Source: Candidatus Bathyarchaeota archaeon (GTDB taxonomy: Archaea; Thermoproteota; Bathyarchaeia; TCS64). From it: a stretch of 64,000 bases of DNA. How positions within the stretch are numbered: position 1 is the stretch's first letter; every line of letters starts with the position of its first letter. The notes beneath the pieces are model-generated. The model was not told the DNA's origin. It was given only the letters and a program-made list of their open reading frames with translations, and did not search any database. The position numbers and the translations under genes are program-made. Below are positions 1 to 64,000 of this stretch, piece after piece. The DNA lies in assembly GCA_963769425.1 (NCBI GenBank), contig CAVYLP010000006.1, positions 192,001 through 256,000 of the forward strand, given 5' to 3'.

Positions 1-325
1 GTCCCTTCGACTTGAACTGGGGGAACTTGCCCGTGCACATGACGACTGTGAGCCTGATTCCCTGAGACTCCAGTAGGTCGAGCTTCTCCTGCATCAGGGG
101 GAGGATGTACTTCTTTGTGATCTTGATCTCGGTGCCATCCCTCATCCTGCTGACGAGGATGTAGTCCTCGACCCTGAGTGGGATCTTCTTCACGTCCTCC
201 ATCGTCATCCTGTCGAGGGCGCCGGCCTCGACTATCTCGACGTTCTTCCCGAGGATCTCCTTTAGCCCGGGGAGGATGTCGTCGCGGGGCGACTGCCCGA
301 TCGTGAGCATCCCGATCTTCTTCAT
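1..325 (-). CDS. AroM family protein (3' end outside window)
   Basis: Manual translation MKKIGMLTIGQSPRDDILP...GALD...LVSRMRDG...VVMCTGKFP matches AroM-family motifs. Confidence 0.75.
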   Translation of the reverse strand, partial: MKKIGMLTIGQSPRDDILPGLKEILGKNVEIVEAGALDRMTMEDVKKIPLRVEDYILVSRMRDGTEIKITKKYILPLMQEKLDLLESQGIRLTVVMCTGKFPQFKSKG

Positions 326-365
326 GTCGAGATGAGAGACGCGTCTCCCCCGTTAAAATCTTCGG

Positions 366-3234
366 CTAGACGAAGCGCTTCTTTAGTGCGTCGCGCTCGG
401 CTTCCACGATCTTGTTGAAGAACTCGTCCGACTCGCCCTCCGTCTGGGCGAGGATGTCCCAGGCGGCGGTGAGGTCGACGCGCTTCGCAGACCCAATGAT
501 TGCGGCCCTGCGCCCGTACATGGAGACGAGTTTGCTGACATCCTTCCCCCTCTCCCACCACTTAGGCTTCTCCTTCGAGGTACGGCTCCTCTCCTGTCCT
601 AGTAGCTCCTGTACCTCTTCCATTGAGCGGTCGTAGACGGCGATCTCGGTTGAGCCGCAGTTGGGGCAGACGAGCTTCTCGGGGAGTTCACGTACCTGCT
701 CTGCCTCGGCCCAGTCGTGCTTCCCGTTACAGGCAAGTATCCGGGTCTCACCGTAGAGTCGGGCCTTCGCGGACTCGAGTATGATCCGGTCCATCTTCTC
801 GGGGGGGACGATGTCGGTCTTCATGCTGATGCCCTCGACCGCCATCTTGCCCAGCGGGGTAAGTTGCCCCTCCGTGTCGAGGACTACGATCTCGATCTCC
901 CCCTCCGCCATCTTCTTCAGGAGGTTGATGGTGCCCTCGACGTCTAGGTCGAGCCTGTAGGTGTCCTTTAGCGCCTCCTCGTAGACGGCGGAGTTCTCGA
1001 AGCTCTTCAAGAGGCGGCCGAGTGTGATGTTGCTGAAGTCGGCGAACTTGCTCAGGGCGCCTGCCTTGCGGGCGACGTTGATGAGGCGTCTCTTGAATAG
1101 CCCCGTCTTGGTGACGGCGTCCTCTATGATCTTCTCTACGTCCTTGTTTGCGAGGGTCTTGAGCATCCGGGCGACGTACTTGGAGTCTATCTCGCCCACG
1201 GTCTGGGTCGCCATCATGTAGGTCTCCTGCTGGACGCCTACGGGGTAGCCCGTCTCCTCGCTGATGATGTGGCCGATGACTCTGGCGAGCGTCCTGTTGA
1301 CGAGTGTGCCGAAGTTGGCGTGTATGAGGACGTTGTCTTCCCACTCCTCGAGCAGGACGCGCTTGTCCGTGGGGGCGGGGTGGCCTGCTTTGTGGTGGTC
1401 GACTTGCTCCCTTATGGCACGCTCCATCGTCGACTGTGAGGCGGGGTAGACCTCCGCCAGCTTCGCGGCTATCGTCCTCGTCGAGTCGCCCGTTGGTGAG
1501 CCCGTCCTCGATCTGCGCCTTGATCCTCCCAACCTCAAGTGCGACCTCAAGCGGTACGGGGATCTCTTCTCCGATCCAGCTCGGGATTGCCCCCGTCGGG
1601 TCGTCCTCCGCCTTGACGTAGATCTTGTCGTTGTGGACGTTCAGGATCTTCCAAGCCCGGCCGCGGAGGGTGAACTTGACACCCGGCTTCGCGTACTCCG
1701 CCACGAAGGCCTCCTGAAGCACGCCGACGGGGGACTCGTCCTTCGCCTCGAGGACGAGGTAGTCCTTCTCGTCGGGTATCATGCTCAGGTTGTTGAAGAA
1801 GTAGGTGTAGATGGTCTTCCGGCTGCCCCTTGGGCGGATGATGACCTCGTCCTCCGCCGAGACCCACGCGAGGCGCGGGAACCTGTTGTGCATGTAGCTG
1901 GCGACGAACTTCACGTCCTCGGTGGTGAGGTCGCGGAACGGGTAGGCGTTCTTGAAGAGGTTGGCGACCTGGAGGAAGTAGAGGCGTCCTCGGGCCATCA
2001 GCTCCGCCGTAATCTGGTTGACCATAACGTCGTAGGGTTTCTCGGGGACCCTGAGAGGCTCCATGACCTCGCCGAGGGCGCGGCGGCAGATCACCATCGA
2101 CTCGAATGCGTCGTCGCTGTTCAGGCTGATGATCACGCCCTTGCTGACCCTTCCGAGGCGGTGCCCGCTGCGGCCCACACGCTGGAGGAGCCGGGTGACC
2201 TGCCTCGGGCTGTTATACTGGATGACTAGGTCGATGCTGCCGATGTCGATGCCCAGCTCTAGGCTGCTCGTGCAGATGACGGTGCGGAGGTTCCCCTCTT
2301 TAAGCCCCTGCTCCGCAGCTATCCTGCTCGTCTTCGCGAGAGAACCGTGGTGGATACTTACCGGGAACTCGGTGTCCCATAGATTGAATCTACTAGCCAG
2401 CATCTCGCTCGTGCTGCGCGTGTTCGTGAACACGAGGGTCGTCTGGTGCTCCTCGATTAGGCGGCGTATGGCGCGCAGCCTCGCAGAGACCTCTGGGTGG
2501 GTGAAGAGGGTAGTCGCCGTCTCGAAGTCTTCCGCCTCCGGCTCGGGGAACATTATCTCGAACCGGGTCTCCCTGAGGGCCGAGACCTGAATGATCTCCA
2601 CCGGCCTGTTCGTCCCCGCCAGGAACTGGGCCACCTTATCGGGGCTACCGATCGTGGCGCTTAGCCCAATCATCTGGGGCGGCTCCGGTGTCAACTCCCT
2701 CAGCCTCTCAAGCGCGAGGGAGAGCTGGCTCCCCCTCTTGTTATCCGCCAACTCGTGGATCTCGTCGATGATTATCCAGCGTACGCTCTTCAGGTACTGC
2801 TTGAGCGTCCTACCGAGGAGGATGGCCTGTAGGGTCTCAGGCGTCGTGATGAGCATGTCGGGGGGGCTCGTCCTCTGCCTGTTCCGCTCCTGGTCACCCG
2901 TGTCCCCGTGGCGTATCCCGAGCTTGATGTCGAGCCGGTTGCACCAATAGGTCATCCTATCGAGGATGTCCCTGTTCAGGGCGCGTAGGGGGGTGATGTA
3001 GAGGATGCTTATCCCCGGCCTCCTCTGCCCCGACATGAGGAAGCGATCCATGACTGGAAGCATCGCCGCCTCCGTCTTCCCCGTCGCCGTCGCCGAAATG
3101 AGGAGGACGTTCTTCCCCTCGAGGATGAGTGGTATCATCCTCCTCTGCGGCTCCGTCGGCTCCGTGAACCCACGCTCCTCTAGGAGACGCCGAACCGGCC
3201 TGCAGAGCTGCTGGAAGACATTCCCCTCGGCCAA
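366..3234 (-). CDS. lhr: Lhr-like ATP-dependent DEAD/H helicase, frameshifted near 1470-1495
   Basis: ATGKT Walker A, DEIH, SAT, HHGSL and QRVGRSGH in ORF 748-3234; C-terminal half with Zn ribbon continues in ORF 366-1550. Confidence 0.9.
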
Positions 3235-3354
3235 AGCGTAGAGACCTTCAGTCAGCCTAGATAAAAACCATATCCAAAGGACTTGAGGAGGTAGATGTAA
3301 CTCTTTTTACTACGTTTTTATACTACTGAATCGTATTACTTTTAGGTAGTAAAT

Positions 3355-3585
3355 ATGACGGAGATGGCGACGGTATCAGCAAAGATAGAGAAGAAGAAAA
3401 AGGAGGAGATGGAACAGCTCGGCATCAGCCCCTCCGACGTCATAAAAAAGGCCGTCGACGATGCAATCAGAGAGAAGAAGAGGACGATACTCATCAACGA
3501 CATGAATGAGGCGGGGAAGCTCATCAAGAACATACCCAAGGAGAGATGGGTACAGGCCATACGGGAGTCCCGTGACGAGCGTTGA
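3355..3585 (+). CDS. VapB-type antitoxin
   Basis: 76 aa, RHH-like N-terminus, ends AIRESRDER, overlaps the downstream PIN gene by 4 nt. Confidence 0.75.
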   Translation: MTEMATVSAKIEKKKKEEMEQLGISPSDVIKKAVDDAIREKKRTILINDMNEAGKLIKNIPKERWVQAIRESRDER

Positions 3586-3977
3586 GCCTACTCTTCGACT
3601 CCTCAGCGATCATCAACCTCAGCCACGAGGGAAAGACGGAGCTGTACATCGACCACTTCACCACACCCCTCGCCCAGTACGAGATAGGAAACGCCGTATG
3701 GAAGATGGTGAACCTCACCCACGAAATGACCGAGGACGCCGGTAAACAATACCTTGCAAAGACCCTGGAAACCCTCCAATTCATGACCGAGATAAAAATA
3801 GACGACGCTGAAACGGTGCTAGAGATCGCGTCCAGAGAGCATCTCAGCTACTACGATGCATCCTTCATCCACGCAGCCATCGTATCGGCATCCATCCTCG
3901 TCACAGACGACCTCAAACTAAGAAGAGCAGCGACCAAGTACCTCAAAACCACAGACAGCCAACACGTTCAACAGTAA
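3582..3977 (+). CDS. vapC: VapC PIN-domain toxin
   Basis: LLFDSSAII, YEIGNAVWK, SYYDAS and LVTDD PIN motifs. Confidence 0.85.
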   Translation: MSLLFDSSAIINLSHEGKTELYIDHFTTPLAQYEIGNAVWKMVNLTHEMTEDAGKQYLAKTLETLQFMTEIKIDDAETVLEIASREHLSYYDASFIHAAIVSASILVTDDLKLRRAATKYLKTTDSQHVQQ

Positions 3978-4279
3978 TAGTTCTAACCACTCAAGATCAA
4001 AACATTCTCGCACCTCACCGCCTAAGGAGCCAGGAAAAGCCCTAAACTACCAAACAAGCGAGAATAACCGGAAACGTAACGGCGGCGAAGGCACCCCATC
4101 CTCATACACTGCACGCACGACGCCGAGACAAGACCCAACAACGACTAAAAACCAACGAAAATGCAGCATTAACGACGCCCTAAAACATACATAGATTTAA
4201 AGGCAAGTAAGACGACCCATCACTCCGTATATTCGGGCTCCGTAAGGTGGCCGACTATACAAAGAAAGGAGTGAATAGA

Positions 4280-4447
4280 ATGGATTACCGCGAAAGGCGC
4301 AGCTTCGACCGTGGACCACGGGAGATGCACAAGGCGACTTGCTCAGACTGTGGAAAGGAATGTGAAGTTCCCTTCAAGCCAACAGAGGGCAGGCCCGTCT
4401 ACTGCAACGAATGCTTCGCTAAGCACAGGCCACCGAGAAGGTACTAA
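4280..4447 (+). CDS. CxxC-x17-CxxC zinc-ribbon protein
   Basis: REMHKATCSDCGKECEVPFKPTEGRPVYCNECF; SD-like AGGAG upstream. Confidence 0.9.
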   Translation: MDYRERRSFDRGPREMHKATCSDCGKECEVPFKPTEGRPVYCNECFAKHRPPRRY

Positions 4448-4577
4448 GCCCGAAAGTGAGCCGCATGCGGGACACGCCCGCGCGAGGATCATTTTTTTAA
4501 ATTTTTTATGAATAAAAAAAGGCAAAGCCACAACACCTTTTTAATCACCACCCAACTCACCGAAGGGTTGAGGAACC

Positions 4578-6032
4578 ATGACCGGGAACCAATCCTCAGA
4601 GAAGAAGGAACTCATCAAGAAGGAGAACTTTAGCGAGTGGTATGATAACCTACTACTCGAGGCGAAGATAGCCGACGACCGCTACCCCGTCAAGGGTTTC
4701 ACGGTCTACACTGGCTGGGGCTTCGCTACTGCAAAGCGCATCATCGCGATGCTGGAGGATAAGCTGGACGCCTCGGGGCATGAGCCCATGCAGTTCCCGG
4801 TTGTCATACCTGAGGACAGCTTCCAGAAGGAGGAGGAGCACATCAAGGGCTTCAGCGGCGAGGTCTTCTGGATCACACACGCCGGTGAGAACGAGCTCGA
4901 GAGGAGACTCGTCCTCCGCCCTACGAGTGAGACTGCCATCTACCCGATGTTCAAGCTCTGGACGAGGAGCCACGCCGACTTACCGATACGGATGAACCAG
5001 ACCTGCAACGTCTACCGCTACGAGACCAGGGCCACGCGCCCACTCTACAGGGGGCGTGAGTTCCTCTGGAACGAAGGCCACACTGCTCATGCAACATACG
5101 ATGAGGCTGAAGCCAACGTCAAGATGGCCATCGATATCTACAGCCAGGTCTACGATACCCTCGGCCTTAGCTACATCCGCCTCAAGCGCCCCGACTTTGA
5201 CAAGTTCGCTGGGGCAGACTACAGTGTCGCATTCGACGCCTGGAACCCAGACGGTAAAGCCAACCAGATCGGTACCGTCCACCAGCTTGGCTACAACTTC
5301 GGGAAAGCATTCGAGATCACCTACGAGAACGAGAAAGGTGAGCAGGTAAATGCGACTAACACCTGCTACGGGATGGGCTTCGGCAGAACCCTCGCCGCGG
5401 TCATAAGTCAACATGGTGACGACCACGGCCTCATACTTCCGCCGGTGATTGCCCCGAAGCAGGTAGTTATCATCCCGATACCTGTCAAGGGGAAGGAAGA
5501 TATCGCCAAAGGCTACGCACACGAGGTCCAGAAGGTCCTAATAGACGCTGGAATCAGGGCTGTGACCGACGACGATGACAGACTCCGCCCCGGAGAGAAG
5601 TATTACAAGTGGGAGATGTTCGGCGTCCCACTCAGGATAGAGGTCGGCCCACGCGAAGCGGACTCTAAAACAGTTACCTTCGTCAGAAGGGACACCTTCG
5701 AGAAGAGCAAAGCCGAGCTCAAAGACCTGCCAAACGCAACGAAGATCCTCTTCGGTTTGATCCAGGAAAGCCTCGTGTTGAGGAGCAGGAAGGTGTTCGA
5801 GGAGCGCCTCACCACGGCGTCCACGACGGAGCAGCTCCGCGACTACATGGAGCAGAAGAAGCTCGTCCGAATAAACTGGTGCGGCGACGTAAGCTGCGCT
5901 GAGAGGCTGAAGGAGAAGGTGAGCGGCGAGATCAGGGGAACCCTCTGGGATAGACATGAGGAGCCCACAGGACCGTGCATAGTCTGCGGGGACAAGGCCA
6001 AGAGCGTGGCCTACGTCTCCAGAACCTATTAG
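4578..6032 (+). CDS. proS: Prolyl-tRNA synthetase (archaeal/eukaryotic type)
   Basis: LRPTSET, YRYE..TRPL..REFLW, anticodon domain and C-terminal Zn motif. Confidence 0.97.
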   Translation: MTGNQSSEKKELIKKENFSEWYDNLLLEAKIADDRYPVKGFTVYTGWGFATAKRIIAMLEDKLDASGHEPMQFPVVIPEDSFQKEEEHIKGFSGEVFWITHAGENELERRLVLRPTSETAIYPMFKLWTRSHADLPIRMNQTCNVYRYETRATRPLYRGREFLWNEGHTAHATYDEAEANVKMAIDIYSQVYDTLGLSYIRLKRPDFDKFAGADYSVAFDAWNPDGKANQIGTVHQLGYNFGKAFEITYENEKGEQVNATNTCYGMGFGRTLAAVISQHGDDHGLILPPVIAPKQVVIIPIPVKGKEDIAKGYAHEVQKVLIDAGIRAVTDDDDRLRPGEKYYKWEMFGVPLRIEVGPREADSKTVTFVRRDTFEKSKAELKDLPNATKILFGLIQESLVLRSRKVFEERLTTASTTEQLRDYMEQKKLVRINWCGDVSCAERLKEKVSGEIRGTLWDRHEEPTGPCIVCGDKAKSVAYVSRTY

Positions 6033-6098
6033 TAACGAAGGACTTCAACGCTTCCACTTATAGCAAGACCAATCTGGAACAACCGACAAGAGTGAGAT

Positions 6099-6635
6099 GT
6101 GGAGCCCGTCTACCAACCCTCGGATGACTCATACCTTCTGAGCAAGTACGTTGAGCGTCTTGTGGAGGGGCGTGTCCTCGACATGGGGACAGGCAGCGGT
6201 ATTCAGGCGGTGACCGCCGCCATGAAGCCAGTAGTGAGCCACGTTTTAGCCGCAGACATCAACCCGCTGGCGATAGAGGCAGCGAGGGCAAGAGCGAGGG
6301 ACGCTGGTGTACTCGGTAAGATGGAGTTCGTCGTATCGAATCTCTTCGATAACGTGAAGGGCTTCTTTAACTGGATTGTGTTCAACCCTCCATACCTTCC
6401 GTCAGAGGATGATTTGCTTGATCGCACCTGGGATGGGGGTCAGAGTGGTGCAGAGATAATAGAGCGTTTCCTCAAGGATGCGCGTGGTCACCTGAATCCT
6501 AACGGCTCCATCTTGTTAGTGTTTTCCTCTGAGACCGGAATCACTCCAGAGGGTCACGGTTACAAATGGGAGGTACTCGAAGAGGCCCCCCTCTTCTTCG
6601 AGACTCTATACTGCGTGAGACTCAGCCCATTTTGA
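6099..6635 (+). CDS. HemK2/PrmC-like SAM-dependent methyltransferase
   Basis: VYQPSDDS, LDMGTGSG and FNPPY motifs. Confidence 0.9.
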   Translation: MEPVYQPSDDSYLLSKYVERLVEGRVLDMGTGSGIQAVTAAMKPVVSHVLAADINPLAIEAARARARDAGVLGKMEFVVSNLFDNVKGFFNWIVFNPPYLPSEDDLLDRTWDGGQSGAEIIERFLKDARGHLNPNGSILLVFSSETGITPEGHGYKWEVLEEAPLFFETLYCVRLSPF

Positions 6636-6930
6636 GGCCGATGGCGAAGCCTACCAAGAAGCTGGCTGCGAAGGGGAGGTTACCGATTATAACACTAAAT
6701 ACACCTTCCAGCTGACCTACCTGGCCTATAACGCCATTAGCCCAGTCCTGAAGGGCAGAGTAGTTGATGTTAATTATCCCCTTGTATGCGAGAATCTCTA
6801 CGACGAGGAAGGCAATACCGAGGACAATAGCGATGAGCTTCCCAATCTTCTTCAACGCGTACCCAGTGCAGAGCCCAGCGATTCCACCGACTCCAAGTTG
6901 TGTTAGTAATGGAGTGAGAATTTCCACCAT
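6622..6930 (-). CDS. FUN14 family membrane protein
   Basis: QLGVGGIAGLCTGYALKK...GFAIGLK. Confidence 0.85.
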   Translation of the reverse strand: MVEILTPLLTQLGVGGIAGLCTGYALKKIGKLIAIVLGIAFLVVEILAYKGIININYSALQDWANGVIGQVGQLEGVFSVIIGNLPFAASFLVGFAIGLKMG

Positions 6931-6975
6931 GGCTGGTCGATCATGAATATTGCTTACGAGATTTAAGCTGGAGCC

Positions 6976-7923
6976 TTAGGCGGAGACTATATGCGTCCCC
7001 GTCTTATCCTCGAGTGCGTCAACTGCCTTCGCGAGGCTCGTGATTATGGCACGTTCACCACCCCTCTCGACGAAGCCGAGGGCAGCCTCCACTTTGGGGC
7101 CCATGCTACCAGCCCCGAAGTGCCCCTCAGAGAGGCGCTTCTTAGCCTCGGGGACGGTCATCCTACGGATTGGGGCCTGCGTCGGTTTACCGTAGTTCAT
7201 CATTGCGTACTCGACGTCTGTGAGTATGAGGAGGATGTCTGATCCCACTTCCTCAGCGAGCTTTGCACCCGCCCTATCCTTGTCGATTACGGCATCTACG
7301 CCCTCGAGCTTGCCTAACTTGTTTCTGTAGACAGGTATGCCGCCACCCCCTGAAGCTATTACGATCATCCCTGCCTCCACCATCGTCCTGATGGCTTTAG
7401 CCTCGGCGATTCCAAGGGGGGTTGGTGACGGGACGACTCGCCTCCAGGTCTTGTCTCCTGTTGGTCTCACCTTCTTGACTACCCATCCACGCTCCGTAGA
7501 TAGTTTCTTAGCGATCTCTTCTGTGTAGAAGGGGCCGACAGGCTTTGTAGGGTCCTTAAAGTCTGGATCCTCGGGACTTACAAGCACCTGCGTGACTATG
7601 GTTGCTACCTGCTTGCCGTCACCGTCTAGTATGTTGTGGAGGGTCTGCTGCATCATGTAGCCTATCTGACCCTGCGTCATGGCGCCTAGGACGACTAATG
7701 GTTGGGATGGCACCTGATCAGAGGCCGCTTCCTGCTGGATGGCGAGGTTCCCCACCTGTGGTCCGTTGCCGTGTGTAATGACGAGGTCGTAGCCATGCCT
7801 CACAAGCTGCGCGATCTGTCTACAGGCGGTCTCGACGTTCTTCATCTGTTCCTCGAAGGTTCCCTTCTCGTCGGGTTGCTTGATTGCGTTCCCGCCGAGG
7901 GCGACTAAGACACGCTTTCCCAT
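6976..7923 (-). CDS. arcC: Carbamate kinase
   Basis: ALGGNA, THGNGPQVG, PTKPVGPFY, AVIDKD, GSMGPKV. Confidence 0.95.
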   Translation of the reverse strand: MGKRVLVALGGNAIKQPDEKGTFEEQMKNVETACRQIAQLVRHGYDLVITHGNGPQVGNLAIQQEAASDQVPSQPLVVLGAMTQGQIGYMMQQTLHNILDGDGKQVATIVTQVLVSPEDPDFKDPTKPVGPFYTEEIAKKLSTERGWVVKKVRPTGDKTWRRVVPSPTPLGIAEAKAIRTMVEAGMIVIASGGGGIPVYRNKLGKLEGVDAVIDKDRAGAKLAEEVGSDILLILTDVEYAMMNYGKPTQAPIRRMTVPEAKKRLSEGHFGAGSMGPKVEAALGFVERGGERAIITSLAKAVDALEDKTGTHIVSA

Positions 7924-8068
7924 AGTTACGCTTCCTTGGAAGGAATAAGCGTTAAACGAAGGTCGTTAAAAACAGTTGCCCTAAATGGGACAGAAAATGG
8001 TTCTATGAGATGTGGATGGAGCTACTTTATCCCCACTCTCAATCGGACTTCGTTTGGTACTTGACCGA

Positions 8069-8740
8069 TTACACCAGTTGAATTAAGGATATTGCTTTCG
8101 TCGGGCAGGTGCTTACGCAGAGTCCGCATCCAAAGCATAGATCCTTGTCGTACTCAAGTTTCCCGTTGACCACTTTTCGGGCCCCGAAGTGGCAACGGTC
8201 TTCACATTTTCCACAGGATATGCACTTCGATTCATCAGTGATTGTCGTAGCTATTGACTTGAGGATGTGGGGTGCCATGCCGAATCGTAGTGTCGCGCCG
8301 AGGATGCTGCAGCAACAGGAGCAGCAGTTACAAATATAGTTCACGCCCTCAGGCTTCGGGGTATCTGTGCGAATGTACGCCATAGGGACGAGCCCAGCCT
8401 CATGTGCTCTCGTGACCGCGTCGAGTGCCTCCTCGATGGTTACCTCCCTCGATGTTCCGCGGGCGATTCCCTTCTCCGCCGCGTCGTTCAGCTGCACACA
8501 GACATCCAGGGGCGCGTCACAGTGGTGTTTTGCTGAACGGCATGGGCAGTTCTGAATGGCAATCTTATGAGCTTTCTCCAGGTATCGCTTGACGCTTTCG
8601 AGGTTCAGCACCGTGTTGTTTAGCTTGATCTCCTCGTAGACTGGCAATGCAATGCCTGCTGCAGTTGCCTTCACGTTGTTGTTCGCCCATCCGGGCTCCC
8701 AGTCGTCCTCGAACCTGTATCCTGGTTGTTTATGCGCCAT
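8069..8740 (-). CDS. 4Fe-4S dicluster-binding protein
   Basis: CPCR, ICNCCSCCC and two CxxCxxCxxxC ferredoxin motifs. Confidence 0.85.
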   Translation of the reverse strand: MAHKQPGYRFEDDWEPGWANNNVKATAAGIALPVYEEIKLNNTVLNLESVKRYLEKAHKIAIQNCPCRSAKHHCDAPLDVCVQLNDAAEKGIARGTSREVTIEEALDAVTRAHEAGLVPMAYIRTDTPKPEGVNYICNCCSCCCSILGATLRFGMAPHILKSIATTITDESKCISCGKCEDRCHFGARKVVNGKLEYDKDLCFGCGLCVSTCPTKAISLIQLV

Positions 8741-8780
8741 TTTTCGTTTTCCCTTTATTTGATACGTGTGTCACATAAAT

Positions 8781-8831
8781 AATCTCATAAAGGAATATAA
8801 CCAAGAGGGTTATTTTCATAACTATGAGATT
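8781..8831. promoter_or_regulatory. Putative operator (inverted repeat) between the divergent Fe-S gene and the ArsR regulator
   Basis: AATCTCATA (8781-8789) and TATGAGATT (8823-8831), the latter overlapping the regulator start codon. Confidence 0.4.
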
Positions 8832-9591
8832 GGACGGGGAGATCGATGAACTTCGTAAGGAGCTGGGTAAGTTCCGGACAGAGACGAGGCAACATCTCGA
8901 AGCCATCGAGGGAGAAGTGACCAAACAGGTCAGCCTAAACTACAACCACACAATAACAGACTACCTTGTAGACGTATCCTCGGATGCGGTACGTAATCTC
9001 AAGTGCGACAGAGGGTTGGAGGAGTCGGAGTGCAAGGCAATGCTCACGCAGCATCAGCAACGCTTCACTACTCTACTAAAGACGGGTAGATTCGACGACT
9101 CTTACACAGAGCTCAAACAGGTGCAGGAGAAGATGCGCCAATTTAAGGCGATGATGAAGGAGCAGGGCAGAGAAGGCTGCATTAATTGTATCCAGAACGA
9201 ACTCGATGTGCTCGCCTCAAGCGAGAGGCTTCTAACCCAGCTTCGCTCGATAGACTCACCCGCCGTAACTCTAGAGCAGGGAAGGACCACGGTGGATAGT
9301 TTAGACCCTGTTAGAGCTGCAGAGCAGCTTCTCGATCCATTGAGTAACAAGACACGGCTCATGATCTTGAAGAGTGTATTCAAGGGTGAGAATCGATTCA
9401 CTGACTTCATAAATGTAACTGGTTTAGATGGGGGGCAACTTCTATACCATATTCGAAAGCTGGTGAATTCGGGGCATCTCAAACAGTTTGAGTCCAAGGA
9501 CTATGTTTTGACGAGGATGGGGATGCGCTCTATGATGCTCGTAGCACAACTCAATCAGGAGCTTTCAGACTCGGACCAATACATAAGCTAG
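8824..9591 (+). CDS. ArsR-family winged-helix transcriptional regulator
   Basis: C-terminal LDPLSNKTRLMIL...GGQLLYHIRKL wHTH; Cys-containing N-terminal helical domain. Confidence 0.8.
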   Translation: MRLDGEIDELRKELGKFRTETRQHLEAIEGEVTKQVSLNYNHTITDYLVDVSSDAVRNLKCDRGLEESECKAMLTQHQQRFTTLLKTGRFDDSYTELKQVQEKMRQFKAMMKEQGREGCINCIQNELDVLASSERLLTQLRSIDSPAVTLEQGRTTVDSLDPVRAAEQLLDPLSNKTRLMILKSVFKGENRFTDFINVTGLDGGQLLYHIRKLVNSGHLKQFESKDYVLTRMGMRSMMLVAQLNQELSDSDQYIS

Positions 9592-9719
9592 ATAGAGCAA
9601 GCTAAGCGAGACCAAGGGTTATATCAGGGGATACTTTTAATATAAAATACCCCAAAATGGGGCTGAAAATGGTTTTTATAAAACGTAGAGGAGTTATTTT
9701 ATCTCCGCGCGCGCTGTGC

Positions 9720-11564
9720 TTACTTGTTGTCGGTTGTTGCCTCGACACCTTTCTCTTCTTTGAATTGCATCTTGTAGAATGAGCTGTAAAGTCCATTAAG
9801 CTTCATCAGTTCGAAGTGTGATCCCTTCTCGACGATTCTCCCCTGATCTATGACCAGGATCTCGTCACAGAGCCTAATCGTTGAAAGTCTATGAGCTATT
9901 ATTATCGCCATTCTGTTTTCAAGGAGTTTCTTCAACGCGTTTTGTAGCACGAGTTCGGTGTAGGGGTCTATGCTTGAGGTGGCCTCGTCTAGGATCAGTA
10001 GCTTTGGGTTCAGCAGAAGTGTTCTTGCGAAGCTTATCAGTTGTCTCTGTCCTATCGAAATGTTTGATGAGCCTTCCTCTATGATGTAGTCGTATCCTCC
10101 GGGTAGTTTCATTATGAAATCATGTGCACCGACGGTTTTGGCTGCCTCGATAACTGCCTCGTCGGATGCGTCGGGTTTTCCGAATCTAATGTTATCTCTT
10201 ACGCTGATGGCAAATAGGAAGGAGTCCTGGAGAACAGTGCTCATGTTTCCTCGAAGAGATGCGATCGTAATATCCTTGATGTCGTGTCCGTTTACTAGTA
10301 TTCTCCCGCTTATGGGGTCGTAGAACCTCTCAAGGAGATTTATTATTGTGCTCTTACCAGCGCCTGTAGGCCCGACTATGGCGAGCTTCTTTGAACCTTC
10401 TAGATCCAGGTTTACGTCGTGTATGACTGGATTTTGTGGGTCGTAACCGAATGTGATGTCCTCAAATTTCACTTCATTTATTGTATCAATCTTTATGGCT
10501 TTGTCTGGCGAGGGATCATCTACATCAACTTTAGTGTCTACTAAGTCGAAGATTCTTTCTAATGCGGACATGCATGATTGGTATTGGTCATAAGCGGTTA
10601 GGAACGTGGTGAGTGGTCCAAAATAGTTGAACTGATACTCTAGGAACGCTGCGAGTATTCCTAGGTTGATCTGGCCGTTTATAACGAGAATTGTGCCATA
10701 CCATAGTATTAGTACTGTTCCAACAATCCTCATAGTCAGTATGAGTGGTGTGTATATTGTTGATAGGAGGATGGTGCGTTTGTATGATTGAACAGTTTTT
10801 TCATTAACAACATCAAATTCTTGTTCAGCCTTATCTTCTTTTACGAATGCTTTTACGATCTTCATTCCTGCGAAGTTCTCTTGCATCTTGGCTATCAGGC
10901 CTGCAAGATTTGTGAGAGTCTTTCTATACTGTTTTCTTGATAGTCCTCCCATGACCCATGTCATGATTACTGCTATTGGAAGGATCGAGACTGCTAGTAA
11001 TGCAAGTTGCCAGTTTAGGAAGAATATTATTACCAATGCGCCTGCAATTGAGGCCGCATCGAGAATCATCGCTGTTAATCCCATTCTTAAGAATATTCTG
11101 ACCTGGTTTGCGTCTGTTGTCGGCCTCGACATTATACGCCCTATCTCTCCTTCTGAGAAGTACTTGAGCGATATTTTCTGTAATTTAACGGTACACTGGT
11201 TTCTAAGATTCATTACGACGTGTTCGCCGACGATTCTCATCTGATATGTCTGAATGTACTGGAAGACGTAGGTGGCTATTGTTACCCCGATGAATAGGGG
11301 GACCCACCAGATGAACGCTGAGATATATGAGCTATCGCGATTCTGTATTGTTGGAGTTATTATATTGTTTATAGCGATTAGGTGGAGGTATGGTGTGACA
11401 AGCCCCGTAAATGCACCTCCGGCGATGGCGATTGTGCCGAGAATCAAGTTCTTCTTGTAAACTACTATGTAATCCCAGAGTCTACCGATTAGTACTCCGT
11501 CAGCGACTTTTCTCTTCCCTCTCTCCTCCACTTTTGTTGAGAAGGTATTATGTTCATCAGACAA
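9720..11564 (-). CDS. ABC exporter, fused permease/ATPase (heterodimer subunit B)
   Basis: TM domain plus GPTGAGKS, ISIGQRQ and LILDEATS. Confidence 0.92.
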   Translation of the reverse strand: MSDEHNTFSTKVEERGKRKVADGVLIGRLWDYIVVYKKNLILGTIAIAGGAFTGLVTPYLHLIAINNIITPTIQNRDSSYISAFIWWVPLFIGVTIATYVFQYIQTYQMRIVGEHVVMNLRNQCTVKLQKISLKYFSEGEIGRIMSRPTTDANQVRIFLRMGLTAMILDAASIAGALVIIFFLNWQLALLAVSILPIAVIMTWVMGGLSRKQYRKTLTNLAGLIAKMQENFAGMKIVKAFVKEDKAEQEFDVVNEKTVQSYKRTILLSTIYTPLILTMRIVGTVLILWYGTILVINGQINLGILAAFLEYQFNYFGPLTTFLTAYDQYQSCMSALERIFDLVDTKVDVDDPSPDKAIKIDTINEVKFEDITFGYDPQNPVIHDVNLDLEGSKKLAIVGPTGAGKSTIINLLERFYDPISGRILVNGHDIKDITIASLRGNMSTVLQDSFLFAISVRDNIRFGKPDASDEAVIEAAKTVGAHDFIMKLPGGYDYIIEEGSSNISIGQRQLISFARTLLLNPKLLILDEATSSIDPYTELVLQNALKKLLENRMAIIIAHRLSTIRLCDEILVIDQGRIVEKGSHFELMKLNGLYSSFYKMQFKEEKGVEATTDNK

Positions 11565-11565
11565 T

Positions 11566-13410
11566 TTATTGATCGACCTCCAGTATCTCTTCGGGGGTCT
11601 TCTCAAGGAACTGTGTCTCGTATATTTTCTTGTATACCCTTCCCTTAGCCATTAGTTCATTGTGTGTTCCGAACTCGATGATTTCGCCATCATCAAGAAC
11701 CATTATTCTATCGGCATTCTTTATTGTTGAGAGCCTCTGGGCGATTATGAAGCATGTTCTACCCTTCAAAGCTTCATCAATTGCATCTTGTATTGCCTGT
11801 TCAGTCTTTGCGTCCACGAATGAGAGAGAGTCGTCTAGGATCAGGATCTTGGGGTTCGTTAACAGAGCCCTTGCGATGGTAAGCCTTTGTTTCTGGCCTC
11901 CTGAAAGGGTGACACCTCTCTCACCAACAAGTGTATCGTATCCCTCTGGGAGTGTCTCAATGAAGTCATCTATCTTGGCCATTTTTGCAACGGCTTTGAT
12001 CTCATCAATAGATGCGTCGTCTCTTCCAAATGCGATATTACTTTTTATTGTGCCCGAGAACAGGAATACGTCTTGAAGGACTAGCCCTACCTGTTTTCTG
12101 AGGAATGAGACCTTAAAATCCCTGATGTCTGTTCCATCTATTGATATGTTCCCTGAGTTGATGTCATAGAATCGGGGGATTAGATATACCAGAGATGTTT
12201 TTCCTGTTCCAGTTGCTCCGAGAATGGCTATTTTTTCCCCAGGATTAGCTATGAAACTGATGTTTTTTAGTATAGGTCTGTCCTTGACATATCCAAAAGT
12301 CACATCTTTGAATTCAACTTCTCCCTTTTCTATTTTGACATCTCTTGCATCTGGTCTGTTTATTACATCTCCGGGCAGATCGATTATATCGAAGAGTCTT
12401 TCGGATGCAGCTGTTGCGTTACTGAGACCTCCTATGAAGAAATGACTAAAATCACGAATGGGCCCAGTCGATCTCAAGACATACCTCGCATAGATCAGTA
12501 TCAACCCAAGTGACAATCCTAATGATAATATCATGTCTGTCCCGTAGACGTAGACTAATGTGATGCTCAGCGTTAGTATGGCAGTTGCAGAAGGCATGTA
12601 TATTGCTTGGATCTTCCCTGCTCTGATTGCGATGTCAACGTATTTTTCGTTAATATCTCTATCACCCACCTGCATTTCGTCTTCTCGTTGAAATATTCGG
12701 ATATTTTTCATTCCCACGATGTTCTGTTGCACATAAGAGCCGATTCGTCCTAAGATTAGCTGCATCTTCCTGAAGAGTGGCATCGTCAGCATGAAGTTCT
12801 TGGACTGGAAATAGAAAATGAAGGGAAGGGGTAACATCGCTATTACCGCCATGACCGGGTTTAACGTATAACATACCCAAAATATGAAAATCAATGTGAA
12901 AACAAGATTAGTTAATGTGCTAACCCATATTCTGAGGAAGCCGTCTACAAACATCAGTTCCTGTGTTGGCCTTGAGGTAAGGTCTCCTACAGGATTTGTG
13001 TCAAAAAAAGTAAAGGATTTTTCTTGACATGATTTGTAGTATTCCTTTCTTATATTTCCCATAACCATCTGCGAGACTATACCATTTAGGTATATTATTA
13101 CCCAATTGACTACAGCGAAACCTACTACCGCCACAAATATGTAAAGGAGTAAAGTTGAAAGAAGAGCAATATTACTAGTTGTCGGAGGGTTGCTTCCAAT
13201 AACGTAATCTATGAGTTGAGAGGTATACAGAGGCTCAAGAAGAAATAAGAATGATCTTAAGATAGCTAGCGTAGAAATGAAGACAATAATTGGGGTATAG
13301 GGTTTATGATATACCATAAGTCTCCTAAAAGCCTTTATTTGAGTAGAGAGGGCTTTTCGATTCTCCTCAATGGAATCGATATATCCAAGAATTGGTTTGG
13401 CAACAGCCAT
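11566..13410 (-). CDS. ABC exporter, fused permease/ATPase (heterodimer subunit A, degenerate site)
   Basis: GATGTGKT, LSGGQKQ; non-canonical Walker B ILDDSLS and AQRL switch, typical of heterodimeric exporters. Confidence 0.92.
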   Translation of the reverse strand: MAVAKPILGYIDSIEENRKALSTQIKAFRRLMVYHKPYTPIIVFISTLAILRSFLFLLEPLYTSQLIDYVIGSNPPTTSNIALLSTLLLYIFVAVVGFAVVNWVIIYLNGIVSQMVMGNIRKEYYKSCQEKSFTFFDTNPVGDLTSRPTQELMFVDGFLRIWVSTLTNLVFTLIFIFWVCYTLNPVMAVIAMLPLPFIFYFQSKNFMLTMPLFRKMQLILGRIGSYVQQNIVGMKNIRIFQREDEMQVGDRDINEKYVDIAIRAGKIQAIYMPSATAILTLSITLVYVYGTDMILSLGLSLGLILIYARYVLRSTGPIRDFSHFFIGGLSNATAASERLFDIIDLPGDVINRPDARDVKIEKGEVEFKDVTFGYVKDRPILKNISFIANPGEKIAILGATGTGKTSLVYLIPRFYDINSGNISIDGTDIRDFKVSFLRKQVGLVLQDVFLFSGTIKSNIAFGRDDASIDEIKAVAKMAKIDDFIETLPEGYDTLVGERGVTLSGGQKQRLTIARALLTNPKILILDDSLSFVDAKTEQAIQDAIDEALKGRTCFIIAQRLSTIKNADRIMVLDDGEIIEFGTHNELMAKGRVYKKIYETQFLEKTPEEILEVDQ

Positions 13411-13767
13411 TTTCAGGACTTCGTTAAACAATAATCGATTAGTAAATACTTATACGCTTATCGCTGGGTTAAACTGTCTGGATAAAAATTGGACAAATGT
13501 TTGCCTGTATTTTTTAATTTGACAGGTAATACGCACGTAAACTTGAAATATGATGGGTTGAATAACAGGTTGAATCAACTGGTGGTTTACCTGTCAAAAA
13601 GAATTGAGGCCTTTCTATATTATGGTCTAAGCGCGGTTGTAGTGATCGTCATCGTTATCCTCATACGCTCCATCAATATTGCAGCATAAATACATTCAAC
13701 GATTGCAAGTTTTTTAACTCAAATTGTAAGCATAAGTTTATTAAAATTGAAAAATAATTAAAAAGTA

Positions 13768-14352
13768 ATGGAGTCTTCTTCTAGATTTTCGATTTTTGTC
13801 ATCATATTGTCCCTCAGCTCTATCTTAGGATTCGCTGAAGGTTTTTTTATATGTTACGTCTTCACATTAAATGCATATTATTTGTCGGCCACACTTGGAT
13901 TCAGCCTTCTATTAATTGGTAGCTTGTTTTGGTTTTACTTTTATTTCATGAAGGTCGAACCATATTCCTCGAATACTAGTGCACCCCTTACCCAGATGCC
14001 TGTTACACGAGACTTTGTTAATCCTACCTACCGTAGAGTTCCGATTGATATCCTGGAGGCTCAGGAGGGTAGAGAACACCTCGTAGACATCGTAGAAAAT
14101 AATAAAACTATTCATATTATCGCTGAGCTTCCAATCGTTGGCATGAGTTATGTTAACTTCAACTGTTTAGGTAGGATGCTCATCCTCTCTTTCGACGTTG
14201 GAAACAATAGGTACTATAAAGATATCGAACTTCCATCTATGGTCAATTCCAATAGTGGTAAAGTTAAATTAAATAACTGGATCGTTGAATTAGATTTAAC
14301 AAAGATTAAAATGGAGAATTTGGAAGAAGATCAGTTAAAGCAAGAGTTTTGA
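13768..14352 (+). CDS. Membrane protein with C-terminal Hsp20/alpha-crystallin-like domain
   Basis: Two N-terminal hydrophobic helices; LVDIVE..IHIIAELP...RYYKDIELP..V...NNWIVEL resembles archaeal Hsp20. Confidence 0.6.
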   Translation: MESSSRFSIFVIILSLSSILGFAEGFFICYVFTLNAYYLSATLGFSLLLIGSLFWFYFYFMKVEPYSSNTSAPLTQMPVTRDFVNPTYRRVPIDILEAQEGREHLVDIVENNKTIHIIAELPIVGMSYVNFNCLGRMLILSFDVGNNRYYKDIELPSMVNSNSGKVKLNNWIVELDLTKIKMENLEEDQLKQEF

Positions 14353-14556
14353 CTAATTAAGTAATCACCTACTCGAAGAAATCCAAGGTTTGGTCAACCA
14401 TTTTTTTTGAGCAAGTTTAATAGAAAACTGTGAATTATCTAGGCTTCCTTAAGTTTCCTTATCAAATCACTCATGGAGTATTAATCGTATTGTAAGGGAT
14501 GAGGTTAAAGCTAGACGAAAATGACTGAGAAGGGTATAAGTGAAGTAACCTAATAC

Positions 14557-14865
14557 TCACTTAATTTCCATTTCTATATAGACTTCGTTAGGTACCCTAA
14601 TTCTCATGATGCTGCGCATCACGCGATCGCGCGCATCGATTTCTATGAGTCTCTTGTGTACCCGCATCTCGTACTTGTCCCACGTCTTGCTGCCGTCGCC
14701 GCACGGCGTCCTCCGGGTGGGGACCACGAGCTTCTTCGTTGGCAGTGGTATGGGTCCTACAAGTTTGACGCCTATCTTCTGGGCGATGTCCCTGATCTCG
14801 TCGCAGACACCCTCAAGCTTCTCGGTGTCGGTGCTTGTGAGCTTAATACGTGCGCGCCGCGCCAT
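14557..14865 (-). CDS. rpsJ: 30S ribosomal protein S10
   Basis: GPIPLPTKKL..RRTPCGDGSKTWDKYEMRVHKRLI. Confidence 0.98.
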   Translation of the reverse strand: MARRARIKLTSTDTEKLEGVCDEIRDIAQKIGVKLVGPIPLPTKKLVVPTRRTPCGDGSKTWDKYEMRVHKRLIEIDARDRVMRSIMRIRVPNEVYIEMEIK

Positions 14866-14931
14866 ACCTGTTCCCCGTCTTGTCAGATTACTGAGAACTT
14901 AAATGTATCGAAAAAGGGTGGGTGAGGGCGT

Positions 14932-16227
14932 TTATTCCTCGACTTCGAGGACGATGCCCGCGCCGATGGTCGTGCCCATGTCTCGCAGGGCGAACCTGCC
15001 GAGCTGTGGGAAGTCCTTGAATGCCTCGATGGCGATGGGCTGGAGGGGTACGAACTTTACGATTGCGGCCTCTCCTGTCCTGAGGTATGTGGGGTTCTGC
15101 TCCACGACCTGTCCCGTCCTGGGGTCGAGCTTGGCCTCGATGGCCTCGAACTTGACCGCGATCTGGGCGGTGTGTATGTGCAGCACCGGGGTGTAGCCTG
15201 GGCCGACTGCTGTGGGGTGGTGGATTATGAAGATCCTGCCCTTGAAGGCCTTCGCGACCTTGCAGGGGGTGTTCAGGTGGCTGGCGACCTCGCCGCGTTT
15301 TATCTTTTCGCGGTCGACGCCTTTGACGTTGAAGCCGATGTTGTCACCGGGGACTGCCTGCTCTAGGCGTGTGTAGTGGGTCTCGATGCTGTTGACTTTG
15401 CCCTTCTCGCCGCTCGGCATGAAGACGATGTCGTCGTTCACCTTGAGTACGCCAGTCTCGACTTTGCCAACTGGGGTAGTGCCCACACCACGGATGGTGT
15501 AGATCTCCTGAACAGGGATCCTTAGGGGCTTGTCAGTAGGCTTGGGGGGCATCGTGAAGGTGTCGAGTGCCTCGAGGAGCGTTGGGCCCTTGTACCAGGG
15601 CATGTTCGCGCTCTTCTTGACGAGGTTGTCGCCTCCCCAGCCGCTTGTGGGGACGAAGTTGACCTTGCTCGTATCGTAGCCGACTAGTTTGAGGAGGGTT
15701 GTGATGCCATCCTTGACTTCCTGGTAGCGCTGCTCGCTCCAAGCGACGGTCGGGTCGTCCATCTTGTTTATTGCGACGACGATCTGCCTAACTCCTAGGG
15801 TATAGGCGAGGAAGGCGTGCTCACGAGTCTGGCCTCCGGGGTTTGTCCCTGACTCATACTCGCCTTTCTTGGCGGAGATGAGGAGGATCGCGCCGTCTGC
15901 CTGGCTTGCACCGGTGACCATGTTCTTGACGAAGTCGCGGTGGCCGGGGCTGTCGATGACGGTGAAGAAGTTCTTCGCCGTCTCTAGCTTGTAGAAGGCG
16001 AGGTCGATGGTGATACCACGTTCGCGCTCCTCCTTGAGCCTGTCGAGGAGCCATGCGTACTTGAAGGACTCCTTGCCCATGGCTTTGGACTCTGCTTCCA
16101 TATCCTTCGCATATTTTTCGTCAATGGCGCCGGCGTCATAGAATAGGTGGCCAATGCTCGTGCTCTTACCGTGATCAACGTGTCCGATGATGATCAGGTT
16201 AATGTGTGGCTTCTCTTTACCGCTCAT
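14932..16227 (-). CDS. tuf: Translation elongation factor EF-1alpha
   Basis: GHVDHGKS, ERERGITID, DSPGHRDF, NKMD, LGRFALRDMG. Confidence 0.99.
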   Translation of the reverse strand: MSGKEKPHINLIIIGHVDHGKSTSIGHLFYDAGAIDEKYAKDMEAESKAMGKESFKYAWLLDRLKEERERGITIDLAFYKLETAKNFFTVIDSPGHRDFVKNMVTGASQADGAILLISAKKGEYESGTNPGGQTREHAFLAYTLGVRQIVVAINKMDDPTVAWSEQRYQEVKDGITTLLKLVGYDTSKVNFVPTSGWGGDNLVKKSANMPWYKGPTLLEALDTFTMPPKPTDKPLRIPVQEIYTIRGVGTTPVGKVETGVLKVNDDIVFMPSGEKGKVNSIETHYTRLEQAVPGDNIGFNVKGVDREKIKRGEVASHLNTPCKVAKAFKGRIFIIHHPTAVGPGYTPVLHIHTAQIAVKFEAIEAKLDPRTGQVVEQNPTYLRTGEAAIVKFVPLQPIAIEAFKDFPQLGRFALRDMGTTIGAGIVLEVEE

Positions 16228-16686
16228 TTCTCTAATCTCCTACTCAATCCGAACTGGATGGTGGATAAAAAGGTTCGGTTCACATCTATAAACCATACTA
16301 ATTAGTCCTCGTGGCAACCTCTAATTCTGGGTAAACATCGGCAACAAGAAAATTACATAGATATAACCCTCGAAAAAAGAGCACCTTTCTTAGACGTCAT
16401 AAGAACATATCCAAAGTATCTGAGATCCCCAAAACTAGTTAATCTGCGAATTTTTTTTTCAAATATGACCTGCTACGGTCATAAGGGAGACTTGAAAACA
16501 GCTCCTTTTCACATGACTACTTTGACTAGCTAATTCATTTATCTTGGAATGTTTAATTTAGAATTATTTTAATCAGATTAATCATTGAACCAACTTCTTG
16601 CAACCTGTTTTACACCTAACCAATGAAAATTTCTAATATGCGTAAAGTTTAAACATGTCAGCCGACACCGGAAGGTGGAGAATCGC

Positions 16687-17115
16687 TTGACTAACGGTAT
16701 GTTCTCTGCCCGCAGGCTCAAAAATAACAGGAGGGCTATGCGGTACAAGAGCAAGGACTTCGTCCTCCGAATGAAGCGCCGAACTACGAAGAAGGATCTC
16801 CTCATGGGCGCTCCAATGGGCAGGGGCATCGTACTCCAGAAGGTGGGCGTCGAGTCCAAGCAGCCAAACTCCGCCATCCGCAAGTGCGTTCGCATCCAGA
16901 TCATCAAGAACGGCCGACTCGCCACGGCTTTCCTCCCCGGCGACGGCGCCCTCAACTTCGTCGACGAACACGACGAGGTCACCATCGAGGGCATCCACGG
17001 CCCCCGCAGCCGCAGCATGGGGGACATTCCCGGCGTCCGCTACAAGGTGAGCGCCGTGAACGGTGTCCCACTTAATCTCCTGGTCGTCGGAAAGATCCAG
17101 AAGCCCACCAGGTAA
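16687..17115 (+). CDS. rpsL: 30S ribosomal protein S12
   Basis: [24 protein letters not shown]. Confidence 0.98.
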
Positions 17116-17142
17116 AGCGGGTAAAGGTTTTCAGCGTCTCAA

Positions 17143-18333
17143 TTAGACGAGCTTCTTGTTTATTGGCTTGGTTTCCTTCGCTATTAGGCTTGGTACGAAG
17201 GCTACCGCGAAGAGAATGGATGATAGGTAGAAGGTCCATGAGGCGCCCTGGGCGGCGAGCACCCAAGTCATTATAATCGGGCCGGTTATTGAGCCCAGGT
17301 CGAAGAAGGTGCGGTACGTCCCGACGGCGGCCCCCCGGCTCTCCGCCTCAACCGACTCCGCGGCGAAGACTGGGCCGATTATCCAAATCGCCCCCGTCGT
17401 AATCCCGAGTAGGAAGAAGATAGCCGATGTCATGACGAGCCCGGAGACCAAAGTCAACGGCAGGACCATTACGGCGGTCGCCGCGATCCCGAACATCAGG
17501 ACCGGTTTTCTGCCGATCCTATCGGATATCATCCCCATAGTGAATATGGCGAGGACGTAGCCGATGGACATGGCGCCCATTATGATGCCTATGTCAGTCA
17601 GGCTCATCTTCAGGGTCCCGTTGGCGTACAGCGGGTAGGTTGTGTAGAGTACACCCTGGCTCACCACGAAGGAGACGAATGTCGCTAAACATACGGTGAG
17701 GAGCGTCCTGTTGCGGAACATCTTCGGGATGTCGGAGAGGTTCATCGGCCGGGACTTCGGGATGGTTAAGGCTTCTTTCTTGATTCTCGGTATTAGTATG
17801 AGGGCTACGGCGATGACGCAGAGTATGGCGGCGAGTATGAAGCCGCCAAAGAAGCCGAGCTCGGTGATGAGAAACCCGCTGACGGTTGAGCCTAGGATGG
17901 TCCCGCTGAATTCGATCCCCTGGAATATCCCCATCGCGCTCCCTCGGGTCTCGATGGGAAACATGTTCAGGATGAGGGTCATCGAGACGGCGAAGAAGAG
18001 GGGCGCGCCGAATCCCTGCAGCCCCCTCGCTATGATCAGCTGAACGGGGTCCGTGACGAAGGCGTTATAGAATGTGCCTATCGTGGTGAGGATGAGGCCG
18101 AGGAACATGGGCCAGTAGTAGCCCCAGCGGGAGGAGATGAAGCCGCTCGGTATCTCGAGCAGCACCCTCGCCACCCAGTAGGCGGCGACGCTGAAGCCTA
18201 TCATCACACCCGTGGCGCCTAGCGACTTCGCGAATATCGAGAGGAGGGGGTTGATCAGACTCGTGGAGAACATTGCGAGGAGGGCGACGACGCATAGGAT
18301 TACGTAGGAAACGCTGTAGCCTTTTCGCGACAT
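17143..18333 (-). CDS. MFS transporter
   Basis: Many hydrophobic segments; motif-A-like SDRIGRKPV. Confidence 0.9.
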   Translation of the reverse strand: MSRKGYSVSYVILCVVALLAMFSTSLINPLLSIFAKSLGATGVMIGFSVAAYWVARVLLEIPSGFISSRWGYYWPMFLGLILTTIGTFYNAFVTDPVQLIIARGLQGFGAPLFFAVSMTLILNMFPIETRGSAMGIFQGIEFSGTILGSTVSGFLITELGFFGGFILAAILCVIAVALILIPRIKKEALTIPKSRPMNLSDIPKMFRNRTLLTVCLATFVSFVVSQGVLYTTYPLYANGTLKMSLTDIGIIMGAMSIGYVLAIFTMGMISDRIGRKPVLMFGIAATAVMVLPLTLVSGLVMTSAIFFLLGITTGAIWIIGPVFAAESVEAESRGAAVGTYRTFFDLGSITGPIIMTWVLAAQGASWTFYLSSILFAVAFVPSLIAKETKPINKKLV

Positions 18334-18374
18334 TGTACCCTTAGCGCTCTATATCTCGTTATTATAAGTCTGGT

Positions 18375-18383
18375 GATCTTCGG
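18375..18383 (+). repeat. Left target-site duplication GATCTTCGG
   Basis: Identical 9-mer at 24312-24320; both copies directly abut the TIRs. Confidence 0.92.
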
Positions 18384-18407
18384 GATACTGTTCAGTCTTT
18401 TGTCATA
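18384..18407 (+). repeat. Left terminal inverted repeat GATACTGTTCAGTCTTTTGTCATA
   Basis: Exact reverse complement of 24288-24311. Confidence 0.95.
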
Positions 18408-18422
18408 GTAGGATTTAACTGA

Positions 18423-19571
18423 CTATGTGATGGACGGGATTGGTTGAAGATCTCTCTCTAACTCAAGATTAGTTGTGTTGGATATTTTCTTTACCGGGTA
18501 AACGCTGAATGCCTCTTCAAAACTATCGGCTTTTCTAAACTTCTTGACTAATCCTTCGTAAGGAGGAAATGCCCCCCCATAACCAAGTATTCTCCTTGCG
18601 TTACCAACCATTTTTAATTGTTGATCCGTCCATAATGGTGATTTAAACTGGTTTTTTTCCAATGAGGTTAATGGTTCATATCTCATTGGATAAGATACAC
18701 ACCCTAGATCTGCAACTAATCGCGTTCGTTCAAAAAATGAATACGGATTATCACCACCGTAACTTTCATCGTAAAAATTGTAAATTGTGTAAAAGAAGAT
18801 CTTCCGTTTTCTTATACCACTTTGCGAAAGACGTTCTATGGCTTTTGTAACCTGTATTTTTTCATTATTATCATCAAACGCAGTCCTGATTATAGGAGTT
18901 GTTAGATCCGCTATCATACGGGCTTTCTCATCATCGATGAGACGACAATCAATTCCTTGGTTAAAATCAACAGGCAATCCTATGTCCCGTAGAGCAACAA
19001 GCATTTTTCTCCAATTTGGAGATGCAAGGATATTATTATCCCATAGAATAATTCTCTTATGACCCGGATAGACATAACGCTCTAACTCTTCTATTACAGA
19101 ATGAATCTTCCCTTCTAGTTTTGGAACAATGCAAAAAGGGCAGCTTCTGATACATCCTCTTGAAGTGAAAAGGATTGTACTATCCCATTTTTTCCATCGT
19201 TCGACATCATCTAAAATATCATATGCTGGAATGTAACTATCCGCTTTCTCAAAAAGTCCTGTGTGAACCTCTGTAAATGGAAAAAATGATTTAACTCTCT
19301 CAGACATTAATGATGCATAAATTCCTCCAACCCGTATCCTTGCATCAAGATATTTAGCATGGTAAAATTCGATTGCCTCATGCACCGGTTTCCATGCATA
19401 GGTGAATAAGGAGGTTATTTCTACAATATCAGGTTTAAAACTCCCATCCTCCTCCATACCATGGACGAGTTTAACTTGGTTACCTCTGGAACGATGGTAC
19501 GAAGCTAACTTGAGTAATCCGAGGGGAGGGAAACCGCTATAATATGCGGGCTCAACGAGCAGAACTTTCAT
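18423..19571 (-). CDS. Radical SAM protein with N-terminal B12-binding-like domain
   Basis: SRGCIRSCPFC (CxxxCxxC); N-terminal PPLGLLKLASYH and RVGGIYASL; WDNN and DFNQGID. Confidence 0.85.
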   Translation of the reverse strand: MKVLLVEPAYYSGFPPLGLLKLASYHRSRGNQVKLVHGMEEDGSFKPDIVEITSLFTYAWKPVHEAIEFYHAKYLDARIRVGGIYASLMSERVKSFFPFTEVHTGLFEKADSYIPAYDILDDVERWKKWDSTILFTSRGCIRSCPFCIVPKLEGKIHSVIEELERYVYPGHKRIILWDNNILASPNWRKMLVALRDIGLPVDFNQGIDCRLIDDEKARMIADLTTPIIRTAFDDNNEKIQVTKAIERLSQSGIRKRKIFFYTIYNFYDESYGGDNPYSFFERTRLVADLGCVSYPMRYEPLTSLEKNQFKSPLWTDQQLKMVGNARRILGYGGAFPPYEGLVKKFRKADSFEEAFSVYPVKKISNTTNLELERDLQPIPSIT

Positions 19572-19660
19572 AGGGAATGAAGCAATTTTAGGGGATAAAA
19601 ATGTTTCTGATAAAAATGGAAAAAAGGATCCAATAATGTATTTTATTATGGATTCCCTTT

Positions 19661-21376
19661 TTAAAGGTCTTTGACATTCTTGGATTTCTCTATCAATCGA
19701 AGTATGAGGTCTTGTGTCATGAGAAATTCTGTCATCGTATCAATTTTCTCTTCATCACTCATGGTTTCATAATATGAAAAAGAAATCTTCCCTCTTTCAT
19801 GCTTGTATGGATCAACGAATAAGTAATGGAGTGCAGAAATCATGGCTCCGAAGAGACGGTCACGGTATCTATCCTCGTTATTTGGTTTTTTATTAGCTAG
19901 AGTAAGAATAGGACCATTATCTCCTCTCTCAACGTTTTTCCAGTCAAAAGATCTTTGAGATAATTCCGCTATCTCACTGATTGTTAACCCTGTTTTTTGT
20001 CTTAGTAGATTTGCCACTGGGTCCATAGCATCAATGTTCAATTCCAATTTACCCCTCTTTGTTGTTAGTCTTAGATGTTCCTTAAGTTCAGGATGGCATG
20101 CTTTCGTCAATTCTGAAAGTCTCTCCATTTTTTCTTTGATGAGATCAGAAGGTTCTTCTTTTGTTTTTTCAAGGATTTCTTTTTCTAATTCTTCAATAGA
20201 TTTGGTTTCTTCCGCAGATTTCAAGTCAATTGCTTCTTTCATTTTCAATAAAGCAGGGTCTTTAGGAAAGCTTCGTTTTTGTTTTAACTTTTTCTTTAGT
20301 TTTACAATGGTGTTATTAGCATATTTTAGTTCACCAGAATTTACATCTTGTTTTATATGTTCTATGGTTTTTGTATTAATGTTATGTGATTGATAACGGT
20401 TCTGCTCTTGTACACTTCCTATAAAAACTCCTACTTGTTCATTTAATGGTTCGAGAATGTCATTATTTGCTTCAAAATTATTACGTGGAGCATTTTCCTT
20501 TAAATCATCAGTTATTATATGAATTTCTCCATATTGCCATTGATTAAACATACCATCGTGTTGTTTTATTACTAGATTTTCATCCCCGATTGTGATGCCT
20601 TTTTTCTTAAAATAAATGCCTCTGTTTGGAGGCTTTAATACACTATTGTTTTTGCCTGTAATGAGCCAACAATATGCTACTGGTTTTCCATTTATAACTA
20701 ACTTCTTATCGATGATAGTCTCAAAGAAAAGGTCATTGTTGTATGGAGGACGGAATATTTTTTGGTTTTCAAAGAAAATCTCTGCCATTTCGGTCTTGAT
20801 GCCATTTTCTGAAAGCCTCTTGTTAATCTCCTTTCCTAATGTAAATTTATCGGTATCGAATGGTGCAGGAAGATTCTGTGATAGATAATCCGTAATAAGA
20901 TTATCAGTGAATATCGTGTGTTGATTCGGTAGCATTTCCTCAAGTCTAACGGTCGTAAAATGCGATTCTTCAAGTGTTTCATCTTTTCCTAATTCAATAT
21001 TTTCAATGTTTCCCGTGATGTTATTTAATACTTCAATGGCTGGTTTGTTTAAGGTATATTGATCTCTTAACATATCTGCGTTTATTTCTACTCTGAACTT
21101 TGGATGACCCTGTTTTTTAGTTATTATAACAATTCTTCGACAAACAGGAATACCACTCCATATTCCAATTCCTCTCCAACCAATTAGTTCCCCAGATTTT
21201 TCGCTTACACCAAGATATAATGATTTTTCTAATTCTTTCTCATCCATACCACACCCATCATCTTTTATTATTAGATCAATATGTTTATTCTCAAAATACA
21301 CATCGACACGTTTTGCTCCTGCATCAAAGCTATTTTGGATGTATTCACGAAGGCTGTTTCTATTTCCATCATACAA
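19661..21376 (-). CDS. GHKL (Hsp90/MORC-like) ATPase with putative C-terminal Ymh-type HEPN domain
   Basis: LREYIQNSFDA, KDDGCGM and GWRGIG GHKL boxes; C-terminal ~120 aa resembles TIGR02391/Ymh; true start may lie upstream. Confidence 0.8.
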   Translation of the reverse strand: MYDGNRNSLREYIQNSFDAGAKRVDVYFENKHIDLIIKDDGCGMDEKELEKSLYLGVSEKSGELIGWRGIGIWSGIPVCRRIVIITKKQGHPKFRVEINADMLRDQYTLNKPAIEVLNNITGNIENIELGKDETLEESHFTTVRLEEMLPNQHTIFTDNLITDYLSQNLPAPFDTDKFTLGKEINKRLSENGIKTEMAEIFFENQKIFRPPYNNDLFFETIIDKKLVINGKPVAYCWLITGKNNSVLKPPNRGIYFKKKGITIGDENLVIKQHDGMFNQWQYGEIHIITDDLKENAPRNNFEANNDILEPLNEQVGVFIGSVQEQNRYQSHNINTKTIEHIKQDVNSGELKYANNTIVKLKKKLKQKRSFPKDPALLKMKEAIDLKSAEETKSIEELEKEILEKTKEEPSDLIKEKMERLSELTKACHPELKEHLRLTTKRGKLELNIDAMDPVANLLRQKTGLTISEIAELSQRSFDWKNVERGDNGPILTLANKKPNNEDRYRDRLFGAMISALHYLFVDPYKHERGKISFSYYETMSDEEKIDTMTEFLMTQDLILRLIEKSKNVKDL

Positions 21377-21601
21377 TCCTGCCGTAACTGCCTCAAGAAG
21401 TCTGGCACCAAAAGCTTCATTGGTAAATAATACTAAGGTAGATCCCTCTGTGTTTCATCATAGTATCAACCGCTTATATCTTATATGTCTCTATAACTCT
21501 TAAGGTTCTTTCCATTCTCGATTTTAATTTTAATCTTATTCATTGCTTTCTGAATCAATACTATTTTCTCTAACCCCCGTCAAAGAGGTGTCAGTGATTT
21601 A

Positions 21602-21664
21602 GGTATCCTAGGGGTATACCACAAGAGATATATAATTAGGGTATCCTGTAGGATATCTGTAGGA
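21602..21664 (+). promoter_or_regulatory. Transposase promoter: TATA box flanked by GGTATCC-like repeats
   Basis: ATATATAA at 21628-21635; GGTATCC 21602, GGTATACC 21613, GGTATCC 21640, GGATATC 21651. Confidence 0.5.
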
Positions 21665-21675
21665 GTTTGGGAAAG

Positions 21676-22590
21676 ATGAGTTGCAAGTACTGTGGGTCCG
21701 AAAAAATCGTCAAGAACGGAAAAGTCAAGGGAACACAGGTTTACAAGTGCAAGGAATGTGGACACAGGTTCTTCCAGAACGGCAACTTCTCAAAGATGCA
21801 GAGCGAGAAGCGGATCATAGCCGCAGCCTTAAACTTCTACTATGATGGACTATCGCTGAGAAAGGAGCAGCGCAACCTAGAGCAGATCTTCGGGGAACAC
21901 ATCAGCCAAGTTACAATCCTCAATTGGATTAAGAAGTACTCTAAGCTAGTCAAGGAGTATGTCGAGAAGCAGGCACCCCAGCTTTCAGGTCTCTGGCATG
22001 AGGATGAGACGATGCTAGGCTGTGAGGGGCGGAACATCTGGTTCTGGGAGATGATCGATGAGGACACCAAGTTCATGGTTGCAAGTCATATCTCAAACAC
22101 ACGAACATTTGAGGACACGATAGCCATATTTGATAAAGGGTTACAACAGAGCAAGGAGCGGCCTAAAGCCGTGTTCGTTGACGGGTGCAACGCATACAAA
22201 TCAGCGTTCAACAAGGTCTTCTATAGCAGGTACAAGACAGAGAAGGTAGAACTAGTACAACGAGTAGGGATAAGGGCTAGAGAGACAAACAACTCAATCG
22301 AGCGTCTACATGGAACCCTTAAGGACAGAACGAGGTGCATGAAAGGGCTACACAGCTACGAATCAACGAAACTGCTACTTGAGGGCTGGTCGGTTTACTA
22401 TAACTGCGTTAGGCCACATCAGAGCCTAGGCAACAGGACGCCGGCACAAGCAGCAGGGATGAATGTTCCAAACATTTGGCTGGGGCTCATAGAAGCGGCA
22501 ACCAAAGAAGAGGCGGTTGAATCAGTAGAAAAAATAAAGGGAGTAGAACCATTTTTGGATATGATGCAACTTGAGGTGAAAACGCGATGA
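21676..22590 (+). CDS. DDE transposase (IS1-like Zn ribbon + HTH + IS6/rve-like core)
   Basis: CKYCGS..KNG..QVYKCKECG; GLSLR..ISQVTILNWIKKY; WHEDET, VDG, NNSIERLHGTLK, YYNCVRPHQSL. Confidence 0.93.
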   Translation: MSCKYCGSEKIVKNGKVKGTQVYKCKECGHRFFQNGNFSKMQSEKRIIAAALNFYYDGLSLRKEQRNLEQIFGEHISQVTILNWIKKYSKLVKEYVEKQAPQLSGLWHEDETMLGCEGRNIWFWEMIDEDTKFMVASHISNTRTFEDTIAIFDKGLQQSKERPKAVFVDGCNAYKSAFNKVFYSRYKTEKVELVQRVGIRARETNNSIERLHGTLKDRTRCMKGLHSYESTKLLLEGWSVYYNCVRPHQSLGNRTPAQAAGMNVPNIWLGLIEAATKEEAVESVEKIKGVEPFLDMMQLEVKTR

Positions 22591-22751
22591 AGAAGGTGCT
22601 AGTGGCTTTACCGGATGAAGTAGTTAACATGGTAGACACCGAACTGAGTGGAAAACTTGGCGATGGTAGGAGTGACACGCTGAGAACCATAATCATGAAT
22701 TGGCTAGGTGAAAAGGGATATCTGACAAAGGAGGGCAAGTCAAGTGAATAA
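22587..22751 (+). CDS. CopG/ribbon-helix-helix regulator (54 aa)
   Basis: Manual translation MKKVLVALPDEVVNMVDTELSGKLGDGRSDTLRTIIMNWLGEKGYL; ATGA overlap with the transposase stop. Confidence 0.75.
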   Translation: MKKVLVALPDEVVNMVDTELSGKLGDGRSDTLRTIIMNWLGEKGYLTKEGKSSE

Positions 22752-22887
22752 AACCAAAAAAGAACTCGAAGAAGAGGTTGAACTACTGAGCACAATGCTT
22801 GAGAGTTTAGTACAACTACTTGAGGAAAAAGGGGTACTAACGCAAGTCGAGTGGGAAAGAACAATTAAAAATAACATAGTCTTATAG
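22744..22887 (+). CDS. Small helical protein (47 aa)
   Basis: Manual translation MNKTKKELEEEVELLSTMLESLVQLLEEKGVLTQVEWERTIKNNIVL; GGAGG SD; overlaps the RHH stop. Confidence 0.6.
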   Translation: MNKTKKELEEEVELLSTMLESLVQLLEEKGVLTQVEWERTIKNNIVL

Positions 22888-22990
22888 GGTTCTGGTAACT
22901 TAACGGACCTAAGCAATTTGAAAAACGAGTGATAACTAGCGGAACATATTCTAAAAAACGAACTCATGGAATTTGGGAATGCAAATAAAG

Positions 22991-23452
22991 TTAAATTAAG
23001 TCATCTGTCTTCCACTGTGGAAGTCGCTCAGCTTCAGCAAATGCATTCCGATAACGAAGACCTCGTTCAATGGCTTCTCTAGTGTGATATGCCGATACAT
23101 GCAACTCGCCTCCCATGTGAGGAACCTGACTGATTATACCCTCAGAAACTAGTTGTTTTAAAGCCCTACTCCAATGCTTCAATTTGCCTTTTTCGTATCC
23201 ACTTTTCAGATTTGTTTCAGTGTGATGTTTTATTTGATTTCCATCACGGCCTACCCAACAACCATGGTAATACAACTTATTGACTATAAACCCCTTGATA
23301 TGGGCGAGATCACCTTTGTTTAACCCCGTATTGATTCCCCATGGGTAATAATAGGATCTACCTATGACATACATATAAACTCTTGGTAAAATAAAACAAT
23401 CTCTTAAGACAATCTTAATATGTCCGTATATTGTTATACAATAACAATACAC
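22991..23452 (-). CDS. Hypothetical protein, probable winged-helix fold (true start likely downstream of 23452)
   Basis: NKLYYHGCW...HHTETNLKSG...ALKQLVSEGII...HVS resembles small archaeal wHTH-like proteins. Confidence 0.5.
   Translation of the reverse strand: MYCYCITIYGHIKIVLRDCFILPRVYMYVIGRSYYYPWGINTGLNKGDLAHIKGFIVNKLYYHGCWVGRDGNQIKHHTETNLKSGYEKGKLKHWSRALKQLVSEGIISQVPHMGGELHVSAYHTREAIERGLRYRNAFAEAERLPQWKTDDLI
23429..23449. promoter_or_regulatory. Palindromic putative operator TATTGTTAT-N3-ATAACAATA
   Basis: Perfect 9-bp inverted repeat between the two divergent small genes. Confidence 0.5.
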
Positions 23453-23485
23453 ACAAGTATAAATAAATGAGACAAAACAGATAGA

Positions 23486-23872
23486 ATGAGACAGAAAGAA
23501 AAGGAAGATGCTAGTATGGCCCCAGCAGGTAGCCGGAGATGGGGCGAAGACGCTTCAGATACGGAGGAGTATGCAGTTAGCGGCCCGTTGACGAGGCTCT
23601 TTGATTGCCCCACAGCCAGAGTGCTCGATCAGGCTTCATTAGTAGGTAAGATGGAACAAACGATCTCGATGCTAAAAGAGAGCACCAACCTAAGTTACAA
23701 GACTGTGGAAAAAGCTGTGAAGAAGTTGTTAGATCAGAAATTGATGGAGAAAGGCCGACGGATTGGGAATGCAAATACATACATCTTTCTCACAGAAAAT
23801 CACCTAAGTCAATTGATTGCTTGTGCCAACAAAATACAATTGGAGCATGTGAAAGAGCAATCTGAAAAATGA
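23486..23872 (+). CDS. Winged-helix DNA-binding protein
   Basis: PLTRLFDCPTARVLD...LSYKTVEKAVKKL...RRIGNANTY. Confidence 0.7.
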   Translation: MRQKEKEDASMAPAGSRRWGEDASDTEEYAVSGPLTRLFDCPTARVLDQASLVGKMEQTISMLKESTNLSYKTVEKAVKKLLDQKLMEKGRRIGNANTYIFLTENHLSQLIACANKIQLEHVKEQSEK

Positions 23873-23901
23873 TTTTTGATTCTTTTTAAAAAATAGATTT
23901 G

Positions 23902-24201
23902 TTAAAGTTTCTTTTGAACCATCTCTTTTTCATGTTTTATTTCTGGGGCCTCCTTAAACATACTTGAAGTCGGAGGTCTACTTTGCTTCACTCCCTTTAG
24001 AAGCTGTTCGATTGTTAGAATCTGAATCTGGGCTGTAGATCCCTCTCCTGAAGTCTCTTTGAATAGAACGTTATAATCGGCTTTGCTGTTGAATGCGGGA
24101 TCTAAGTAAATCAGGTCAACGGATTCGTCTTTGATGAATTTCCTCATGACCGTTAGATTATCGCCGTAATAGAGGGTATTCACGAAATCCGGATTAGACA
24201 T
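23902..24201 (-). pseudogene. Internally deleted DNA adenine/N4C methyltransferase remnant
   Basis: NTLYYGDNL..DESVDLIYLDPAFNS (DPPF-like) joined directly to a C-terminal IQILTIEQLL..FKEAP tail; SAM-binding region absent. Confidence 0.8.
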
Positions 24202-24287
24202 CAAGGATACACTGTCTTTGAACATTTAAAAGAAATTGGATTAAGCGGTTATCGGTTTCTAATAGGTATCCACGCTTTACAGTACCA

Positions 24288-24311
24288 TATGACAAAAGAC
24301 TGAACAGTATC
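24288..24311 (-). repeat. Right terminal inverted repeat
   Basis: TATGACAAAAGACTGAACAGTATC on the + strand. Confidence 0.95.
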
Positions 24312-24320
24312 GATCTTCGG
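24312..24320 (+). repeat. Right target-site duplication GATCTTCGG
   Basis: Identical to 18375-18383. Confidence 0.92.
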
Positions 24321-24377
24321 TAAGCCTTTTATTCACGTTCCTACTCTTCCCCTCTGCAATCCGAGGCGATCGGCCAA

Positions 24378-24989
24378 GTGAGCGAAGAACCAGAAGTTAC
24401 AATCGAGGCCACTACAGCGGGAACCGGCGGCATAAAGCTATTCGGCGAGTGGAGCTTCGAGAACATAGAGGTCCGGGACCCCGGCCTCAAGAGGTACCTA
24501 AAGATCTCTCCCGTCTTCATGCCCCACTCCGGTGGTCGCCACGAGGCCAGGAAGTTCCAGAAGAGCGAGATGAGCATCGTTGAGCGCTTCACCAACGACC
24601 TCCTGAAGCCAGGAAGCAGCGGCGGCGACAAGCCACGCGTCATGAACGCGGTTAGGACGGCCTTCAAGATCGTCTACGTAAAGACGGGTAGGAACCCCAT
24701 AGAGGTGCTCGTCCGCGCGGTCGAGAACTGCTCGCCCAACGAGGACACGACTCGCATCGGCTACGGTGGTGTCGTCTACAGACTCGCAGTCGACATCTCA
24801 CCCCAGCGCAGGATCGACCTCGCCCTGAGATTCATCGCGAAGGGAATCAAGGAGCAGACCTTCGGCAACAGGAAGACCTTCGAGGAGATCATCGCGGACC
24901 AGCTCGTCGGCGCCGCCCAGAACGACGGCAACAGCTTCGGCGTCCGAAGGAAGCGCGAGATGGAGCGCGTAGCGCAAGCCTCTAGGTAA
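24378..24989 (+). CDS. rpsG: 30S ribosomal protein S7
   Basis: KLFGEW..DPGLKRY, NPIEVLVRAVEN, VDISPQRRIDLALR, ERVAQASR. Confidence 0.97.
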   Translation: MSEEPEVTIEATTAGTGGIKLFGEWSFENIEVRDPGLKRYLKISPVFMPHSGGRHEARKFQKSEMSIVERFTNDLLKPGSSGGDKPRVMNAVRTAFKIVYVKTGRNPIEVLVRAVENCSPNEDTTRIGYGGVVYRLAVDISPQRRIDLALRFIAKGIKEQTFGNRKTFEEIIADQLVGAAQNDGNSFGVRRKREMERVAQASR

Positions 24990-25010
24990 GCCTAGTCTTT
25001 ATTTTCCTCT

Positions 25011-25856
25011 TTATATCAGGGTCCCCGCCGCGAAGGCGAGGAGCCCGAAGAGCATCCAATAGAGGACTTGGTTCTTGACTTTTCTGCTAGATTCACGACC
25101 GTGGTCGTGTATCAGGGTTATAGTTCCGTAGACGAGGCCCGCATCGGTAACAATCACGAATGGTATGTACCAACTTGAGACGAGCCCGAGCATTAACGGG
25201 AGGATGGACGCAGCGGCCGCGACGAGGTAAAAGGCAGAGGCGAGGTAGGCCGCCTTGTCGACGCCATATAGGACGGCTATTGTCTTTACTCCCCTGGACG
25301 CGTCCCCTTCAGTATCTACTATGCCCTTAGTGATCTCCCTGCCAGTGTTTGAGAGGAAGGCTAATGCACTGAATAATAGGGAGGTGGAGACGTTACCAGC
25401 GATGACTCCACCGTAAATAAATGGGAGACCGATGCAGGTGCTTACCATAAGATTGCCAAGGAAACCTGTTCTTTTCCCCCAAGCCGAGTAACCCATCATC
25501 ACAAACCAAGCGAAGACCGCGATAGCGAGGTTAGGGAGGCTTGTGAGGAAGGCCGCGGCTAACCCAACGCCGCTAAGCAGTAGAGAGTAGGCGACTGCCT
25601 CCTTGGGCTTCACCTCGCCGCTCGGGATGGGTCGGCCCGGCTCATTGAGCGCATCTATCTCCCTGTCGAAGTAGTCGTTGATGACCATAGCGCTTCCGGC
25701 GAGTGCGAAACCTGTGATGAAGGCGAGAATCAGTATCTCGAGGGGGATGATTGATCGTAGACCCCCCGTGATCACGACTCCAACGAGTACACCGACCCCA
25801 AGCATTACCGAGTTGACTGGCCTGAGGATCCTGAGGAAGCCACTCGCTCTGCTCAT
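25011..25856 (-). CDS. UbiA-family digeranylgeranylglyceryl phosphate synthase
   Basis: RPVN, NDYFDREIDALNEPGRPIPSG, REITKGIVDTEGD. Confidence 0.88.
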   Translation of the reverse strand: MSRASGFLRILRPVNSVMLGVGVLVGVVITGGLRSIIPLEILILAFITGFALAGSAMVINDYFDREIDALNEPGRPIPSGEVKPKEAVAYSLLLSGVGLAAAFLTSLPNLAIAVFAWFVMMGYSAWGKRTGFLGNLMVSTCIGLPFIYGGVIAGNVSTSLLFSALAFLSNTGREITKGIVDTEGDASRGVKTIAVLYGVDKAAYLASAFYLVAAAASILPLMLGLVSSWYIPFVIVTDAGLVYGTITLIHDHGRESSRKVKNQVLYWMLFGLLAFAAGTLI

Positions 25857-25981
25857 TGCATACGCAGATGACTGCTTTATTATTAAAATGCCGTGGGACC
25901 ATTCTTTACATGATGCTAAAAATCATATCATCGGTTAACGTGTTCAGAGAACCTCGCCAAGGGGGTTAAAATAGCCGTCGG

Positions 25982-26350
25982 CTAAGCACGCTCTATCCTG
26001 ATCTTTTCACCGGGCTTCACGAGTTTAAGTAGCCTCGCGTTGTCCGCGATTCTAGCGAAGACGTTGACGGGACTCGCGGCGCGTATCTCCTTGTCCCAGC
26101 TGGCGGGGGTGGGGCCGAAGAAGAAGCAGATCGCTTTTCCGGGCATCCAGTAGGCTACGTCGCCGAGGTCGACTATCTGCTTGGGGGACTCCGTCTCTGC
26201 GGTGACGGGTATGGTGTAGTATATCTCGTCGCCCCAAGTGTTAGCCTTCCCGTCAATGGGGAGCTTCTCCCAGACTGCGTCAGCTGTGATGGGGTTCTCA
26301 CCGGTCAACTCAGCGTAGAATGTGCCGGCAGATGTCGTTGTGATCTTCAT
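25982..26350 (-). CDS. Cyclophilin-like fold protein (DUF369)
   Basis: ANTWGDEIYY, GDVAYWMPGKAICFFFGPTP, ASPVNVF. Confidence 0.85.
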   Translation of the reverse strand: MKITTTSAGTFYAELTGENPITADAVWEKLPIDGKANTWGDEIYYTIPVTAETESPKQIVDLGDVAYWMPGKAICFFFGPTPASWDKEIRAASPVNVFARIADNARLLKLVKPGEKIRIERA

Positions 26351-26454
26351 TCTCCTCGGCGAATCATGTGCCCCCTTCCAATCTACGTCAATCGTGCCCC
26401 GCTTAAGCTTTTTACCCAATATGGTGTTGGTATGGTGAGCTGGCTGCTGGGGGC

Positions 26455-29247
26455 ATGTTGGGTAGAAGACTATTAGCCGTGGCTCTCGTTGTGCTATTTT
26501 GCGTCTCCATCGCCATGCCCATCTGGCCCGCGAAGGCTGTCGATAGCGCCTCGGGAGTCATCACCAATACCGCTGGGCAACCATTGGTGGCCACAGTCAA
26601 AACACTCATCAACAACAAGATTGTAAAAACGACGAGGACCGGCATTGACGGATCATTTTCGATCCAATTGGACTCCGGGGTCACCTCAATCCTCGTCTAC
26701 TCGGATGACCCCTCAACGCCTGGGTTCGACTACCTCCCCGCCGTCATAGGTGTGAGCCCGGGACAGGTGGTCTCGGTGTTACTGGAGCCAGCGGCTTCCC
26801 TTAGCCTCAAGGGAGACATATTATTCGTCGACACCGATACGATCCCATCCTCCTATAGTTACCAAGTTCTGGACAGTGGGGGCTCACTATTCTCATCAAC
26901 CGGGTTCCCTCTCAGCTTCGGCTCAAAATCCACATCCACACTAACCATCCCCGAACTGCCAGCTAACACCCTAATCGTGCCCGCGGCGACGCCATATCGC
27001 CTCTGGTTTAGCGTCTCAATACTCGTGGGAAACAAAGTAACGACAAGGACTATCTCCTCTGACACCCAGCAACCCCTTGCCCAAGGTACCCTCACCGACT
27101 TCAACGTCGTCGGCTCGACGCTCCCTTACAACCTCGGTATCGTTGAGTCGGCCATCACGGAGGTCTCCCCTAGGATAGAAGCAATGGAGGTACAGGGCTT
27201 CTACTTGGTTAGGGAGAAGGGACTCATCGCCTCGGCAGAGGTGGGCTACGCCCAGGCGCTGCAGGATTATAACTCCGGCAACTATGATACGTCGTTCTAC
27301 GAAGCTAAGAGCAGCTTCATCGGAGCGAAGAGCACACTCGCCGACCTTAACAACCTCGCGACCGACGCGGCGTCGAGCGTCTATATCATCATCGGGTTCC
27401 TCGCCGTCGCCTCGGTGTCGGCTGGGTTCCTGATCGTCGATTCGAGGGGGATGCAGGCCGCCCTGGGGAGTGGGTTCTACGCTGGTTCACTCATCGTCTT
27501 GAATAGGGTGTACCCGGGGACGGCGGCTACGCCGCTCCAAGGGTTCCTCATAACTGCCGCGGTCTCATACGTGGTTGTCGTAGTCGTTGCCATATTTCTC
27601 CCCAAACTGCTTGGAGGGGGAAGCGGTGACGGTAGGGTTAAGCTAAGCGCCATCCTCGTCCCAGTCTTCAGCATAGCTAAACGGAGTCTGAAGAGGAGGC
27701 GGCTGAGGTTTATCCTGACCCTGATCTCCCTCATGGTTCTCGTTATGAGCTTCGTCTCCCTCACCTCGCTCTCGGAGGGCTATGGGTTGATCACAGCGAG
27801 GGCTGGATCGGCCTCCTCGAATCAGGGTGTGCTTCTGCGCGCCTCGACATGGACAGCCGCTCAGCCTTCCTTCATCCCTTTACCGAGCTCAGAGGCCGCT
27901 TGGCTACTGAAGCAACCGGAGGTTAACGTGATTTCAATGAAGGTGGAGAACGCACCCCAGCAGAGCCCCATCACATCAATCGCGAGAAACAGAATCTACT
28001 CGATCATGGGCGTTGACGCGAGTAACGAGACGCAGATCCTCCCTATCGCTTCGACCCTAGCGTCAGGGAAGCTCCCCGGCCCAGGGGAGGTGGCGCTGAG
28101 CGTCACCCTTGCAGGTCAGCTGGGCCTCAAACTCGGTGATAGCGTGAAGCTGAGGGACCAGACGCTGACCCTGGTTGGACTCCTCGATGATGCGTCCCTC
28201 GCTACCCTCACAGACCTCGACGGAAGCAGTTACATACCCGATAAATGGGTGAACCTGAGTCAGCCGGGGGATCCCCCATACTGGGAGAGACAGTCGACAC
28301 TACCCTCCGAGGCGGTCCTCCTCGACGCCTCGACGGCTAGCCTCTTCCAGATCCTTGGGGTGACGAGGATCGCCATGAAAGTTGACCCGGCGGGGCAGGA
28401 TGCCTTCGCCGAGAAGCTGGCGGTAGAGAGGGGATACGAGACATGGTCGGCCACATCCACAGGGGTCACCTACGCTGCCCTTAGCAACTACTTGGAGGGG
28501 AAAGGGTTACCGCTGATAATTCCCTGGGCGATAGTTGTGCTCAACGTGGTGGTGACGATGTTGAACTCCCTCTTCGAGAGGAGGCGCGAGATCAGTATAT
28601 TATCCTCGGTGGGGCTGAATCCTGCGGAGATTTCCTCGATATTCGTCGCAGAGGCGTCGATCACGGGCTTCATAGCGGGTGGCTTAGGCTACCTCGCTGG
28701 CCTCGCCTTCTACAGGGTCATGCCCCTTCTAGGCCTCGCCCTAGAGGTTCAGCAGAAGGTCTCATCAGTCTGGACCCTCGCAGCCATCGGGATATCCATT
28801 TCAGCCGTCCTAGTCGGCGCCTTTGCCGCGCTGAGGAGCAGCATCGTAATAACCCCGAGTCTGACCAGAAAGTGGAAGCTCGAAGAGGGGGAGGGCGGAC
28901 TCGACAAGCCCTGGGTCGTCACCGTTCCCTTGAAGCTAGAGACTGCGGAGGTGGATGGCTTCGTTGGTTACCTCGAGGGAAGGCTCCACGCCCTCGAAAA
29001 TGATCAGGTCAGGCTCACCGCGAGGGTTAGGGTGGAGGCCAGGGGCGACACCAAGGTCGTCTCATTCATCTACAAGTCCTACCAATCGACGACTGGGAAC
29101 TTCTACACTAAGAACTCAGTGTTCGTCGAGCCAGGTGAGGAGGGCTACAAGGTGAGGCTTGAATCAGCTGGCGGGCAGGATTGGGCGCACGAGACAGGGT
29201 CGCTCATCCGCCAGATCGCGATGGAGTGGAGCAACAGACCCCGCTAG
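26455..29247 (+). CDS. Large FtsX/MacB-like ABC permease
   Basis: Signal peptide, extracellular domain, RRRLRFILT, ERRREISILSSVGLNP. Confidence 0.85.
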   Translation: MLGRRLLAVALVVLFCVSIAMPIWPAKAVDSASGVITNTAGQPLVATVKTLINNKIVKTTRTGIDGSFSIQLDSGVTSILVYSDDPSTPGFDYLPAVIGVSPGQVVSVLLEPAASLSLKGDILFVDTDTIPSSYSYQVLDSGGSLFSSTGFPLSFGSKSTSTLTIPELPANTLIVPAATPYRLWFSVSILVGNKVTTRTISSDTQQPLAQGTLTDFNVVGSTLPYNLGIVESAITEVSPRIEAMEVQGFYLVREKGLIASAEVGYAQALQDYNSGNYDTSFYEAKSSFIGAKSTLADLNNLATDAASSVYIIIGFLAVASVSAGFLIVDSRGMQAALGSGFYAGSLIVLNRVYPGTAATPLQGFLITAAVSYVVVVVVAIFLPKLLGGGSGDGRVKLSAILVPVFSIAKRSLKRRRLRFILTLISLMVLVMSFVSLTSLSEGYGLITARAGSASSNQGVLLRASTWTAAQPSFIPLPSSEAAWLLKQPEVNVISMKVENAPQQSPITSIARNRIYSIMGVDASNETQILPIASTLASGKLPGPGEVALSVTLAGQLGLKLGDSVKLRDQTLTLVGLLDDASLATLTDLDGSSYIPDKWVNLSQPGDPPYWERQSTLPSEAVLLDASTASLFQILGVTRIAMKVDPAGQDAFAEKLAVERGYETWSATSTGVTYAALSNYLEGKGLPLIIPWAIVVLNVVVTMLNSLFERRREISILSSVGLNPAEISSIFVAEASITGFIAGGLGYLAGLAFYRVMPLLGLALEVQQKVSSVWTLAAIGISISAVLVGAFAALRSSIVITPSLTRKWKLEEGEGGLDKPWVVTVPLKLETAEVDGFVGYLEGRLHALENDQVRLTARVRVEARGDTKVVSFIYKSYQSTTGNFYTKNSVFVEPGEEGYKVRLESAGGQDWAHETGSLIRQIAMEWSNRPR

Positions 29248-29936
29248 CCCCTCTCTATCCTCTCGATTCTGCCGTCCCTCATCCAGACCACGCGGTCTGA
29301 TGCCTTGATCATCTTGAGGTCGTGGGTGGCGGCGACGAGTGTGAGGCCGCGTGTCTTGTTGAGGCCGTGGAGGAGGTCGATTATCTCTGTCCCGGTGTTT
29401 AGGTCGAGGTTTCCAGTTGGCTCGTCTGCGAGGATTATCGCGGGGTCATTGGCGAGTGCGCGCGCTAAGGCGACGCGCTGCTGCTGCCCCGCGCTTAGCT
29501 GCATCGGCTTGTGGTTGAGTCTCTCCCCGAGGCCGACGCTCTCAAGGAGCTTCTGCGCCTTCTTCATCCCCTCGTCGTGGGGCGTCCCCGCGAAGACAGT
29601 AGGGAGGGCAACATTCTCCAGCGCCGTGAGGACCGAGATGAGGTTGAAGCTCTGGAAGATGTACCCGATCCTGCGGCACCTAAGCCACGCGAGCTCATAG
29701 GCGTCAAGCTTGCTTATGTCGACCCCATCGATGAGGACATTTCCCTCAGTTGGGCGGTCGAGTCCACCTATCATATTGAATAGGGTGGTCTTCCCCGAGC
29801 CACTCGGCCCAACGAGGCTCACATACTCCCCTCTGCCGATGCTGAGGTTGACGCCATCGAGGGCCTTCACAGTCTCGCCCCCCACCTCGTAGTGCCTCTT
29901 CAGCCCCTTGAGTTCAATCACCGTGTCAAAGCTCAT
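29244..29936 (-). CDS. ABC ATP-binding protein (LolD/MacB type)
   Basis: GPSGSGKT, LSAGQQQRV, ILADEPTGNLD. Confidence 0.93.
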   Translation of the reverse strand: MSFDTVIELKGLKRHYEVGGETVKALDGVNLSIGRGEYVSLVGPSGSGKTTLFNMIGGLDRPTEGNVLIDGVDISKLDAYELAWLRCRRIGYIFQSFNLISVLTALENVALPTVFAGTPHDEGMKKAQKLLESVGLGERLNHKPMQLSAGQQQRVALARALANDPAIILADEPTGNLDLNTGTEIIDLLHGLNKTRGLTLVAATHDLKMIKASDRVVWMRDGRIERIERG

Positions 29937-30531
29937 ATCTTAGCGCCTCCACGGGGTCAAGCCTCGAGGCCCTATATGCAGGGTAGATCGTCGCTACCGT
30001 GCTCAAAGCCACGGCGATGGCGAGGGACGAGGTAAACATGATAACATTCTGAGTAAAGGGTACCTTGAGTACTATATCGAAGCCCGTCGAGAAGCCTGTG
30101 GTGAGGAGCGCAGCTACGAGACCAACTCCGTACCCAATCACACCACCGACGAGACCCTGCAGCAACGCCTCGATGAGGAAGAGAAGCGTTATGTGCCTAT
30201 CCAAAGCGCCTAAGCATTTCATCGTCCCGATCTCCTTCACCCTCTCCTGGACGCTGATTAGCATCGCGTTAGTTATCCCCACAACGCTTACAACCAGGGC
30301 AATAGAGACGAGCCAGTAGTAAGTGGCCTCAACGTTGAGGCTACCCCCGCCGAGGCTAGAGTATGTCCTATAGAATGTGTCGGCGAGTAGGAGGCTAGTG
30401 TAAAAGCTAAGTCCGAGGGCGATTGAGGCGACGTTAAGGGCGCTACGGTCTAGGCGTCGGAGTAATTGACTATAGCCTAGCCTGAACGCCTCGGCGTATC
30501 CGAGGTGGACGCGCCTCTCCCCCGTGTTCAT
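29926..30531 (-). CDS. Small FtsX-like permease
   Basis: ERVKEIGTMKCLGA, PAYRASRLDPVEALRYE. Confidence 0.88.
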   Translation of the reverse strand: MNTGERRVHLGYAEAFRLGYSQLLRRLDRSALNVASIALGLSFYTSLLLADTFYRTYSSLGGGSLNVEATYYWLVSIALVVSVVGITNAMLISVQERVKEIGTMKCLGALDRHITLLFLIEALLQGLVGGVIGYGVGLVAALLTTGFSTGFDIVLKVPFTQNVIMFTSSLAIAVALSTVATIYPAYRASRLDPVEALRYEL

Positions 30532-30573
30532 CCCCCTTTGATCGCCCCGCCGGGGGTATAAATTGTGCGTGGG

Positions 30574-30762
30574 CTAGTTGAGGTCGTCCTGCTCCCACTC
30601 TTCCTCGCTATACTCCTCCTCTATCTCCTCGTCGTTCCAGCCGAGGCAGTCGTAGCAGAGGCCCTTCTTGGTGTCCCCGCACTCGGAGCAGTACTTGGCG
30701 CCGCACTCCTTGCAGTCCTGAAGCTCCTGCACATCCATGCCGCAGATCTCGCAGAGTGGCAT
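30574..30762 (-). CDS. Small Cys-rich zinc-finger protein with acidic tail
   Basis: CEIC..CKECGAKYCSEC..CYDC followed by a Glu-rich tail. Confidence 0.7.
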   Translation of the reverse strand: MPLCEICGMDVQELQDCKECGAKYCSECGDTKKGLCYDCLGWNDEEIEEEYSEEEWEQDDLN

Positions 30763-30811
30763 CAGCGATCCCATTTGGAGCCGGAGGCGCGGAGGCTATA
30801 AACCTATTGAG

Positions 30812-31765
30812 CTATTTGGAGGCAACTCGACGGAGGAGCTCCTCGTCTATGTTGCCCCCACTGATGACAACGCCGACGCGTCTGCCCTTGAAGCGGTTAG
30901 GGTCTTCCATGAGTGCGGCGACGCCAACGGCTCCGGAGCCCTCGATTACCTCGTGTTGGCGGAGGAGCATCAGTCGGAGGGCGTCGACAATGGTGGTCTC
31001 CTTGACGTCTATCCAGTCGTCGACGAGGCTCTGGCAGATTGGGAAAGTGACGCTGCCCTGCTCGATGCCGCCGTGGAGTCCCTCGGCGACGGTGTCGTAC
31101 ATGGGTATGTCGATTATCTTGCCCGCCTTGATGCTCTCGTGCATCACTGGGCTGGCGATGGTCTGGATGCCAATTACTTCCGCTTTAGACGCTGCCTTCA
31201 CGACGGTTGCGATACCGGAGATTAGACCGCCACCACTGACGGGGACGAGGACGACGTCGAGCGAGGGGCCGTCCTCCACCATCTCGAGCCCCACGGTGCC
31301 CTGCCCCGCGATTAGGTCTGCGTCGTTGTAGGGGCTGAGGAAGGGCATGCCTCCTTCTCGGCTCATCTTCTGCGCGAGGCGCTCCGCCTCCATATACTCG
31401 TCGCCGTGGACTGTGAGGTCCGCGCCGAGGGCCCTGATTGCGTCCCTCTTCACCTTCGGTGTGTTACCGGGTACTACTATAGCGGCCTTGACGCCTAGCT
31501 GCCTCGCCGCGTAGGCGACGCCCTGAGCGTGGTTCCCCGAGGAGGCGGCGACGACACCCCTCCGCCTCTCGTCTGGGGTGAGGAGGGCTATCCTGTTCGA
31601 GGCGCCGCGTATCTTGAATGAGCCGGTGAGTTGCCGGTTCTCGAGCTTGAGATAGACCTCCCCGCCCGTCAGCTCGCTGAGGAGGGGTGAGTGCTCGAAT
31701 GGGGTTCTCCTGACCCAGGGGCCCATGCGCTTTCGGGCCTCGTAGACGTCACCGAGGGTTACCAT
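30812..31765 (-). CDS. Threonine/serine dehydratase (PLP-dependent)
   Basis: LKLENRQLTGSFKIRGA, ASSGNHAQG, SGGN. Confidence 0.92.
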   Translation of the reverse strand: MVTLGDVYEARKRMGPWVRRTPFEHSPLLSELTGGEVYLKLENRQLTGSFKIRGASNRIALLTPDERRRGVVAASSGNHAQGVAYAARQLGVKAAIVVPGNTPKVKRDAIRALGADLTVHGDEYMEAERLAQKMSREGGMPFLSPYNDADLIAGQGTVGLEMVEDGPSLDVVLVPVSGGGLISGIATVVKAASKAEVIGIQTIASPVMHESIKAGKIIDIPMYDTVAEGLHGGIEQGSVTFPICQSLVDDWIDVKETTIVDALRLMLLRQHEVIEGSGAVGVAALMEDPNRFKGRRVGVVISGGNIDEELLRRVASK

Positions 31766-31797
31766 GGCTGGATAATGCGTAGAGACCGTATTATAAT

Positions 31798-32604
31798 CTA
31801 GGCACACGCCGCGGCTCGGTACGCCCTCTGTCTGCGGGCGTCGGCCTCTCCATAGGAGGGGTCTCGTGACAGGGCTTCCACGATCTCCGAGTGGAGGGCC
31901 GTGAATCCTCGCTCGTCCTTTGACGCCTCCATCACCTCCTCGATGGAATCGCTGAAGGCCCTTAGGAGTGGTTCAAGTGATGTGTTCCCGCTGAGAAGGT
32001 CCCTGATGAGTGTCGGGCTCTCACCCGCCACGCTCTGGGCGAGTGTGTACTGGAGGGTGAACGTAGGGCCCGCTATCCTTGACACTAAGGCAAGGTCCTC
32101 GCCGCCTAGGACCCGAGCAAGGGCGAGGTTCATTGCGTAAGGTAGGGAGAGGACTGCGGCCATGCAGCGATCGTGGCGCCCCGCATCTATTTTGACGAGG
32201 TCCGCCCCCGGGAAGAGGAGCTCAGCCCTAACCAGTTCATTTGCTGGGTCGGCGACCGGGATCACGGCCACCACTCGCCCGTGTAGAGAAGTTGTCGAGG
32301 GACCGAACATCGGGTGGATGCAGAGGGGGGATACGCCGAGGCGACTCGCCTCAAGGAGCGCCGCGTGGCTCTCCGTCTTGAGGCTTGCTATCTCTGCGAG
32401 AACAGCTCCCCTCCTCATTCGGGGGGCAACTTCACGGATAACGGTGGGCGTCGCGCCTATCGGCACCGAGACGAAGACGAGGTCAAGTGCCTCGAGCTCC
32501 TCGGGACACGCGTCTATGGGCTCCACTTTGTAGCCAATGCCTCTGAGGTGCTGGGTGAGCCAGCCGCCCATCCTGCCACCGGCACCTACGACGCCCGCCC
32601 TCAA
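31798..32604 (-). CDS. tyrA: Prephenate dehydrogenase
   Basis: GAGGRMG, EIASLK, IHPMFGP, HDRCMA. Confidence 0.88.
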   Translation of the reverse strand: MRAGVVGAGGRMGGWLTQHLRGIGYKVEPIDACPEELEALDLVFVSVPIGATPTVIREVAPRMRRGAVLAEIASLKTESHAALLEASRLGVSPLCIHPMFGPSTTSLHGRVVAVIPVADPANELVRAELLFPGADLVKIDAGRHDRCMAAVLSLPYAMNLALARVLGGEDLALVSRIAGPTFTLQYTLAQSVAGESPTLIRDLLSGNTSLEPLLRAFSDSIEEVMEASKDERGFTALHSEIVEALSRDPSYGEADARRQRAYRAAACA

Positions 32605-32670
32605 GCCTGAGCCCCCACCATACCCTTGGCGGAGCATATTTCTGCCTTGAGGACAGGCTGCGCTGCCCAT

Positions 32671-33480
32671 CTAGGCCCTTGGGTAGGAGCCGAGGACCTT
32701 CAGGCTCTTCGCGTGGGCCTCCATCTCACGGAGGGCCTCGGCGGAGACGGGTTCATCCCTGTGCCCCTCGAAGTCCACGAAGAAGACGTACTCCCACGGG
32801 CGACCCAGGTATGGGCGTGACTCTATCTTCGTGAGGTTCAGGCGGCGGTCCGCGAGGGCGCATAGGGCGGCTATTAGGGTCCCGGGCTTGTGGTCGACGG
32901 TGAAGGCGATGCTCGTTTTGTCCCTTCCTGTCGCCGGCGCGGCGCTGCGCCCGATGGCGAGGAAGCGGGTGTAGTTCGCCCTGTCAGTCTCTATCCCCAG
33001 GTCGAGAACGTTCATGCCGTATATCTCGGCCGCCCGCTCGCTAGCTACGGCCGCGGCGTCGAGGAGTTCCCCGTCCCTGATCATCTTCACTGCCCCCGCG
33101 GTGTCGTAGTAGTTGACGGGCTCATAGCCGTGGGCGACGAGGTAGGCGCGTGTCTGGCCTAGGGCCTGTGGGTGGGAGTAGACCCTCTTGATGTCCCCGA
33201 GGCTCACGCCGGGGTTGGCTATGAGGCAGTGGATTACCCGGAAGACGGTCTCCCCCATTACCGTGAGGCTCCTCTCGTTAAGAAGATCATAGGTCCGCGT
33301 TATGCTCCCCTCGATGGTGTTCTCAACGGGGACGAGGCCTGCCTCGGCCTCCCCCGACTCTATGGAGTCGAAGATGTCCTCAAGGTAGGGCTTCGGGGCC
33401 GGTTCGGCCGCGTCCCCCCAGTGCTGGACGACGGCGGCCTCGCTGTAGGCCCCGGGCATCCCTTGGTAGGCTACTCTCAT
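32671..33480 (-). CDS. pheA: Prephenate dehydratase
   Basis: AYQGMPGAYSE, PVENTIEG, SHPQAL, NYTRF, ACT domain TKIESRP. Confidence 0.95.
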   Translation of the reverse strand: MRVAYQGMPGAYSEAAVVQHWGDAAEPAPKPYLEDIFDSIESGEAEAGLVPVENTIEGSITRTYDLLNERSLTVMGETVFRVIHCLIANPGVSLGDIKRVYSHPQALGQTRAYLVAHGYEPVNYYDTAGAVKMIRDGELLDAAAVASERAAEIYGMNVLDLGIETDRANYTRFLAIGRSAAPATGRDKTSIAFTVDHKPGTLIAALCALADRRLNLTKIESRPYLGRPWEYVFFVDFEGHRDEPVSAEALREMEAHAKSLKVLGSYPRA

Positions 33481-33752
33481 GGGTTCTCCTCCGCCTCGAC
33501 GCACAGGTCGATTATTGCCCGGTATATTCTCTCGACGCCGTCGGGGTCGAGGCCCAGCTCGGCTGCTTGCGCCCTTACCTGGTCGAGGACGACGCGCTCC
33601 CTAGTCGCATCCACGATGGGCTTACCGTGGCGCTTCTTCACATCCGCGATCGCTCTAGCGACGCCGACGCGCTCCGCAAGCCTGTCCAGAATCTCAACGT
33701 TGAGCCTGTTGATCTCCTTCCTGAGCCCAGCCATCTCCTCATCGTAGGTCAT
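33477..33752 (-). CDS. Chorismate mutase (AroQ type)
   Basis: LRKEIN..LAERV..IADVKK..IVDATRE. Confidence 0.85.
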   Translation of the reverse strand: MTYDEEMAGLRKEINRLNVEILDRLAERVGVARAIADVKKRHGKPIVDATRERVVLDQVRAQAAELGLDPDGVERIYRAIIDLCVEAEENP

Positions 33753-34847
33753 CGTCTTTCACCTAGCACCTGTGGGATGAGTCCCCTCCTGATGGCGTGG
33801 TCTGCGAGGGTGGCGGCGACCATCGCCTCGACGACTGGGACGGCTCTTGGGACTATGCATGGGTCGTGTCTGCCGCCTATGCTGATCTTGGCCTCGCTCA
33901 ACGTCGCGAGGTCGACGGTTCTCTGCGTCTTGGCGATGCTGGGGGTTGGCTTGAAGACGGCGCGGACAACAATTGGTGCCCCGGTCGTGATGCCGCCGAG
34001 GACGCCGCCCGAGTTGTTCGTAGCGGTTCCTATCGCGCCGCCCTCGGCTGTGTAGGGGTCGTTCGCCTCCGAGCCCCGCATGGATGCTAGCCTGATCCCC
34101 GCCCCGAACTCCACCGCCTTGACGGCGGGGACCGCGAAGAGCGCCTTGGCGACGTCACCCTCGATGGTGTCGAAGATGGGCTGCCCGACCCCAGCTGGGA
34201 GGCCGAGTGCCACGCACTCAACTACGCCCCCGACGCTATCACCCACCTTTCTTCGCCTCCTCGATGACTCGCACCATCTTCTCAGATGCAGACGGGTCTA
34301 GGCAGCCGACGATGCTCGTGGCCGCTTTTTTTATCTGGGCGAGGGTCGGCTCCGAAGCCTCCACGCCCCCGATGGCGCGCGTATAGGCGTGCACCTCGAC
34401 CCCGATAGTAGATAGTAGCTGCTCGGCGACGGCGCCCGCCATGACGAAGCCCGCGGTGACGCGGCCGGACGCCCTACCACCGCCCAAGTGGTCGTTGAAG
34501 CCACCGTAACGGGCCCAAGCGGTGTAATCGGCGTGCCCGGGCCTGGGCTTGCCTTTAATCTGATCGTAACTCGACGAGTCGTGGTCCCGGTTCCACGTGA
34601 GCATCAGGATCGGCGCGCCGGTCGTGTGCCCCTCGTGGACCCCGGATAGAATCTCGACCTCGTCGGTCTCGCTTCTAGCTGTCGTGACTGCGCTGGTGCC
34701 GGGGCGTCTCCTCTCCATCATACGGTGGAGCGCTTCCCCGTCTAAGGCGAGCCCCGCGGGGCACCCGTCGATCAAGACGCCGATACACTTGCCGTGGCTC
34801 TCGCCGAAACTAGTTACTCTGAACTCTGTTCCTATGCTGTTGCTCAT
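33749..34847 (-). CDS. aroC: Chorismate synthase, +1 frameshift near 34248
   Basis: FGESHG and PRPGHAD in ORF 34239-34847; GDSVGG, TNNSGG, KPTPS and GRHDPC in ORF 33749-34246. Confidence 0.92.
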
Positions 34848-36103
34848 ATCTTCTCCAACCTCCCACCGATCGCCGCGAGGTCGTCCCAGAAGCCCGGATA
34901 GGACTTCGAGACGCAGCCGGCGTCGTTGATCTTCGTCTCCCCCTCGGCTGTGAGGGCGAGTACTGCTAGTGACATGGCTATCCTGTGGTCCCCCCAGGAG
35001 TCGACATCGGCGCCCCTCGGTGTACCGCCCGTGATCTTCGCCGAATCAGGGTCACACCTCACCTTGATGCCCATGCGGGTAAGTCCCTCCACCATTGCTG
35101 CGACCCTGTCAGACTCCTTCAGCCTCAGCCTCCCGAGGCCGGTGAGGGTGCTCTCCCCCTCCGCCGCGGCGCAGAGGGCTGAGACAACGGGGAAGAGGTC
35201 GGGGCAGTCACTCATGTCGGCGCTGATCCCCCTCAGCGGGGACTTAGAGACTTTAACAGCTCCTCCAGCCGAAACATCGGCGCCCATCCGAGACAATACG
35301 CCAACGATCGCCCTATCCGCCTGTGAACTTGTTCGGTTTAGTCCCTGGAGCGTCGCGCCCCCGGTGAGGGCGCCGGCTGCGAGGACGTAGGCCGCGGAGG
35401 ACCAGTCACCCTCCACCTCCACCGCCGAGGCCCTGTAGGGTCCCAGCGGGGCCGTGAGCCGCCTCATATCAGGCGAGGCTCGCGCCTCGACGCCAAAGGC
35501 CCTCATCGCGTCCATTGTCATGGCGACGTACGGCCTCGATTCGAGTTGGGTCGTGAGGTTGATCTCGATTGGTGCGTCGGCGAGTGGGGCGACGGCGAGG
35601 AGGGCGGAGACGAACTGACTGCTGATGTCTCCGGGGAGCCTCGCCTCGCCACCCCTGATTCTCCCGTTGCCCATTATGGTGACGGGGGGGAGGCCGCCTC
35701 GGCTCGTGCAATTCACGCCGATCTGAGTTAGGGCGTCGAGGAGTGGCCCCACGGGACGCGCCGAGAGCGACTTCCCGCCTATGAGTCTGCACTCGCCGTC
35801 GACGAGGGCGCAGACGGCCGCCATGAACCTGAGGGTCGTGCCCGACTCTCCGCAGTGGAGATCATCTTTCGGTGCCTTGAGGCCTCCGCCCTCCACCGTC
35901 CACTTCTCGCCGCGGACGAGGTCGACGCCCAGCTTTCCGAGTACCGAGGCGGTCGCCTCCGTGTCGTCGGCGGTCAGCGGGTTCGCTATGGTGCTCTTCC
36001 CGTCGGCGAGGGCGGAGAGGACAAGGGCGCGGTGGGTCATGCTCTTCGAAGGTGGAGCTGTGAGCGTACCCTCGACCTCCGAGCGCCTTACGGTGACATT
36101 CAT
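34844..36103 (-). CDS. aroA: EPSP synthase
   Basis: PPSKSMTHR, GESGTTLR, SSQFVS, KESDR, DHRIAM, KSYP. Confidence 0.96.
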   Translation of the reverse strand: MNVTVRRSEVEGTLTAPPSKSMTHRALVLSALADGKSTIANPLTADDTEATASVLGKLGVDLVRGEKWTVEGGGLKAPKDDLHCGESGTTLRFMAAVCALVDGECRLIGGKSLSARPVGPLLDALTQIGVNCTSRGGLPPVTIMGNGRIRGGEARLPGDISSQFVSALLAVAPLADAPIEINLTTQLESRPYVAMTMDAMRAFGVEARASPDMRRLTAPLGPYRASAVEVEGDWSSAAYVLAAGALTGGATLQGLNRTSSQADRAIVGVLSRMGADVSAGGAVKVSKSPLRGISADMSDCPDLFPVVSALCAAAEGESTLTGLGRLRLKESDRVAAMVEGLTRMGIKVRCDPDSAKITGGTPRGADVDSWGDHRIAMSLAVLALTAEGETKINDAGCVSKSYPGFWDDLAAIGGRLEKI

Positions 36104-36609
36104 TGCACGGCCTCCAACCGCCCCTTGATCGCCTCGGCGACCCGGATCGGTGGAACGCCATTCGTGTCCACAACCATGTCCGCGGCCGCCAGGTACCGCT
36201 CGCGCCTCTCGTCGAGGAGCCTTCTGATCCGACCGAGCCTGTCCTCCCCCTCGAGCAGGGGGCGGGTCGTGTCCAGCCTCGTGCGGAGGCTTATCTCCTC
36301 GGGGCTCGCCGTGAGGAGGACCATCCTGCTTGAGCAGCGGAGGCGCTCAATGTTGAGGGGGTCGAGGACAGCTCCGCCGCCGAGGGCGATAACCTGCTCG
36401 TCCTCCGCGCTGAGGCGCTGTACCACCCCGCGCTCCAGCGCGCGGAACGCCGGCTCGCCGAGGCTTGCGAAGACCTCGCCGATCCTCATCCCCGCCTCCT
36501 TCTCCGCCTCGGCGTCGGAGTCGACGAAGGTGTACTCCAGGCGAGTGGCGAGTAGCCTGCCTACGGTGGTCTTGCCCACGCCCATGAACCCGAACAGGGC
36601 CACGTTCAA
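36100..36609 (-). CDS. aroK: Shikimate kinase, bacterial P-loop type
   Basis: GFMGVGKTTVGR, DSD, GEPAFR..E, GGG, RPLL. Confidence 0.92.
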   Translation of the reverse strand: MNVALFGFMGVGKTTVGRLLATRLEYTFVDSDAEAEKEAGMRIGEVFASLGEPAFRALERGVVQRLSAEDEQVIALGGGAVLDPLNIERLRCSSRMVLLTASPEEISLRTRLDTTRPLLEGEDRLGRIRRLLDERRERYLAAADMVVDTNGVPPIRVAEAIKGRLEAVQ

Positions 36610-37445
36610 TGCGTGCCACCCCCGAGGGCTCGCCTCGCGGCGCCCATCATCACATCCTCCGGCGCCAGCCTTCCCGTCCACAGTCTCAGAGCCTCCGCCC
36701 CCTGGTAGACGAGCATCGTCAGTCCCCCCAGCGTCTCCGCACCAGCGGCCTCGGCGTCAAGGAGGAGTCGGGTCCGTTCGGGGCTGTAGATGAGGTCGAA
36801 GACGAGGAGACCGGGGTGGAGGATGCCTGCGTCGACGGGGCTGTGGCCTGCGTTTGGTGACATGCCCACTGGGGTCGCGTTGACAAGGATGTCTGCCGCG
36901 CCGACGCTGCTCCGAGCCTCCCCGAGACCCGCCCCGAGCACATCGACTTCGTGCTGCTTATCTATCTCACCCGCGAGAGTCTCCGCCTTCGCGGCGTCGC
37001 GGGCGAGTATCCTGATCCACCTCGCCTTCGGAGCCAGTCCGGATGCGACGGCGCGGGCCGCCCCGCCAGCCCCGAGGATCACGACCCGGCAGCCGTCGAG
37101 GTTGCCGTAGGCTTCGCCAATCGCCCTAACGGCGGCGGGGGAGTCGGTATTGTAGCCCTTCAGGCGCCCATCCTCGTTCACGACGGTGTTTACTGCGCCA
37201 ACCGCCCTGGCGGTGGCGTCGACCTCGTCTAGTAGGGGGAGGATAGCGACCTTGTGGGGGATGGTGACGTTGAAACCAGCGACGGAGGGCTCCCTGAGCC
37301 CAGCGACGGCCCTGCCCAGACCCTCGGGGGGCACAGGCATCGCCTCGTATCTATAGTCTAAGCCGAGGGCCTCGATTGCCGCCTCTTGCATCTGCGGGCT
37401 AATGGAGTGGGCCACGGGGTAGCCGATGAGGTAGAGGTGCCTCAA
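36606..37445 (-). CDS. aroE: Shikimate dehydrogenase
   Basis: GYPVAHSISP, NVTIPHK, GAVNT, GYNTD, GAGGAAR, NATPVGM. Confidence 0.95.
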   Translation of the reverse strand: MRHLYLIGYPVAHSISPQMQEAAIEALGLDYRYEAMPVPPEGLGRAVAGLREPSVAGFNVTIPHKVAILPLLDEVDATARAVGAVNTVVNEDGRLKGYNTDSPAAVRAIGEAYGNLDGCRVVILGAGGAARAVASGLAPKARWIRILARDAAKAETLAGEIDKQHEVDVLGAGLGEARSSVGAADILVNATPVGMSPNAGHSPVDAGILHPGLLVFDLIYSPERTRLLLDAEAAGAETLGGLTMLVYQGAEALRLWTGRLAPEDVMMGAARRALGGGTH

Positions 37446-38120
37446 CTGAAGACCCCCATGAGGCGGTACGCCTCCTTCAATGCTTCGATGGTTAGCTGAC
37501 CAGGCGCGACCCGCCCGGTGTCGCTCGCTGAGGCGTAGGTCCAGCACCCGCCCATCAGCGGCGAGAGGACACGCGACGGCACGCCGAGGAGACCCATGTT
37601 GAAGCACACGTTCCCGGGCTCCCTCCCGAGGTACTCGAGGCAGGGCAGGTTATCGGCGGGGCACGCCGCTGAGCCGACGACCTTGACGACGTCAGCGCCC
37701 ACGCCCCTGGCCTCACCGTGCGTCGCCATGATCTCGCTGAGACCCGGCGCATGGTCGAGGTAGTGGCGTGAAATGATCAGTTTGGCTCCAGACAGCGTGG
37801 ACCTCGGCAGGCAAGTTCGCTGATGGAGGGTGAATCGATCTCCGCGTCGACGTAGTCGAAGCCCTCTTGCGCAGCTGAGGCGGAGAAGGGCCCATCTCTC
37901 GTCCTCACTCTTGACCCATCTCCCGCCGTGGCTGGGAAGGCGCGCCGTCGCGATCAGAGTGAACATCGGTTGATTTTCGGAGGACTTTCAGGTTCAGTGC
38001 CTCGGCGGCGTAGTCGAGCCTCAGCTCAACGAGGTCGGGCTCCTTCAGGCGGTGGATCGTCTCCAGGACGTCCGCCGTGGTTGTGGCGGGGACGGCGACG
38101 CATATCCTCGGGCCCACCAT
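37442..38120 (-). CDS. aroD: Type I 3-dehydroquinate dehydratase, multiple frameshifts (~37800-37965)
   Basis: DLVELRLD, LIATAR, GFDYVD, ADVVKV and APGQL distributed across three frames. Confidence 0.85.
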
Positions 38121-38121
38121 C

Positions 38122-39207
38122 CTATCCCCCCAGGGCTCCCCGGAGATCGGCCTCCGAGACCCCCCTGACGACTGGCTCCGAGCCTATCCCGGTGGGTAGG
38201 ACGAGGCGGATCGAGCCGGCCTCGGCCTTCTTGTCCCGCCTCATGAGTGGGATGACCTCGTCGAGCCCGTAGGGGACCTCGACGGGGAGCCCCAATCGCT
38301 GAAGCAGACTGATCTGTCTTGCGAGGTCGGTCTGTTTGAGCAGGTCGAGGCTGTTGGCGACGCGGGAGGCAGCCACCATCCCGATTGCGACCGCCTCGCC
38401 GTGGCGGATCGTGTGGCCCGAGAGCGTCTCGACGGCGTGGCCGACGGTGTGGCCGTAGTTGAGAGCGGCCCGTATCCCGCCGTCGTCCCTCTCGTCCGCC
38501 TCCACGTAGCGAGCCTTCGAGGCGACACAGCGGCCCACCATCCAGCGGAGCCTCTCGGCGTCCCCGGATAGGATGCCCTCCGCTTCGACCTCCAGCCCCT
38601 TGTAGAGGATGGCGTCGGAGATGACACCGTACTTCGTCACCTCGGCGAAGCCGCTGCGCAGCTCCCGTGGGGGGAGCGTCGCGAGCAGGGCGGGGTCGCA
38701 GGCGACGAGGCTCGGCTGGTGGAAGCTCCCGATCAGGTTCTTCCCCGACGGGTGGTTCACCGCGGTCTTGCCGCCGATGCCGCTGTCCACCTGCCCGAGC
38801 AGGGTCGTTGGGACCTGGACCACGCGTACCCCACGCATGTAGACGGAGGCGGCGAATCCTGCGGAGTCGCCGACTGAGCCCCCGCCGAGGGCGACGACGA
38901 CGCCTCTCCGGTCCAACCCGTGCTCGATGAGTCCGCCGAGCAGCTTCTCGGCTGCGCCCCATGTCTTCGCCTCCTCCCCCTCGGGCACGATTACTTTCCC
39001 CGGGTTCAGCCCATCAAGTGAAGTCATAACCTGCCTCCCGTATAGAGCGTCCACGGAGGGCGATGTGACCACGACACACCCAGTTACGCCTGGAATGTAC
39101 TCGGAGATCGCCTCACCGAGCCGCCCAAGGAGCCCACCCCCGACGAGAATCGGGTAGCTCCTCGCCCCGAGGTGGACCGAGGCGACCCTCAAGGAATCGA
39201 GGCTCAT
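38122..39207 (-). CDS. aroB: 3-dehydroquinate synthase (bacterial AroB type)
   Basis: GEEAKT, GGGSVGD, PTTLLGQVDSGIGGKTAVN, KNLIGSF, LNYGHT, HGEAV. Confidence 0.96.
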   Translation of the reverse strand: MSLDSLRVASVHLGARSYPILVGGGLLGRLGEAISEYIPGVTGCVVVTSPSVDALYGRQVMTSLDGLNPGKVIVPEGEEAKTWGAAEKLLGGLIEHGLDRRGVVVALGGGSVGDSAGFAASVYMRGVRVVQVPTTLLGQVDSGIGGKTAVNHPSGKNLIGSFHQPSLVACDPALLATLPPRELRSGFAEVTKYGVISDAILYKGLEVEAEGILSGDAERLRWMVGRCVASKARYVEADERDDGGIRAALNYGHTVGHAVETLSGHTIRHGEAVAIGMVAASRVANSLDLLKQTDLARQISLLQRLGLPVEVPYGLDEVIPLMRRDKKAEAGSIRLVLPTGIGSEPVVRGVSEADLRGALGG

Positions 39208-39211
39208 GGCG

Positions 39212-40045
39212 CTACAGCCTTTTCCCCACTGCCGCCGCGATTGGGGTTATCTCACGCATGAGCGCCTCGAACTCGGGCGGGTGGAGGCTCTGGTCTCCGT
39301 CGCTGAGCGCCTTCTCGGGGTGTGGGTGGACCTCGATTATGAGGCCGTCCGCGCCGGCGGCGACTCCGGCCTTCGCCATCGGGGCGACGAGGCTCCTGAT
39401 CCCCGTCCCATGGCTCGGGTCGACGACCACCGGCAGGTCGCTGAGCTGCTTGATCACCGGCACCGCTGAGACGTCAAGGGTGTTCCTCGTTATGGTCTCG
39501 TATGTGCGTATGCCGCGCTCGCAGAGTATGACGTTGGGGTTGCCCTCGTTGAGTATGTACTCGGCGCAGCCGAGCCACTCCTCGATGGTGGCGGACATGC
39601 CCCTCTTGAGCATCACCGGCTTCGCGGCGCGCCCCACCCGCTTGAGGAGGGTGAAGTTCTGCATGTTCCTGGCCCCGATCTGGAGGATGTCCGCATAGCT
39701 CTCCACGAGCTCCACGTCCTCGGGCGCCATCACCTCGGTGACTATCGGGAGACCCGTCTCGCCCCTGGCCTCGGCTAGTATCTTGAGCCCCTCCTCGCCG
39801 AGTCCCTGGAAGCTGTAGGGGAGGGTCCGCGGCTTGAAGGCGCCGCCCCTGAGGATGTGCCCCCCCGCGGCCTTGACTATGCGCGCAGTCTCGAGGACCT
39901 GTTCGCGGCTCTCTACGCTGCAGGGCCCCGCCATGACGGCGAGTTGGTCGCTACCGATGGTCACGTCCCCGACCCTGATCTTGACGCCGCCGTGCCCGTT
40001 CTTCACGGCGAGCTTGATCTTCTGAGATACCACTAGCTTCGACAT
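39212..40045 (-). CDS. aroF: DAHP synthase type I-beta (no regulatory domain)
   Basis: [39 protein letters not shown]; GGAGG SD before ATG 40045. Confidence 0.95.
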
Positions 40046-40068
40046 GCCTGTGCCTCCGAGTCTCCCCT

Positions 40069-40137
40069 TCAGCACAGGCTGAGGGAGTAAAACCCGTGGA
40101 AGCCGAACGCGTGTGCGTCGCTCAGGGTTTCATTCAT
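40069..40137 (-). CDS. Putative Phe/Tyr-rich leader peptide (22 aa)
   Basis: [22 protein letters not shown]; stop lies 23 nt upstream of the aroF ATG; overlapping hairpins. Confidence 0.45.
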
Positions 40138-40339
40138 CCGGGCGTCGACCCGGCTGTTGGATAGAACTAGGTTTGGAGCTTGGCTCCTGCTTAGACGAGG
40201 ATAAATTGGCGCATTGATCGCACCTCTAGACTTACCAGCGAATTGAGTCTGATCACGGTATTTAACCGATTCGGGCAGGTGCGGCTGGCGAGGAAGCGGC
40301 GGGTGACTCTTTATAGCCGGTTGAAGGGTAGTCCACATC

Positions 40340-41038
40340 ATGGGCGAAGAGAAGTCCCCACTCGACCGCCTCCTGGCGCGCCAGGACTTCAAGCCTTTCT
40401 CGGGTCCGCACGCCTTCCGCGTCCTCGGGCTTTCGAGGAAGAGGCTCAAGATGCCTCCGATCAGGGAGGAGGACGTCCTCAAGGCGGTGAGCAGCCTCGG
40501 CGTTGTCCTGGAGACGGAGGTCGCGATGATCGTGGCGCTCCAGCAGGTCCTATGCATGCGCTGCGGGAACTGCTGCAGGGGGAGAGGCTCGATAAGGCTC
40601 AGGAAGGATGAGCTTCAGGGCGTCGCCGACTACCTGCACGTCGAGTATAAGCGGTTAAAGGATCGGATGAGGGCGGCGCCGATGGGGGACGGAACCTTCA
40701 TCGTCTCCCAGCCCTGCCCGCTGCTAAGGGGCAACCTCTGCGCTGCGTACCCGGCACGCCCGGGGACGTGCCGAGGCTATCCAGCCGGCGACTTACTAGC
40801 AAATATAGGGCGTGGGAAGCAGTTCGAGGACTGTCCAATAGCGGACGAGTTGCTCGCCGAGGTCGTCGTGAAGCGGGTCCTAGAGGAGCAGATGTGGAGG
40901 GAGCACCCCGAGGAGCTGAAGGCACTCGCGGAGCAGAAGAGGGGCGAACTAGCGAAGCTCAGCGAGCTGCCGCAGAGCGAGAGGATGAAGCGCCTCGTAG
41001 AGGGCTACTCCCGTAGCATAGCCCGTGGGCAGGGTTAG
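40340..41038 (+). CDS. YkgJ/CxxCxxCC family cysteine-cluster protein
   Basis: CMRCGNCC, PCPLL..NLCAAYPARPGTCRGYP. Confidence 0.85.
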   Translation: MGEEKSPLDRLLARQDFKPFSGPHAFRVLGLSRKRLKMPPIREEDVLKAVSSLGVVLETEVAMIVALQQVLCMRCGNCCRGRGSIRLRKDELQGVADYLHVEYKRLKDRMRAAPMGDGTFIVSQPCPLLRGNLCAAYPARPGTCRGYPAGDLLANIGRGKQFEDCPIADELLAEVVVKRVLEEQMWREHPEELKALAEQKRGELAKLSELPQSERMKRLVEGYSRSIARGQG

Positions 41039-41043
41039 TAGGC

Positions 41044-41418
41044 TCACTTCTTCTTCGCCTTCGCTGGCAGCGATGCTACAAAAGAGTAGGATTTATCGAT
41101 CCACTGCGCCAGAAGCGTGTCGTCGCTTAAAACCGCGTGCGGTAGGAGGAGATACTCCTTCATCACACCCCCCTTCATCGGCTCGAAGGGCTTCGCCCCT
41201 AGCCTCCTCATCTCAGCCTGGTCCGTGGGGGTGAGCCGAAGAAAGATGTCGTCCCCGAAGACGCCTGCGAACATGTTCCCGCCCACAAACCACGTAGGGG
41301 CTCCAAAGAGGACCCTTCGCTCGCCCTTACCAGTGAGGGCGTGCTCAAGCAGCGTAGTCTTCTCCGCTGAGGGCTTCGGCCACGGCATAGCAATCAATGT
41401 ACCTTGGTTCGGCGCCAT
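41044..41418 (-). CDS. TfoX/Sxy N-terminal domain protein
   Basis: VLFGAPTWFVGGNMFAG..IFLRL..FEPMKG..MKEY. Confidence 0.8.
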   Translation of the reverse strand: MAPNQGTLIAMPWPKPSAEKTTLLEHALTGKGERRVLFGAPTWFVGGNMFAGVFGDDIFLRLTPTDQAEMRRLGAKPFEPMKGGVMKEYLLLPHAVLSDDTLLAQWIDKSYSFVASLPAKAKKK

Positions 41419-41491
41419 TTTAAGCAGGTGACCCCACCGGTAAAGCTCATTAACCCTAGCGGCTCATCGGTCTATCAACCGGTGATTTTGC

Positions 41492-42433
41492 TTGAAGCGC
41501 ATACTCCTCGACACCGACCCGGGCGTCGACGACGCCCTCGCATTCCTCCTCGCCTTCGCGAGCCCCGAGATAAAGGTCGAAGCCGTCACGACCGTCGACG
41601 GTAACGTCGATGTTGAGAAGGGAACCCGTAACGCTCGGCAACTGCTCGAGTTCCTCGGGAGAGATGACGTCCCCGTAGCGCGCGGCGCCTCGCACCCGAT
41701 GCTGAGGCCGATGGGGAACGCGGAGAGCTTCCACGGGAAGACGGGGCTAATGGACGCGGTGCTCCCCGAGCCGAGGATGAAGGTGGAGAAGAGGGCCGCG
41801 GCCCAGCTCATCATCGACGAGGCGAACAGGCTCGGGAAGGAGCTGACCCTCGTCGCCATCGGGCCGCTGACAAACATCGCCGCGGCGATCCTCACCGACC
41901 CGACGATCCCCGAGAAGGTGGGGGGCCTCGTCATCATGGGCGGCGCCTTCGCCCTCACCCCATACGGCTCCGGGAACGCGAACGCCGTCGCCGAGTTCAA
42001 CGTTTGGCACGACCCAGACGCGGCGAAGCTCGTCTTCGACAGCGGCATACCCATGGTCTGCGCAGGCCTCGACACCACGATGCACCCCGACTACAGGATG
42101 AGCAAGGCCATGTACGGGGAGATGGTGGCGAAGAAGTGGAGGCGCTCCGAGCTCATCAAGGGACTCTGCGGCGCCCTCGTGGAGAGGTTCAACGGCTTCA
42201 GCCTCCACGACCCGATGGCGATGGCCTACGTCGCCGACCCCACCATGTTCAAGACGGAGAAGTACAAGGTCGAGGTCGAGACGACGGGCACACACACGAT
42301 GGGGATGACGGTCGTAGACCGGCGCAGATACCACCGCGAGGAGAACCTGAAGGCGAACCACGATGTGATCGTCGAGGTGGACGCCCCCAGGTTCCACAGG
42401 ATGGTCTCCGAAAGGGTCGGCAAGGGTGGCTAG
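41492..42433 (+). CDS. Nucleoside hydrolase (IU-NH family)
   Basis: DTDPGVDDA, GPLTN, AEFNVWHDP, LHDP. Confidence 0.95.
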   Translation: MKRILLDTDPGVDDALAFLLAFASPEIKVEAVTTVDGNVDVEKGTRNARQLLEFLGRDDVPVARGASHPMLRPMGNAESFHGKTGLMDAVLPEPRMKVEKRAAAQLIIDEANRLGKELTLVAIGPLTNIAAAILTDPTIPEKVGGLVIMGGAFALTPYGSGNANAVAEFNVWHDPDAAKLVFDSGIPMVCAGLDTTMHPDYRMSKAMYGEMVAKKWRRSELIKGLCGALVERFNGFSLHDPMAMAYVADPTMFKTEKYKVEVETTGTHTMGMTVVDRRRYHREENLKANHDVIVEVDAPRFHRMVSERVGKGG

Positions 42434-43390
42434 TGGTGGCGGACCTCATCACCTGCGGCGCCATAAACTGGGACATCAATCTCTTCATGGACAGGCTCCC
42501 CCGGGCGGGGGAGGAGGTCCCAGTGAGGGAGATACAGCGCGTCAGCGGGGGGACGGCGGCGAACGTCGCCGTGGCGTCAGCCCGGCTCCTCGGCAAGAAG
42601 CGCGTCGCCTTCATAGGCGCCCTCGGGAAGGACGAGATCGCCGACAAGCAGAGGGGCATCCTCTGGGAGGAGGGCGTCGACGACTCGGGCCTCCTCTTCG
42701 TCCAGGGTGAGGAGTCGGGTCAGGCATACATCAGCATAGGCGGCGACGGTGAGAACGAGATACACACCTACTTCGGCGCCAACCTGAAGCTGGACGGCGT
42801 CTGCCTGCGCGACCCTGAGAGGCTCAAGTTGATCGGGGGTTCGAAGGTCTGCGTCATCATGGACCCGCCGCTTGAGACGGCGAGGTGCCTAGCGGAGCTC
42901 TGCAGGGAGCACGGCGTCACCGTCATCTGGGACCCCGGCGTCTACGCGGGGCTCGGCCTCGACGCCCTAGCGCCAACCCTCGCGAACACCGACTACTTCA
43001 TACTCAACCACCTCGAGTACGAGAACCTCCTCGGCACCAGCTCCGCCCACGAGATCGCGAGGATGATGCACGAGAGGTTCAGGGGGCGTCAAGTGCATAA
43101 TCAAGCACGGAGCGGAGGGGTGCACCCTCACGCAGGACAGCGTCGGCGCGATGATACACGTCGACGCGGTTCCCATTGAGAAGTTTGGGATGACCGTTGT
43201 GAACCGGGTCGGGTGCGGAGACGCCTTCATCGGCGGCTTCGCCTCGGCGAAGGTCGAGGGGCTGGAGGACACGGAGGCACTCCGCTGGGGGAACGCGGCG
43301 GGCAGCTTCAAGGCGACGAAGAAGGAGACGCGCGGCGGCCCCACGAAGGCACAGCTCCTAGACCTCATCGAGAAGTGGAGGCGCCTATAA
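42433..43390 (+). CDS. PfkB/ribokinase-family kinase, frameshift in a G-run near 43085
   Basis: GGTAANVA, WDPG, ILNHLE; then IKHGAEG and GCGDAFIGGF in the next frame. Confidence 0.88.
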
Positions 43391-43861
43391 GTGTCAAACA
43401 ACCTCCGCGGCTCTAAGCGGGTCTCAGCCTACCTAGACGAGAGGGAAATCAAGGCAAGAGTCGTCACCCTCGACGAGTCGACGCGGACAAGCCAGCTCGC
43501 AGCAGACGCCCTCGGGTGCACAGTCGCTGAGATTGCGAAGAGCATAGTCTTCAAGGCGGGGGAGGGCGCCGTGGTCGTCGTCATCAGCGGCGACAGGCGC
43601 GTGGACGCGAAGAAGGTCTCCGCCCACCTCGGCGTCAAGGTGGGGAACGCCGACGCCGACGCGGTGAAGGCCCTCACAGGCTACCCGATTGGCGGCGTCC
43701 CACCCTTCCCACACGACGCGGGGGTCAAGGTCCTCCTCGACGGAAGCCTCACACGCTTCGAGAAGGTATGGGCCGCGGCGGGGACCCCGAACTCGGTCAT
43801 GAACCTCGCCGTCGAGCAGCTCAGGGGAATAGTCGGCGGCTTCGTCGACGTCGCCCAGTGA
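43391..43861 (+). CDS. YbaK/EbsC aminoacyl-tRNA deacylase family
   Basis: IAKSIVF, TGYPIGGVPPF, WAAAG. Confidence 0.9.
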   Translation: MSNNLRGSKRVSAYLDEREIKARVVTLDESTRTSQLAADALGCTVAEIAKSIVFKAGEGAVVVVISGDRRVDAKKVSAHLGVKVGNADADAVKALTGYPIGGVPPFPHDAGVKVLLDGSLTRFEKVWAAAGTPNSVMNLAVEQLRGIVGGFVDVAQ

Positions 43862-43901
43862 GCCGCACCTATCTTATACACGTTTGTACATCTCTCGATC
43901 C

Positions 43902-44597
43902 ATGTACAAGCGCATAGGCATCCTCGGCGGGCTCACCCCCGAGTCGACGGTCCCATACTACATGCATATCATCCACCGCTACGAGGAGCTGTTCCACAAC
44001 CAAGCCTACCCTGAGGTGGTCGTCTTCAGCGTCAGCTTCCAGCGCTTCGAGGACTGGATGGCGGTGGAGGACTGGGAGAGCATGGAGCTTGAGCTCACGA
44101 AAGGGCTGCACGCCCTACACGATGCTGGGGCGGACTTCGCCGTCATCGCCACCAACACGATGCACAACCTCTACGAGAAGCTCGACAGGAGGAACATCAT
44201 ACCGATGCTCAGCCTCGTCGACGCGACTGGGGCCGAGGTTAAGAAGGCGGGGATAAAGAAGGTCGGCCTCATAGGCACCAAGTTCGCGATGAACAAGCCC
44301 TACTACCGCGAGGGGCTCGCGAAGTACGGGATCAAGGTGGTGGTCCCCGACGAGGAGGACCAGAAGGAGGTCGGCAGGGTCATCTTCGAGGAGCTCGCCT
44401 ACGGTATCCTCAAGGACGAGAGCAGGAAGGGCTACCTCGCGATCATGGATCGGCTCAAGGCGAAGGGTGCCCAGGGAGTCATCCTCGGGTGCACCGAGAT
44501 ACCCCTACTCATCAAGCAGAGTGACACGAAGATCCCAGTCTTCGACACGACGACGATCCACGCCGAGGCGGCTCTCCAGTTCGCCCTCAAGGGCTAG
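43902..44597 (+). CDS. Aspartate/glutamate racemase family
   Basis: IGILGGLTPEST, IATNTMH, ILGCTEIP. Confidence 0.9.
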   Translation: MYKRIGILGGLTPESTVPYYMHIIHRYEELFHNQAYPEVVVFSVSFQRFEDWMAVEDWESMELELTKGLHALHDAGADFAVIATNTMHNLYEKLDRRNIIPMLSLVDATGAEVKKAGIKKVGLIGTKFAMNKPYYREGLAKYGIKVVVPDEEDQKEVGRVIFEELAYGILKDESRKGYLAIMDRLKAKGAQGVILGCTEIPLLIKQSDTKIPVFDTTTIHAEAALQFALKG

Positions 44598-45250
44598 CGG
44601 CCTATCAGCTTCGTCAGCTCGGCTAGGCCGTCGATTATGTAGTCGGGGTGAAGCGTCGCAAGTTTATCCATGCTGTGGGTGCCGGTGGTGACGCCTACGG
44701 TGTGGACCCCCGCCCGGACCCCGGACTCCAACCCGATTGTGGTGTCCTCGACGAAGACGGCCTCCCACGGCTTCACGCCGAGGCGTTCGAGGGTGAGGTT
44801 GATGATGTCGGGGGCTGGCTTCGGGTGTGCGACGTCGTTTATGCCGAGGATGAGGTCGAAGTAGTCGCCGAGGCCGAGCTTGCGCAGTAGGCGGGTTGCC
44901 ACGTCGCCTCGCTTCGTTGTGGCGACGCTCTGGAGGTAACCAGCCGTCTTGAAGTGGGCGAGGGTCTCCTGGACGCCGGGGAGTATGTGGGTCTTACTTG
45001 GCCCGATGTCGGCGTATATCTCGATGAACCTGTCCCAGCAGGCCTGGACGCCGCCGTGCTTCGCCTCGGGGAGGACGCGCCTAAACATGTCGGTTAGCGG
45101 TAGGCCTATCATCTCCTCGATCTGTTCCCGGGGGCAGGCGACTTCACCCTGCTCCTCGACGACGCGGTTGAAGGTCTCGACTATCGCCTCGGTGGAGTCG
45201 ATGAGGGTGCCGTCGAGGTCGTAGATGACTAGGCGTATCCCGTTGAGCAC
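44594..45250 (-). CDS. HAD-family phosphatase
   Basis: DLDGTLIDS, ATTK, KPAP. Confidence 0.9.
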   Translation of the reverse strand: MLNGIRLVIYDLDGTLIDSTEAIVETFNRVVEEQGEVACPREQIEEMIGLPLTDMFRRVLPEAKHGGVQACWDRFIEIYADIGPSKTHILPGVQETLAHFKTAGYLQSVATTKRGDVATRLLRKLGLGDYFDLILGINDVAHPKPAPDIINLTLERLGVKPWEAVFVEDTTIGLESGVRAGVHTVGVTTGTHSMDKLATLHPDYIIDGLAELTKLIGR

Positions 45251-45326
45251 GGCTGGGATAGGGGCGCCCGGCGTTTAAACGGTTCCTAGCACCAAGCTTT
45301 TTCCGCGTCCCTTCCATCGGATACCC

Positions 45327-45680
45327 ATGAAACACTTTTACTACGCCGAGGCCCCGCTCGAGGACATCGTCTCCCCAGCCGTCGAGGCGAGGAGGAGGTG
45401 GCTCGTCGACGCAGCGACTGGAGCGCCTAACTTTACGGTTGCCGAGGTCGAGGTCAAGCCCGGGGGCAGCACCCTCCACCACTCCCACCCCTACGAGCAC
45501 GCCATGTTCGTCCTCGAGGGCACAGGGGAAGTAGTCGAGTCAACGGGAACAAGCCCGATCACCCCCTGGGAGGTACTGTACATCGCCCCCAACGAGCTGC
45601 ACCAGATAAGGAACACGGGGGGCAAGATGCTAAGGTTCCTGTCCATAGAGCCAGTGATGAAAGAGGAGAAGAAGCCCTAG
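45327..45680 (+). CDS. Cupin domain protein
   Basis: HHSHPYEH..VLEG..IAPNELHQ. Confidence 0.85.
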   Translation: MKHFYYAEAPLEDIVSPAVEARRRWLVDAATGAPNFTVAEVEVKPGGSTLHHSHPYEHAMFVLEGTGEVVESTGTSPITPWEVLYIAPNELHQIRNTGGKMLRFLSIEPVMKEEKKP

Positions 45681-46201
45681 AGGTCTAGGGGCTTCCCGTA
45701 GGTCTCCGCGTGGAAGACCTCCTTGAGTGCCCTACGTGACTTCGGTTCCGGTGTCTCCGCTGGGACGCCGATTGGGAGGAGGCAGATGACCTTCTTGTCC
45801 TCGGGTATGCCGAGGAGGGCCTTCACCTTCGCCTCGTCGAAGGCGCCTATCCAGCAGGTGCCGTAGCCGAGGCTCCACGCGGCGAGTATCATGCTCTCGA
45901 CGGCGATCATCGGGTCCCGCTCGACCCACTTGTTGTAGCCCCCGGGGGAGCTGGCGGGGTCGCCGAGGACGGCGAGGAAAGCGCCAGCTTCTGCGGTCCA
46001 CATCTGGTTACTCGCCGCGGCGGCGAGCTTCTTCCTCCGATCCGCGTCGCGGACTACTACGAAGCCCCAGGGCTGCTTGTTCCCCGCCGAGGGGGCGAGT
46101 CTACCTGCCTCGAGTATCTTCTTCAGGTCGCCGTCCGGCACCGGGACGGGCTTGTACTTCCTGACGCTCCTGCGCGTCTCTATGGCTTTGAGAACGTCCA
46201 T
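45677..46201 (-). CDS. Nitroreductase family protein
   Basis: RRSVRKY, APSAGNKQPW, GTCWIG. Confidence 0.9.
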   Translation of the reverse strand: MDVLKAIETRRSVRKYKPVPVPDGDLKKILEAGRLAPSAGNKQPWGFVVVRDADRRKKLAAAASNQMWTAEAGAFLAVLGDPASSPGGYNKWVERDPMIAVESMILAAWSLGYGTCWIGAFDEAKVKALLGIPEDKKVICLLPIGVPAETPEPKSRRALKEVFHAETYGKPLDL

Positions 46202-46368
46202 ACTGACGGGAGAGGCAGCTCGTCTTATATTAACTATTCTCGATTTGATACAGGTGTCACGAGGCCGAGAGCCACCAAACTCATGAAATGAAAAAATCGT
46301 TATACATAGTAGCATGCAGTGAGGGAAGATGAGAGAAAAGGCCCCGGCGACCGGGGCGACTACTCGGC

Positions 46369-47226
46369 CTACTGGGCGGGTTTCTTCGCGTCGACCTTCT
46401 CCTGCAGGCTCTTCGCCTGGGCGTTGGCCTTCGCGATTATCTCCGCGGCCGTGTCCGGGGTGATGTACCCTGCCTCGACTGCGACCCTCTTCGCGTTCTG
46501 GAGGGCCATCGTGACGAGCGTCGGGGCCGTCGCGGCCGTGACGTACTCGCCGGCGAGGGCGACCTGGAACGCTCCGCCAGCAGCCTCCATGAGCTGCTTC
46601 CTGTAGCTGGGAACGTTCAGCACCAGCTCGGAGCCGGGGATGATCATGCCCCTCTCGTAGACGCACTTGAGGCTGAGGCCGCTCTGCGCGGCCTTTATGC
46701 CGAGTCTCTGGAGGAGGTCCGCCATGTCCGCCGTGATCTCGTCGCCCCTCTCGGCGATGACCGTGTCGGCGATGACCCAGATGTTACCCGCCTCGATGCG
46801 GGTCTTGATGCCGAGTCCGCCGAACTTGCTGATCATGGGGCCCGGGCTGATCCCGGTGTTGCCCGCGGGGATGGTTAGCTCCTTGAGCGCCTTGTCCCCC
46901 GCCTTCGCGAAGCTCTCCACCTTGCTCTTCTCGAGGTTAAGCGCCAGCTTGAAGGGGTTCCCGTTGGTGAAGAGGAACATGTTCTGCCCCGCCACCGCCT
47001 TGATGAACTCCTCCGTCGCCGGCTTCTCCGCCTTCTCCATGCTGATCCTCATCAGCGTGTTCTTGACGGTCTTGATCTCGAGCTGCCCCCTCAGGCTCTT
47101 CCTGAGGTCCATCAGCATACCGCTCTGCACCTTGTTGAGGTCCGCCACCGCGATGACGTCGTACTTCGCCAGTAGCTTCATCGTCTGCTCGACGACTGCT
47201 GCCTTCTGCTCAGATACCTGCGACAT
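46369..47226 (-). CDS. rplP0: 50S ribosomal protein L10/P0
   Basis: KTVKNTL, NPFKL, PAGNTGISPGP. Confidence 0.95.
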   Translation of the reverse strand: MSQVSEQKAAVVEQTMKLLAKYDVIAVADLNKVQSGMLMDLRKSLRGQLEIKTVKNTLMRISMEKAEKPATEEFIKAVAGQNMFLFTNGNPFKLALNLEKSKVESFAKAGDKALKELTIPAGNTGISPGPMISKFGGLGIKTRIEAGNIWVIADTVIAERGDEITADMADLLQRLGIKAAQSGLSLKCVYERGMIIPGSELVLNVPSYRKQLMEAAGGAFQVALAGEYVTAATAPTLVTMALQNAKRVAVEAGYITPDTAAEIIAKANAQAKSLQEKVDAKKPAQ

Positions 47227-47236
47227 TCATGCCACC

Positions 47237-47881
47237 TCAGAACAGCCTGACGGCCTCTCCCATGGTCGTCTTAAGGTAGATGCTCTTGACGTTCGCGTAG
47301 CCCCTCTTCGTCGCTGCGACGAGGTTGTTGAGGATGGCCTCGATGTTCTGGGCGACCTGCTCGTCGGTCATGTTCTCCCTCCCCACCATGCAGTGGCAGA
47401 ACATCTTGTCCCTCGTCCTAAGCACGACGGCCCTGCGCTCGCGCTCGATGACGTTGTCGACGGGAGCCTGAGGCGGAACCGGGGTAGGCATCTTGCCGCG
47501 CGGACCCAGAATGGGACCTGCGACGCGACCCACCGTCGGCATCAACGGCGCCTCACTGATGAATATGTCGAAGCCCTTGAGCCTCTTCTTCGCAGCCTTC
47601 TTGTCCTTAGCCAGCTCAGCCAGCTCCGCCGGCTCGATGACCTCGTCGGCCCCGCTCCTGCGGGCCCTCAGTGCGAGGTCGCCGCCCGCGAAGACGAGGA
47701 CCTTCTGCCCGCCGATCCCGTTGGGGAGCTGGACGCGCAGGTTGACCCTGTTCTCGGGGCGCTTCATGTCGAGCTCGCGTAGGTTGATTGCCAGCTCGAA
47801 GGTCTGCTCGAAGCGGCGCTTCTTCGACGCCTGCCTCGCCTTCGTGATGGCCTCGTTTATGTCCTTGCGTTGGAGTGACAT
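47237..47881 (-). CDS. rplA: 50S ribosomal protein L1
   Basis: RRFEQTFELAINL, LGPRGKMPTP, LKTTMG. Confidence 0.96.
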   Translation of the reverse strand: MSLQRKDINEAITKARQASKKRRFEQTFELAINLRELDMKRPENRVNLRVQLPNGIGGQKVLVFAGGDLALRARRSGADEVIEPAELAELAKDKKAAKKRLKGFDIFISEAPLMPTVGRVAGPILGPRGKMPTPVPPQAPVDNVIERERRAVVLRTRDKMFCHCMVGRENMTDEQVAQNIEAILNNLVAATKRGYANVKSIYLKTTMGEAVRLF

Positions 47882-47883
47882 GC

Positions 47884-48369
47884 TTAATCCTCCTTGAGCT
47901 GGGCGTCGTAGGCCCCGCTCTTTATGAGGTCCTGGACCTCCTTGGCGGGTTTGCCGTCGACGGTGACGCCCATGCTGTGGCACGTGCCGAGGACCTCGCG
48001 GACTGCCGCCTTGATGTTAGCAGCGTAGAGGCCCGCCCTCTTCTTCTTGGCGACGCTCACGAGCTGGTCGAAGGGCAGGTCACCCACCTTCGCTGAGTGT
48101 GGCGTGCCCGAGCCCTTCGTGATGCCGACCGCCTGCGTGAGCAGGGCGAATGTACTCAGCATCCCGACCTTGACCGTGAACTCCCTCGTGTCCGTGTCTA
48201 TGAACACGTCCACTGGGACTGGGGTCCCCTTGTACTCGCCGGTCTGCTTGTTGATATCGGCGACGATACTCATGATGTTGACACCCATCGGACCCAGCGC
48301 TGGGCCGATCGGCGGACCACCTGTCGCCCCGCCACCCGGGACGATGAAGTTGAACTTCTTTTCCACCAA
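47884..48369 (-). CDS. rplK: 50S ribosomal protein L11
   Basis: GGATGGPPIGPALGP, GTCHSMGVTVDG. Confidence 0.96.
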   Translation of the reverse strand: MVEKKFNFIVPGGGATGGPPIGPALGPMGVNIMSIVADINKQTGEYKGTPVPVDVFIDTDTREFTVKVGMLSTFALLTQAVGITKGSGTPHSAKVGDLPFDQLVSVAKKKRAGLYAANIKAAVREVLGTCHSMGVTVDGKPAKEVQDLIKSGAYDAQLKED

Positions 48370-48372
48370 TTT

Positions 48373-48843
48373 CTAGTTAGCTCCTTTAACCTCCCGGACA
48401 TAGTCGGCGTGGACGGTTATCGGCAGGCTAAAAGCCGCCTCCAGGATCTCGATCGTTACTTCCTCCTTGGAGGTATCCACGCGCACCACCCTCGCCTGCA
48501 TCCCCTTGAAGGGCCCAGCTACGACGTCCACCAGGGTGCCCTCAGCCAGGCCCTCGATGGCCGGCTTCGTCTCAAGGTAGTGCTCAACCTCTTCGGGTGA
48601 GACAGTCCCCTGGACGCGCTCCCTGGCATAACGGACGCCCCTTATGAGCTCGTCGACCATGTGAGGGTTGGCGCTCTCAATGATTATGTAGCCCTTCAGC
48701 TCCGACGGCGCCAGTATCGCCAGGACTGAAATGTGCTCGATCTTCGCCTTATCGGCGAGCATATCGGCTACAGTCCTTTCCTGGCCGTTTGTAACCTTCA
48801 CCGCGAAGAGCTGGGTCTGAGGCTTGTCTGGCACATCTGCCAC
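48373..48843 (-). CDS. spt5: Transcription elongation factor Spt5/NusG
   Basis: VKVTNGQE, LKGYIIIE, KOW motif VAGPFKG. Confidence 0.93.
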   Translation of the reverse strand: MADVPDKPQTQLFAVKVTNGQERTVADMLADKAKIEHISVLAILAPSELKGYIIIESANPHMVDELIRGVRYARERVQGTVSPEEVEHYLETKPAIEGLAEGTLVDVVAGPFKGMQARVVRVDTSKEEVTIEILEAAFSLPITVHADYVREVKGAN

Positions 48844-48922
48844 GTCCGGTTGCACCGTAAGCGTAAGCAGATGGCTAATATTAATATTGCTAAGTTGGGG
48901 AAAATTGCGCCGTTTGGGACGG

Positions 48923-49102
48923 CTAGCCTCCACCGACTGGCTGAAGCACGACGGCGACGAGGCGTATGATGTAGCCGATGACCCCGAGAACGCCGACGCC
49001 GAGGAGCACGATCTTCAGGCTTAGGCTGAACGTCTTCCAGTCGGGCCTGTTGATGGTGACCAGAAGCCTCCTCGCGCTCTCGATGAATTCCTTGATGCCC
49101 AT
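48923..49102 (-). CDS. secE: Preprotein translocase SecE/Sec61-gamma
   Basis: Manual translation MGIKEFIESARRLLVTINRPDWKTFSLSLKIVLLGVGVLGVIGYII; conserved position between ftsY and spt5. Confidence 0.88.
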   Translation of the reverse strand: MGIKEFIESARRLLVTINRPDWKTFSLSLKIVLLGVGVLGVIGYIIRLVAVVLQPVGGG

Positions 49103-49142
49103 CGGTTACCGCCCTCTCAGGCGCGTAGTGCCCTTAAATCCT

Positions 49143-50054
49143 TTACGAATCCCCGAGGAGCTTATCCGCGAACCACCCCGCGTCGAAGGGCTGGAGGTCG
49201 TCGTACCCCTGCCCGACGCCGACGTAGATGATGGGCTTCCCCGTGAGGAAGCTGACACTCAGGCTCGACCCCCCCTTCGCGTCGGCGTCCACCTTCGTGA
49301 GTATCGCGGCGTCGAAGCCCACCGTCTTGTTGAAGCTGAGGGCCTGCTCCGTCGCGTCGTTGCCGATGAGGGAGTCGATGATCATTATCGTGAGGTCGGG
49401 CTGGACGACGCGCTTGATCTTCGTCAGCTCATCCATGAGGTTGCGGTTCGTCTGCATGCGCCCCGCGGTGTCTATGAGGACTGCGTCGATGCCCCTCGCC
49501 TTCGCGTACTGGACGGTGTCGTAGCCCACGGCGGCGGCGTCGCTCCCGTATTGGTGCCTGATGATCTTCACGTCGAGGCGCCTCGCGTGCTCCTCCAGTT
49601 GCTCGATGGCCCCCGCCCTGTAGGTGTCTCCGGAGGCGAGGACGACGGTGAAGCCGCTCTTCTGGAGGAGGTGTGTGACCTTGGCGATGCTGGTGGTCTT
49701 CCCGGTGCCGTTGATTCCGACGAACATCATGACGTAGGGGCGGCCCTGCTTCTTCGCCTCGGCGACGGCCTTGACGAGGTCCACGGCCTTACCCGTCTGC
49801 ATCACCGATTCGATTGACTCCTTTAACGCCTTCTTGACGACGTCGGATTTGCTCCCGAAGCGGTTGGCCTCCTCCCCCATGAGGCGTGTCTTCAGCTCCT
49901 CGCAGACCTTCTCGGCGACCTGCACGGAGACGTCTGCGCCTATGAGCTGCATCTGTAAATCCCAGACCAGGGGCTCGAGGTTCTTCTCGGTTAGGCCCGT
50001 CTTAGAAATCTTCTCGACTATGCCCTTTAGGCCCTGCTTGAGCCTATCGAACAT
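49143..50054 (-). CDS. ftsY: SRP receptor FtsY
   Basis: GINGTGKTT, DTYRAGAIEQL, DTAGR, TKVD..KGG. Confidence 0.96.
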   Translation of the reverse strand: MFDRLKQGLKGIVEKISKTGLTEKNLEPLVWDLQMQLIGADVSVQVAEKVCEELKTRLMGEEANRFGSKSDVVKKALKESIESVMQTGKAVDLVKAVAEAKKQGRPYVMMFVGINGTGKTTSIAKVTHLLQKSGFTVVLASGDTYRAGAIEQLEEHARRLDVKIIRHQYGSDAAAVGYDTVQYAKARGIDAVLIDTAGRMQTNRNLMDELTKIKRVVQPDLTIMIIDSLIGNDATEQALSFNKTVGFDAAILTKVDADAKGGSSLSVSFLTGKPIIYVGVGQGYDDLQPFDAGWFADKLLGDS

Positions 50055-50490
50055 TGGGGGCCCCACCCTGAAGCTCGGCTGAGAGCCGGTTCCCTACTTC
50101 CTGGTGGCTCTGCATCTGGGCTAGGACCTGTCCCAGCTGCTCCTCGACCGAGGCGAGCGTCTTCTCGACCTCCTCGAGGCGCTTATTCACGTCCTCTAGG
50201 GCCTTTGGGAACTCCATCTCGACGGAGACGTCGGCTCCTATGCCGACTATGACCTTGTCGAGGGGGTCCGTCTTGGCGTGTATGAAGGCGGCGCCGCCGA
50301 TGGGGACGAGCATCGGGGTCTCTGGCTTGAGTTCCTTCATGTCGTTGAGGCTCTGCTGGCTCACCCGCAGCTCCTGCTGGGCGCTGGTGAGTATCTGGAG
50401 CCTCTGCTGGAGGACCTGAGCGGTGCCCTCCATCATCTGTAGCTCGTATAAAATCCTGCGTAGCTGGTCCTCTTTGTTCGGGGAGGCCAT
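50044..50490 (-). CDS. pfdA: Prefoldin alpha subunit
   Basis: Coiled coils flanking LVPIGG..VIVGIGADVSVE. Confidence 0.92.
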   Translation of the reverse strand: MASPNKEDQLRRILYELQMMEGTAQVLQQRLQILTSAQQELRVSQQSLNDMKELKPETPMLVPIGGAAFIHAKTDPLDKVIVGIGADVSVEMEFPKALEDVNKRLEEVEKTLASVEEQLGQVLAQMQSHQEVGNRLSAELQGGAPNVR

Positions 50491-50495
50491 GGGGG

Positions 50496-50705
50496 TTAAC
50501 CCGCCTTCTCCGGCTGGACTTCTTCTACGCTTAAGATCGTTATCTGGTTGCGCTTGGCGCGGTGGCGGCTACCCATCTCGGCGTAGATGCGCTCGACGGC
50601 GTGCTCCATCTTGGCCGCCCTTATCTCCTTGCTGAAGGCCATGGGGATGAAGAACTTCTGCTTGTTTATCTCGCCCGTGACCCGGAAAATCTTTACTTCG
50701 CTCAT
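50496..50705 (-). CDS. rplX: 50S ribosomal protein LX/eL20
   Basis: FRVTG..FSKEIRA..YAEMGSRHRAKR. Confidence 0.9.
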   Translation of the reverse strand: MSEVKIFRVTGEINKQKFFIPMAFSKEIRAAKMEHAVERIYAEMGSRHRAKRNQITILSVEEVQPEKAG

Positions 50706-51101
50706 TCCTTCTTCTCAGCCTCTACCTTGGGTTCTTCCTCGGCTTCCGCCTTCGCTTCGACCTTCGGCTCTTCCTCAGCCTTCGCCTTTGACTTGGACTC
50801 CTTCTGGATCCTTCTTGGGCTCTTCCTTCGCCTCGGTCTCGGCCTCAACCTCGGCCATCGTGATCGTGACTTTGCCGTCGTCGTCCTTGGTCATCTTGAC
50901 CCTGATCTTATGGGGCGGGCTCTTTATTCCGCGTGCCCAGATGGCCTCGTTGACGGTTGTGTCGACTGTTATGGTCTCCGCCTTCATGTGGCGCTTGGCG
51001 AACGCCTTGAGGACCATCATGGCCCTCTCGCTCCGCCTGTAGCGCTGGGCGTTCCAAGCCTCCTTGAGAGGGACCGTGTATATTCGCTCGGTTTCAGACA
51101 T
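50702..51101 (-). CDS. rpl31e: 50S ribosomal protein L31e with E/K/A-rich tail (apparent frameshift ~50810)
   Basis: ERIYTVPL, VNEAIWARG..PPHKIRV; repetitive EEEPKVEA tail in another frame ending at 50702. Confidence 0.9.
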
Positions 51102-51107
51102 GTTCTA

Positions 51108-51266
51108 TCAGTCCTTGAGTTTCCTTGTGCGCCATGCGCGTACGCTCTTGGGGCTCCAGCGTACCTTGCCGTTGGTCTTGGCTATGATCCACGCTGGGAC
51201 CGATCTGCTGGACTTCCCCGCCTTGATGAGGCGGAGCTTGTACGCGAGCGGCTTGTTTCTTGCCAT
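51108..51266 (-). CDS. rpl39e: 50S ribosomal protein L39e
   Basis: Manual translation [52 protein letters not shown]. Confidence 0.92.
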
Positions 51267-51268
51267 CG

Positions 51269-51607
51269 TTATACTCTCCTTATGCTTATGTCCCTCTTCT
51301 TCTGCTGCCCCTCTAACTGGATGAGGAGCCTCTTCAGCTGCTCATCCGTGATTGGGAGGGGTACCCTTCCACCCTGAGCGATCTGGACGAGCTCGAGTTC
51401 GAGCTGCTGGCCGAACTCGGGGCGCACCATCTTGATGTTGGCGAGCCGGAGCCGCGCCTCGGGTGTAAGGAGCCTTCGCATGAGGTTCTGCTTCTGAGCC
51501 TCGGCTTCAGCTGCGGCGCGCTGCTGTTCAGCACCCTGTTGCTGCTTAGCCTGAAGCTCAGCCATGCGCTGGGCCTTAAGCCTCTGTAGCTCTTCGTCAC
51601 CCGACAT
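51269..51607 (-). CDS. PDCD5-like DNA-binding protein
   Basis: [25 protein letters not shown]. Confidence 0.92.
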
Positions 51608-51619
51608 AGGCGACCACGA

Positions 51620-52075
51620 CTAGACTGCCTTTATCTCGGACCTTTCCCTGTCCAGGTCCTTCTTTATCTGGGTCGACATGGCGTCGAGGAGGCTTCGCCC
51701 CTTCTTGCTGACGACGCGGCCGGATTTATCGACCTTATCGACGAGGCCCGCCTTCTCGAGCTGCTGTAGTGAGATGCGTATGATGCTGCCGCCCGCTTTC
51801 GCGTGGTGACCCGGTGAGTTACCGACCCTCTTGCGTCCGCCGTACTCCCCCCTCAGCCTCTGGACCCCTACGGGGCCGTTCATGTAGAGCTTCCTGAGTA
51901 TGGAGGCGGTCCTGACGTACCACCAGTCGGGCATCTCTGGCACCCTCTCGACGTGTGCGCCCGTCTTGACGTGGGCTGCCCATTCGGGTGGGGTGACTTC
52001 CTTGATGTTCTCCTTGATGTAGCTGCTTAGTTTCCCTATGAGCACTTCCGCTGGCACGTCGTAAGCTGTCGTCAT
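51620..52075 (-). CDS. rps19e: 30S ribosomal protein S19e
   Basis: PEWAAHVKTG, WWYVRTASILRKLY, LQQLEKAG. Confidence 0.97.
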   Translation of the reverse strand: MTTAYDVPAEVLIGKLSSYIKENIKEVTPPEWAAHVKTGAHVERVPEMPDWWYVRTASILRKLYMNGPVGVQRLRGEYGGRKRVGNSPGHHAKAGGSIIRISLQQLEKAGLVDKVDKSGRVVSKKGRSLLDAMSTQIKKDLDRERSEIKAV

Positions 52076-52394
52076 CTCGTTCCCTTTTCCCAGATGCTAC
52101 TCTATCCGAGCAGGGAGTGGCATATATAGATGTGCCTTTCCCCGCTTTTTAGCAACTGTTAACCACACCCTCCAAATTTAAAGGTTTAGCCGATGCATCC
52201 GGATCGCCCCAAGCGGCTAACGGAGGGGTACATTTAAAAAAATGGGCGCACACGTGCCTGACACGGGAGAGGGCAGCTCGTCGTCATATTCACCGAGGGG
52301 GATCTAGCAACTACACGCACCTGATCGCGAGCTTCAACACGGAACTCGGGAGCTCCAAGACAAGAAGTTTGAAGGTGGCATCCTCGGGTCAGGG

Positions 52395-52688
52395 CTAGCG
52401 CTCTTCCCGCTTGTCGTAGGCGTAGATCTCGATGTACCCGCAGAGGGTGCACCTGTACGCCTTGATCTTGAGGGCCTTCTTCTCGTCGCTCTTTATGAGG
52501 AAGCCCGTCTTGCGCCCCGTCTTCTCCTCCCAGTAGGGGCGGCTGGTCGAGGACTGGTAGACGCTCGGGACGGGGCCGCCGGGTAGGCCGCTCATGTAGG
52601 AGTTCATCTGGCTGGGCATCACGGAGTCGGTGTCGAACCTGATCTCGCCCTCCGTCATGACTCCGCCGCACTTGGGGCACTTGTCCAT
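52395..52688 (-). CDS. Small zinc-ribbon protein
   Basis: KCPKCGGVMTEG ... AYRCTLCGYIEIYA. Confidence 0.75.
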   Translation of the reverse strand: MDKCPKCGGVMTEGEIRFDTDSVMPSQMNSYMSGLPGGPVPSVYQSSTSRPYWEEKTGRKTGFLIKSDEKKALKIKAYRCTLCGYIEIYAYDKREER

Positions 52689-52692
52689 GGCA

Positions 52693-53634
52693 TCACGCCT
52701 TGAGGTACTTCTTCGGCATCTTGGCGACCACTGTGTAGAGGGGGTCGACTATCTGGGCTATCCTCGATTTCGCCGCGATGCTCTGGAACATGTAGGCGTC
52801 GTCCCTGGCCCAGCCGTAGTCGGCGACCATCCAGTTGACGAGCTCGCGGTGGGCGAGGCGCGCCGCGTCCTCGAGGGGCTTGGCGCTACAGACGGTCATG
52901 ATCTCCTCAGGGGACTCGACGCGGGGCCAGGCTATGGTGTAGCGCTTCTTGACGCCGAACCTGAGCTTGACGACGGCGGGTATCTCTATGGCTGAGCCGC
53001 CGACCTCGCCGTCTCCCTGTACGGCGTGGACGTCGCCGAGGCCGAAGAGGGCACCGGGCTGGTTCACGGGGAGTATGAGGGTGTTGCCGGGCTTAATGTC
53101 GGGGCAGTCCATGTTGCCGCCGTGGGGGCCGGGTGTGAGTGTGTTTATCGCCTCGTAGACGGGGGAGTTGCCGATGGTCCCGATGAATGGCTCCGCGGGG
53201 ACCTCGACGATTCTCCCGCCGTCGGTCTTGTAGAGGACCTTGCCTGCTCTGATCTCGCTGATTTTCGTCCGGGGGGTCATGAGGTTGAGCCATCCCTCTA
53301 GGGAGCCGAACCCGGGGCTGATGGTCGTCGCCCCACTCTTGGGGAGCTCGATCCCTAGAATCTCAACCGTGAGGCTGTCGCCGGGCTCTGCGCCTTCGAC
53401 GTAGACTGGTCCGGTGACTGGGTTGACGGGGACCTTTACCCCCTTCTCAAGCGCCTGCGCTCGGGTCTGCTCCGTTTTGACGCAGCCGCCGAAGGCGTCC
53501 CAGGTCTCTATCTCGACCTCCTCGCCGGGCTTCACGGTGGCGATGGGCTTGTTGAAGGGACTGAGGGTCGACGTCCCGGAGGGTGTAAGCTTCTCGAAGG
53601 GTATCTTGGGTATCCTCTTGACCATCGGAATCAA
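52693..53634 (-). CDS. Acetamidase/formamidase family protein
   Basis: NPVTGPVYVEGAEPGD, PGPHGGNMD, GDVHAVQGDGE. Confidence 0.92.
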   Translation of the reverse strand: MIPMVKRIPKIPFEKLTPSGTSTLSPFNKPIATVKPGEEVEIETWDAFGGCVKTEQTRAQALEKGVKVPVNPVTGPVYVEGAEPGDSLTVEILGIELPKSGATTISPGFGSLEGWLNLMTPRTKISEIRAGKVLYKTDGGRIVEVPAEPFIGTIGNSPVYEAINTLTPGPHGGNMDCPDIKPGNTLILPVNQPGALFGLGDVHAVQGDGEVGGSAIEIPAVVKLRFGVKKRYTIAWPRVESPEEIMTVCSAKPLEDAARLAHRELVNWMVADYGWARDDAYMFQSIAAKSRIAQIVDPLYTVVAKMPKKYLKA

Positions 53635-53675
53635 TTCAAGAGGCGCCTAAGCCCCTTTAACGGTTGCCACGGGGG

Positions 53676-54464
53676 CTACTTGCCCTTGAAGACGGTCTTC
53701 TTGCCCTTGACGACGTTGGCGAGGCCGAGCTTCGCGTCCTCGGTCTGCCAGACGACGTCGGCGGCCTCCGCCTCCTTGGCCTTGGCCTCGGCCTGGGTGC
53801 CCCAGGTGGCCTCGCGGACGCAGTCCTTGAACCACTTTACGGCGACGGGTGCGGCGGTCGCCATCTTCCTGGCGATGCTGAGCCCGACCTCGTCGAGTAC
53901 GTCGTCGGGGACGACCCTGCTGGCGAGGCCCATCTCGTAGGCCTGGCGGCCGGTGAAGCCCTCGTTCAGGAACATGTAGTCGTAGACCCGGTTCCTGCCG
54001 ATCCATCGGGGTAGGCGCTGGCTGCACATGCCCCAGCTTCCGACTATGCCGTAGTAGATGTCACCGTCGTGTATGTTGAAGGTCTCGCCGACGATGCGTA
54101 TGTCGAAGGCGCTGAAGATCGAGGTTGATCCGCCGAAGCATATGCCTTTGGCGGCGACGAGGGTGGGCTTCGGGTACATGTCGATGCGCTCGACGAGTGC
54201 GCCGCCCTGGTCGCTGAAGGGCGTCGTGTCGGCCCCCGCCTCGATGGTCTCCGTGATGTCCTCGAAGCCGGCGCCGCCAGAGAAGTTGGGGCCGACGCTG
54301 TTCAGCATGACGCAGCGGATGTCGTCGTCTCCCTCGAACCTGTCGAGGGCGTCGAGTATCTCGGCGATGACGCGCTGGGTCATCTGGTTGTCGTTCTTGG
54401 GATCGTTTATCGTCATTACGGCGACCTGGCCGTCCTTCCTGACCTTGAGCCTCTTATAATCCAA
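53676..54464 (-). CDS. Enoyl-CoA hydratase/isomerase (crotonase) family, copy 2
   Basis: Crotonase fold: FSGGA, PKPTLVAAKGICFGG, LPRWIG, C-terminal FKGK. Confidence 0.85.
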   Translation of the reverse strand: MDYKRLKVRKDGQVAVMTINDPKNDNQMTQRVIAEILDALDRFEGDDDIRCVMLNSVGPNFSGGAGFEDITETIEAGADTTPFSDQGGALVERIDMYPKPTLVAAKGICFGGSTSIFSAFDIRIVGETFNIHDGDIYYGIVGSWGMCSQRLPRWIGRNRVYDYMFLNEGFTGRQAYEMGLASRVVPDDVLDEVGLSIARKMATAAPVAVKWFKDCVREATWGTQAEAKAKEAEAADVVWQTEDAKLGLANVVKGKKTVFKGK

Positions 54465-54522
54465 AACTCTGCACCGCTACGATTGCGGTGTTTTGTTCTT
54501 TAATAACTTCTGATGGGGCGGG

Positions 54523-55314
54523 CTACTTGCCCTTGAAGGTGAACTTCTTGCCCTTGACTACGTTGGCTAGGCCGACCTTGGCGTCCTCGGTCTTCCAGAC
54601 CTCGTCGGCGGCCTCCGCCTCCTTGGCCTTGGCCTGCTTGAGCGTGCCCCAAGTGGCTTCCCTGACGCAGTCCTTGAACCACTTGACGGCGACTGGAGCC
54701 GCCGTGGACATCTTCTTGGCTATGGCGAGGCCGACGTCGTTCACGACCTCGTCGGCGACGACCTTGCTGGCTATGCCGAGCTCGTAGGCCTGCCTTCCGG
54801 TGAAGCCCTCGTTCAGGAACATGTAGTCGTAGACCCTGTTCCGCCCTATCCAGCGGGGGAGGCGGAGGCTGCACATGCCCCAGGAGCCGACGATGCCGTA
54901 GTAGATGTCCCCGTCGTGGATGTTGAAGGTCTCGCCAACTATCCTGATGTCGAAGGCGCTGAAGACGGCGGTCGAGCCGCCGAAGCACATGCCCTTGGCG
55001 GCGACGAGGGTGGGCTTCGGGTACATGTCGATGCGCTCCACGAGGGCGCCGCCCTGATCACTGAAGGGAGTCGTCTCGGCGCCGGACTCTATCGTCTCGG
55101 TTATGTCCTCCGCTCCGGCGCCGCAGCTGAAGTTGTCGCCGGTGCTGCGAAGCATCACGGCTCGTACGCCGTCGTCCTTCTCGAACCCGTCGAGCGCATC
55201 CAACATCTCCCCGACGACGACCTGCGTGATCTGGTTATTGTTATTCGGGTCGTTCAGGGTGATTATCCCGACCATCCCGTCCTTGCTAGTCTTGATCTTC
55301 TTATACGCCAACAA
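54523..55314 (-). CDS. Enoyl-CoA hydratase/isomerase (crotonase) family, copy 1
   Basis: Close paralog of the adjacent gene; FSCGA, PKPTLVAAKGMCFGG. Confidence 0.85.
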   Translation of the reverse strand: MLAYKKIKTSKDGMVGIITLNDPNNNNQITQVVVGEMLDALDGFEKDDGVRAVMLRSTGDNFSCGAGAEDITETIESGAETTPFSDQGGALVERIDMYPKPTLVAAKGMCFGGSTAVFSAFDIRIVGETFNIHDGDIYYGIVGSWGMCSLRLPRWIGRNRVYDYMFLNEGFTGRQAYELGIASKVVADEVVNDVGLAIAKKMSTAAPVAVKWFKDCVREATWGTLKQAKAKEAEAADEVWKTEDAKVGLANVVKGKKFTFKGK

Positions 55315-55443
55315 CGGACACCGGATCAGAGTCGATGTTTCACCCTTAAATAACTTCTAAACGTGGGCGCGGCGCTCATAGGAAAGATTAAATGCAGGAT
55401 ATATTGTTCCTTTCATAGCAGTTCAAGGAATAGGTGCATTAAA

Positions 55444-55746
55444 ATGGAGTACATGTACGCCGCTATGCTTCTCCACAGCGCGAAGAAGCCAATCACAGAG
55501 GAGGCGGTCACCGCCATACTCGCAGCCGCCGGTGTAGCCGCCGACGGTGTACGCGTCAAGGCCCTCGTCGCCGCCCTCGCGGAGGTCAACATCGACGAGG
55601 CGTTGAAGGCGCCGGTCTTCGCAGCCGCCGCAGCCCCAGCCGCCGCGCCAGCTGAGGCGAAGGAGGAGAAGAAGGCAGCCGCCAAGCCAAAGGTTGAAGA
55701 GAAGAAGGAAGAGGACCTCCAGGGTCTGGGCGCCCTCTTCGGTTAA
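55444..55746 (+). CDS. rpl12p: 50S ribosomal protein P1/L12
   Basis: [11 protein letters not shown], Ala-rich hinge, GLGALFG. Confidence 0.97.
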
Positions 55747-55909
55747 CCTCACAACCTTCAGTTTCTTAGCACTTTTCAATTTCCAAAGTTCTCTTCATTT
55801 TTCGATTACCCAGATAGGGGTTTGATCCTTCATTCTTTGAGAGGAATGGGTGCTGGGACCGATGTATAATTCAAAAAGATTTTCAGTGGAGCCCAATCAT
55901 TCTCTTGGG

Positions 55910-57805
55910 ATGCTCACCTCCGACGAAATCCGCAGCCGGTTCCTCGCCTACTACACGCAGAGGGGACACACACTGATCCCGTCGGCCTCGCTGCTGCCCG
56001 AAGGCGACGTGACGACCCTCTTCACCGGGTCGGGGATGCAGCCGCTGATCAAGTTCCTGCTCGGCGAGCCTCACCCCAGCGGGGCGCGCATCGTGGACTC
56101 GCAGAAGTGCTTCAGGTCGGAGGACATAGACGAGGTCGGGGACAATAGGCACACCACCTTCTTCGAGATGCTGGGGAACTGGTCGCTGGGCGACTACTTC
56201 AAGGCGGAGCAGCTCCCGTGGGTTTTCGACTTCCTCGTGGGGGAGCTGGGGATAGACCCGAAACGGCTCTACGTCACCGTCTTCGCTGGGGAGGAGAAGT
56301 ACAGCATCCCGAGGGACGACGAGTCCGTCGGCATCTGGCAGAAAATATTCAAGAAGGCGAACATAGATGCGAAGGCCGTCCTCATCGGGGACCCCGACCG
56401 GGGGGGCGAGGTGGGGATGCAGGGCGGCAGGATATTCTACTACAGCTCGAAGAAGAACTGGTGGAGCCGCGCGGGTCCGCCGGAGAAGATGCCAGCCCGC
56501 GAGCCGGGTGGGCCCGACTCGGAGATATTCTACGACTTCGGCACCCCACACGACACCAAGTATGGGCCTCACTGCCACCCGAACTGCGAGTGCGGCAGGT
56601 TCATGGAGATCGGGAACTCGGTCTTCATGGAGTACACGAAGACGGACGACGGCAGGTTCGAGAAGCTGCCTCAGAGGAACGTCGACTTCGGCGGCGGGCT
56701 GGAGAGGATAGGGGCCGCGGTCACGGGCAACTCGGACATGTTCGCCATAGACCTGCTCAAGAGCCTGGTGGATGCCCTGCCGGGGTCGGAGATGAGGTCG
56801 AAGAGGATCGTGGCGGACCACGTGCGCGCCGCGGCGTTCCTCATCACAGACGGCGTCGAGCCGTCGAATAAGGACAGGGGCTACATGCTGCGCAAGGTGC
56901 TGAGGAGGTCGATGGTGCACGTCGGGATGCTGGCTAGGGGCGTGGACCCGACCTGCGACCTCGGCACGGTCTACTGCGACACGATGGAGAGGCTCTTCGG
57001 CATAGTCTGCGACGAGTACGCGGGAGCGTATGCGCTTAACCGGGAGAGGATCATCGCCGTCTACCGCGCAGAGTCGGACAAGTTCAGCAAGACCTTCGTC
57101 AACGGCATGCGCCGCCTCGAGCGGCTCGAGGCCGTGGACACGGAGACCGCCTTCACCCTCTACGAGAGCTTCGGGCTGCCCTACGAGGTGATAAAGGAGT
57201 TCGGCGGCGCCAAGACGGCTCAGCTGACGCGCGAGGCGTTCGAGGAGAAGCTTGAGGCGCACAGGCAGGCGAGCCGCGTCGGGGCGGAGAAGAAGTTCGG
57301 CGGCCACGGGCTTGTGCTCGACACGGGTGAGTTGAAGGCGAAGGATCAGGCGGAGGTGGAGAAGGTGATTCGGCTGCACACGGCGACGCACCTGCTCCAC
57401 GCGGCGCTGCGCGAGGTGTTAGGGAGCGAAGTCCATCAGTCGGGCTCCGACATCACGCCGGAGCGCGCCCGCTTCGACTTTACCTTCCCCCGCAAGCTTA
57501 CGGAGGAGGAGATAGGGCGCGTCGAGGAGATCGCCAACGGCATCGTTGCGCAGGACCTCAGGGTCGAGTGCAAGGAGATGCCCAAGGCGGAGGCGGAGAA
57601 GACCGGCGCCCTCAGCTTCTTCAAGGCGAAGTACGGCGACAAGGTCAAAGTATACTACGTCGGAAAGAGCCTCGAGGCAGCCGTCAGCAAGGAGTTCTGC
57701 GGCGGACCACATGTGCAGCGGACCGGACTAATCGGAAAGATCAAGATCACGAAGGAGGAGGCGGTCGCCGCGGGGGTCCGTAGAATCAGGGCCACAGTCG
57801 AGTGA
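55910..57805 (+). CDS. alaS: Alanyl-tRNA synthetase, short bacterial-type form
   Basis: LFTGSGMQP, RHTTFFEMLGNWS, DFGGGLER, ADHVR, HTATHLL, EFCGGPHV, GVRRI. Confidence 0.95.
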   Translation: MLTSDEIRSRFLAYYTQRGHTLIPSASLLPEGDVTTLFTGSGMQPLIKFLLGEPHPSGARIVDSQKCFRSEDIDEVGDNRHTTFFEMLGNWSLGDYFKAEQLPWVFDFLVGELGIDPKRLYVTVFAGEEKYSIPRDDESVGIWQKIFKKANIDAKAVLIGDPDRGGEVGMQGGRIFYYSSKKNWWSRAGPPEKMPAREPGGPDSEIFYDFGTPHDTKYGPHCHPNCECGRFMEIGNSVFMEYTKTDDGRFEKLPQRNVDFGGGLERIGAAVTGNSDMFAIDLLKSLVDALPGSEMRSKRIVADHVRAAAFLITDGVEPSNKDRGYMLRKVLRRSMVHVGMLARGVDPTCDLGTVYCDTMERLFGIVCDEYAGAYALNRERIIAVYRAESDKFSKTFVNGMRRLERLEAVDTETAFTLYESFGLPYEVIKEFGGAKTAQLTREAFEEKLEAHRQASRVGAEKKFGGHGLVLDTGELKAKDQAEVEKVIRLHTATHLLHAALREVLGSEVHQSGSDITPERARFDFTFPRKLTEEEIGRVEEIANGIVAQDLRVECKEMPKAEAEKTGALSFFKAKYGDKVKVYYVGKSLEAAVSKEFCGGPHVQRTGLIGKIKITKEEAVAAGVRRIRATVE

Positions 57806-57885
57806 TGCAGTCTCCGTATTTGGATGACCGACTCACGCCCACCTATTCGCTCAGATTAATCAATCGCCATCAAATACAACTCAAC

Positions 57886-58173
57886 ATGTACGTCTCCATC
57901 ACTACGAGTCGGGTTAACGGGAAAGACGCGGTTGAGTTTGAAAAATTCCTGGCTGATTTTCTGCCAAAGGTGAAGGAACAGCCGGGTGCCGAGGTCATCT
58001 ACCACTACTCGAGACCAGGCAAGAGCGACGAATGCAGCGTAGTCATCTGGAGGGACGAGGAGTCGTTCACAGCCTATGATGAAGGCGAATTGGCCATGGA
58101 GATGCTTTCCTTCGAATTAAGTCACGGGATAAAGAGCGTTCGCGAAGCCTATCCGACATTGTTTTTCCTGTAA
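57886..58173 (+). CDS. ABM (antibiotic biosynthesis monooxygenase)-like protein
   Basis: Ferredoxin-like pattern KEQPG..VVIWRDEESF. Confidence 0.65.
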   Translation: MYVSITTSRVNGKDAVEFEKFLADFLPKVKEQPGAEVIYHYSRPGKSDECSVVIWRDEESFTAYDEGELAMEMLSFELSHGIKSVREAYPTLFFL

Positions 58174-58226
58174 GATGACGACCATCCGAGTCAGTTTCAT
58201 AATCTAGGGTTACATTCAGCCACCTG

Positions 58227-59663
58227 ATGTCGGACCGAGGTACACCCCCAAAATTATCACTGTTTGACGTAACCAACCTCGTCGTTGGTGCCATAATCGG
58301 GGCTGATATCTACGTCGCCTCGAGCTTCGGGGCGGCCTACCTCGGACCTTCATCCCTGATTGTCTGGGTGGTCGCCGGGGTGATCGCCATCGTGATAGCG
58401 CTATGTTTCGCCCAATGCGCCGCCTACCTCCCAAGGGTTGGTGGACCATACGCCTATGCGAGGGATGCCTGGGGCCCGTTTCCGGGGTTCATAGTCGGCT
58501 GGTCTCTCTGGCTGGCGGAGTGGATAAGCCTGGCAGTCTTCCCGGTGGCATTTGTCAGGTACCTCACGTTCTTCCTGCCAAACCTCGATCCCCTCTCTCA
58601 GGTTCTAGTCAAGGCGTGCTTTGTGGCATTCCTTATTGTGACGAATGTTCTTGGCGTGAAGGCGGCGGGGAGGACCAATGACATTCTAACGATCGTCAAG
58701 CTCGCTCCGCTGATTCTCTTCGTTGTGGCGGGTACCGGCTACGCGCTTCTCAACACGGCTACGGTGGCGAGTAACCTCGCCCCGTTTTCTCCGTTTGGTT
58801 ACGGTAGCTTCGGCTTAACCCTCGTGCTCGTCTTCTGGGCGTACGCGGGGTTCGAGATCTCGACGATACCCGCCGACGTGGTTGAGGACCCGGGCAAGGT
58901 CATACCCAGGGCGATAGTTCTGGGCATGACAATCGTGACGGTCTTCTACCTCGCCACGAATGTGGTCCTCTTCGCGATTAGGCCTTCGCCTCAGCTGGCG
59001 ACGGATTTGGCGCCGCTTGCCTCGGCGACTGTGAGCATACTAGGCACGGGATCGATCCTCGCCATTCTGGGTGGGCTGGTTGTCAGTGTTGGAGCCTTGA
59101 TATCGGTGACGGGGTCCGATGAGTCGGGGATGATCGGCACGTCGAGGCTCGGGTACGCCCTCGCGGTCGACGGCCTGTTCCCCAAGATATTCGCCAAGGT
59201 GCATCCGAGGTACAAGACGCCCTACTTCGCCATCATCGTGCAGGGGGCAACGGCACTCGTTGCCTCGCTCTTAGGCAATCTGGGGACGCTTGTCGCGGTG
59301 TCGGTCTTCTTCCTCGCCGTCGCGTACGCAGCGACCTGTGCATCGATCCTCTCATTCCGCAGACGCGATCCGGAGCCCGCTTTCCGCCTCAGAGGGGGAA
59401 TCGCCCTACCGGTGGTTGGGGTTGTTTTCTCCATTTACCTCATCACCCAGTGCACGCTGTCCCAGATCACCATAGGATTGCTGCTCCTCGGAATCGGCGT
59501 GCCAATGTATCTGGCTTTTACCCCCAAGAAGGAACTCACCATCCTCAAGGAGGAACTGCTTGCTCCGGGAACTCTGCAGGAGGAGACGAAAAGAGTGAGG
59601 GAGAGGTTCCTGGCACATGCACTACTACACTTGAAGAATCTGTTTGAGAAAAAGCGTGAATAA
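58227..59663 (+). CDS. APC-family amino acid permease
   Basis: GAIIGADI, GGPYAY, WAYAGFE, SRLGYALA.DG..P. Confidence 0.92.
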   Translation: MSDRGTPPKLSLFDVTNLVVGAIIGADIYVASSFGAAYLGPSSLIVWVVAGVIAIVIALCFAQCAAYLPRVGGPYAYARDAWGPFPGFIVGWSLWLAEWISLAVFPVAFVRYLTFFLPNLDPLSQVLVKACFVAFLIVTNVLGVKAAGRTNDILTIVKLAPLILFVVAGTGYALLNTATVASNLAPFSPFGYGSFGLTLVLVFWAYAGFEISTIPADVVEDPGKVIPRAIVLGMTIVTVFYLATNVVLFAIRPSPQLATDLAPLASATVSILGTGSILAILGGLVVSVGALISVTGSDESGMIGTSRLGYALAVDGLFPKIFAKVHPRYKTPYFAIIVQGATALVASLLGNLGTLVAVSVFFLAVAYAATCASILSFRRRDPEPAFRLRGGIALPVVGVVFSIYLITQCTLSQITIGLLLLGIGVPMYLAFTPKKELTILKEELLAPGTLQEETKRVRERFLAHALLHLKNLFEKKRE

Positions 59664-59787
59664 TGACCCACAACTGTGACAAGGTGAAGGTCTACACCTT
59701 GTATCAAGTCATGCGTGAGAGAATATTTCTATACAGAACTAAAGATAATTTGATAAGTAATACTAAGCACTAAATTCTGTTAACAAA

Positions 59788-60312
59788 ATGCCATTAATTG
59801 ATAAAGTCACGCGTAAGCAAATATCAAGAAGAGATTTTAGTTTTCTATTTGGGCTGCTAATAATAATTTTAACCATATTTTTATCAGCAGGAGTCTATTT
59901 TCATTTATTTCAATTTCGATTCCTAGTAGGTCCACTCTTCCTCTCTCACTGGCTTAGCTGGATAGGAACCGCGTTTATCGCATTTTTTACTCCAACCTAT
60001 TATCTTCTGAAGTTACGCTACCCAAAAAATATACGAAGGCTACTCAGGTTCCACTGCCTAGGTTACTTGCTCGCATTCATGTTTATATCGATTCATTTCT
60101 TCAGTGAAATTCCACGTGGAACCGGCGAGGCATTGTACTTAACGACTTTAATCTTGGTGGTGTCCGGCTTCATTTTCAGATTTCGATTATTGCGCATGAG
60201 CATCGGAAGTTATAACATATCTCATATCATAAGATATATACATCTAAGTGTAGTTATGACATTCTATATTGTCATAGTTATACACGTAATCCAACACATA
60301 GGTGCACCATAA
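59788..60312 (+). CDS. Membrane protein with His-bearing TM helices
   Basis: About 5 TM segments with SHW, FHC, SIH, YIH and VIH histidines. Confidence 0.6.
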   Translation: MPLIDKVTRKQISRRDFSFLFGLLIIILTIFLSAGVYFHLFQFRFLVGPLFLSHWLSWIGTAFIAFFTPTYYLLKLRYPKNIRRLLRFHCLGYLLAFMFISIHFFSEIPRGTGEALYLTTLILVVSGFIFRFRLLRMSIGSYNISHIIRYIHLSVVMTFYIVIVIHVIQHIGAP

Positions 60313-60581
60313 GCAATTTAATGAGTTATTATCTGCGTGATGCATTTTATTTGTTTGGGTTTGAGGGATAAAATTCTATCACCTCGGATCAGGGACCCAC
60401 TTGTAACCACATTCTTCGTGAGAACATTTAACGGACAATCTGGGGGTCTTTGTTTTAATCATAACTAAATACTCTAAAATTGACTTAATCCTAACCTTTT
60501 TAACACTTCCGACAGGCGATTTTAGCTCATTTTAGGCTACAATTCCTAATCCTAGACCCCCAAGTTATATACTGCTAGTAA

Positions 60582-60770
60582 ATGTATGACACACCTCATC
60601 GAGGTGTTATCGGCATGTCCACTCCTCATAGTGATAAGAAAGTTAACTGGGGCGATGATTGTCCGGTGTGTGGAACCGAGAAATCGATTATTGCAGGAGT
60701 CGATATGGCTGACCATAGGAGACTAATCTTCAGATGTCTTAAATGCCATACGATTTTTCCTCATATTTAA
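60582..60770 (+). CDS. Small zinc-ribbon protein
   Basis: CPVCG...FRCLKCH. Confidence 0.5.
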   Translation: MYDTPHRGVIGMSTPHSDKKVNWGDDCPVCGTEKSIIAGVDMADHRRLIFRCLKCHTIFPHI

Positions 60771-60850
60771 CCCGACGACACTCATATGACTATGTTCAAC
60801 CTATTTGAAATTACTTCAGGTTTATAAAAAAAGCTTATTAATTATATTTC

Positions 60851-61102
60851 ATGGAGTCGGGCTCGATTAGAACTATAGCACATTTCATCGATAATCCAAA
60901 TAGCAAATTTATGATGGTACGCGATGGCTATCATGCTTTAGATTGGGATAATACGATGATGGTCTGCGTGAAGTGCAAGCACAATGTAGACCAAAGGCTA
61001 ACCCGAGATTACATCCAGATTTCATGTTCAAATAAAATAGAGTACAAAACGATGTTACAGACAAATTGGTGTAATCTCTGGGGACCGAAGACTAATTTCT
61101 GA
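60851..61102 (+). CDS. Small Cys-containing hypothetical protein
   Basis: CVKCKH..CSNK..WCNLW; TATA-like upstream. Confidence 0.4.
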   Translation: MESGSIRTIAHFIDNPNSKFMMVRDGYHALDWDNTMMVCVKCKHNVDQRLTRDYIQISCSNKIEYKTMLQTNWCNLWGPKTNF

Positions 61103-61312
61103 ATCTATTGGTCAAGAATTATCAATTCTATGAATTAATTCTTCTCATATATGTTAAACGTCAATAATTTGCTCTGATTTTAGTCGTTTTTCGAGGAGGG
61201 GTAAATTTTATCCCCATTGCAAGCAGACGTTGTTAAGCTGCGCAACTCTTTTTGCTCATAACCTTTAATCACCGAGCTACCCAAGAAGACACAAGGACAG
61301 AGGCTACACTGA

Positions 61313-64000
61313 ATGGTTGACTGGAAACAACTCGAACAGAAGTGGCAGGGACGCTGGGCGGAGGCCGCAGCCTTCGAGACCGACCCCGACCGGGAGAAGC
61401 CCAAGTACTACCTCACCGTCGCCTACCCCTACCCCAACTCGCCACAACATATCGGTCACGGCCGAACCTACACACTCACAGACGTACACGCCAGATACAT
61501 GAGGATGCGGGGCTACAACGTCCTCTTCCCAATGGCCTGGCACTACACCGGCACACCCCTCTTCGCAATGGTCGAGCGACTCAAGGAACGAGACCCCGCC
61601 CTAGTCGATACATTCCTCAACCTCTACGGCATACCCGAGTCGAAGCTGAAGGAGCTGGAAACACCCGTCTCCATGGCCAACTACTTTGTCAGCGAGATCA
61701 AGGGGGGCATGAAGAAGATCGGCTTCAGCATCGACTGGCGCCGAACCTTCACAACAGTCGACGATTACTACCACAAGTTCATCGAGTGGCAGTTCGCCAA
61801 GCTCCGCCAGAAGGGCTACATCACGCAGGGAAGCCACCCAGTCGGATGGTGTCCAAGCTGCGGCAACCCCGTCGGCCAACACGACACAATCGGCGACAAG
61901 GAGCCAGAGATCGAGGAGTTCACCCTAATCAAGTTCAGGAAGGGGGACACCGTCTTCCCCGCGGCCACCCTCCGCCCAGAGACCATCTACGGAGTCACAA
62001 ACATGTGGCTCAACCCCGACGCCGTCTACGTAGAGGCCACCGTCGATGGCGAGACATGGATCGTCAGCGCCGAGGCGGCCAGGAAGCTGGATATGCTGGG
62101 ACACAAGGTCAAGGTCGAGACCGAGTTCCAGGGCGCCCGCCTGATAGGGCAGACCCTGACAAATCCAGCGACAGGCAAGGAGATTATAATCCTACCAGCC
62201 CCATTCGTCGACCCTAAGAACGCCACAGGAGTAGTCATGAGCGTCCCTGCAGTTGCCCCATTCGACTATGTAGCACTGGAGCAACTAAAACGGGAAGTCC
62301 ACACAAACCCAGACGCCTACACAATCAAGCACGGCGACATCGCCAACATAAATCTGATCAGCGTCGTTGAAATTCCCGGATACAGCGAATTCCCTGCTGT
62401 CGACGTCATCAAGAGGATGAACATAACAGACCAGAATAGCCCAGACCTCGAGAAAGCAACGAAGGAACTCTACAGCGCAGAGTTCCACGCTGGTAAGATG
62501 ATGGGTATAGCCAAGCAGTACGTCGGGCTAGCCGTACAGGTCGCCAAGCCGGCCGTTAAGAACGACCTCATCGCAAACAACAACGCCGCCACCATGTACG
62601 AGATGATCGAACCAGTCCAGTGCCGCTGCGGAACCGAGGTCGTCGTCAAGATATTCGAGAACCAGTGGTTCATCAACTACGGCGACGAGGCGTGGAAGAA
62701 GCTCGCACGCGAGAACATCGACCAGATGGAGATCGTGCCCCGCGAGCTGAAGCAGGAGTTCTTCAACGTCGTCGACTGGCTCAAGGCGAAGGCATGCGCC
62801 CGCAAGGCTGGGATGGGCACCCGCCTGCCCTGGGAGCCCGACTGGATAATCGAGTCGCTCTCAGACTCCACCATCTACATGGCTTACTACACCGTCATCA
62901 AGGGGCTAAACGAGGTCAAGCCCAAGCCGGAGCAGCTTAACGAGGCGTTCTGGGACTACGTCTTCCTCGGCATAGGGACCCCCGTCAAGGTGGAGACAGC
63001 CACTGGCATCCCCATGGAGAAGATCGAGGAGCTGCACAACGAATTCAGCTACTTCTACCCAATGGATGCCCGCCACAGTGGAAGGGACCTAATCCCCAAC
63101 CACCTGACCTTCATGATCTTCATACACGACGCCATCTGGGGGCGCGAGTACTGGCCACAGGGCATCTTCGTCAACGGCTCCGTCCTCATGGAGGGGGCGA
63201 AGATGAGCAAGAGCATGAACAACATCATCCCGCTCGTCAACGCCATCGACCGCTTCGGCGCAGACCCACTGAGGATAAGCCTCATGATCACCGCCGAGCC
63301 ACTCAAGGACGCGGACTTCAGCCCAGACCTCGCAAAGAGCATGATGGGGCTACTCGAGGGCTTCTACGCGCGCGCACAGAGGATCATCTCGCGAGAAGCA
63401 GGAGGGCTCCTACGAGCTGCAGGAGATAGACCTCTGGATGCTCAGCAGGCTGCAGAGCCACATCGCCGACGCGAACGAGGCTATGCACGAGCTAAAGGTC
63501 AGGAAGACCATCCACGCCGCCACATACGACCTGGAGGGCGACCTCGACTGGTACCTGAAGAGGGTCGCCTACGACAGGGACCACGAGGAACGCCGCAAGG
63601 CCATCAGCCACGTCGAGTGGACCGTGCTGGACACGCAGGTCCGCCTGCTCGCACCCTTCACCCCCCACCTCTGCGAGGAGATCTGGGAGCAGATGGGCGG
63701 GGAGGGCTTCGTCGCCTTCGCCCCTTGGCCGGAGGTCGACGGCTCACAGATCAGGGAGGACGCAGAGGAGCTCGAGACCATCGTCAAGACATGCACCGAG
63801 GACGTCACCAACATCACCAGGGTGACGGGCATCAAGCCCGCGACCATCCACTTCTACACCGCGGACAACTGGAAGTGGAAGATGCTGGAGAAGGCGATGG
63901 AGATGCAGACGAAGGGAAACGTCGACATCGGCACCATGATCAGGGAGTCCTTCAAGGATGAGGAGATGAGGACGAAGCAGAAGGAGGTCCCCGCCTACGC
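61313..64000 (+). CDS. leuS: Leucyl-tRNA synthetase (archaeal type), frameshift ~63390, runs off window
   Basis: YPYPNSPQHIGH, ATLRPET, IIESLSDSTIY, KMSKS; IDLWMLSRL and APFTPHLCEEIW in the next frame. Confidence 0.96.

Follow-up and report, generated by a model that had tools for sequence, protein, structure and literature searches.

Insertion sequences of the IS6 family in the ISfinder sense (IS26, IS257, ISS1 and the archaeal ISH and ISC elements) are 0.7-0.9 kb long, are bounded by GG-tipped ends of 14-20 bp and make 8-bp duplications; IS6-type ends carry CTGTT at positions 5-9, with G at position 7 (PMC7986276, PMC6807381). Long clostridial members (clade h or VII, e.g. ISCpe7) combine an N-terminal CxxC Zn finger with a following IS6-type core; they are bacterial simple ISs of 1.2-1.3 kb without passenger or accessory genes, which Harmer and Hall do not accept as true IS6/IS26 members (PMC6807381). 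The sole IS6-family transporter IS named in a 2021 review is ISDsp3 of Dehalococcoides (PMC7986276), a single-copy element of 1456 bp with one hypothetical passenger gene and without an intact Zn finger. Transporter ISs (tIS) of IS1595, IS66 and other families follow the same concept, in that IS-type ends and transposase enclose passenger genes. Tn7-like transposons are described as carrying defence systems as a variable load (Benler et al., 2021, PMC8649781).

With high probability, the element described here is a DDE transposon that is autonomous, belongs to an IS6-like archaeal family with a Zn-finger transposase and moved as one unit of 5928 bp. Like IS6 elements, it encodes in a single gene a DDE transposase with an HTH before the core and K seven residues after E. 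Unlike them, the family makes 9-bp duplications, has 24-bp ends that are GA-tipped in most members, measures 1.9-6.5 kb and possesses two conserved accessory genes and cargo on both sides, and TnpA is less than 30% identical to named IS6 transposases. With the clostridial members it shares a Zn finger ahead of an IS6-type core, and with ISDsp3 the combination of an IS6-type element and passenger genes, but here a whole family carries one to five passenger genes on both sides of a three-gene core. The transposase family differs from that of tIS, and a central core with a conserved CopG-like/C2 pair is, to our knowledge, not a feature of tIS. Tn7-like transposons are alike in a variable cargo rich in defence genes; they are much larger and rely on multi-protein machinery (TnsABC and others) and site-specific targeting, whereas here there is a single DDE transposase. 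A literature search returned no description of this widespread archaeal transposon family.

Ends and insertion site of the element

A repeat search of the window, the whole stretch of 64,000 nucleotides that was analysed, recovered two terminal arms of 24 nt that are 100% complementary and 5880 nt apart; together with the identical flanking 9-mers, they are as the sequence-only reading had described them.

18375..18383, no strand: left target-site duplication GATCTTCGG (sequence; single copy in G008 and G012, which have the empty site)
18384..18407, plus strand: left terminal inverted repeat, 24 bp, GATACTGTTCAGTCTTTTGTCATA (repeat search; mismatch-tolerant search of window and assembly)
24288..24311, minus strand: right terminal inverted repeat, 24 bp (repeat search; mismatch-tolerant search of window and assembly)
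24312..24320, no strand: right target-site duplication GATCTTCGG (sequence; one copy at the congeners' empty sites)

The left junction reads ...ctggt GATCTTCGG GATACTGTTCAGTCTTTTGTCATA... and the right junction ...TATGACAAAAGACTGAACAGTATC GATCTTCGG taagcc.... Because the bases directly outside the arms are not complementary, the ends measure 24 bp and the duplication 9 bp (18375-18383 = 24312-24320). With up to three mismatches, the 24-mer has two sites in the window, namely both arms (expected 0.00, 100 shuffles), and in the whole 2.55-Mb assembly it is confined to these arms, the element being single-copy in its own genome. Inside the element, allowing up to 8 of 24 mismatches gave one weak end-like match, at 22917, and a search with the tip of the end (up to 2 of 12 mismatches) gave none. 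The left end has a CTGTT core at positions 5-9 with G at position 7. The interior is AT-rich, as had been claimed (GC 0.38, against 0.55 in 3 kb of flanks), and the unit of movement comprises all DNA between both 24-bp ends.

The target was a 107-bp spacer between divergent MFS-transporter and rpsG genes. That this is a real insertion was confirmed by the empty sites of two genus-mates, G008 (...aagtctggtGATCTTCGGtaagcc...) and G012 (...aagtctggtGATCTTCGGtagcc...), each of which has a single GATCTTCGG; in each genome, the stretches matched in BLAST by the left and by the right flank share exactly 9 bp. MFS adjoins rpsG without the element in 7 of 8 congener loci examined, and the eighth stops at a contig end. 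On our reading of TATA-like boxes, removal of the element would restore the divergent MFS/rpsG promoters. The proposed recent date of the insertion is supported on the scale of the genus: the transposase was detected in none of 17 further congeneric genomes, and run X2, another metagenome, contains pieces of the element at 98-99% identity with a different left flank. A 4765-nt contig from run X1 matches 18383-22942 at ~93% identity and continues leftwards into unrelated sequence. None of the sequencing runs checked contained more than 21% of the sampled words.

A conserved core around the transposase gene

DNA-level conservation with sibling elements is restricted to 21598-22870 and the ends, and the core common to the family is this central 1.27 kb, comprising the promoter, tnpA, C1 and C2.

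21598..21675, plus strand: core promoter region, GGTATC...ATACC-type inverted repeats flanking a TATA-like box, 5' of tnpA (sibling DNA conservation from ~21598)
21667..22590, plus strand: tnpA, Zn-finger, HTH and DDE transposase (NCBIfam, Pfam, alignment, dN/dS)
22587..22751, plus strand: C1, 54-aa accessory protein, CopG/Arc/MetJ (ribbon-helix-helix)-like (conservation, dN/dS, cluster names)
22744..22887, plus strand: C2, 47-aa conserved helical orphan protein (conservation, dN/dS)

As the earlier reading had it, tnpA is the only DDE transposase gene of the element and lies centrally, 3.3 kb and 1.7 kb from the two ends; Pfam, PADLOC and NCBIfam profiles detected no integrase or other recombinase in the element. 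The longest ORF has 307 aa from TTG 21667; the more likely start is the conserved ATG 21676, giving 304 aa. The N-terminus of TnpA matches the IS1/IS1595 Zn domain model (42.1 bits, cut-off 28) and its core matches Pfam DDE_Tnp_IS240 (E 1e-19). An alignment with one clostridial IS6 member and ISS1N among its sequences shows D113, D172, E212 and K219 to be invariant, and tnpA has a dN/dS of 0.10. The best plasmid match is a long clostridial IS6 member with a Zn finger (27.9% identity over 86% of TnpA). The suggested joining of an IS1-like Zn ribbon to an IS6-like core is supported by these profile comparisons, which assign the Zn domain at the N-terminus to the IS1/IS1595 type and the catalytic core to the IS6 type.

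Alignment of 26 elements gave the promoter consensus gGtaTC..(N)..aTACCAcAAg.tATAtATa...aggTaTctTATAGtATAcCtGTgaGA..ATG, in which the palindromes are conserved and may constitute a putative operator. The start of C1 overlaps the tnpA stop (ATGA). C1 occurs in 28 of 30 elements and varies mostly at third codon positions (dN/dS 0.16); several of its 1364 homologue clusters are named 'metal-responsive CopG/Arc/MetJ family transcriptional regulator' by JGI, and its AF2 model has an extended N-terminus and two helices at a pLDDT of only 62.9. Judging by the JGI naming and this low-confidence model, C1 resembles a ribbon-helix-helix protein. The GTG start of C2 overlaps the end of C1; C2 is found in 27 of 30 elements (dN/dS 0.20), has ~50 aa across the family and forms 445 clusters at 50% identity, nearly all of 44-100 aa. 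For both C1 and C2, searches gave no Pfam match and no PDB sequence match. C2 is also present in an element of Methanolobus, in which what looks like an AbrB-like ORF takes the place of C1.

Sibling elements and cargo

The anticipated siblings, alike in the type of their ends and unlike in cargo, were found in archaeal genomes: 30 elements of 0.8-6.5 kb with cognate ends and 9-bp duplications, of which 21 were recovered by end likeness alone (from 48 loci), 8 de novo and 1 in cultured Methanolobus vulcani (duplication CCTTATGGG). Among the 21, the 9-bp duplication is perfect in 17, has one mismatch in 2, measures 8 bp in 1 and is absent in 1; the 8 de novo siblings were left out of this statistic because their search demanded a duplication. 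The duplication 9-mers as listed revealed no target consensus to inspection by eye. Transposase and ends form cognate sets, many archaeal genomes have been reached by this mobile family, and whatever DNA flanks the core on its two sides can be exchanged as cargo, its content differing among full-length siblings. Sibling cargo includes N6_N4_Mtase (one fused to Mrr_cat), N6_Mtase/Eco57I, GmrSD_N+C, type I S subunits with Methylase_S, ParB_N and an SDH protease. A defence-like character of the cargo is well supported for the family in general, and most of it appears to be of the restriction-modification and type IV restriction kinds. The present copy carries the following genes:

18423..19571, minus strand: radical-SAM protein, 382 aa, B12-binding-like N-terminus, CxxxCxxC motif, uncharacterised family (Pfam below threshold, Atlas)
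19661..21376, minus strand: GHKL (MORC/Hsp90-like) ATPase, 571 aa (Pfam, AF2, Foldseek)
22991..23452, minus strand: cargo ORF, 153 aa (ORF list; Linker_histone (winged-helix) below threshold, E 6.7e-4)
23486..23872, plus strand: cargo ORF, 128 aa, weakly winged-HTH-like (weak profile matches)
23902..24225, minus strand: methylase remnant, 107-aa ORF joining ~64 N-terminal to ~42 C-terminal residues of a 545-590-aa N6/N4 DNA methylase (tblastn)

The GHKL gene lies upstream of the radical-SAM gene in the same orientation, with a 90-bp gap, and holds this position directly in 5 of 5 metagenome loci whose radical-SAM protein is at least 57% identical. The radical-SAM protein matches Pfam Radical_SAM below the cut-off (E 5.5e-4); its Atlas clusters bear the name 'B12-binding domain-containing radical SAM' (score 0.99), and most of its 2706 homologue clusters are without names. 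The ATPase contains Pfam HATPase_c_3 (E 2.7e-15), and its AF2 model (pLDDT 77.7) has MORC3 as its top Foldseek match (5ix2_B, E 9.3e-13). The 153-aa ORF has no homologue among the sibling elements; the 128-aa ORF gave no Pfam match and weak matches to PADLOC PDC-M05A (E 2.4e-4), Csa3 (E 2.9e-3) and the MarR family (E 6.5e-3). By tblastn, residues 1-64 and 546-577 of the methylase of sibling L016 map to 24201-24013 and 24027-23935, residues 9-65 and 504-545 of that of L007 map in like manner, and PADLOC MTase_II matches are limited to the N-terminus of the 107-aa ORF, which is an internally deleted methylase remnant. The element had been called intact, which holds for its ends and core, with the DDE-K residues kept, and not for all of its cargo.

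Alternative origins, movement and role

Might the family belong to IS1, as an archaeal single-ORF branch, and transpose accordingly? Duplications of 9 bp are typical of IS1, and among the IS1 subgroups in ISfinder is an archaeal one, ISMhu11, whose members can reach several kb. The Zn domain and an IS1 model score of 71 bits point the same way, as does the sole plasmid match to TnpA residues 4-98, an annotated IS1 transposase (H25). That score, however, is below the IS1 cut-off of 100, whereas NCBIfam transpos_IS6 passes (129.7 bits, cut-off 125); plasmid matches to the catalytic domain are all annotated IS6, each at less than 30% identity, CTGTT and G7 are common to these ends and IS6 ends, and the TnpA signature E--H---K-R resembles the archaeal 'IS6' signature E--F---K-R (PMC6807381). 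We consider an IS1 affiliation unlikely. A compound or pseudo-compound transposon, or the decayed product of one in which either of two flanking IS copies has been lost, is a very improbable reading, although the IS6 family classically forms pseudo-compound transposons (PMC7986276) and siblings L006 and L028 have an additional right end that lies 2 bp inward of the outer one. Both element and genome have one transposase gene and one end pair, full-length elements have a central core with cargo on both sides, the 9-bp duplication encloses the whole unit, and the IS copies of IS6 compounds are direct, not inverted (PMC7986276); the judgement that this is neither a simple IS nor a composite, having one transposase and no inner ends, was sound. 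Close to refuted is the idea that a small IS, consisting of the transposase core only, sits by chance in an AT-rich island moved by something else, with 24-bp ends foreign to the transposase. The GC of the core (0.46-0.49) does exceed that of the cargo (0.31-0.40), and such distances between transposase and ends are unusual for an IS, but the window has no end-like repeats around the core, similar ends bracket a similar transposase at varying distances in 30 further elements, end variants track the transposase tree, the ends bear the IS6-type motif, and another recombinase was not detected.

Defence-like cargo, as initially proposed, holds for the family in general; for this copy, the radical-SAM/MORC-like pair may form a DNA-modification or defence module. 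Alternatively, a radical-SAM enzyme and a chaperone-like ATPase might have been acquired by chance as a metabolic or housekeeping pair, which we regard as possible but the less probable case. In its favour, the pair fits no PADLOC system, with only an N-terminal MzaB-like ATPase match, Hsp90 chaperones match the GHKL model as strongly as MORC does in Foldseek, and a GHKL partner turned up at just 16 of 80 radical-SAM loci. Yet the radical-SAM family has a patchy distribution (2 of 401 genomes in the phylum sample), its upstream partners elsewhere include an Eco57I-type methylase and, as weaker or indirect leads, a DndB-like match below the Pfam cut-off (26.4 vs 29.1 bits), DUF3800 and DUF5131, the Atlas clusters of both proteins have viral members, and siblings carry restriction/modification genes at the same positions.

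How might an autonomous IS6-like transposon of this kind move? We envision that the Zn finger and HTH of TnpA recognise the ends, that TnpA pairs these distant ends and cuts the target with a 9-bp stagger, and that D113, D172, E212 and K219 catalyse the reaction. In a copy-in route, modelled on IS6/IS26, a cointegrate with the incoming replicon would be resolved by host recombination, leaving one copy and the duplication. We lean slightly towards this route rather than cut-and-paste; the 17 of 21 simple insertions with duplications are compatible with both alike. The 9-bp duplication, the 24-bp ends and the low identity to named IS6 transposases exclude the element from IS6/IS26 strictly defined, and the IS26 mechanism is therefore a weak borrowing. 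Conceivably, C1, perhaps together with C2, binds the GGTATC/GATACC palindromes around the tnpA TATA box and thereby keeps transposition low. The cargo, in siblings mostly restriction-modification and type IV restriction genes, may pay for the upkeep of the element; in this copy, the original methylase would have decayed, with a MORC-like GHKL ATPase and a B12-type radical-SAM protein as the cargo.

Boundaries of the element and its movement with cargo

The AT-rich DNA between the MFS-transporter gene and rpsG is very probably a transposon that moves as one unit with its cargo. The sequence-only reading had described it as a transposon; that reading proved essentially right, and the observation behind it is real. 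The left junction reads ...ctggtGATCTTCGG followed by GATACTGTTCAGTCTTTTGTCATA... (18375-18407), and the right junction ...TATGACAAAAGACTGAACAGTATC followed by GATCTTCGGtaagcc... (24288-24320). A repeat search returned inverted arms of 24 nt each, 100% complementary and with 5880 nt between them; because the bases immediately beyond the arms are unpaired, the ends measure 24 bp and the direct repeat around them 9 bp. The element thus delimited comprises 5928 bp, with a GC content of 0.38 against 0.55 in 3 kb of flanks. At up to three mismatches the end 24-mer is found at these two places only in the window (0.00 expected, from 100 shuffles), which rules out a chance inverted repeat, and it is confined to the same two places in the complete 2.55-Mb, 6-contig assembly. 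An integrase-mediated island is also ruled out, as no recombinase is present among the genes of the element, which are as follows.

Genes of the window element
18423-19571, minus strand: radical-SAM protein, 382 aa, with a B12-binding-like N-terminus; leftmost gene
19661-21376, minus strand: GHKL ATPase, 571 aa
21667-22590, plus strand: tnpA, Zn-finger DDE transposase
22587-22751, plus strand: C1, 54-aa CopG-like ORF
22744-22887, plus strand: C2, 47-aa orphan ORF
22991-23452, minus strand: 153-aa ORF, right of C2
23486-23872, plus strand: 128-aa ORF, weakly winged-helix-like
23902-24225, minus strand: 107-aa methylase-like ORF; rightmost gene

The left flank was used as a query against 40 related genomes, and both flanks were then compared with the loci returned. 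In two of these genomes, G008 (flanks 82-87% identical) and G012 (74-82%), the left- and right-flank alignments overlap by exactly 9 bp; their empty sites, ...aagtctggtGATCTTCGGtaagcc... and ...aagtctggtGATCTTCGGtagcc..., respectively, are those that had been predicted from the sequence alone. The MFS gene adjoins rpsG without the element in seven of eight congener loci, the eighth stopping at a contig end. The element sits 41 bp away from the start codon of the MFS gene and 57 bp away from that of rpsG, and TATA-like boxes on either side suggest that both promoters were spared. The MFS transporter gene (17143-18333, minus strand) separates rpsL (16675-17115) from rpsG (24378-24989). The congeners examined show this order too; the usual adjacency of rpsL and rpsG had thus been lost before the transposon arrived. 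A second low-GC stretch of the window (9720-14352; GC 0.35-0.47, compared with about 0.6) encodes two ABC exporters, of 628 and 621 aa, and has one ORF of 194 aa that Pfam does not match; it adjoins the EF-1-alpha gene (14932-16227) and may be another acquired island; a smaller one lies at about 60000-61000.

No public sequencing run contained more than 21% of the sampled words, and no RNA run was among those with matches; four runs were compared with the window, through contigs only. In run X1, a contig of 4765 nt covers 18383-22942 at about 93% identity; the 161 nt with which this contig starts, beyond the left end of the element, are unrelated to the window flank. Parts of the element are also covered by contigs of run X2, at 98-99% identity, and here too the sequence before 18383 is unrelated. 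Thus, the same ends and the same cargo occur in other genomic contexts. Contigs of relatives also join or abut the flanks without the element: one in X1 passes from 18309 to 24316 with 67 other letters between, and X2 has a loose end before 24312 that ends ...TTATAATAAGGCTGGT, the element being absent. A further joint in X1 (22942 to 23904) is supported by no more than 25 nt to one side of it and is not relied on. Empty sites, a duplication at the outer ends, passenger genes inside and the same cargo with other flanks together give the element the hallmarks of a transporter IS.

Transposase, cognate ends and the shared core

The transposase passes the NCBIfam IS6 profile (NF033587 transpos_IS6; 129.7 bits, cut-off 125) and scores 71.5 bits with Pfam DDE_Tnp_IS240 (cut-off 27), and its first 35 residues match the IS1/IS1595 Zn-binding domain model (42.1 bits, cut-off 28); the IS1 profile NF033558 fails (71 bits, cut-off 100). 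D113, D172, E212 and K219 are invariant in an alignment with clostridial IS6, ISS1N and four archaeal relatives, and the catalytic residues are therefore present, within a signature E-RLH-GTL-K-D-R, i.e., E--H---K-R. All plasmid matches to the catalytic part are annotated as IS6 and all fall below 30% identity, the best being a clostridial Zn-finger IS6 at 27.9% over 86% of the transposase. At E <= 1e-40, the transposase is matched in none of the 17 other genomes of the genus and in 66 of 401 genomes of the class sample, only 13 of which have a place at 47% identity or more. Its homologues form 714 clusters among 1435 candidates scored; the best 120 of these are 69-88% identical, and the named ones come from Bathyarchaeia or Crenarchaeota. 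Most of the 66 genomes owe their match to a second family of Zn-finger IS6-like transposases, which is more abundant, is 30-40% identical and has open frames of 370-490 aa; it is often multi-copy, as in genome G677 of the class sample, where three copies lie within 7 kb (C4:835335-842558). An exact-peptide-word scan of viral contigs returned no relative of the transposase or of the radical-SAM protein; since it needs exact words, it says nothing on their absence from viruses.

Scanning 48 transposase loci from species-representative genomes for end-like 24-mers, with no duplication criterion, we found end-like pairs that bracket the transposase in 21, at spans of 833-5979 bp. Seventeen of these carry perfect 9-bp duplications and two a 9-mer pair with one mismatch; one has an 8-bp duplication and one has none. 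A de novo search for an inverted repeat with a duplication added eight elements of 1912-6522 bp, which were left out of this statistic because the search had demanded a duplication. Full-length siblings span 1912-6522 bp and contain C1, C2 and cargo. A 3208-bp sibling with the 9-bp duplication CCTTATGGG resides in the cultured methanogen Methanolobus vulcani B1d (L039:8951-12158). The rebuilt empty sites show no ORF of at least 80 aa across 22 of the 29 that could be evaluated, and by inspection no target consensus is obvious among the listed 9-mers.

All ends have G at position 1, CTG at positions 5-7 (and hence G7) and T at position 9, and most keep CTGTT at positions 5-9, as described in the IS6 literature. 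Their tips are GA in most members and GG at three loci (L007, L019 and L033). The end variant GATACTGTTCAGTCTTTTGTCAT is common to the window element and its nearest relative, at locus L004, and other clades have variants of their own; because the variants track the transposase tree, the ends are cognate to the transposase. At two loci, L028 (13649-13698) and L006 (right end, about 13376-13425), right-end repeats stand in tandem 2 bp apart, perhaps as the scar of an end-targeted insertion or of cargo capture; in L028 the inner end is another variant (..GTGATG) than the outer (..GACCCA), with which the 9-bp duplication goes. Locus L046 (9839-10671) holds an 833-bp internally deleted derivative with part of the transposase left, perfect terminal repeats of at least 40 bp and a 9-mer duplication with one mismatch, and looks like a MITE-like offshoot of the family.

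Apart from the ends, the DNA common to the window element and its siblings is limited to 21598-22870, a core that contains the promoter region, tnpA, C1 (54 aa) and C2 (about 50 aa). Of 30 elements, 28 have C1 and 27 have C2, and in the window the start of each of these small plus-strand ORFs overlaps the preceding stop. Variation in the core ORFs is concentrated at third codon positions, and median dN/dS is low (0.10 for tnpA, 0.16 for C1 and 0.20 for C2, with dS near saturation); this marks C1 and C2 as real genes, unlike the longer antisense ORF at 22487-22864. Several of the 1364 homologue clusters of C1 are named CopG/Arc/MetJ-family regulators by JGI, and the AF2 model of C1, of low confidence (pLDDT 62.9), shows two helices and an N-terminus in extended form. 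For C2 there are 445 clusters at 50% identity; nearly all are of 44-100 aa and lack annotation. Sequence profile searches of the PDB gave only spurious LRR matches ('LxSLPxGVF') for C1 and no match below E 0.03 for C2; a complex of two copies of each, predicted from alignments, scored 0.11 against a mark of 0.32, which says nothing either way. The Methanolobus element keeps tnpA and C2 and has, in the place of C1, a 52-aa ORF (10866-11024) that to us looks AbrB-like.

How might the core be controlled? In 26 aligned elements, two inverted repeats of the GGTATC...ATACC type lie upstream of tnpA, one before and one after a TATA-like box. The half-site (GGTATC; reverse complement GATACC) and the tip of the ends (18384-18388) share the same five bases, GATAC. 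Conceivably, one DNA-binding protein could see both the ends and the promoter (21598-21675), or the likeness could be chance at 5 bp. We envision a scenario whereby C1, possibly with the transposase, would auto-regulate tnpA via the promoter palindromes.

Cargo of the siblings and of the window element

Outside the core, nothing is common to all elements, and modules reappear to its left or right, in one orientation or the other. Sibling cargo was scanned with Pfam only, and PADLOC-DB 2.0 was applied to the window copy. By Pfam, siblings carry N6_N4 DNA methylases (one fused to an Mrr-type nuclease), a 901-aa N6_Mtase/Eco57I-type protein, GmrSD type IV restriction enzymes, a type I specificity subunit, a ParB_N protein, an SDH-type protease and a UPF0175 protein, and 10 of the 20 representatives scanned had no match; by these assignments, the family's cargo consists largely of restriction and modification genes. 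For the window copy, PADLOC-DB 2.0 returned no described system, its only matches being to an MzaB-like N-terminus (E 1.8e-9, residues 8-91) and to methylase N-termini. The 107-aa ORF corresponds, in one frame, to residues 1-64 and about the last 42 of the 545-590-aa sibling methylases; as both termini are retained, the gene is internally deleted rather than truncated. The radical-SAM/GHKL pair of the window element sets it apart from the sibling cargo. The GHKL protein has a MORC/Hsp90-like fold, judged from a predicted model (pLDDT 77.7; MORC3 5ix2_B, E 9.3e-13).

The radical-SAM family is large and unnamed (2706 clusters) and rare in the phylum sample (2 of 401 genomes). A GHKL homologue accompanies the radical-SAM relative in 16 of 80 metagenome loci (L064-L143); in 13 of these 16, including all 5 with a radical-SAM protein at least 57% identical, the GHKL gene is the immediate upstream neighbour, in the same orientation. 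Upstream of more distant radical-SAM genes stand other partners, namely DUF3800, DUF5131, a DndB-like protein that falls short of the Pfam cut-off, and an Eco57I-type methylase of 1080 aa, the stop codon of which overlaps the start of the radical-SAM gene. Such changing partners fit, and do not prove, a role in DNA modification or defence, and the family looks like an uncharacterised module of that kind with swappable partners. A preprint returned by a literature search on radical SAM, MORC and restriction-modification yielded no account of such a pair.

Relation to IS6 and IS1, and implications for the family

The element is best described as one of an IS6-like family of transporter ISs, whose members have a three-gene core at their centre, 9-bp duplications and cargo that is mostly of the defence type. 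The passages of a 2021 review that deal with the IS6 family describe 8-bp repeats, ends of 15-20 bp with GG tips and a cTGTt motif, and sizes of 0.7-0.9 kb, up to 1.7 kb, with only a transposase encoded (PMC7986276). The element resembles IS6 in the ISfinder/NCBI sense in its profile score above the cut-off and in its DDE-K residues, and its ends share CTGTT at positions 5-9 and G7. However, those ends are 24 bp long, with GA tips in most members, the duplication is 9 bp and not 8, as it is in 17 of 21 siblings, and the element is not a small single-gene unit but measures 5928 bp with C1, C2 and cargo. It thus probably works like an IS6-type transposon and passes the profile, but departs from IS6 in duplication length, in size and gene number and, less clearly, in its ends, which keep the motif yet are longer than 14-20 bp and in most members lack the GG tips. 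The Zn domain and the 9-bp duplication point toward IS1, which makes 9-bp target duplications, whereas the IS1 profile fails.

A stricter definition appears in the relevant passages of Harmer and Hall (2019), who place archaeal and Zn-finger clostridial elements outside IS6/IS26 proper and reserve that name for a short transposase near Tnp26, 14-bp conserved ends starting GG and an E-DH---K signature (PMC6807381). In this sense the element is not IS6/IS26: its transposase is less than 30% identical to ISS1N-type transposases, its ends start GA and its signature is another, E--H---K-R; the one quoted there for archaeal 'IS6' is E--F---K-R. According to the review's text on passenger genes, ISDsp3 is the single passenger-carrying IS6 member, with one hypothetical passenger gene (PMC7986276), whereas the whole family here carries 1-5 passenger genes on both sides of the core. 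A literature search on archaeal and Bathyarchaeia IS6, transporter ISs, ISDsp3 and ISMhu11 found no description of the family; ISfinder, TnCentral and the supplements of two IS6 papers lay outside that search and may list archaeal members with similar ends. The chance that the family is so far undescribed is, in our judgement, about even.

The element moves as a unit, with a 9-bp staggered target duplication, cognate ends and intact catalytic residues. Which pathway might it follow? IS6/IS26 elements are described as transposing copy-in via cointegrates that are then resolved by recombination (PMC7986276, in its mechanistic passages). If the element did likewise, resolution of the cointegrate would leave one chromosomal copy with a duplication, and likeness to IS6/IS26 makes copy-in slightly the more probable route. 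A cut-and-paste reaction would equally leave a single copy with a duplication, so the observed state fits both pathways. A weak hint of scars from IS26-like reactions comes from the one sibling in 21 that lacks a duplication and from the two whose outer right end has another 2 bp inside it. Since Methanolobus vulcani is in culture, its copy opens the mechanism of transposition and the roles of the two accessory proteins to testing.

From an abstract perspective, the family might be regarded as an undescribed archaeal 'defence shuttle', a proposal to which we give roughly equal chances of being right or wrong: a single Zn-finger IS6-like transposase, a central two-gene control module (a CopG-like DNA binder and an orphan helical protein), a self-regulating palindromic promoter whose GATAC half-site copies the end tips, and freely exchanged DNA on both sides. 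Its range may include Bathyarchaeia, Nitrososphaeria, Methanomethylicia and Methanolobus. If true, the family would define a new IS group between IS1 and IS6, with a 9-bp duplication and 24-bp ends, and would amount to a simple vehicle that needs one protein to move kilobase cargo in archaea. Compact, with a single transposase and room for 4-5 kb of cargo, such an element could also be made into a genetic tool for these organisms. The line between IS and transposon blurs here for a family whose best-known role is to move antibiotic-resistance genes in pseudo-compound structures. The cargo list in itself assembles candidates for archaeal defence genes, among them the radical-SAM/MORC-like pair. 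A recent census reports, in the passages concerned, no CRISPR-cas loci in 23 complete Bathyarchaeia genomes (PMC12669027). If the proposal holds, single restriction, modification and novel modules, such as this pair, would hop between genomes of lineages largely without CRISPR. For Bathyarchaeia, the findings suggest a concrete way in which modules of restriction-modification, of type IV restriction and of unknown kind are spread.

What the first reader, a model, noticed from the sequence alone, without database searches (positions are those of the whole stretch)
18423..21440. Candidate new defence/modification pair: GHKL ATPase-HEPN fusion plus B12-like radical SAM enzyme
Seen: two co-oriented AT-rich genes make up the whole left arm of the transposon, a GHKL ATPase (ExxxNxxDA, DxGxG, GxxGxG) and a radical SAM protein (CxxxCxxC) with a B12-binding-like N-terminus. 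Established: prokaryotic MORC/GHKL ATPases commonly accompany restriction-modification and other defence systems, and radical SAM enzymes act in antiviral chemistry (viperins) and in nucleic-acid modification. I do not recognise this pairing as a named system. Inference: a two-gene module in which the radical SAM modifies nucleic acid or nucleotides and the ATPase acts as sensor, scaffold or effector. The MTase remnant in the same element supports a defence-cargo role.
Basis: partly seen in the sequence, partly recalled or inferred. Interest (0 to 1): 0.8.

Follow-up and report, generated by a model that had tools for sequence, protein, structure and literature searches.

The report
Mobile GHKL ATPase–radical SAM gene pair
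A jumping gene in an archaeal chromosome carries two partner genes, a MORC/MutL-like ATPase and a radical SAM enzyme, that travel together in many archaea, bacteria and viruses next to known anti-virus genes and look like an undescribed immune or DNA-marking module.

Summary
The two genes are real. A 382-aa radical SAM protein lies at 18423-19571 and a MORC/MutL-like GHKL ATPase at 19661-21376/21436, both on the minus strand. They form the left arm of a 5.9-kb transposon with perfect 24-nt inverted ends and a 9-bp target duplication, inserted upstream of the uS7 gene.

The HEPN claim is not supported. No HEPN family or Rx4-6H motif was found, and the fold of residues 410-571 was not tested on its own.

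The pairing is conserved. In 14 of 18 evaluable close GHKL loci the radical SAM gene follows directly. All 10 of the closest radical SAM loci have the GHKL gene upstream.

More distant relatives sit with DISARM DrmA/DrmB, PbeA/PbeC, DndB/DpdB-like, SNF2, NurA/HerA-like and Type IIG genes, and on viral contigs.

PADLOC has no model for the radical SAM protein. Eight literature searches found no description of the pair.

New here is a conserved pair of GGATCC boxes at fixed positions in front of the radical SAM gene (17 of 25 loci).

In this transposon lineage the ATPase gene lacks a normal start codon.

Most likely this is an undescribed defence-type module in which the radical SAM enzyme acts on nucleic acid.

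The parts
18375..18383 (.). left copy of the 9-bp target-site duplication GATCTTCGG
   Evidence: the same 9 bases directly flank both inverted repeats
18384..18407 (+). left terminal inverted repeat (24 nt)
   Evidence: 100% complementary to 24288-24311, with 0 matches in 100 shuffles; contigs of four other runs start to match exactly at 18383/18384, each with a different flank
18423..19571 (-). radical SAM protein, 382 aa: N-terminal B12-binding-like Rossmann domain plus radical SAM barrel (C140, C144, C147)
19593..19608 (-). BRE/TATA-like promoter element of the radical SAM gene (AGAAACATTTTTATCC), about 25-35 nt before the ATG
   Evidence: the GGAA(A/T/C)C-N-TTTA(A/T) pattern is conserved at this place in the aligned spacers. 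Reading it as an archaeal BRE/TATA rests on recall, not on a tool result
19626..19631 (.). proximal GGATCC box, 60 nt upstream of the radical SAM ATG, followed by a T-run (19620-19625)
19650..19657 (.). distal box, degenerate here (GGGAATCC), 24-25 nt upstream of the proximal box
19661..21376 (-). GHKL (MORC/MutL/Hsp90-like) ATPase as called from TTG, 571 aa. Residues 1 to about 330 are the ATPase plus transducer domain, 320-407 a helical bundle, and 410-571 an all-alpha domain with invariant K525-H526
21377..21436 (-). 20 further in-frame codons that match the conserved N-terminus of homologs but have no start codon. Two TGA stops lie directly upstream
21417..21461 (-). 14-codon ATG-ATG ORF in the +1 frame, overlapping the start region of the ATPase gene
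   Evidence: Its first nine residues resemble the N-terminal extensions of P0127 and P0128
21667..22590 (+). IS6-family DDE transposase with an N-terminal zinc finger, 307 aa
   Evidence: NF033587, 129.7 bits, cut-off 125; DDE_Tnp_IS240; single copy in the genome
22991..23452 (-). 153-aa ORF of unknown function. It is absent from a 93%-identical copy of the element
   Evidence: joint 22942 to 23904 in run X1
23486..23872 (+). 128-aa ORF with weak winged-helix regulator matches. It is absent from the same related copy
23902..24225 (-). 107-aa remnant of a beta-class DNA methyltransferase (N-terminal motif region only)
24288..24311 (-). right terminal inverted repeat
24312..24320 (.). right copy of the target-site duplication

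Best explanation
The window holds one mobile copy of a widespread, undescribed two-gene module.

Shown:
- A MORC/MutL-type GHKL ATPase gene is followed by a small radical SAM gene of the 'Rossmann domain plus barrel' type.
- The pair is conserved as a unit in archaea and in some contigs binned to Bacillota.
- It is carried here as cargo of an IS6-type transposon that also occurs at other sites in other samples.
- Its more distant relatives are embedded in DISARM-like, Pbe-like and Dpd/Dnd-like gene sets and in viral contigs.
- The radical SAM gene has its own conserved promoter region with two GGATCC boxes at fixed positions.

Inferred:
- This is a conflict (defence-type) module in which the radical SAM enzyme is the catalytic part and acts on nucleic acid. 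Most likely it puts a radical-chemistry mark on DNA. In some relatives it sits where the methyltransferase or the Dnd/Dpd modification genes sit in known systems.
- The ATPase dimerises on ATP and clamps or senses DNA, recruiting or licensing the enzyme.
- The GGATCC boxes are bound by a dimeric DNA binder, possibly the ATPase's own C-terminal domain. Alternatively they are the system's own target site. Either way they gate expression of the radical SAM gene.

In this particular lineage the ATPase gene has lost its ordinary start codon, so its N-terminus is uncertain.
For: Pair conservation:
- Among the 20 closest GHKL loci of a scan of species-representative genomes, 18 could be evaluated. 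In 14 of them a radical SAM gene 47-73% identical to the window's lies directly downstream on the same strand, 41-98 nt away.
- All 10 of the closest radical SAM loci in metagenome contigs have the GHKL gene directly upstream.
- In a FastTree of 173 radical SAM ORFs, the window's protein lies in a clade of 24 that are all GHKL-paired. The enclosing 28-row clade has support 99.
- Over all 79 GHKL-anchored loci, a radical SAM family ORF lies within 200 nt in 32 and within 1500 nt in 59.

Defence context:
- DrmA and DrmB occur in 16 of 80 loci each. A NERD/UvrD helicase, PbeA, PbeC and DndB/DpdB-like genes also occur.
- ParB-like, SNF2/DpdE-like, NurA, mad8-like and Type IIG RM genes surround radical SAM relatives.
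- Archaeal pairs lie next to PbeA/PbeC and an NsnB-like gene (L013), a pVip-like gene and HEC-05 (L014), DrmA/DrmB (L023) and an MTase (L004).
- In the six-gene type (C5, DrmA, DrmB, helicase, radical SAM, GHKL) no methyltransferase is part of the conserved set.

Mobility:
- Inverted ends plus target duplication.
- The GHKL gene was found in none of 40 relatives searched.
- The same element, with different flanks, appears in contigs of runs X1-X4, and empty-site contigs appear in X1 and X4.
- 18 of 31 viral-contig loci with a radical SAM relative also have a GHKL gene.

Proteins look active:
- All family-invariant residues are present.
- The models are confident (pLDDT 91 and 88).
- The GHKL protein is 99% identical (567-570 of 571) among three full-length sister copies, although one of those elements is only about 93% identical in DNA.

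cis element:
- Both boxes (at most 1 mismatch each) lie at fixed positions in 17 of 25 loci. In 1000 shuffles the mean was 0.009 and the maximum 1.
Against: - No experiment, and no direct evidence for any substrate.
- Neither partner is obligate. 10 of 80 GHKL loci have a UvrD-like helicase plus DrmAB and no radical SAM gene.
- Of the 69 more distant radical SAM loci (42-52% identity), only 7 have a GHKL gene nearby (4 of the 22 with 2 kb on both sides). The others have NurA/HerA-like (11) or Type IIG-like (14) neighbours.
- A separately regulated radical SAM gene recalls the delayed expression of the toxic half of restriction-modification systems. That fits an effector role as well as a modification role.
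- The two-gene form has no recognisable nuclease or other 'restriction' half.
- The window's ATPase lacks a canonical start. It may be N-terminally truncated by 20 conserved residues, or inactive.
- Counts come from loci chosen by similarity, include some duplicates (L008=L122; L106-108 and L114), and involve related sequences that are not independent.
Confidence: 0.5

Rival explanations
1. Sensor-effector (abortive-infection type) module. The GHKL ATPase senses invader DNA or DNA ends and then de-represses or activates the radical SAM enzyme. The enzyme makes a toxic or antiviral nucleotide (as viperins do) or damages nucleic acid by radical chemistry. No self-marking is involved.
For: - The radical SAM gene has its own promoter with conserved paired boxes, as expected for a tightly gated, possibly toxic gene.
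- The two-gene form has no separate restriction component.
- GHKL relatives work with DrmAB and helicases without any radical SAM or MTase in 10 loci, so the ATPase belongs to the sensing or restriction side there.
- Radical SAM enzymes as antiviral effectors are known: pVip (recalled) and Ophion OpnA (10.1101/2025.09.30.679545, passages read).
Against: - There is no similarity to pVip in PADLOC.
- The fold class is that of B12-type methylases and MiaB-like enzymes, not viperin.
- Relatives frequently sit directly next to DndB/DpdB-like proteins, which accompany DNA-modification modules.
- Stand-alone phage homologs lie beside Dam methylase and PAPS-reductase genes.
Confidence: 0.2
2. Selfish cargo that serves the mobile element rather than the host. 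A DNA hypermodification or anti-restriction function protects the transposon, virus or newly entered DNA from host restriction, or the pair acts as an addiction module.
For: - The pair rides a transposon that has inserted at several sites.
- Homologs lie on viral contigs and in cultured phages and prophages: Marinitoga camini virus 1, Bacteroides LoVEphage, Clostridium phage phiCT453B.
- The family has a PHROG.
Against: - Defence systems are themselves commonly carried by transposons and prophages.
- The linked genes (DrmAB, PbeAC, NurA/HerA-like, Type IIG) are restriction-type, not anti-restriction.
- In MCV1 the homolog sits in the lysogeny/moron region next to HerA and NurA.
Confidence: 0.12
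3. Not a nucleic-acid system. An Hsp90/MutL-like ATPase acts as a chaperone or assembly factor for a radical SAM enzyme of protein, peptide or cofactor metabolism, and the defence neighbours are coincidental island content.
For: - The best structural matches include a protein-modifying enzyme (MgmA, the methyl-coenzyme M reductase glutamine methylase) and natural-product enzymes (TsrM, TokK, CysS, AprD4, OxsB).
Against: - No precursor peptide, transporter or biosynthetic gene is conserved next to the pair.
- The conserved neighbours are DNA enzymes.
- At sequence level the nearest solved relatives of the ATPase are MutL and MORC2.
- The distribution is patchy and mobile.
Confidence: 0.06
4. 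In this window the module is decaying cargo. The ATPase gene has lost its start codon and the element also carries a methyltransferase stump, so the local copy may be inactive whatever the family does. This reading is compatible with any of the others.
For: - There is no in-frame ATG/GTG/TTG for the conserved first 20 codons. Gene callers give 571 aa or 528 aa.
- The MTase is reduced to 107 aa.
- The distal GGATCC box is degenerate.
Against: - The 571-codon frame is open and carries all invariant residues.
- Three full-length sister copies from other contigs keep 99% protein identity, and all four sister copies have the same start layout, which argues for selection on a working gene.
- The radical SAM ORF is full length.
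Confidence: 0.12

Closest known systems
Prokaryotic MORC/paraMORC GHKL ATPases of restriction-modification neighbourhoods (Iyer, Abhiman and Aravind 2008, recalled; cited in PMC3710099, passages read)
   Same: - Sequence matches to MutL and MORC2.
- Occurrence in defence-type gene neighbourhoods.
   Different: - The partner is a radical SAM enzyme, not a methylase or endonuclease.
- No fused nuclease or HEPN was detected.
- It has a family-specific middle motif W-Q-Y-G-E-I-H and a C-terminal domain with invariant K-H.
Ymh-type HEPN domains fused to paraMORC ATPases (Anantharaman et al. 2013, PMC3710099, passages read)
   Same: A GHKL ATPase with a helical C-terminal extension in a conflict-type context.
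   Different: - No HEPN family hit: none of 32 members at E<=0.1, and none in the C-terminal part at E<=10.
- No Rx4-6H motif.
- The fold of residues 410-571 was not resolved.
Cobalamin-dependent (class B) radical SAM enzymes: MgmA (9ccb), TsrM (6wtf), TokK (7kdx), CysS, OxsB; and the cobalamin-free AprD4 (6fd2)
   Same: An N-terminal Rossmann (B12-binding-like) domain followed by a radical SAM barrel with CxxxCxxC. Foldseek E 1e-10 to 1e-6, TM 0.53-0.60.
   Different: - 11-17% sequence identity.
- NCBIfam TIGR04014 scores 15 bits against a cut-off of 360.
- It is shorter (382 aa).
- Cobalamin binding is unknown and the substrate is unknown.
MiaB/RimO/MtaB methylthiotransferases
   Same: The same two-domain layout. 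Foldseek E about 1e-9. There are weak sequence hits around the cluster motif.
   Different: - Only three invariant cysteines, so there is no auxiliary cluster.
- No TRAM domain.
Dpd (7-deazaguanine) and Dnd/Pbe (phosphorothioate) modification-restriction systems
   Same: Relatives of the pair sit with DndB/DpdB-like ParB-fold proteins, SNF2/DpdE-like helicases, PbeA and PbeC. This suggests a modification module with swappable restriction modules.
   Different: - No DpdA, QueC/D/E or DndA/C/D/E homologs are part of the pair.
- The chemistry would be radical SAM based.
- None of these genes is in the window.
DISARM (DrmA, DrmB, DrmC/D/E and a DrmM methylase)
   Same: 16 of 80 GHKL-family loci carry DrmA (PADLOC E 2e-159) and DrmB (E 8e-64) in the same operon. 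So does one archaeal pair (L023).
   Different: - No methylase is in the conserved set. The radical SAM and GHKL genes, or GHKL and a UvrD-like helicase, occupy that part.
- The window's own module has no DrmAB.
Radical SAM defence enzymes: prokaryotic viperins (recalled) and Ophion OpnA (10.1101/2025.09.30.679545, passages read)
   Same: A radical SAM enzyme in an anti-virus context.
   Different: - No PADLOC pVip hit.
- A different fold subclass.
- Ophion's partners are PHP and PRTase proteins, not a GHKL ATPase.
GHKL/GHL ATPases in named defence systems: MzaB (MZA) and Tiamat TmtA (10.64898/2026.09.30.754977, abstract and passages read)
   Same: N-terminal ATPase similarity. MzaB matches at E 1.8e-9 over residues 8-91. 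A bacterial relative hits TmtA at E 1e-9.
   Different: - NCBIfam MzaB scores 29.6 bits against a cut-off of 850.
- No other Mza genes are present.
- No DUF3684 core or PD-(D/E)xK nuclease of Tiamat. The protein has 571-591 aa, against model lengths of 1370-1782 for the TmtA profiles.

Membership tests
Radical SAM superfamily | CxxxCxxC three-cysteine motif for the [4Fe-4S] cluster | tested here: met
   C140, C144 and C147 are invariant in 44 of 44 aligned sequences
Radical SAM superfamily | partial TIM-barrel fold shared with solved radical SAM enzymes | tested here: met
   Model pLDDT 91. 28 PDB matches at E<=0.001, and nearly all of those listed are radical SAM enzymes
Radical SAM superfamily | Pfam PF04055 gathering score | tested here: not met
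   20.6 bits against a cut-off of 29.5. PHROG 9298 'radical SAM domain protein' matches at E 1.5e-59
Class B (cobalamin-dependent) radical SAM methyltransferases | N-terminal Rossmann-type cobalamin-binding domain | tested here: inconclusive
   The domain is present at fold level. PF02310 is precomputed on some homologs. A bacterial relative scores 25.6 bits, below the cut-off of 32.1. AprD4 has the same domain without cobalamin
Class B (cobalamin-dependent) radical SAM methyltransferases | bound cobalamin and methyl transfer | not testable with these tools
   needs biochemistry
MiaB/RimO methylthiotransferases | second (auxiliary) Fe-S cluster on three N-terminal cysteines, and a C-terminal TRAM domain | tested here: not met
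   The only invariant cysteines are the three of the radical SAM motif. No TRAM hit. TIGR00089 scores 20.9 bits against a cut-off of 251
GHKL ATPases of the MORC/MutL/Hsp90 type | Bergerat-fold motifs (N box ExxxNxxD, DxGxG, GxxGxG) | tested here: met
   Invariant columns. PF13589 scores 57 bits against a cut-off of 25
GHKL ATPases of the MORC/MutL/Hsp90 type | transducer (S5-like) domain after the ATPase domain | tested here: met
   [not shown]
paraMORC-HEPN fusions | C-terminal HEPN domain with an Rx4-6H motif | tested here: inconclusive
   No HEPN family by sequence and no such motif. The fold of residues 410-571 could not be searched alone. The Atlas searches gave nothing usable
MZA system (MzaB) | full-length MzaB match and the other Mza genes | tested here: not met
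   NF041932 scores 29.6 bits against a cut-off of 850, over residues 8-91 only. No other Mza hit among the element's ORFs
Tiamat (TmtA) | GHL ATPase plus DUF3684 core plus C-terminal nuclease | tested here: not met
   No TmtA hit for the window protein at E<=0.01. Pfam finds only the ATPase domain
Prokaryotic viperin (pVip) | match to pVip models | tested here: not met
   No PADLOC hit for the radical SAM protein at E<=0.01
DISARM | DrmA and DrmB present in the locus | tested here: not met
   None of the six ORFs of the element hits DrmA or DrmB. They are present next to relatives in 16 of 80 loci
IS6-family insertion sequence / transposon | IS6-type DDE transposase, terminal inverted repeats, target duplication | tested here: met
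   NF033587 scores 129.7 bits against a cut-off of 125. 24-nt inverted repeats and a 9-bp duplication. That this transposase acts on these ends is inferred

The most novel reading that the evidence does not exclude
A radical SAM enzyme, loaded or licensed by a MORC-like ATP-driven DNA clamp, writes a chemically new mark on DNA. The mark would be a C-methyl or other radical adduct, possibly at GGATCC-like sites. It would serve as the 'self' label for several restriction machineries (DISARM DrmAB, PbeAC, NurA/HerA-like, Type IIG) in place of a methyltransferase. The enzyme's own promoter would carry two copies of the target site as a feedback sensor. The compact archaeal form travels on transposons and viruses.
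Probability: 0.3. Interest if true: 0.9.

Novelty: new variant of a known kind. Interest (0 to 1): 0.72.

Why it matters
If the reading holds, this is a whole family of immune or epigenetic modules with unknown chemistry. The GHKL profile finds 352 cluster representatives at E<=1e-30, spread over archaea, many bacterial phyla and viruses.

Radical SAM enzymes are known in defence only as makers of antiviral nucleotides. A radical SAM enzyme that marks or attacks DNA together with a MORC-like clamp would be a new principle. It would link to eukaryotic MORC biology and could be a source of new DNA-modifying tools.

The compact two-gene archaeal form, with its own conserved promoter element, is the simplest version to test.

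Tried and rejected
- **Complex prediction of ATPase with radical SAM.** The queue was full four times and the tool was then declared unavailable. There is no result, so binding is untested.
- **Domain-level fold search of ATPase residues 410-571.** The wide VIA search covered mainly residues 1-407. Atlas searches of the C-terminal part gave only unnamed clusters at about 0.90 and TM 0.35.
- **Is the bacterial third gene (C2, about 335 aa) the counterpart of the archaeal C-terminal domain?** The profile comparison found no relation (probability 0.2). C2 has no Pfam or PDB match, and NCBIfam gives only a weak 'PP_RS20740 family' hit.
- **RNA evidence.** No RNA holder was listed among the sequencing runs.
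- **A consensus RNA hairpin formed by the two GGATCC boxes.** RNAalifold found no pairs on alignment A4. Single sequences do pair the boxes (z -0.7 to -3.9). The question stays open.
- **Sigma-70 promoter and terminator scan.** No more sites than in shuffles, and not suited to archaea.
- **The MTase remnant as part of the system.** It shares only a generic 48-residue motif region (48% identity) with the MTase near the closest homolog.
- **Literature.** Eight searches and passages of seven papers gave no description of the pair. Supplementary tables could not be opened. These include the more than 500 candidate systems of 10.1101/2025.09.30.679545 and Tables S1-S2 of 10.1101/2025.09.15.676423, and they might list it.
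- **Earlier notes of this scan by place and by sequence.** Nothing found.

Full report
**What is at the coordinates**

- The window is archaeal. uS12 (16675-17115) and uS7 (24378-24989) match archaeal and eukaryotic ribosomal proteins.
- Between them lie a GC-rich MFS transporter gene (17143-18333) and an AT-rich block.
- The block is bounded by perfect 24-nt inverted repeats at 18384-18407 and 24288-24311. No such match occurred in 100 shuffles.
- A 9-bp direct repeat, GATCTTCGG, flanks the inverted repeats.
- GC is 0.32-0.38 inside, against 0.53-0.61 outside.
- The element is 5,928 bp long. Its repeat and its transposase are single-copy in the 2.55-Mb genome.
The rest comprises:
  - an IS6-family transposase (NF033587, 129.7 bits, cut-off 125);
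  - two small ORFs;
  - a 107-aa methyltransferase stump.

**The radical SAM protein (18423-19571, 382 aa)**

- In an alignment of 44 sequences the only invariant cysteines are C140, C144 and C147 of the CxxxCxxC motif. The alignment holds 33 of the 120 listed homologs, including the window's own, plus 11 from fetched loci.
- Pfam PF04055 stays below its cut-off (20.6 against 29.5 bits). PHROG 9298 'radical SAM domain protein' matches over its whole length (E 1.5e-59).
- The AlphaFold model is confident (pLDDT 91).
- Its best PDB matches are two-domain enzymes with an N-terminal Rossmann (B12-binding-like) domain and a radical SAM barrel (E 1e-10 to 1e-6, TM 0.5-0.6, 11-17% identity). They are MgmA, MiaB, MtaB, AprD4, TsrM, TokK, CysS, OxsB and RimO.
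- It has no auxiliary-cluster cysteines and no TRAM domain, so it is not a methylthiotransferase.
- Whether it binds cobalamin cannot be told from sequence.

**The ATPase (19661-21376, 571 aa as called)**

- All Bergerat motifs are invariant in 32 aligned members, which are 32 of the 120 listed.
- Pfam finds only HATPase_c_3, at residues 9-100.
- A helical bundle follows at residues 320-407, then an all-alpha domain at 410-571.
- Family-specific invariant residues include W280-Q-Y-G-E-I-H286 and K525-H526.

**HEPN was looked for and not found**

- No HEPN family appears in the C-terminal parts, even at E<=10.
- None of the 32 members has one at E<=0.1.
- No arginine lies 4-6 residues before a conserved histidine.
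- Atlas searches gave nothing usable.
- HEPN fused to paraMORC ATPases does exist in the literature (PMC3710099, passages read).
- The predicted helix-helix-hairpin at 452-492 looks like a winged helix to me. That is my reading of the secondary structure and was not tested.

**A flaw at the start of the ATPase gene**

- In the closest subclade, homologs begin M or L, then V-(L/K/I)-F-T-D-E-A-F-G.
- The window keeps this sequence in frame up to 21436, but the codon aligned with their start is TTA. Two TGA codons lie just upstream, and the first usable start is the TTG at 21376.
- A 14-codon ATG ORF overlaps in the +1 frame. Its first residues resemble the N-terminal extensions of two homologs.
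- The other four members of the 90% cluster come from contigs of 21952, 4765, 5988 and 7191 nt, and all are called from the same TTG. The three full-length ones are 567-570 of 571 identical to the window's protein. The 564-aa copy from the 7191-nt contig is more diverged (490 of 564). A fifth entry of 528 aa is the window protein itself called from a later ATG.
- At least one of those elements is only about 93% identical in DNA (321 differences in 4,560 bases).
- The gene therefore looks maintained, but how it is started is unresolved. The options are an internal start that loses 20 conserved residues, frameshifting, or decay.

**Do the two genes go together?**

- From the ATPase side, a scan of one genome per species gave 171 confirmed relatives, of which 80 were kept.
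- Of the 20 closest, two end too soon to judge. Among the remaining 18:
  - 14 have the radical SAM gene directly downstream on the same strand;
  - one has a radical SAM family gene of a second, convergent module;
  - three are misses, and in two of these the ATPase gene is itself truncated or split.
- Over all 79 loci with an ATPase ORF, a radical SAM family ORF lies within 200 nt in 32 and within 1,500 nt in 59, and is absent in 20.
- From the radical SAM side, metagenome contigs gave 569 confirmed relatives, of which 80 were kept.
  - All 10 of the closest (50-72% identity) have the ATPase gene directly upstream.
  - Of the other 69 (42-52% identity), only 7 do, or 4 of the 22 with 2 kb on both sides. 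11 have NurA plus a mad8/HerA-like protein, and 14 have a Type IIG-like enzyme plus an unknown 460-aa protein.
- On viral contigs, 18 of the 31 loci with a radical SAM ORF also carry the ATPase.
- I built a FastTree of 173 radical SAM ORFs, dropping ORFs under 330 aa.
  - The window's protein falls in a 24-member clade that is entirely ATPase-paired. The enclosing 28-row clade has support 99.
  - ATPase pairing is spread over most deep branches.
  - About a third of the rows come from the ATPase-anchored set, which biases the labels.
- Some rows are duplicates: L008=L122, L106-108 and L114.
- The pair is thus a conserved unit in its own clade. Over the wider families both partners are exchangeable.

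**Company they keep**

- Bacterial relatives form larger operons:
  - ATPase, an unknown 335-aa protein ('C2', 32 loci) and radical SAM;
  - NurA-like, mad8-like, two ATPases, C2 and radical SAM;
  - C5, DrmA, DrmB, a NERD-UvrD helicase, radical SAM and ATPase;
  - ATPase, a UvrD-like helicase, C5, DrmA and DrmB, with no radical SAM gene (10 loci).
- DrmA and DrmB occur in 16 of the 80 loci each.
- PbeA and PbeC occur in 3-4 loci, and DndB/DpdB-like genes in 5.
- Viral and metagenome relatives add two ParB-like genes, an SNF2/DpdE-like helicase, DndB/DpdB-like genes and serine recombinases.
- The archaeal two-gene loci have these neighbours:
  - PbeA, PbeC and a weak dnd-associated-protein-4 match upstream, and an NsnB-like ATPase downstream (Methanohalophilus euhalobius, L013; the dnd-associated-protein-4 match is);
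  - a viperin-like gene and HEC-05 (Atabeyarchaeia, L014);
  - DrmA and DrmB (L023);
  - a full-length methyltransferase two genes away (L004).
- Cultured phages carry the radical SAM family too.
  - Marinitoga camini virus 1 has a 45%-identical copy beside HerA and NurA, in its lysogeny region.
  - Bacteroides LoVEphage has a shorter stand-alone copy beside Dam and a PAPS reductase.

**Mobility**

- None of 40 relatives of the window's genome has the ATPase. 17 of these genomes are at least 90% complete.
- Contigs from four other coded runs match the element from exactly position 18383/18384 onward, each with a different flank.
- One related copy lacks 22943-23903.
- Contigs in two runs join 18309 to 24316 without the element, which is the empty site.
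- These are assembled contigs, so they show presence only.

**A conserved control region**

- In the two-gene loci the spacer before the radical SAM gene is poorly conserved overall (38% mean column identity). It nevertheless holds three fixed features:
  - two GGATCC boxes 23-24 nt apart, the proximal one 58-61 nt before the ATG;
  - a T-run after the proximal box;
  - a GGAA(A/T/C)C-TTTA(A/T) element that I read as BRE/TATA.
- Both boxes, with at most one mismatch each, sit at these positions in 17 of 25 loci, and 10 have both exact. In 1,000 shuffles the mean was 0.009 loci and the maximum 1.
- GGATCC density is 11.6 per kb in the spacers against 0.30 per kb in the loci overall.
- Where the spacer is short, the boxes lie inside the 3' end of the ATPase gene. 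They are therefore anchored to the radical SAM start.
- In the window the proximal box is at 19626-19631. The distal one is degenerate, at 19650-19657.
- Single-sequence folds can pair the two boxes (z -0.7 to -3.9), but RNAalifold found no consensus structure.
- An invariant palindrome at fixed spacing points to a dimeric DNA-binding protein or to the system's own target site rather than a plain terminator. This is inference.

**How it most likely works**

- Shown: a conserved, mobile gene pair with intact catalytic motifs, its own gated promoter, and relatives embedded in restriction-type systems.
- Inferred: the radical SAM enzyme acts on nucleic acid and the ATPase clamps or senses DNA.
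- I favour DNA marking, for four reasons:
  - the pair, often with a DndB/DpdB-like protein directly beside it, occupies the slot of the modification genes in DISARM-like, Pbe-like and Dpd-like layouts;
  - no methyltransferase is conserved in those operons;
  - phage homologs sit among DNA-modification genes;
  - the fold class is that of C-methylating B12 enzymes.
- Three things argue against it:
  - ATPase-DrmAB loci exist without any modifier;
  - the separate, gated promoter suits a dangerous effector;
  - the two-gene form has no visible restriction half.
- The effector model is therefore a serious rival. Selfish-element and non-nucleic-acid readings are less likely.

**Comparison with what is known, and novelty**

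- The ATPase is a member of the MORC/MutL/Hsp90-type GHKL class by motifs and fold. It is not MzaB (29.6 bits against a cut-off of 850) and not Tiamat.
- The radical SAM protein belongs to the superfamily by motif and fold. It meets the threshold of no curated family.
- PADLOC-DB 2.0.0 has no model for it.
- Eight full-text searches and passages of seven papers gave no description of the pairing. The seven papers are:
  - 10.1101/2025.09.30.679545;
  - PMC10853773;
  - 10.1101/2025.09.15.676423;
  - 10.64898/2026.09.30.754977 (also outline and abstract);
  - PMC4158269;
  - PMC3710099;
  - PMC12044746.
- Supplements were closed and might list it among candidate systems.
- Earlier AI notes of this scan describe the bacterial multi-gene relatives as an undescribed cousin of Dpd/Dnd. 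I saw the same gene sets independently, but those notes are leads, not evidence.
- I rate the finding as a new variant of a known kind, namely defence-island modification/restriction-like modules with a MORC-type ATPase. There is a real chance of new chemistry.

**Not done**

- The prediction of a physical complex could not be run.
- Residues 410-571 were not folded on their own.

Noticed in passing
window 19593-19660; loci L004-L023 and L116-L125, spacers before the radical SAM gene: Two GGATCC boxes lie 23-24 nt apart at a fixed distance (58-61 nt) from the radical SAM start codon, followed by a T-run and a BRE/TATA-like element. They are conserved in 17 of 25 two-gene loci across distant archaea, while the rest of the spacer is not. 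Operator, own target site or hairpin: undecided.
   Followed up: partly
window 21376-21461 (minus strand): The ATPase gene has no canonical start for its conserved first 20 codons. A TTA stands where homologs start. A short ATG ORF overlaps in the +1 frame, with CTT-AGT at the point where the frames could be bridged. All four sister copies in other contigs have the same layout. NCBI's annotation starts 43 codons later.
   Followed up: partly
window 18309-24316; contigs of coded runs X1-X4: Related copies of the same transposon (about 89-93% DNA identity) sit at other sites in other samples. One lacks 22943-23903. In another, the 3' part of the ATPase gene (19571-20120) is replaced by diverged sequence of similar length. 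Relatives with the empty site exist.
   Followed up: partly
loci L126-L195; phage record KP836355.1 (L199: 5992-9818): A sister clade of the radical SAM protein (42-52% identity) pairs instead with NurA plus a 550-aa mad8/HerA-like protein, or with a Type IIG restriction-methylase plus an unknown 460-aa protein. The NurA/HerA/radical SAM trio is present in the temperate Marinitoga camini virus 1.
   Followed up: partly
e.g. L030:11598-12605, L025:12124-13116 (32 of 80 loci): A conserved 335-aa protein ('C2') lies between the ATPase and radical SAM genes in bacteria. It has invariant Y-x-G-x-P, N-x-D-F and other residues. It has no Pfam or PDB match and is not related to the archaeal C-terminal domain.
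   Followed up: partly
L053, L057, L058, L060, L062, L063, L067, L068, L077, L083: A DISARM-like operon (ATPase, UvrD-like helicase, C5, DrmA, DrmB) has neither a radical SAM gene nor a methyltransferase in the conserved set.
   Followed up: no
window 14557-17115 and 24378-24989: Gene order near the insertion: uS10 and EF-1alpha on the minus strand, uS12 on the plus strand, then an MFS transporter on the minus strand and the transposon before uS7. The element has landed inside a ribosomal-protein gene neighbourhood, about 60 nt upstream of the uS7 gene.
   Followed up: no
window 22991-23452 and 23486-23872: Two divergently arranged small ORFs of the transposon's right arm. One is of unknown function. 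The other has weak winged-helix, Csa3-like and MarR-like matches. Both are missing from one sister copy of the element.
   Followed up: no
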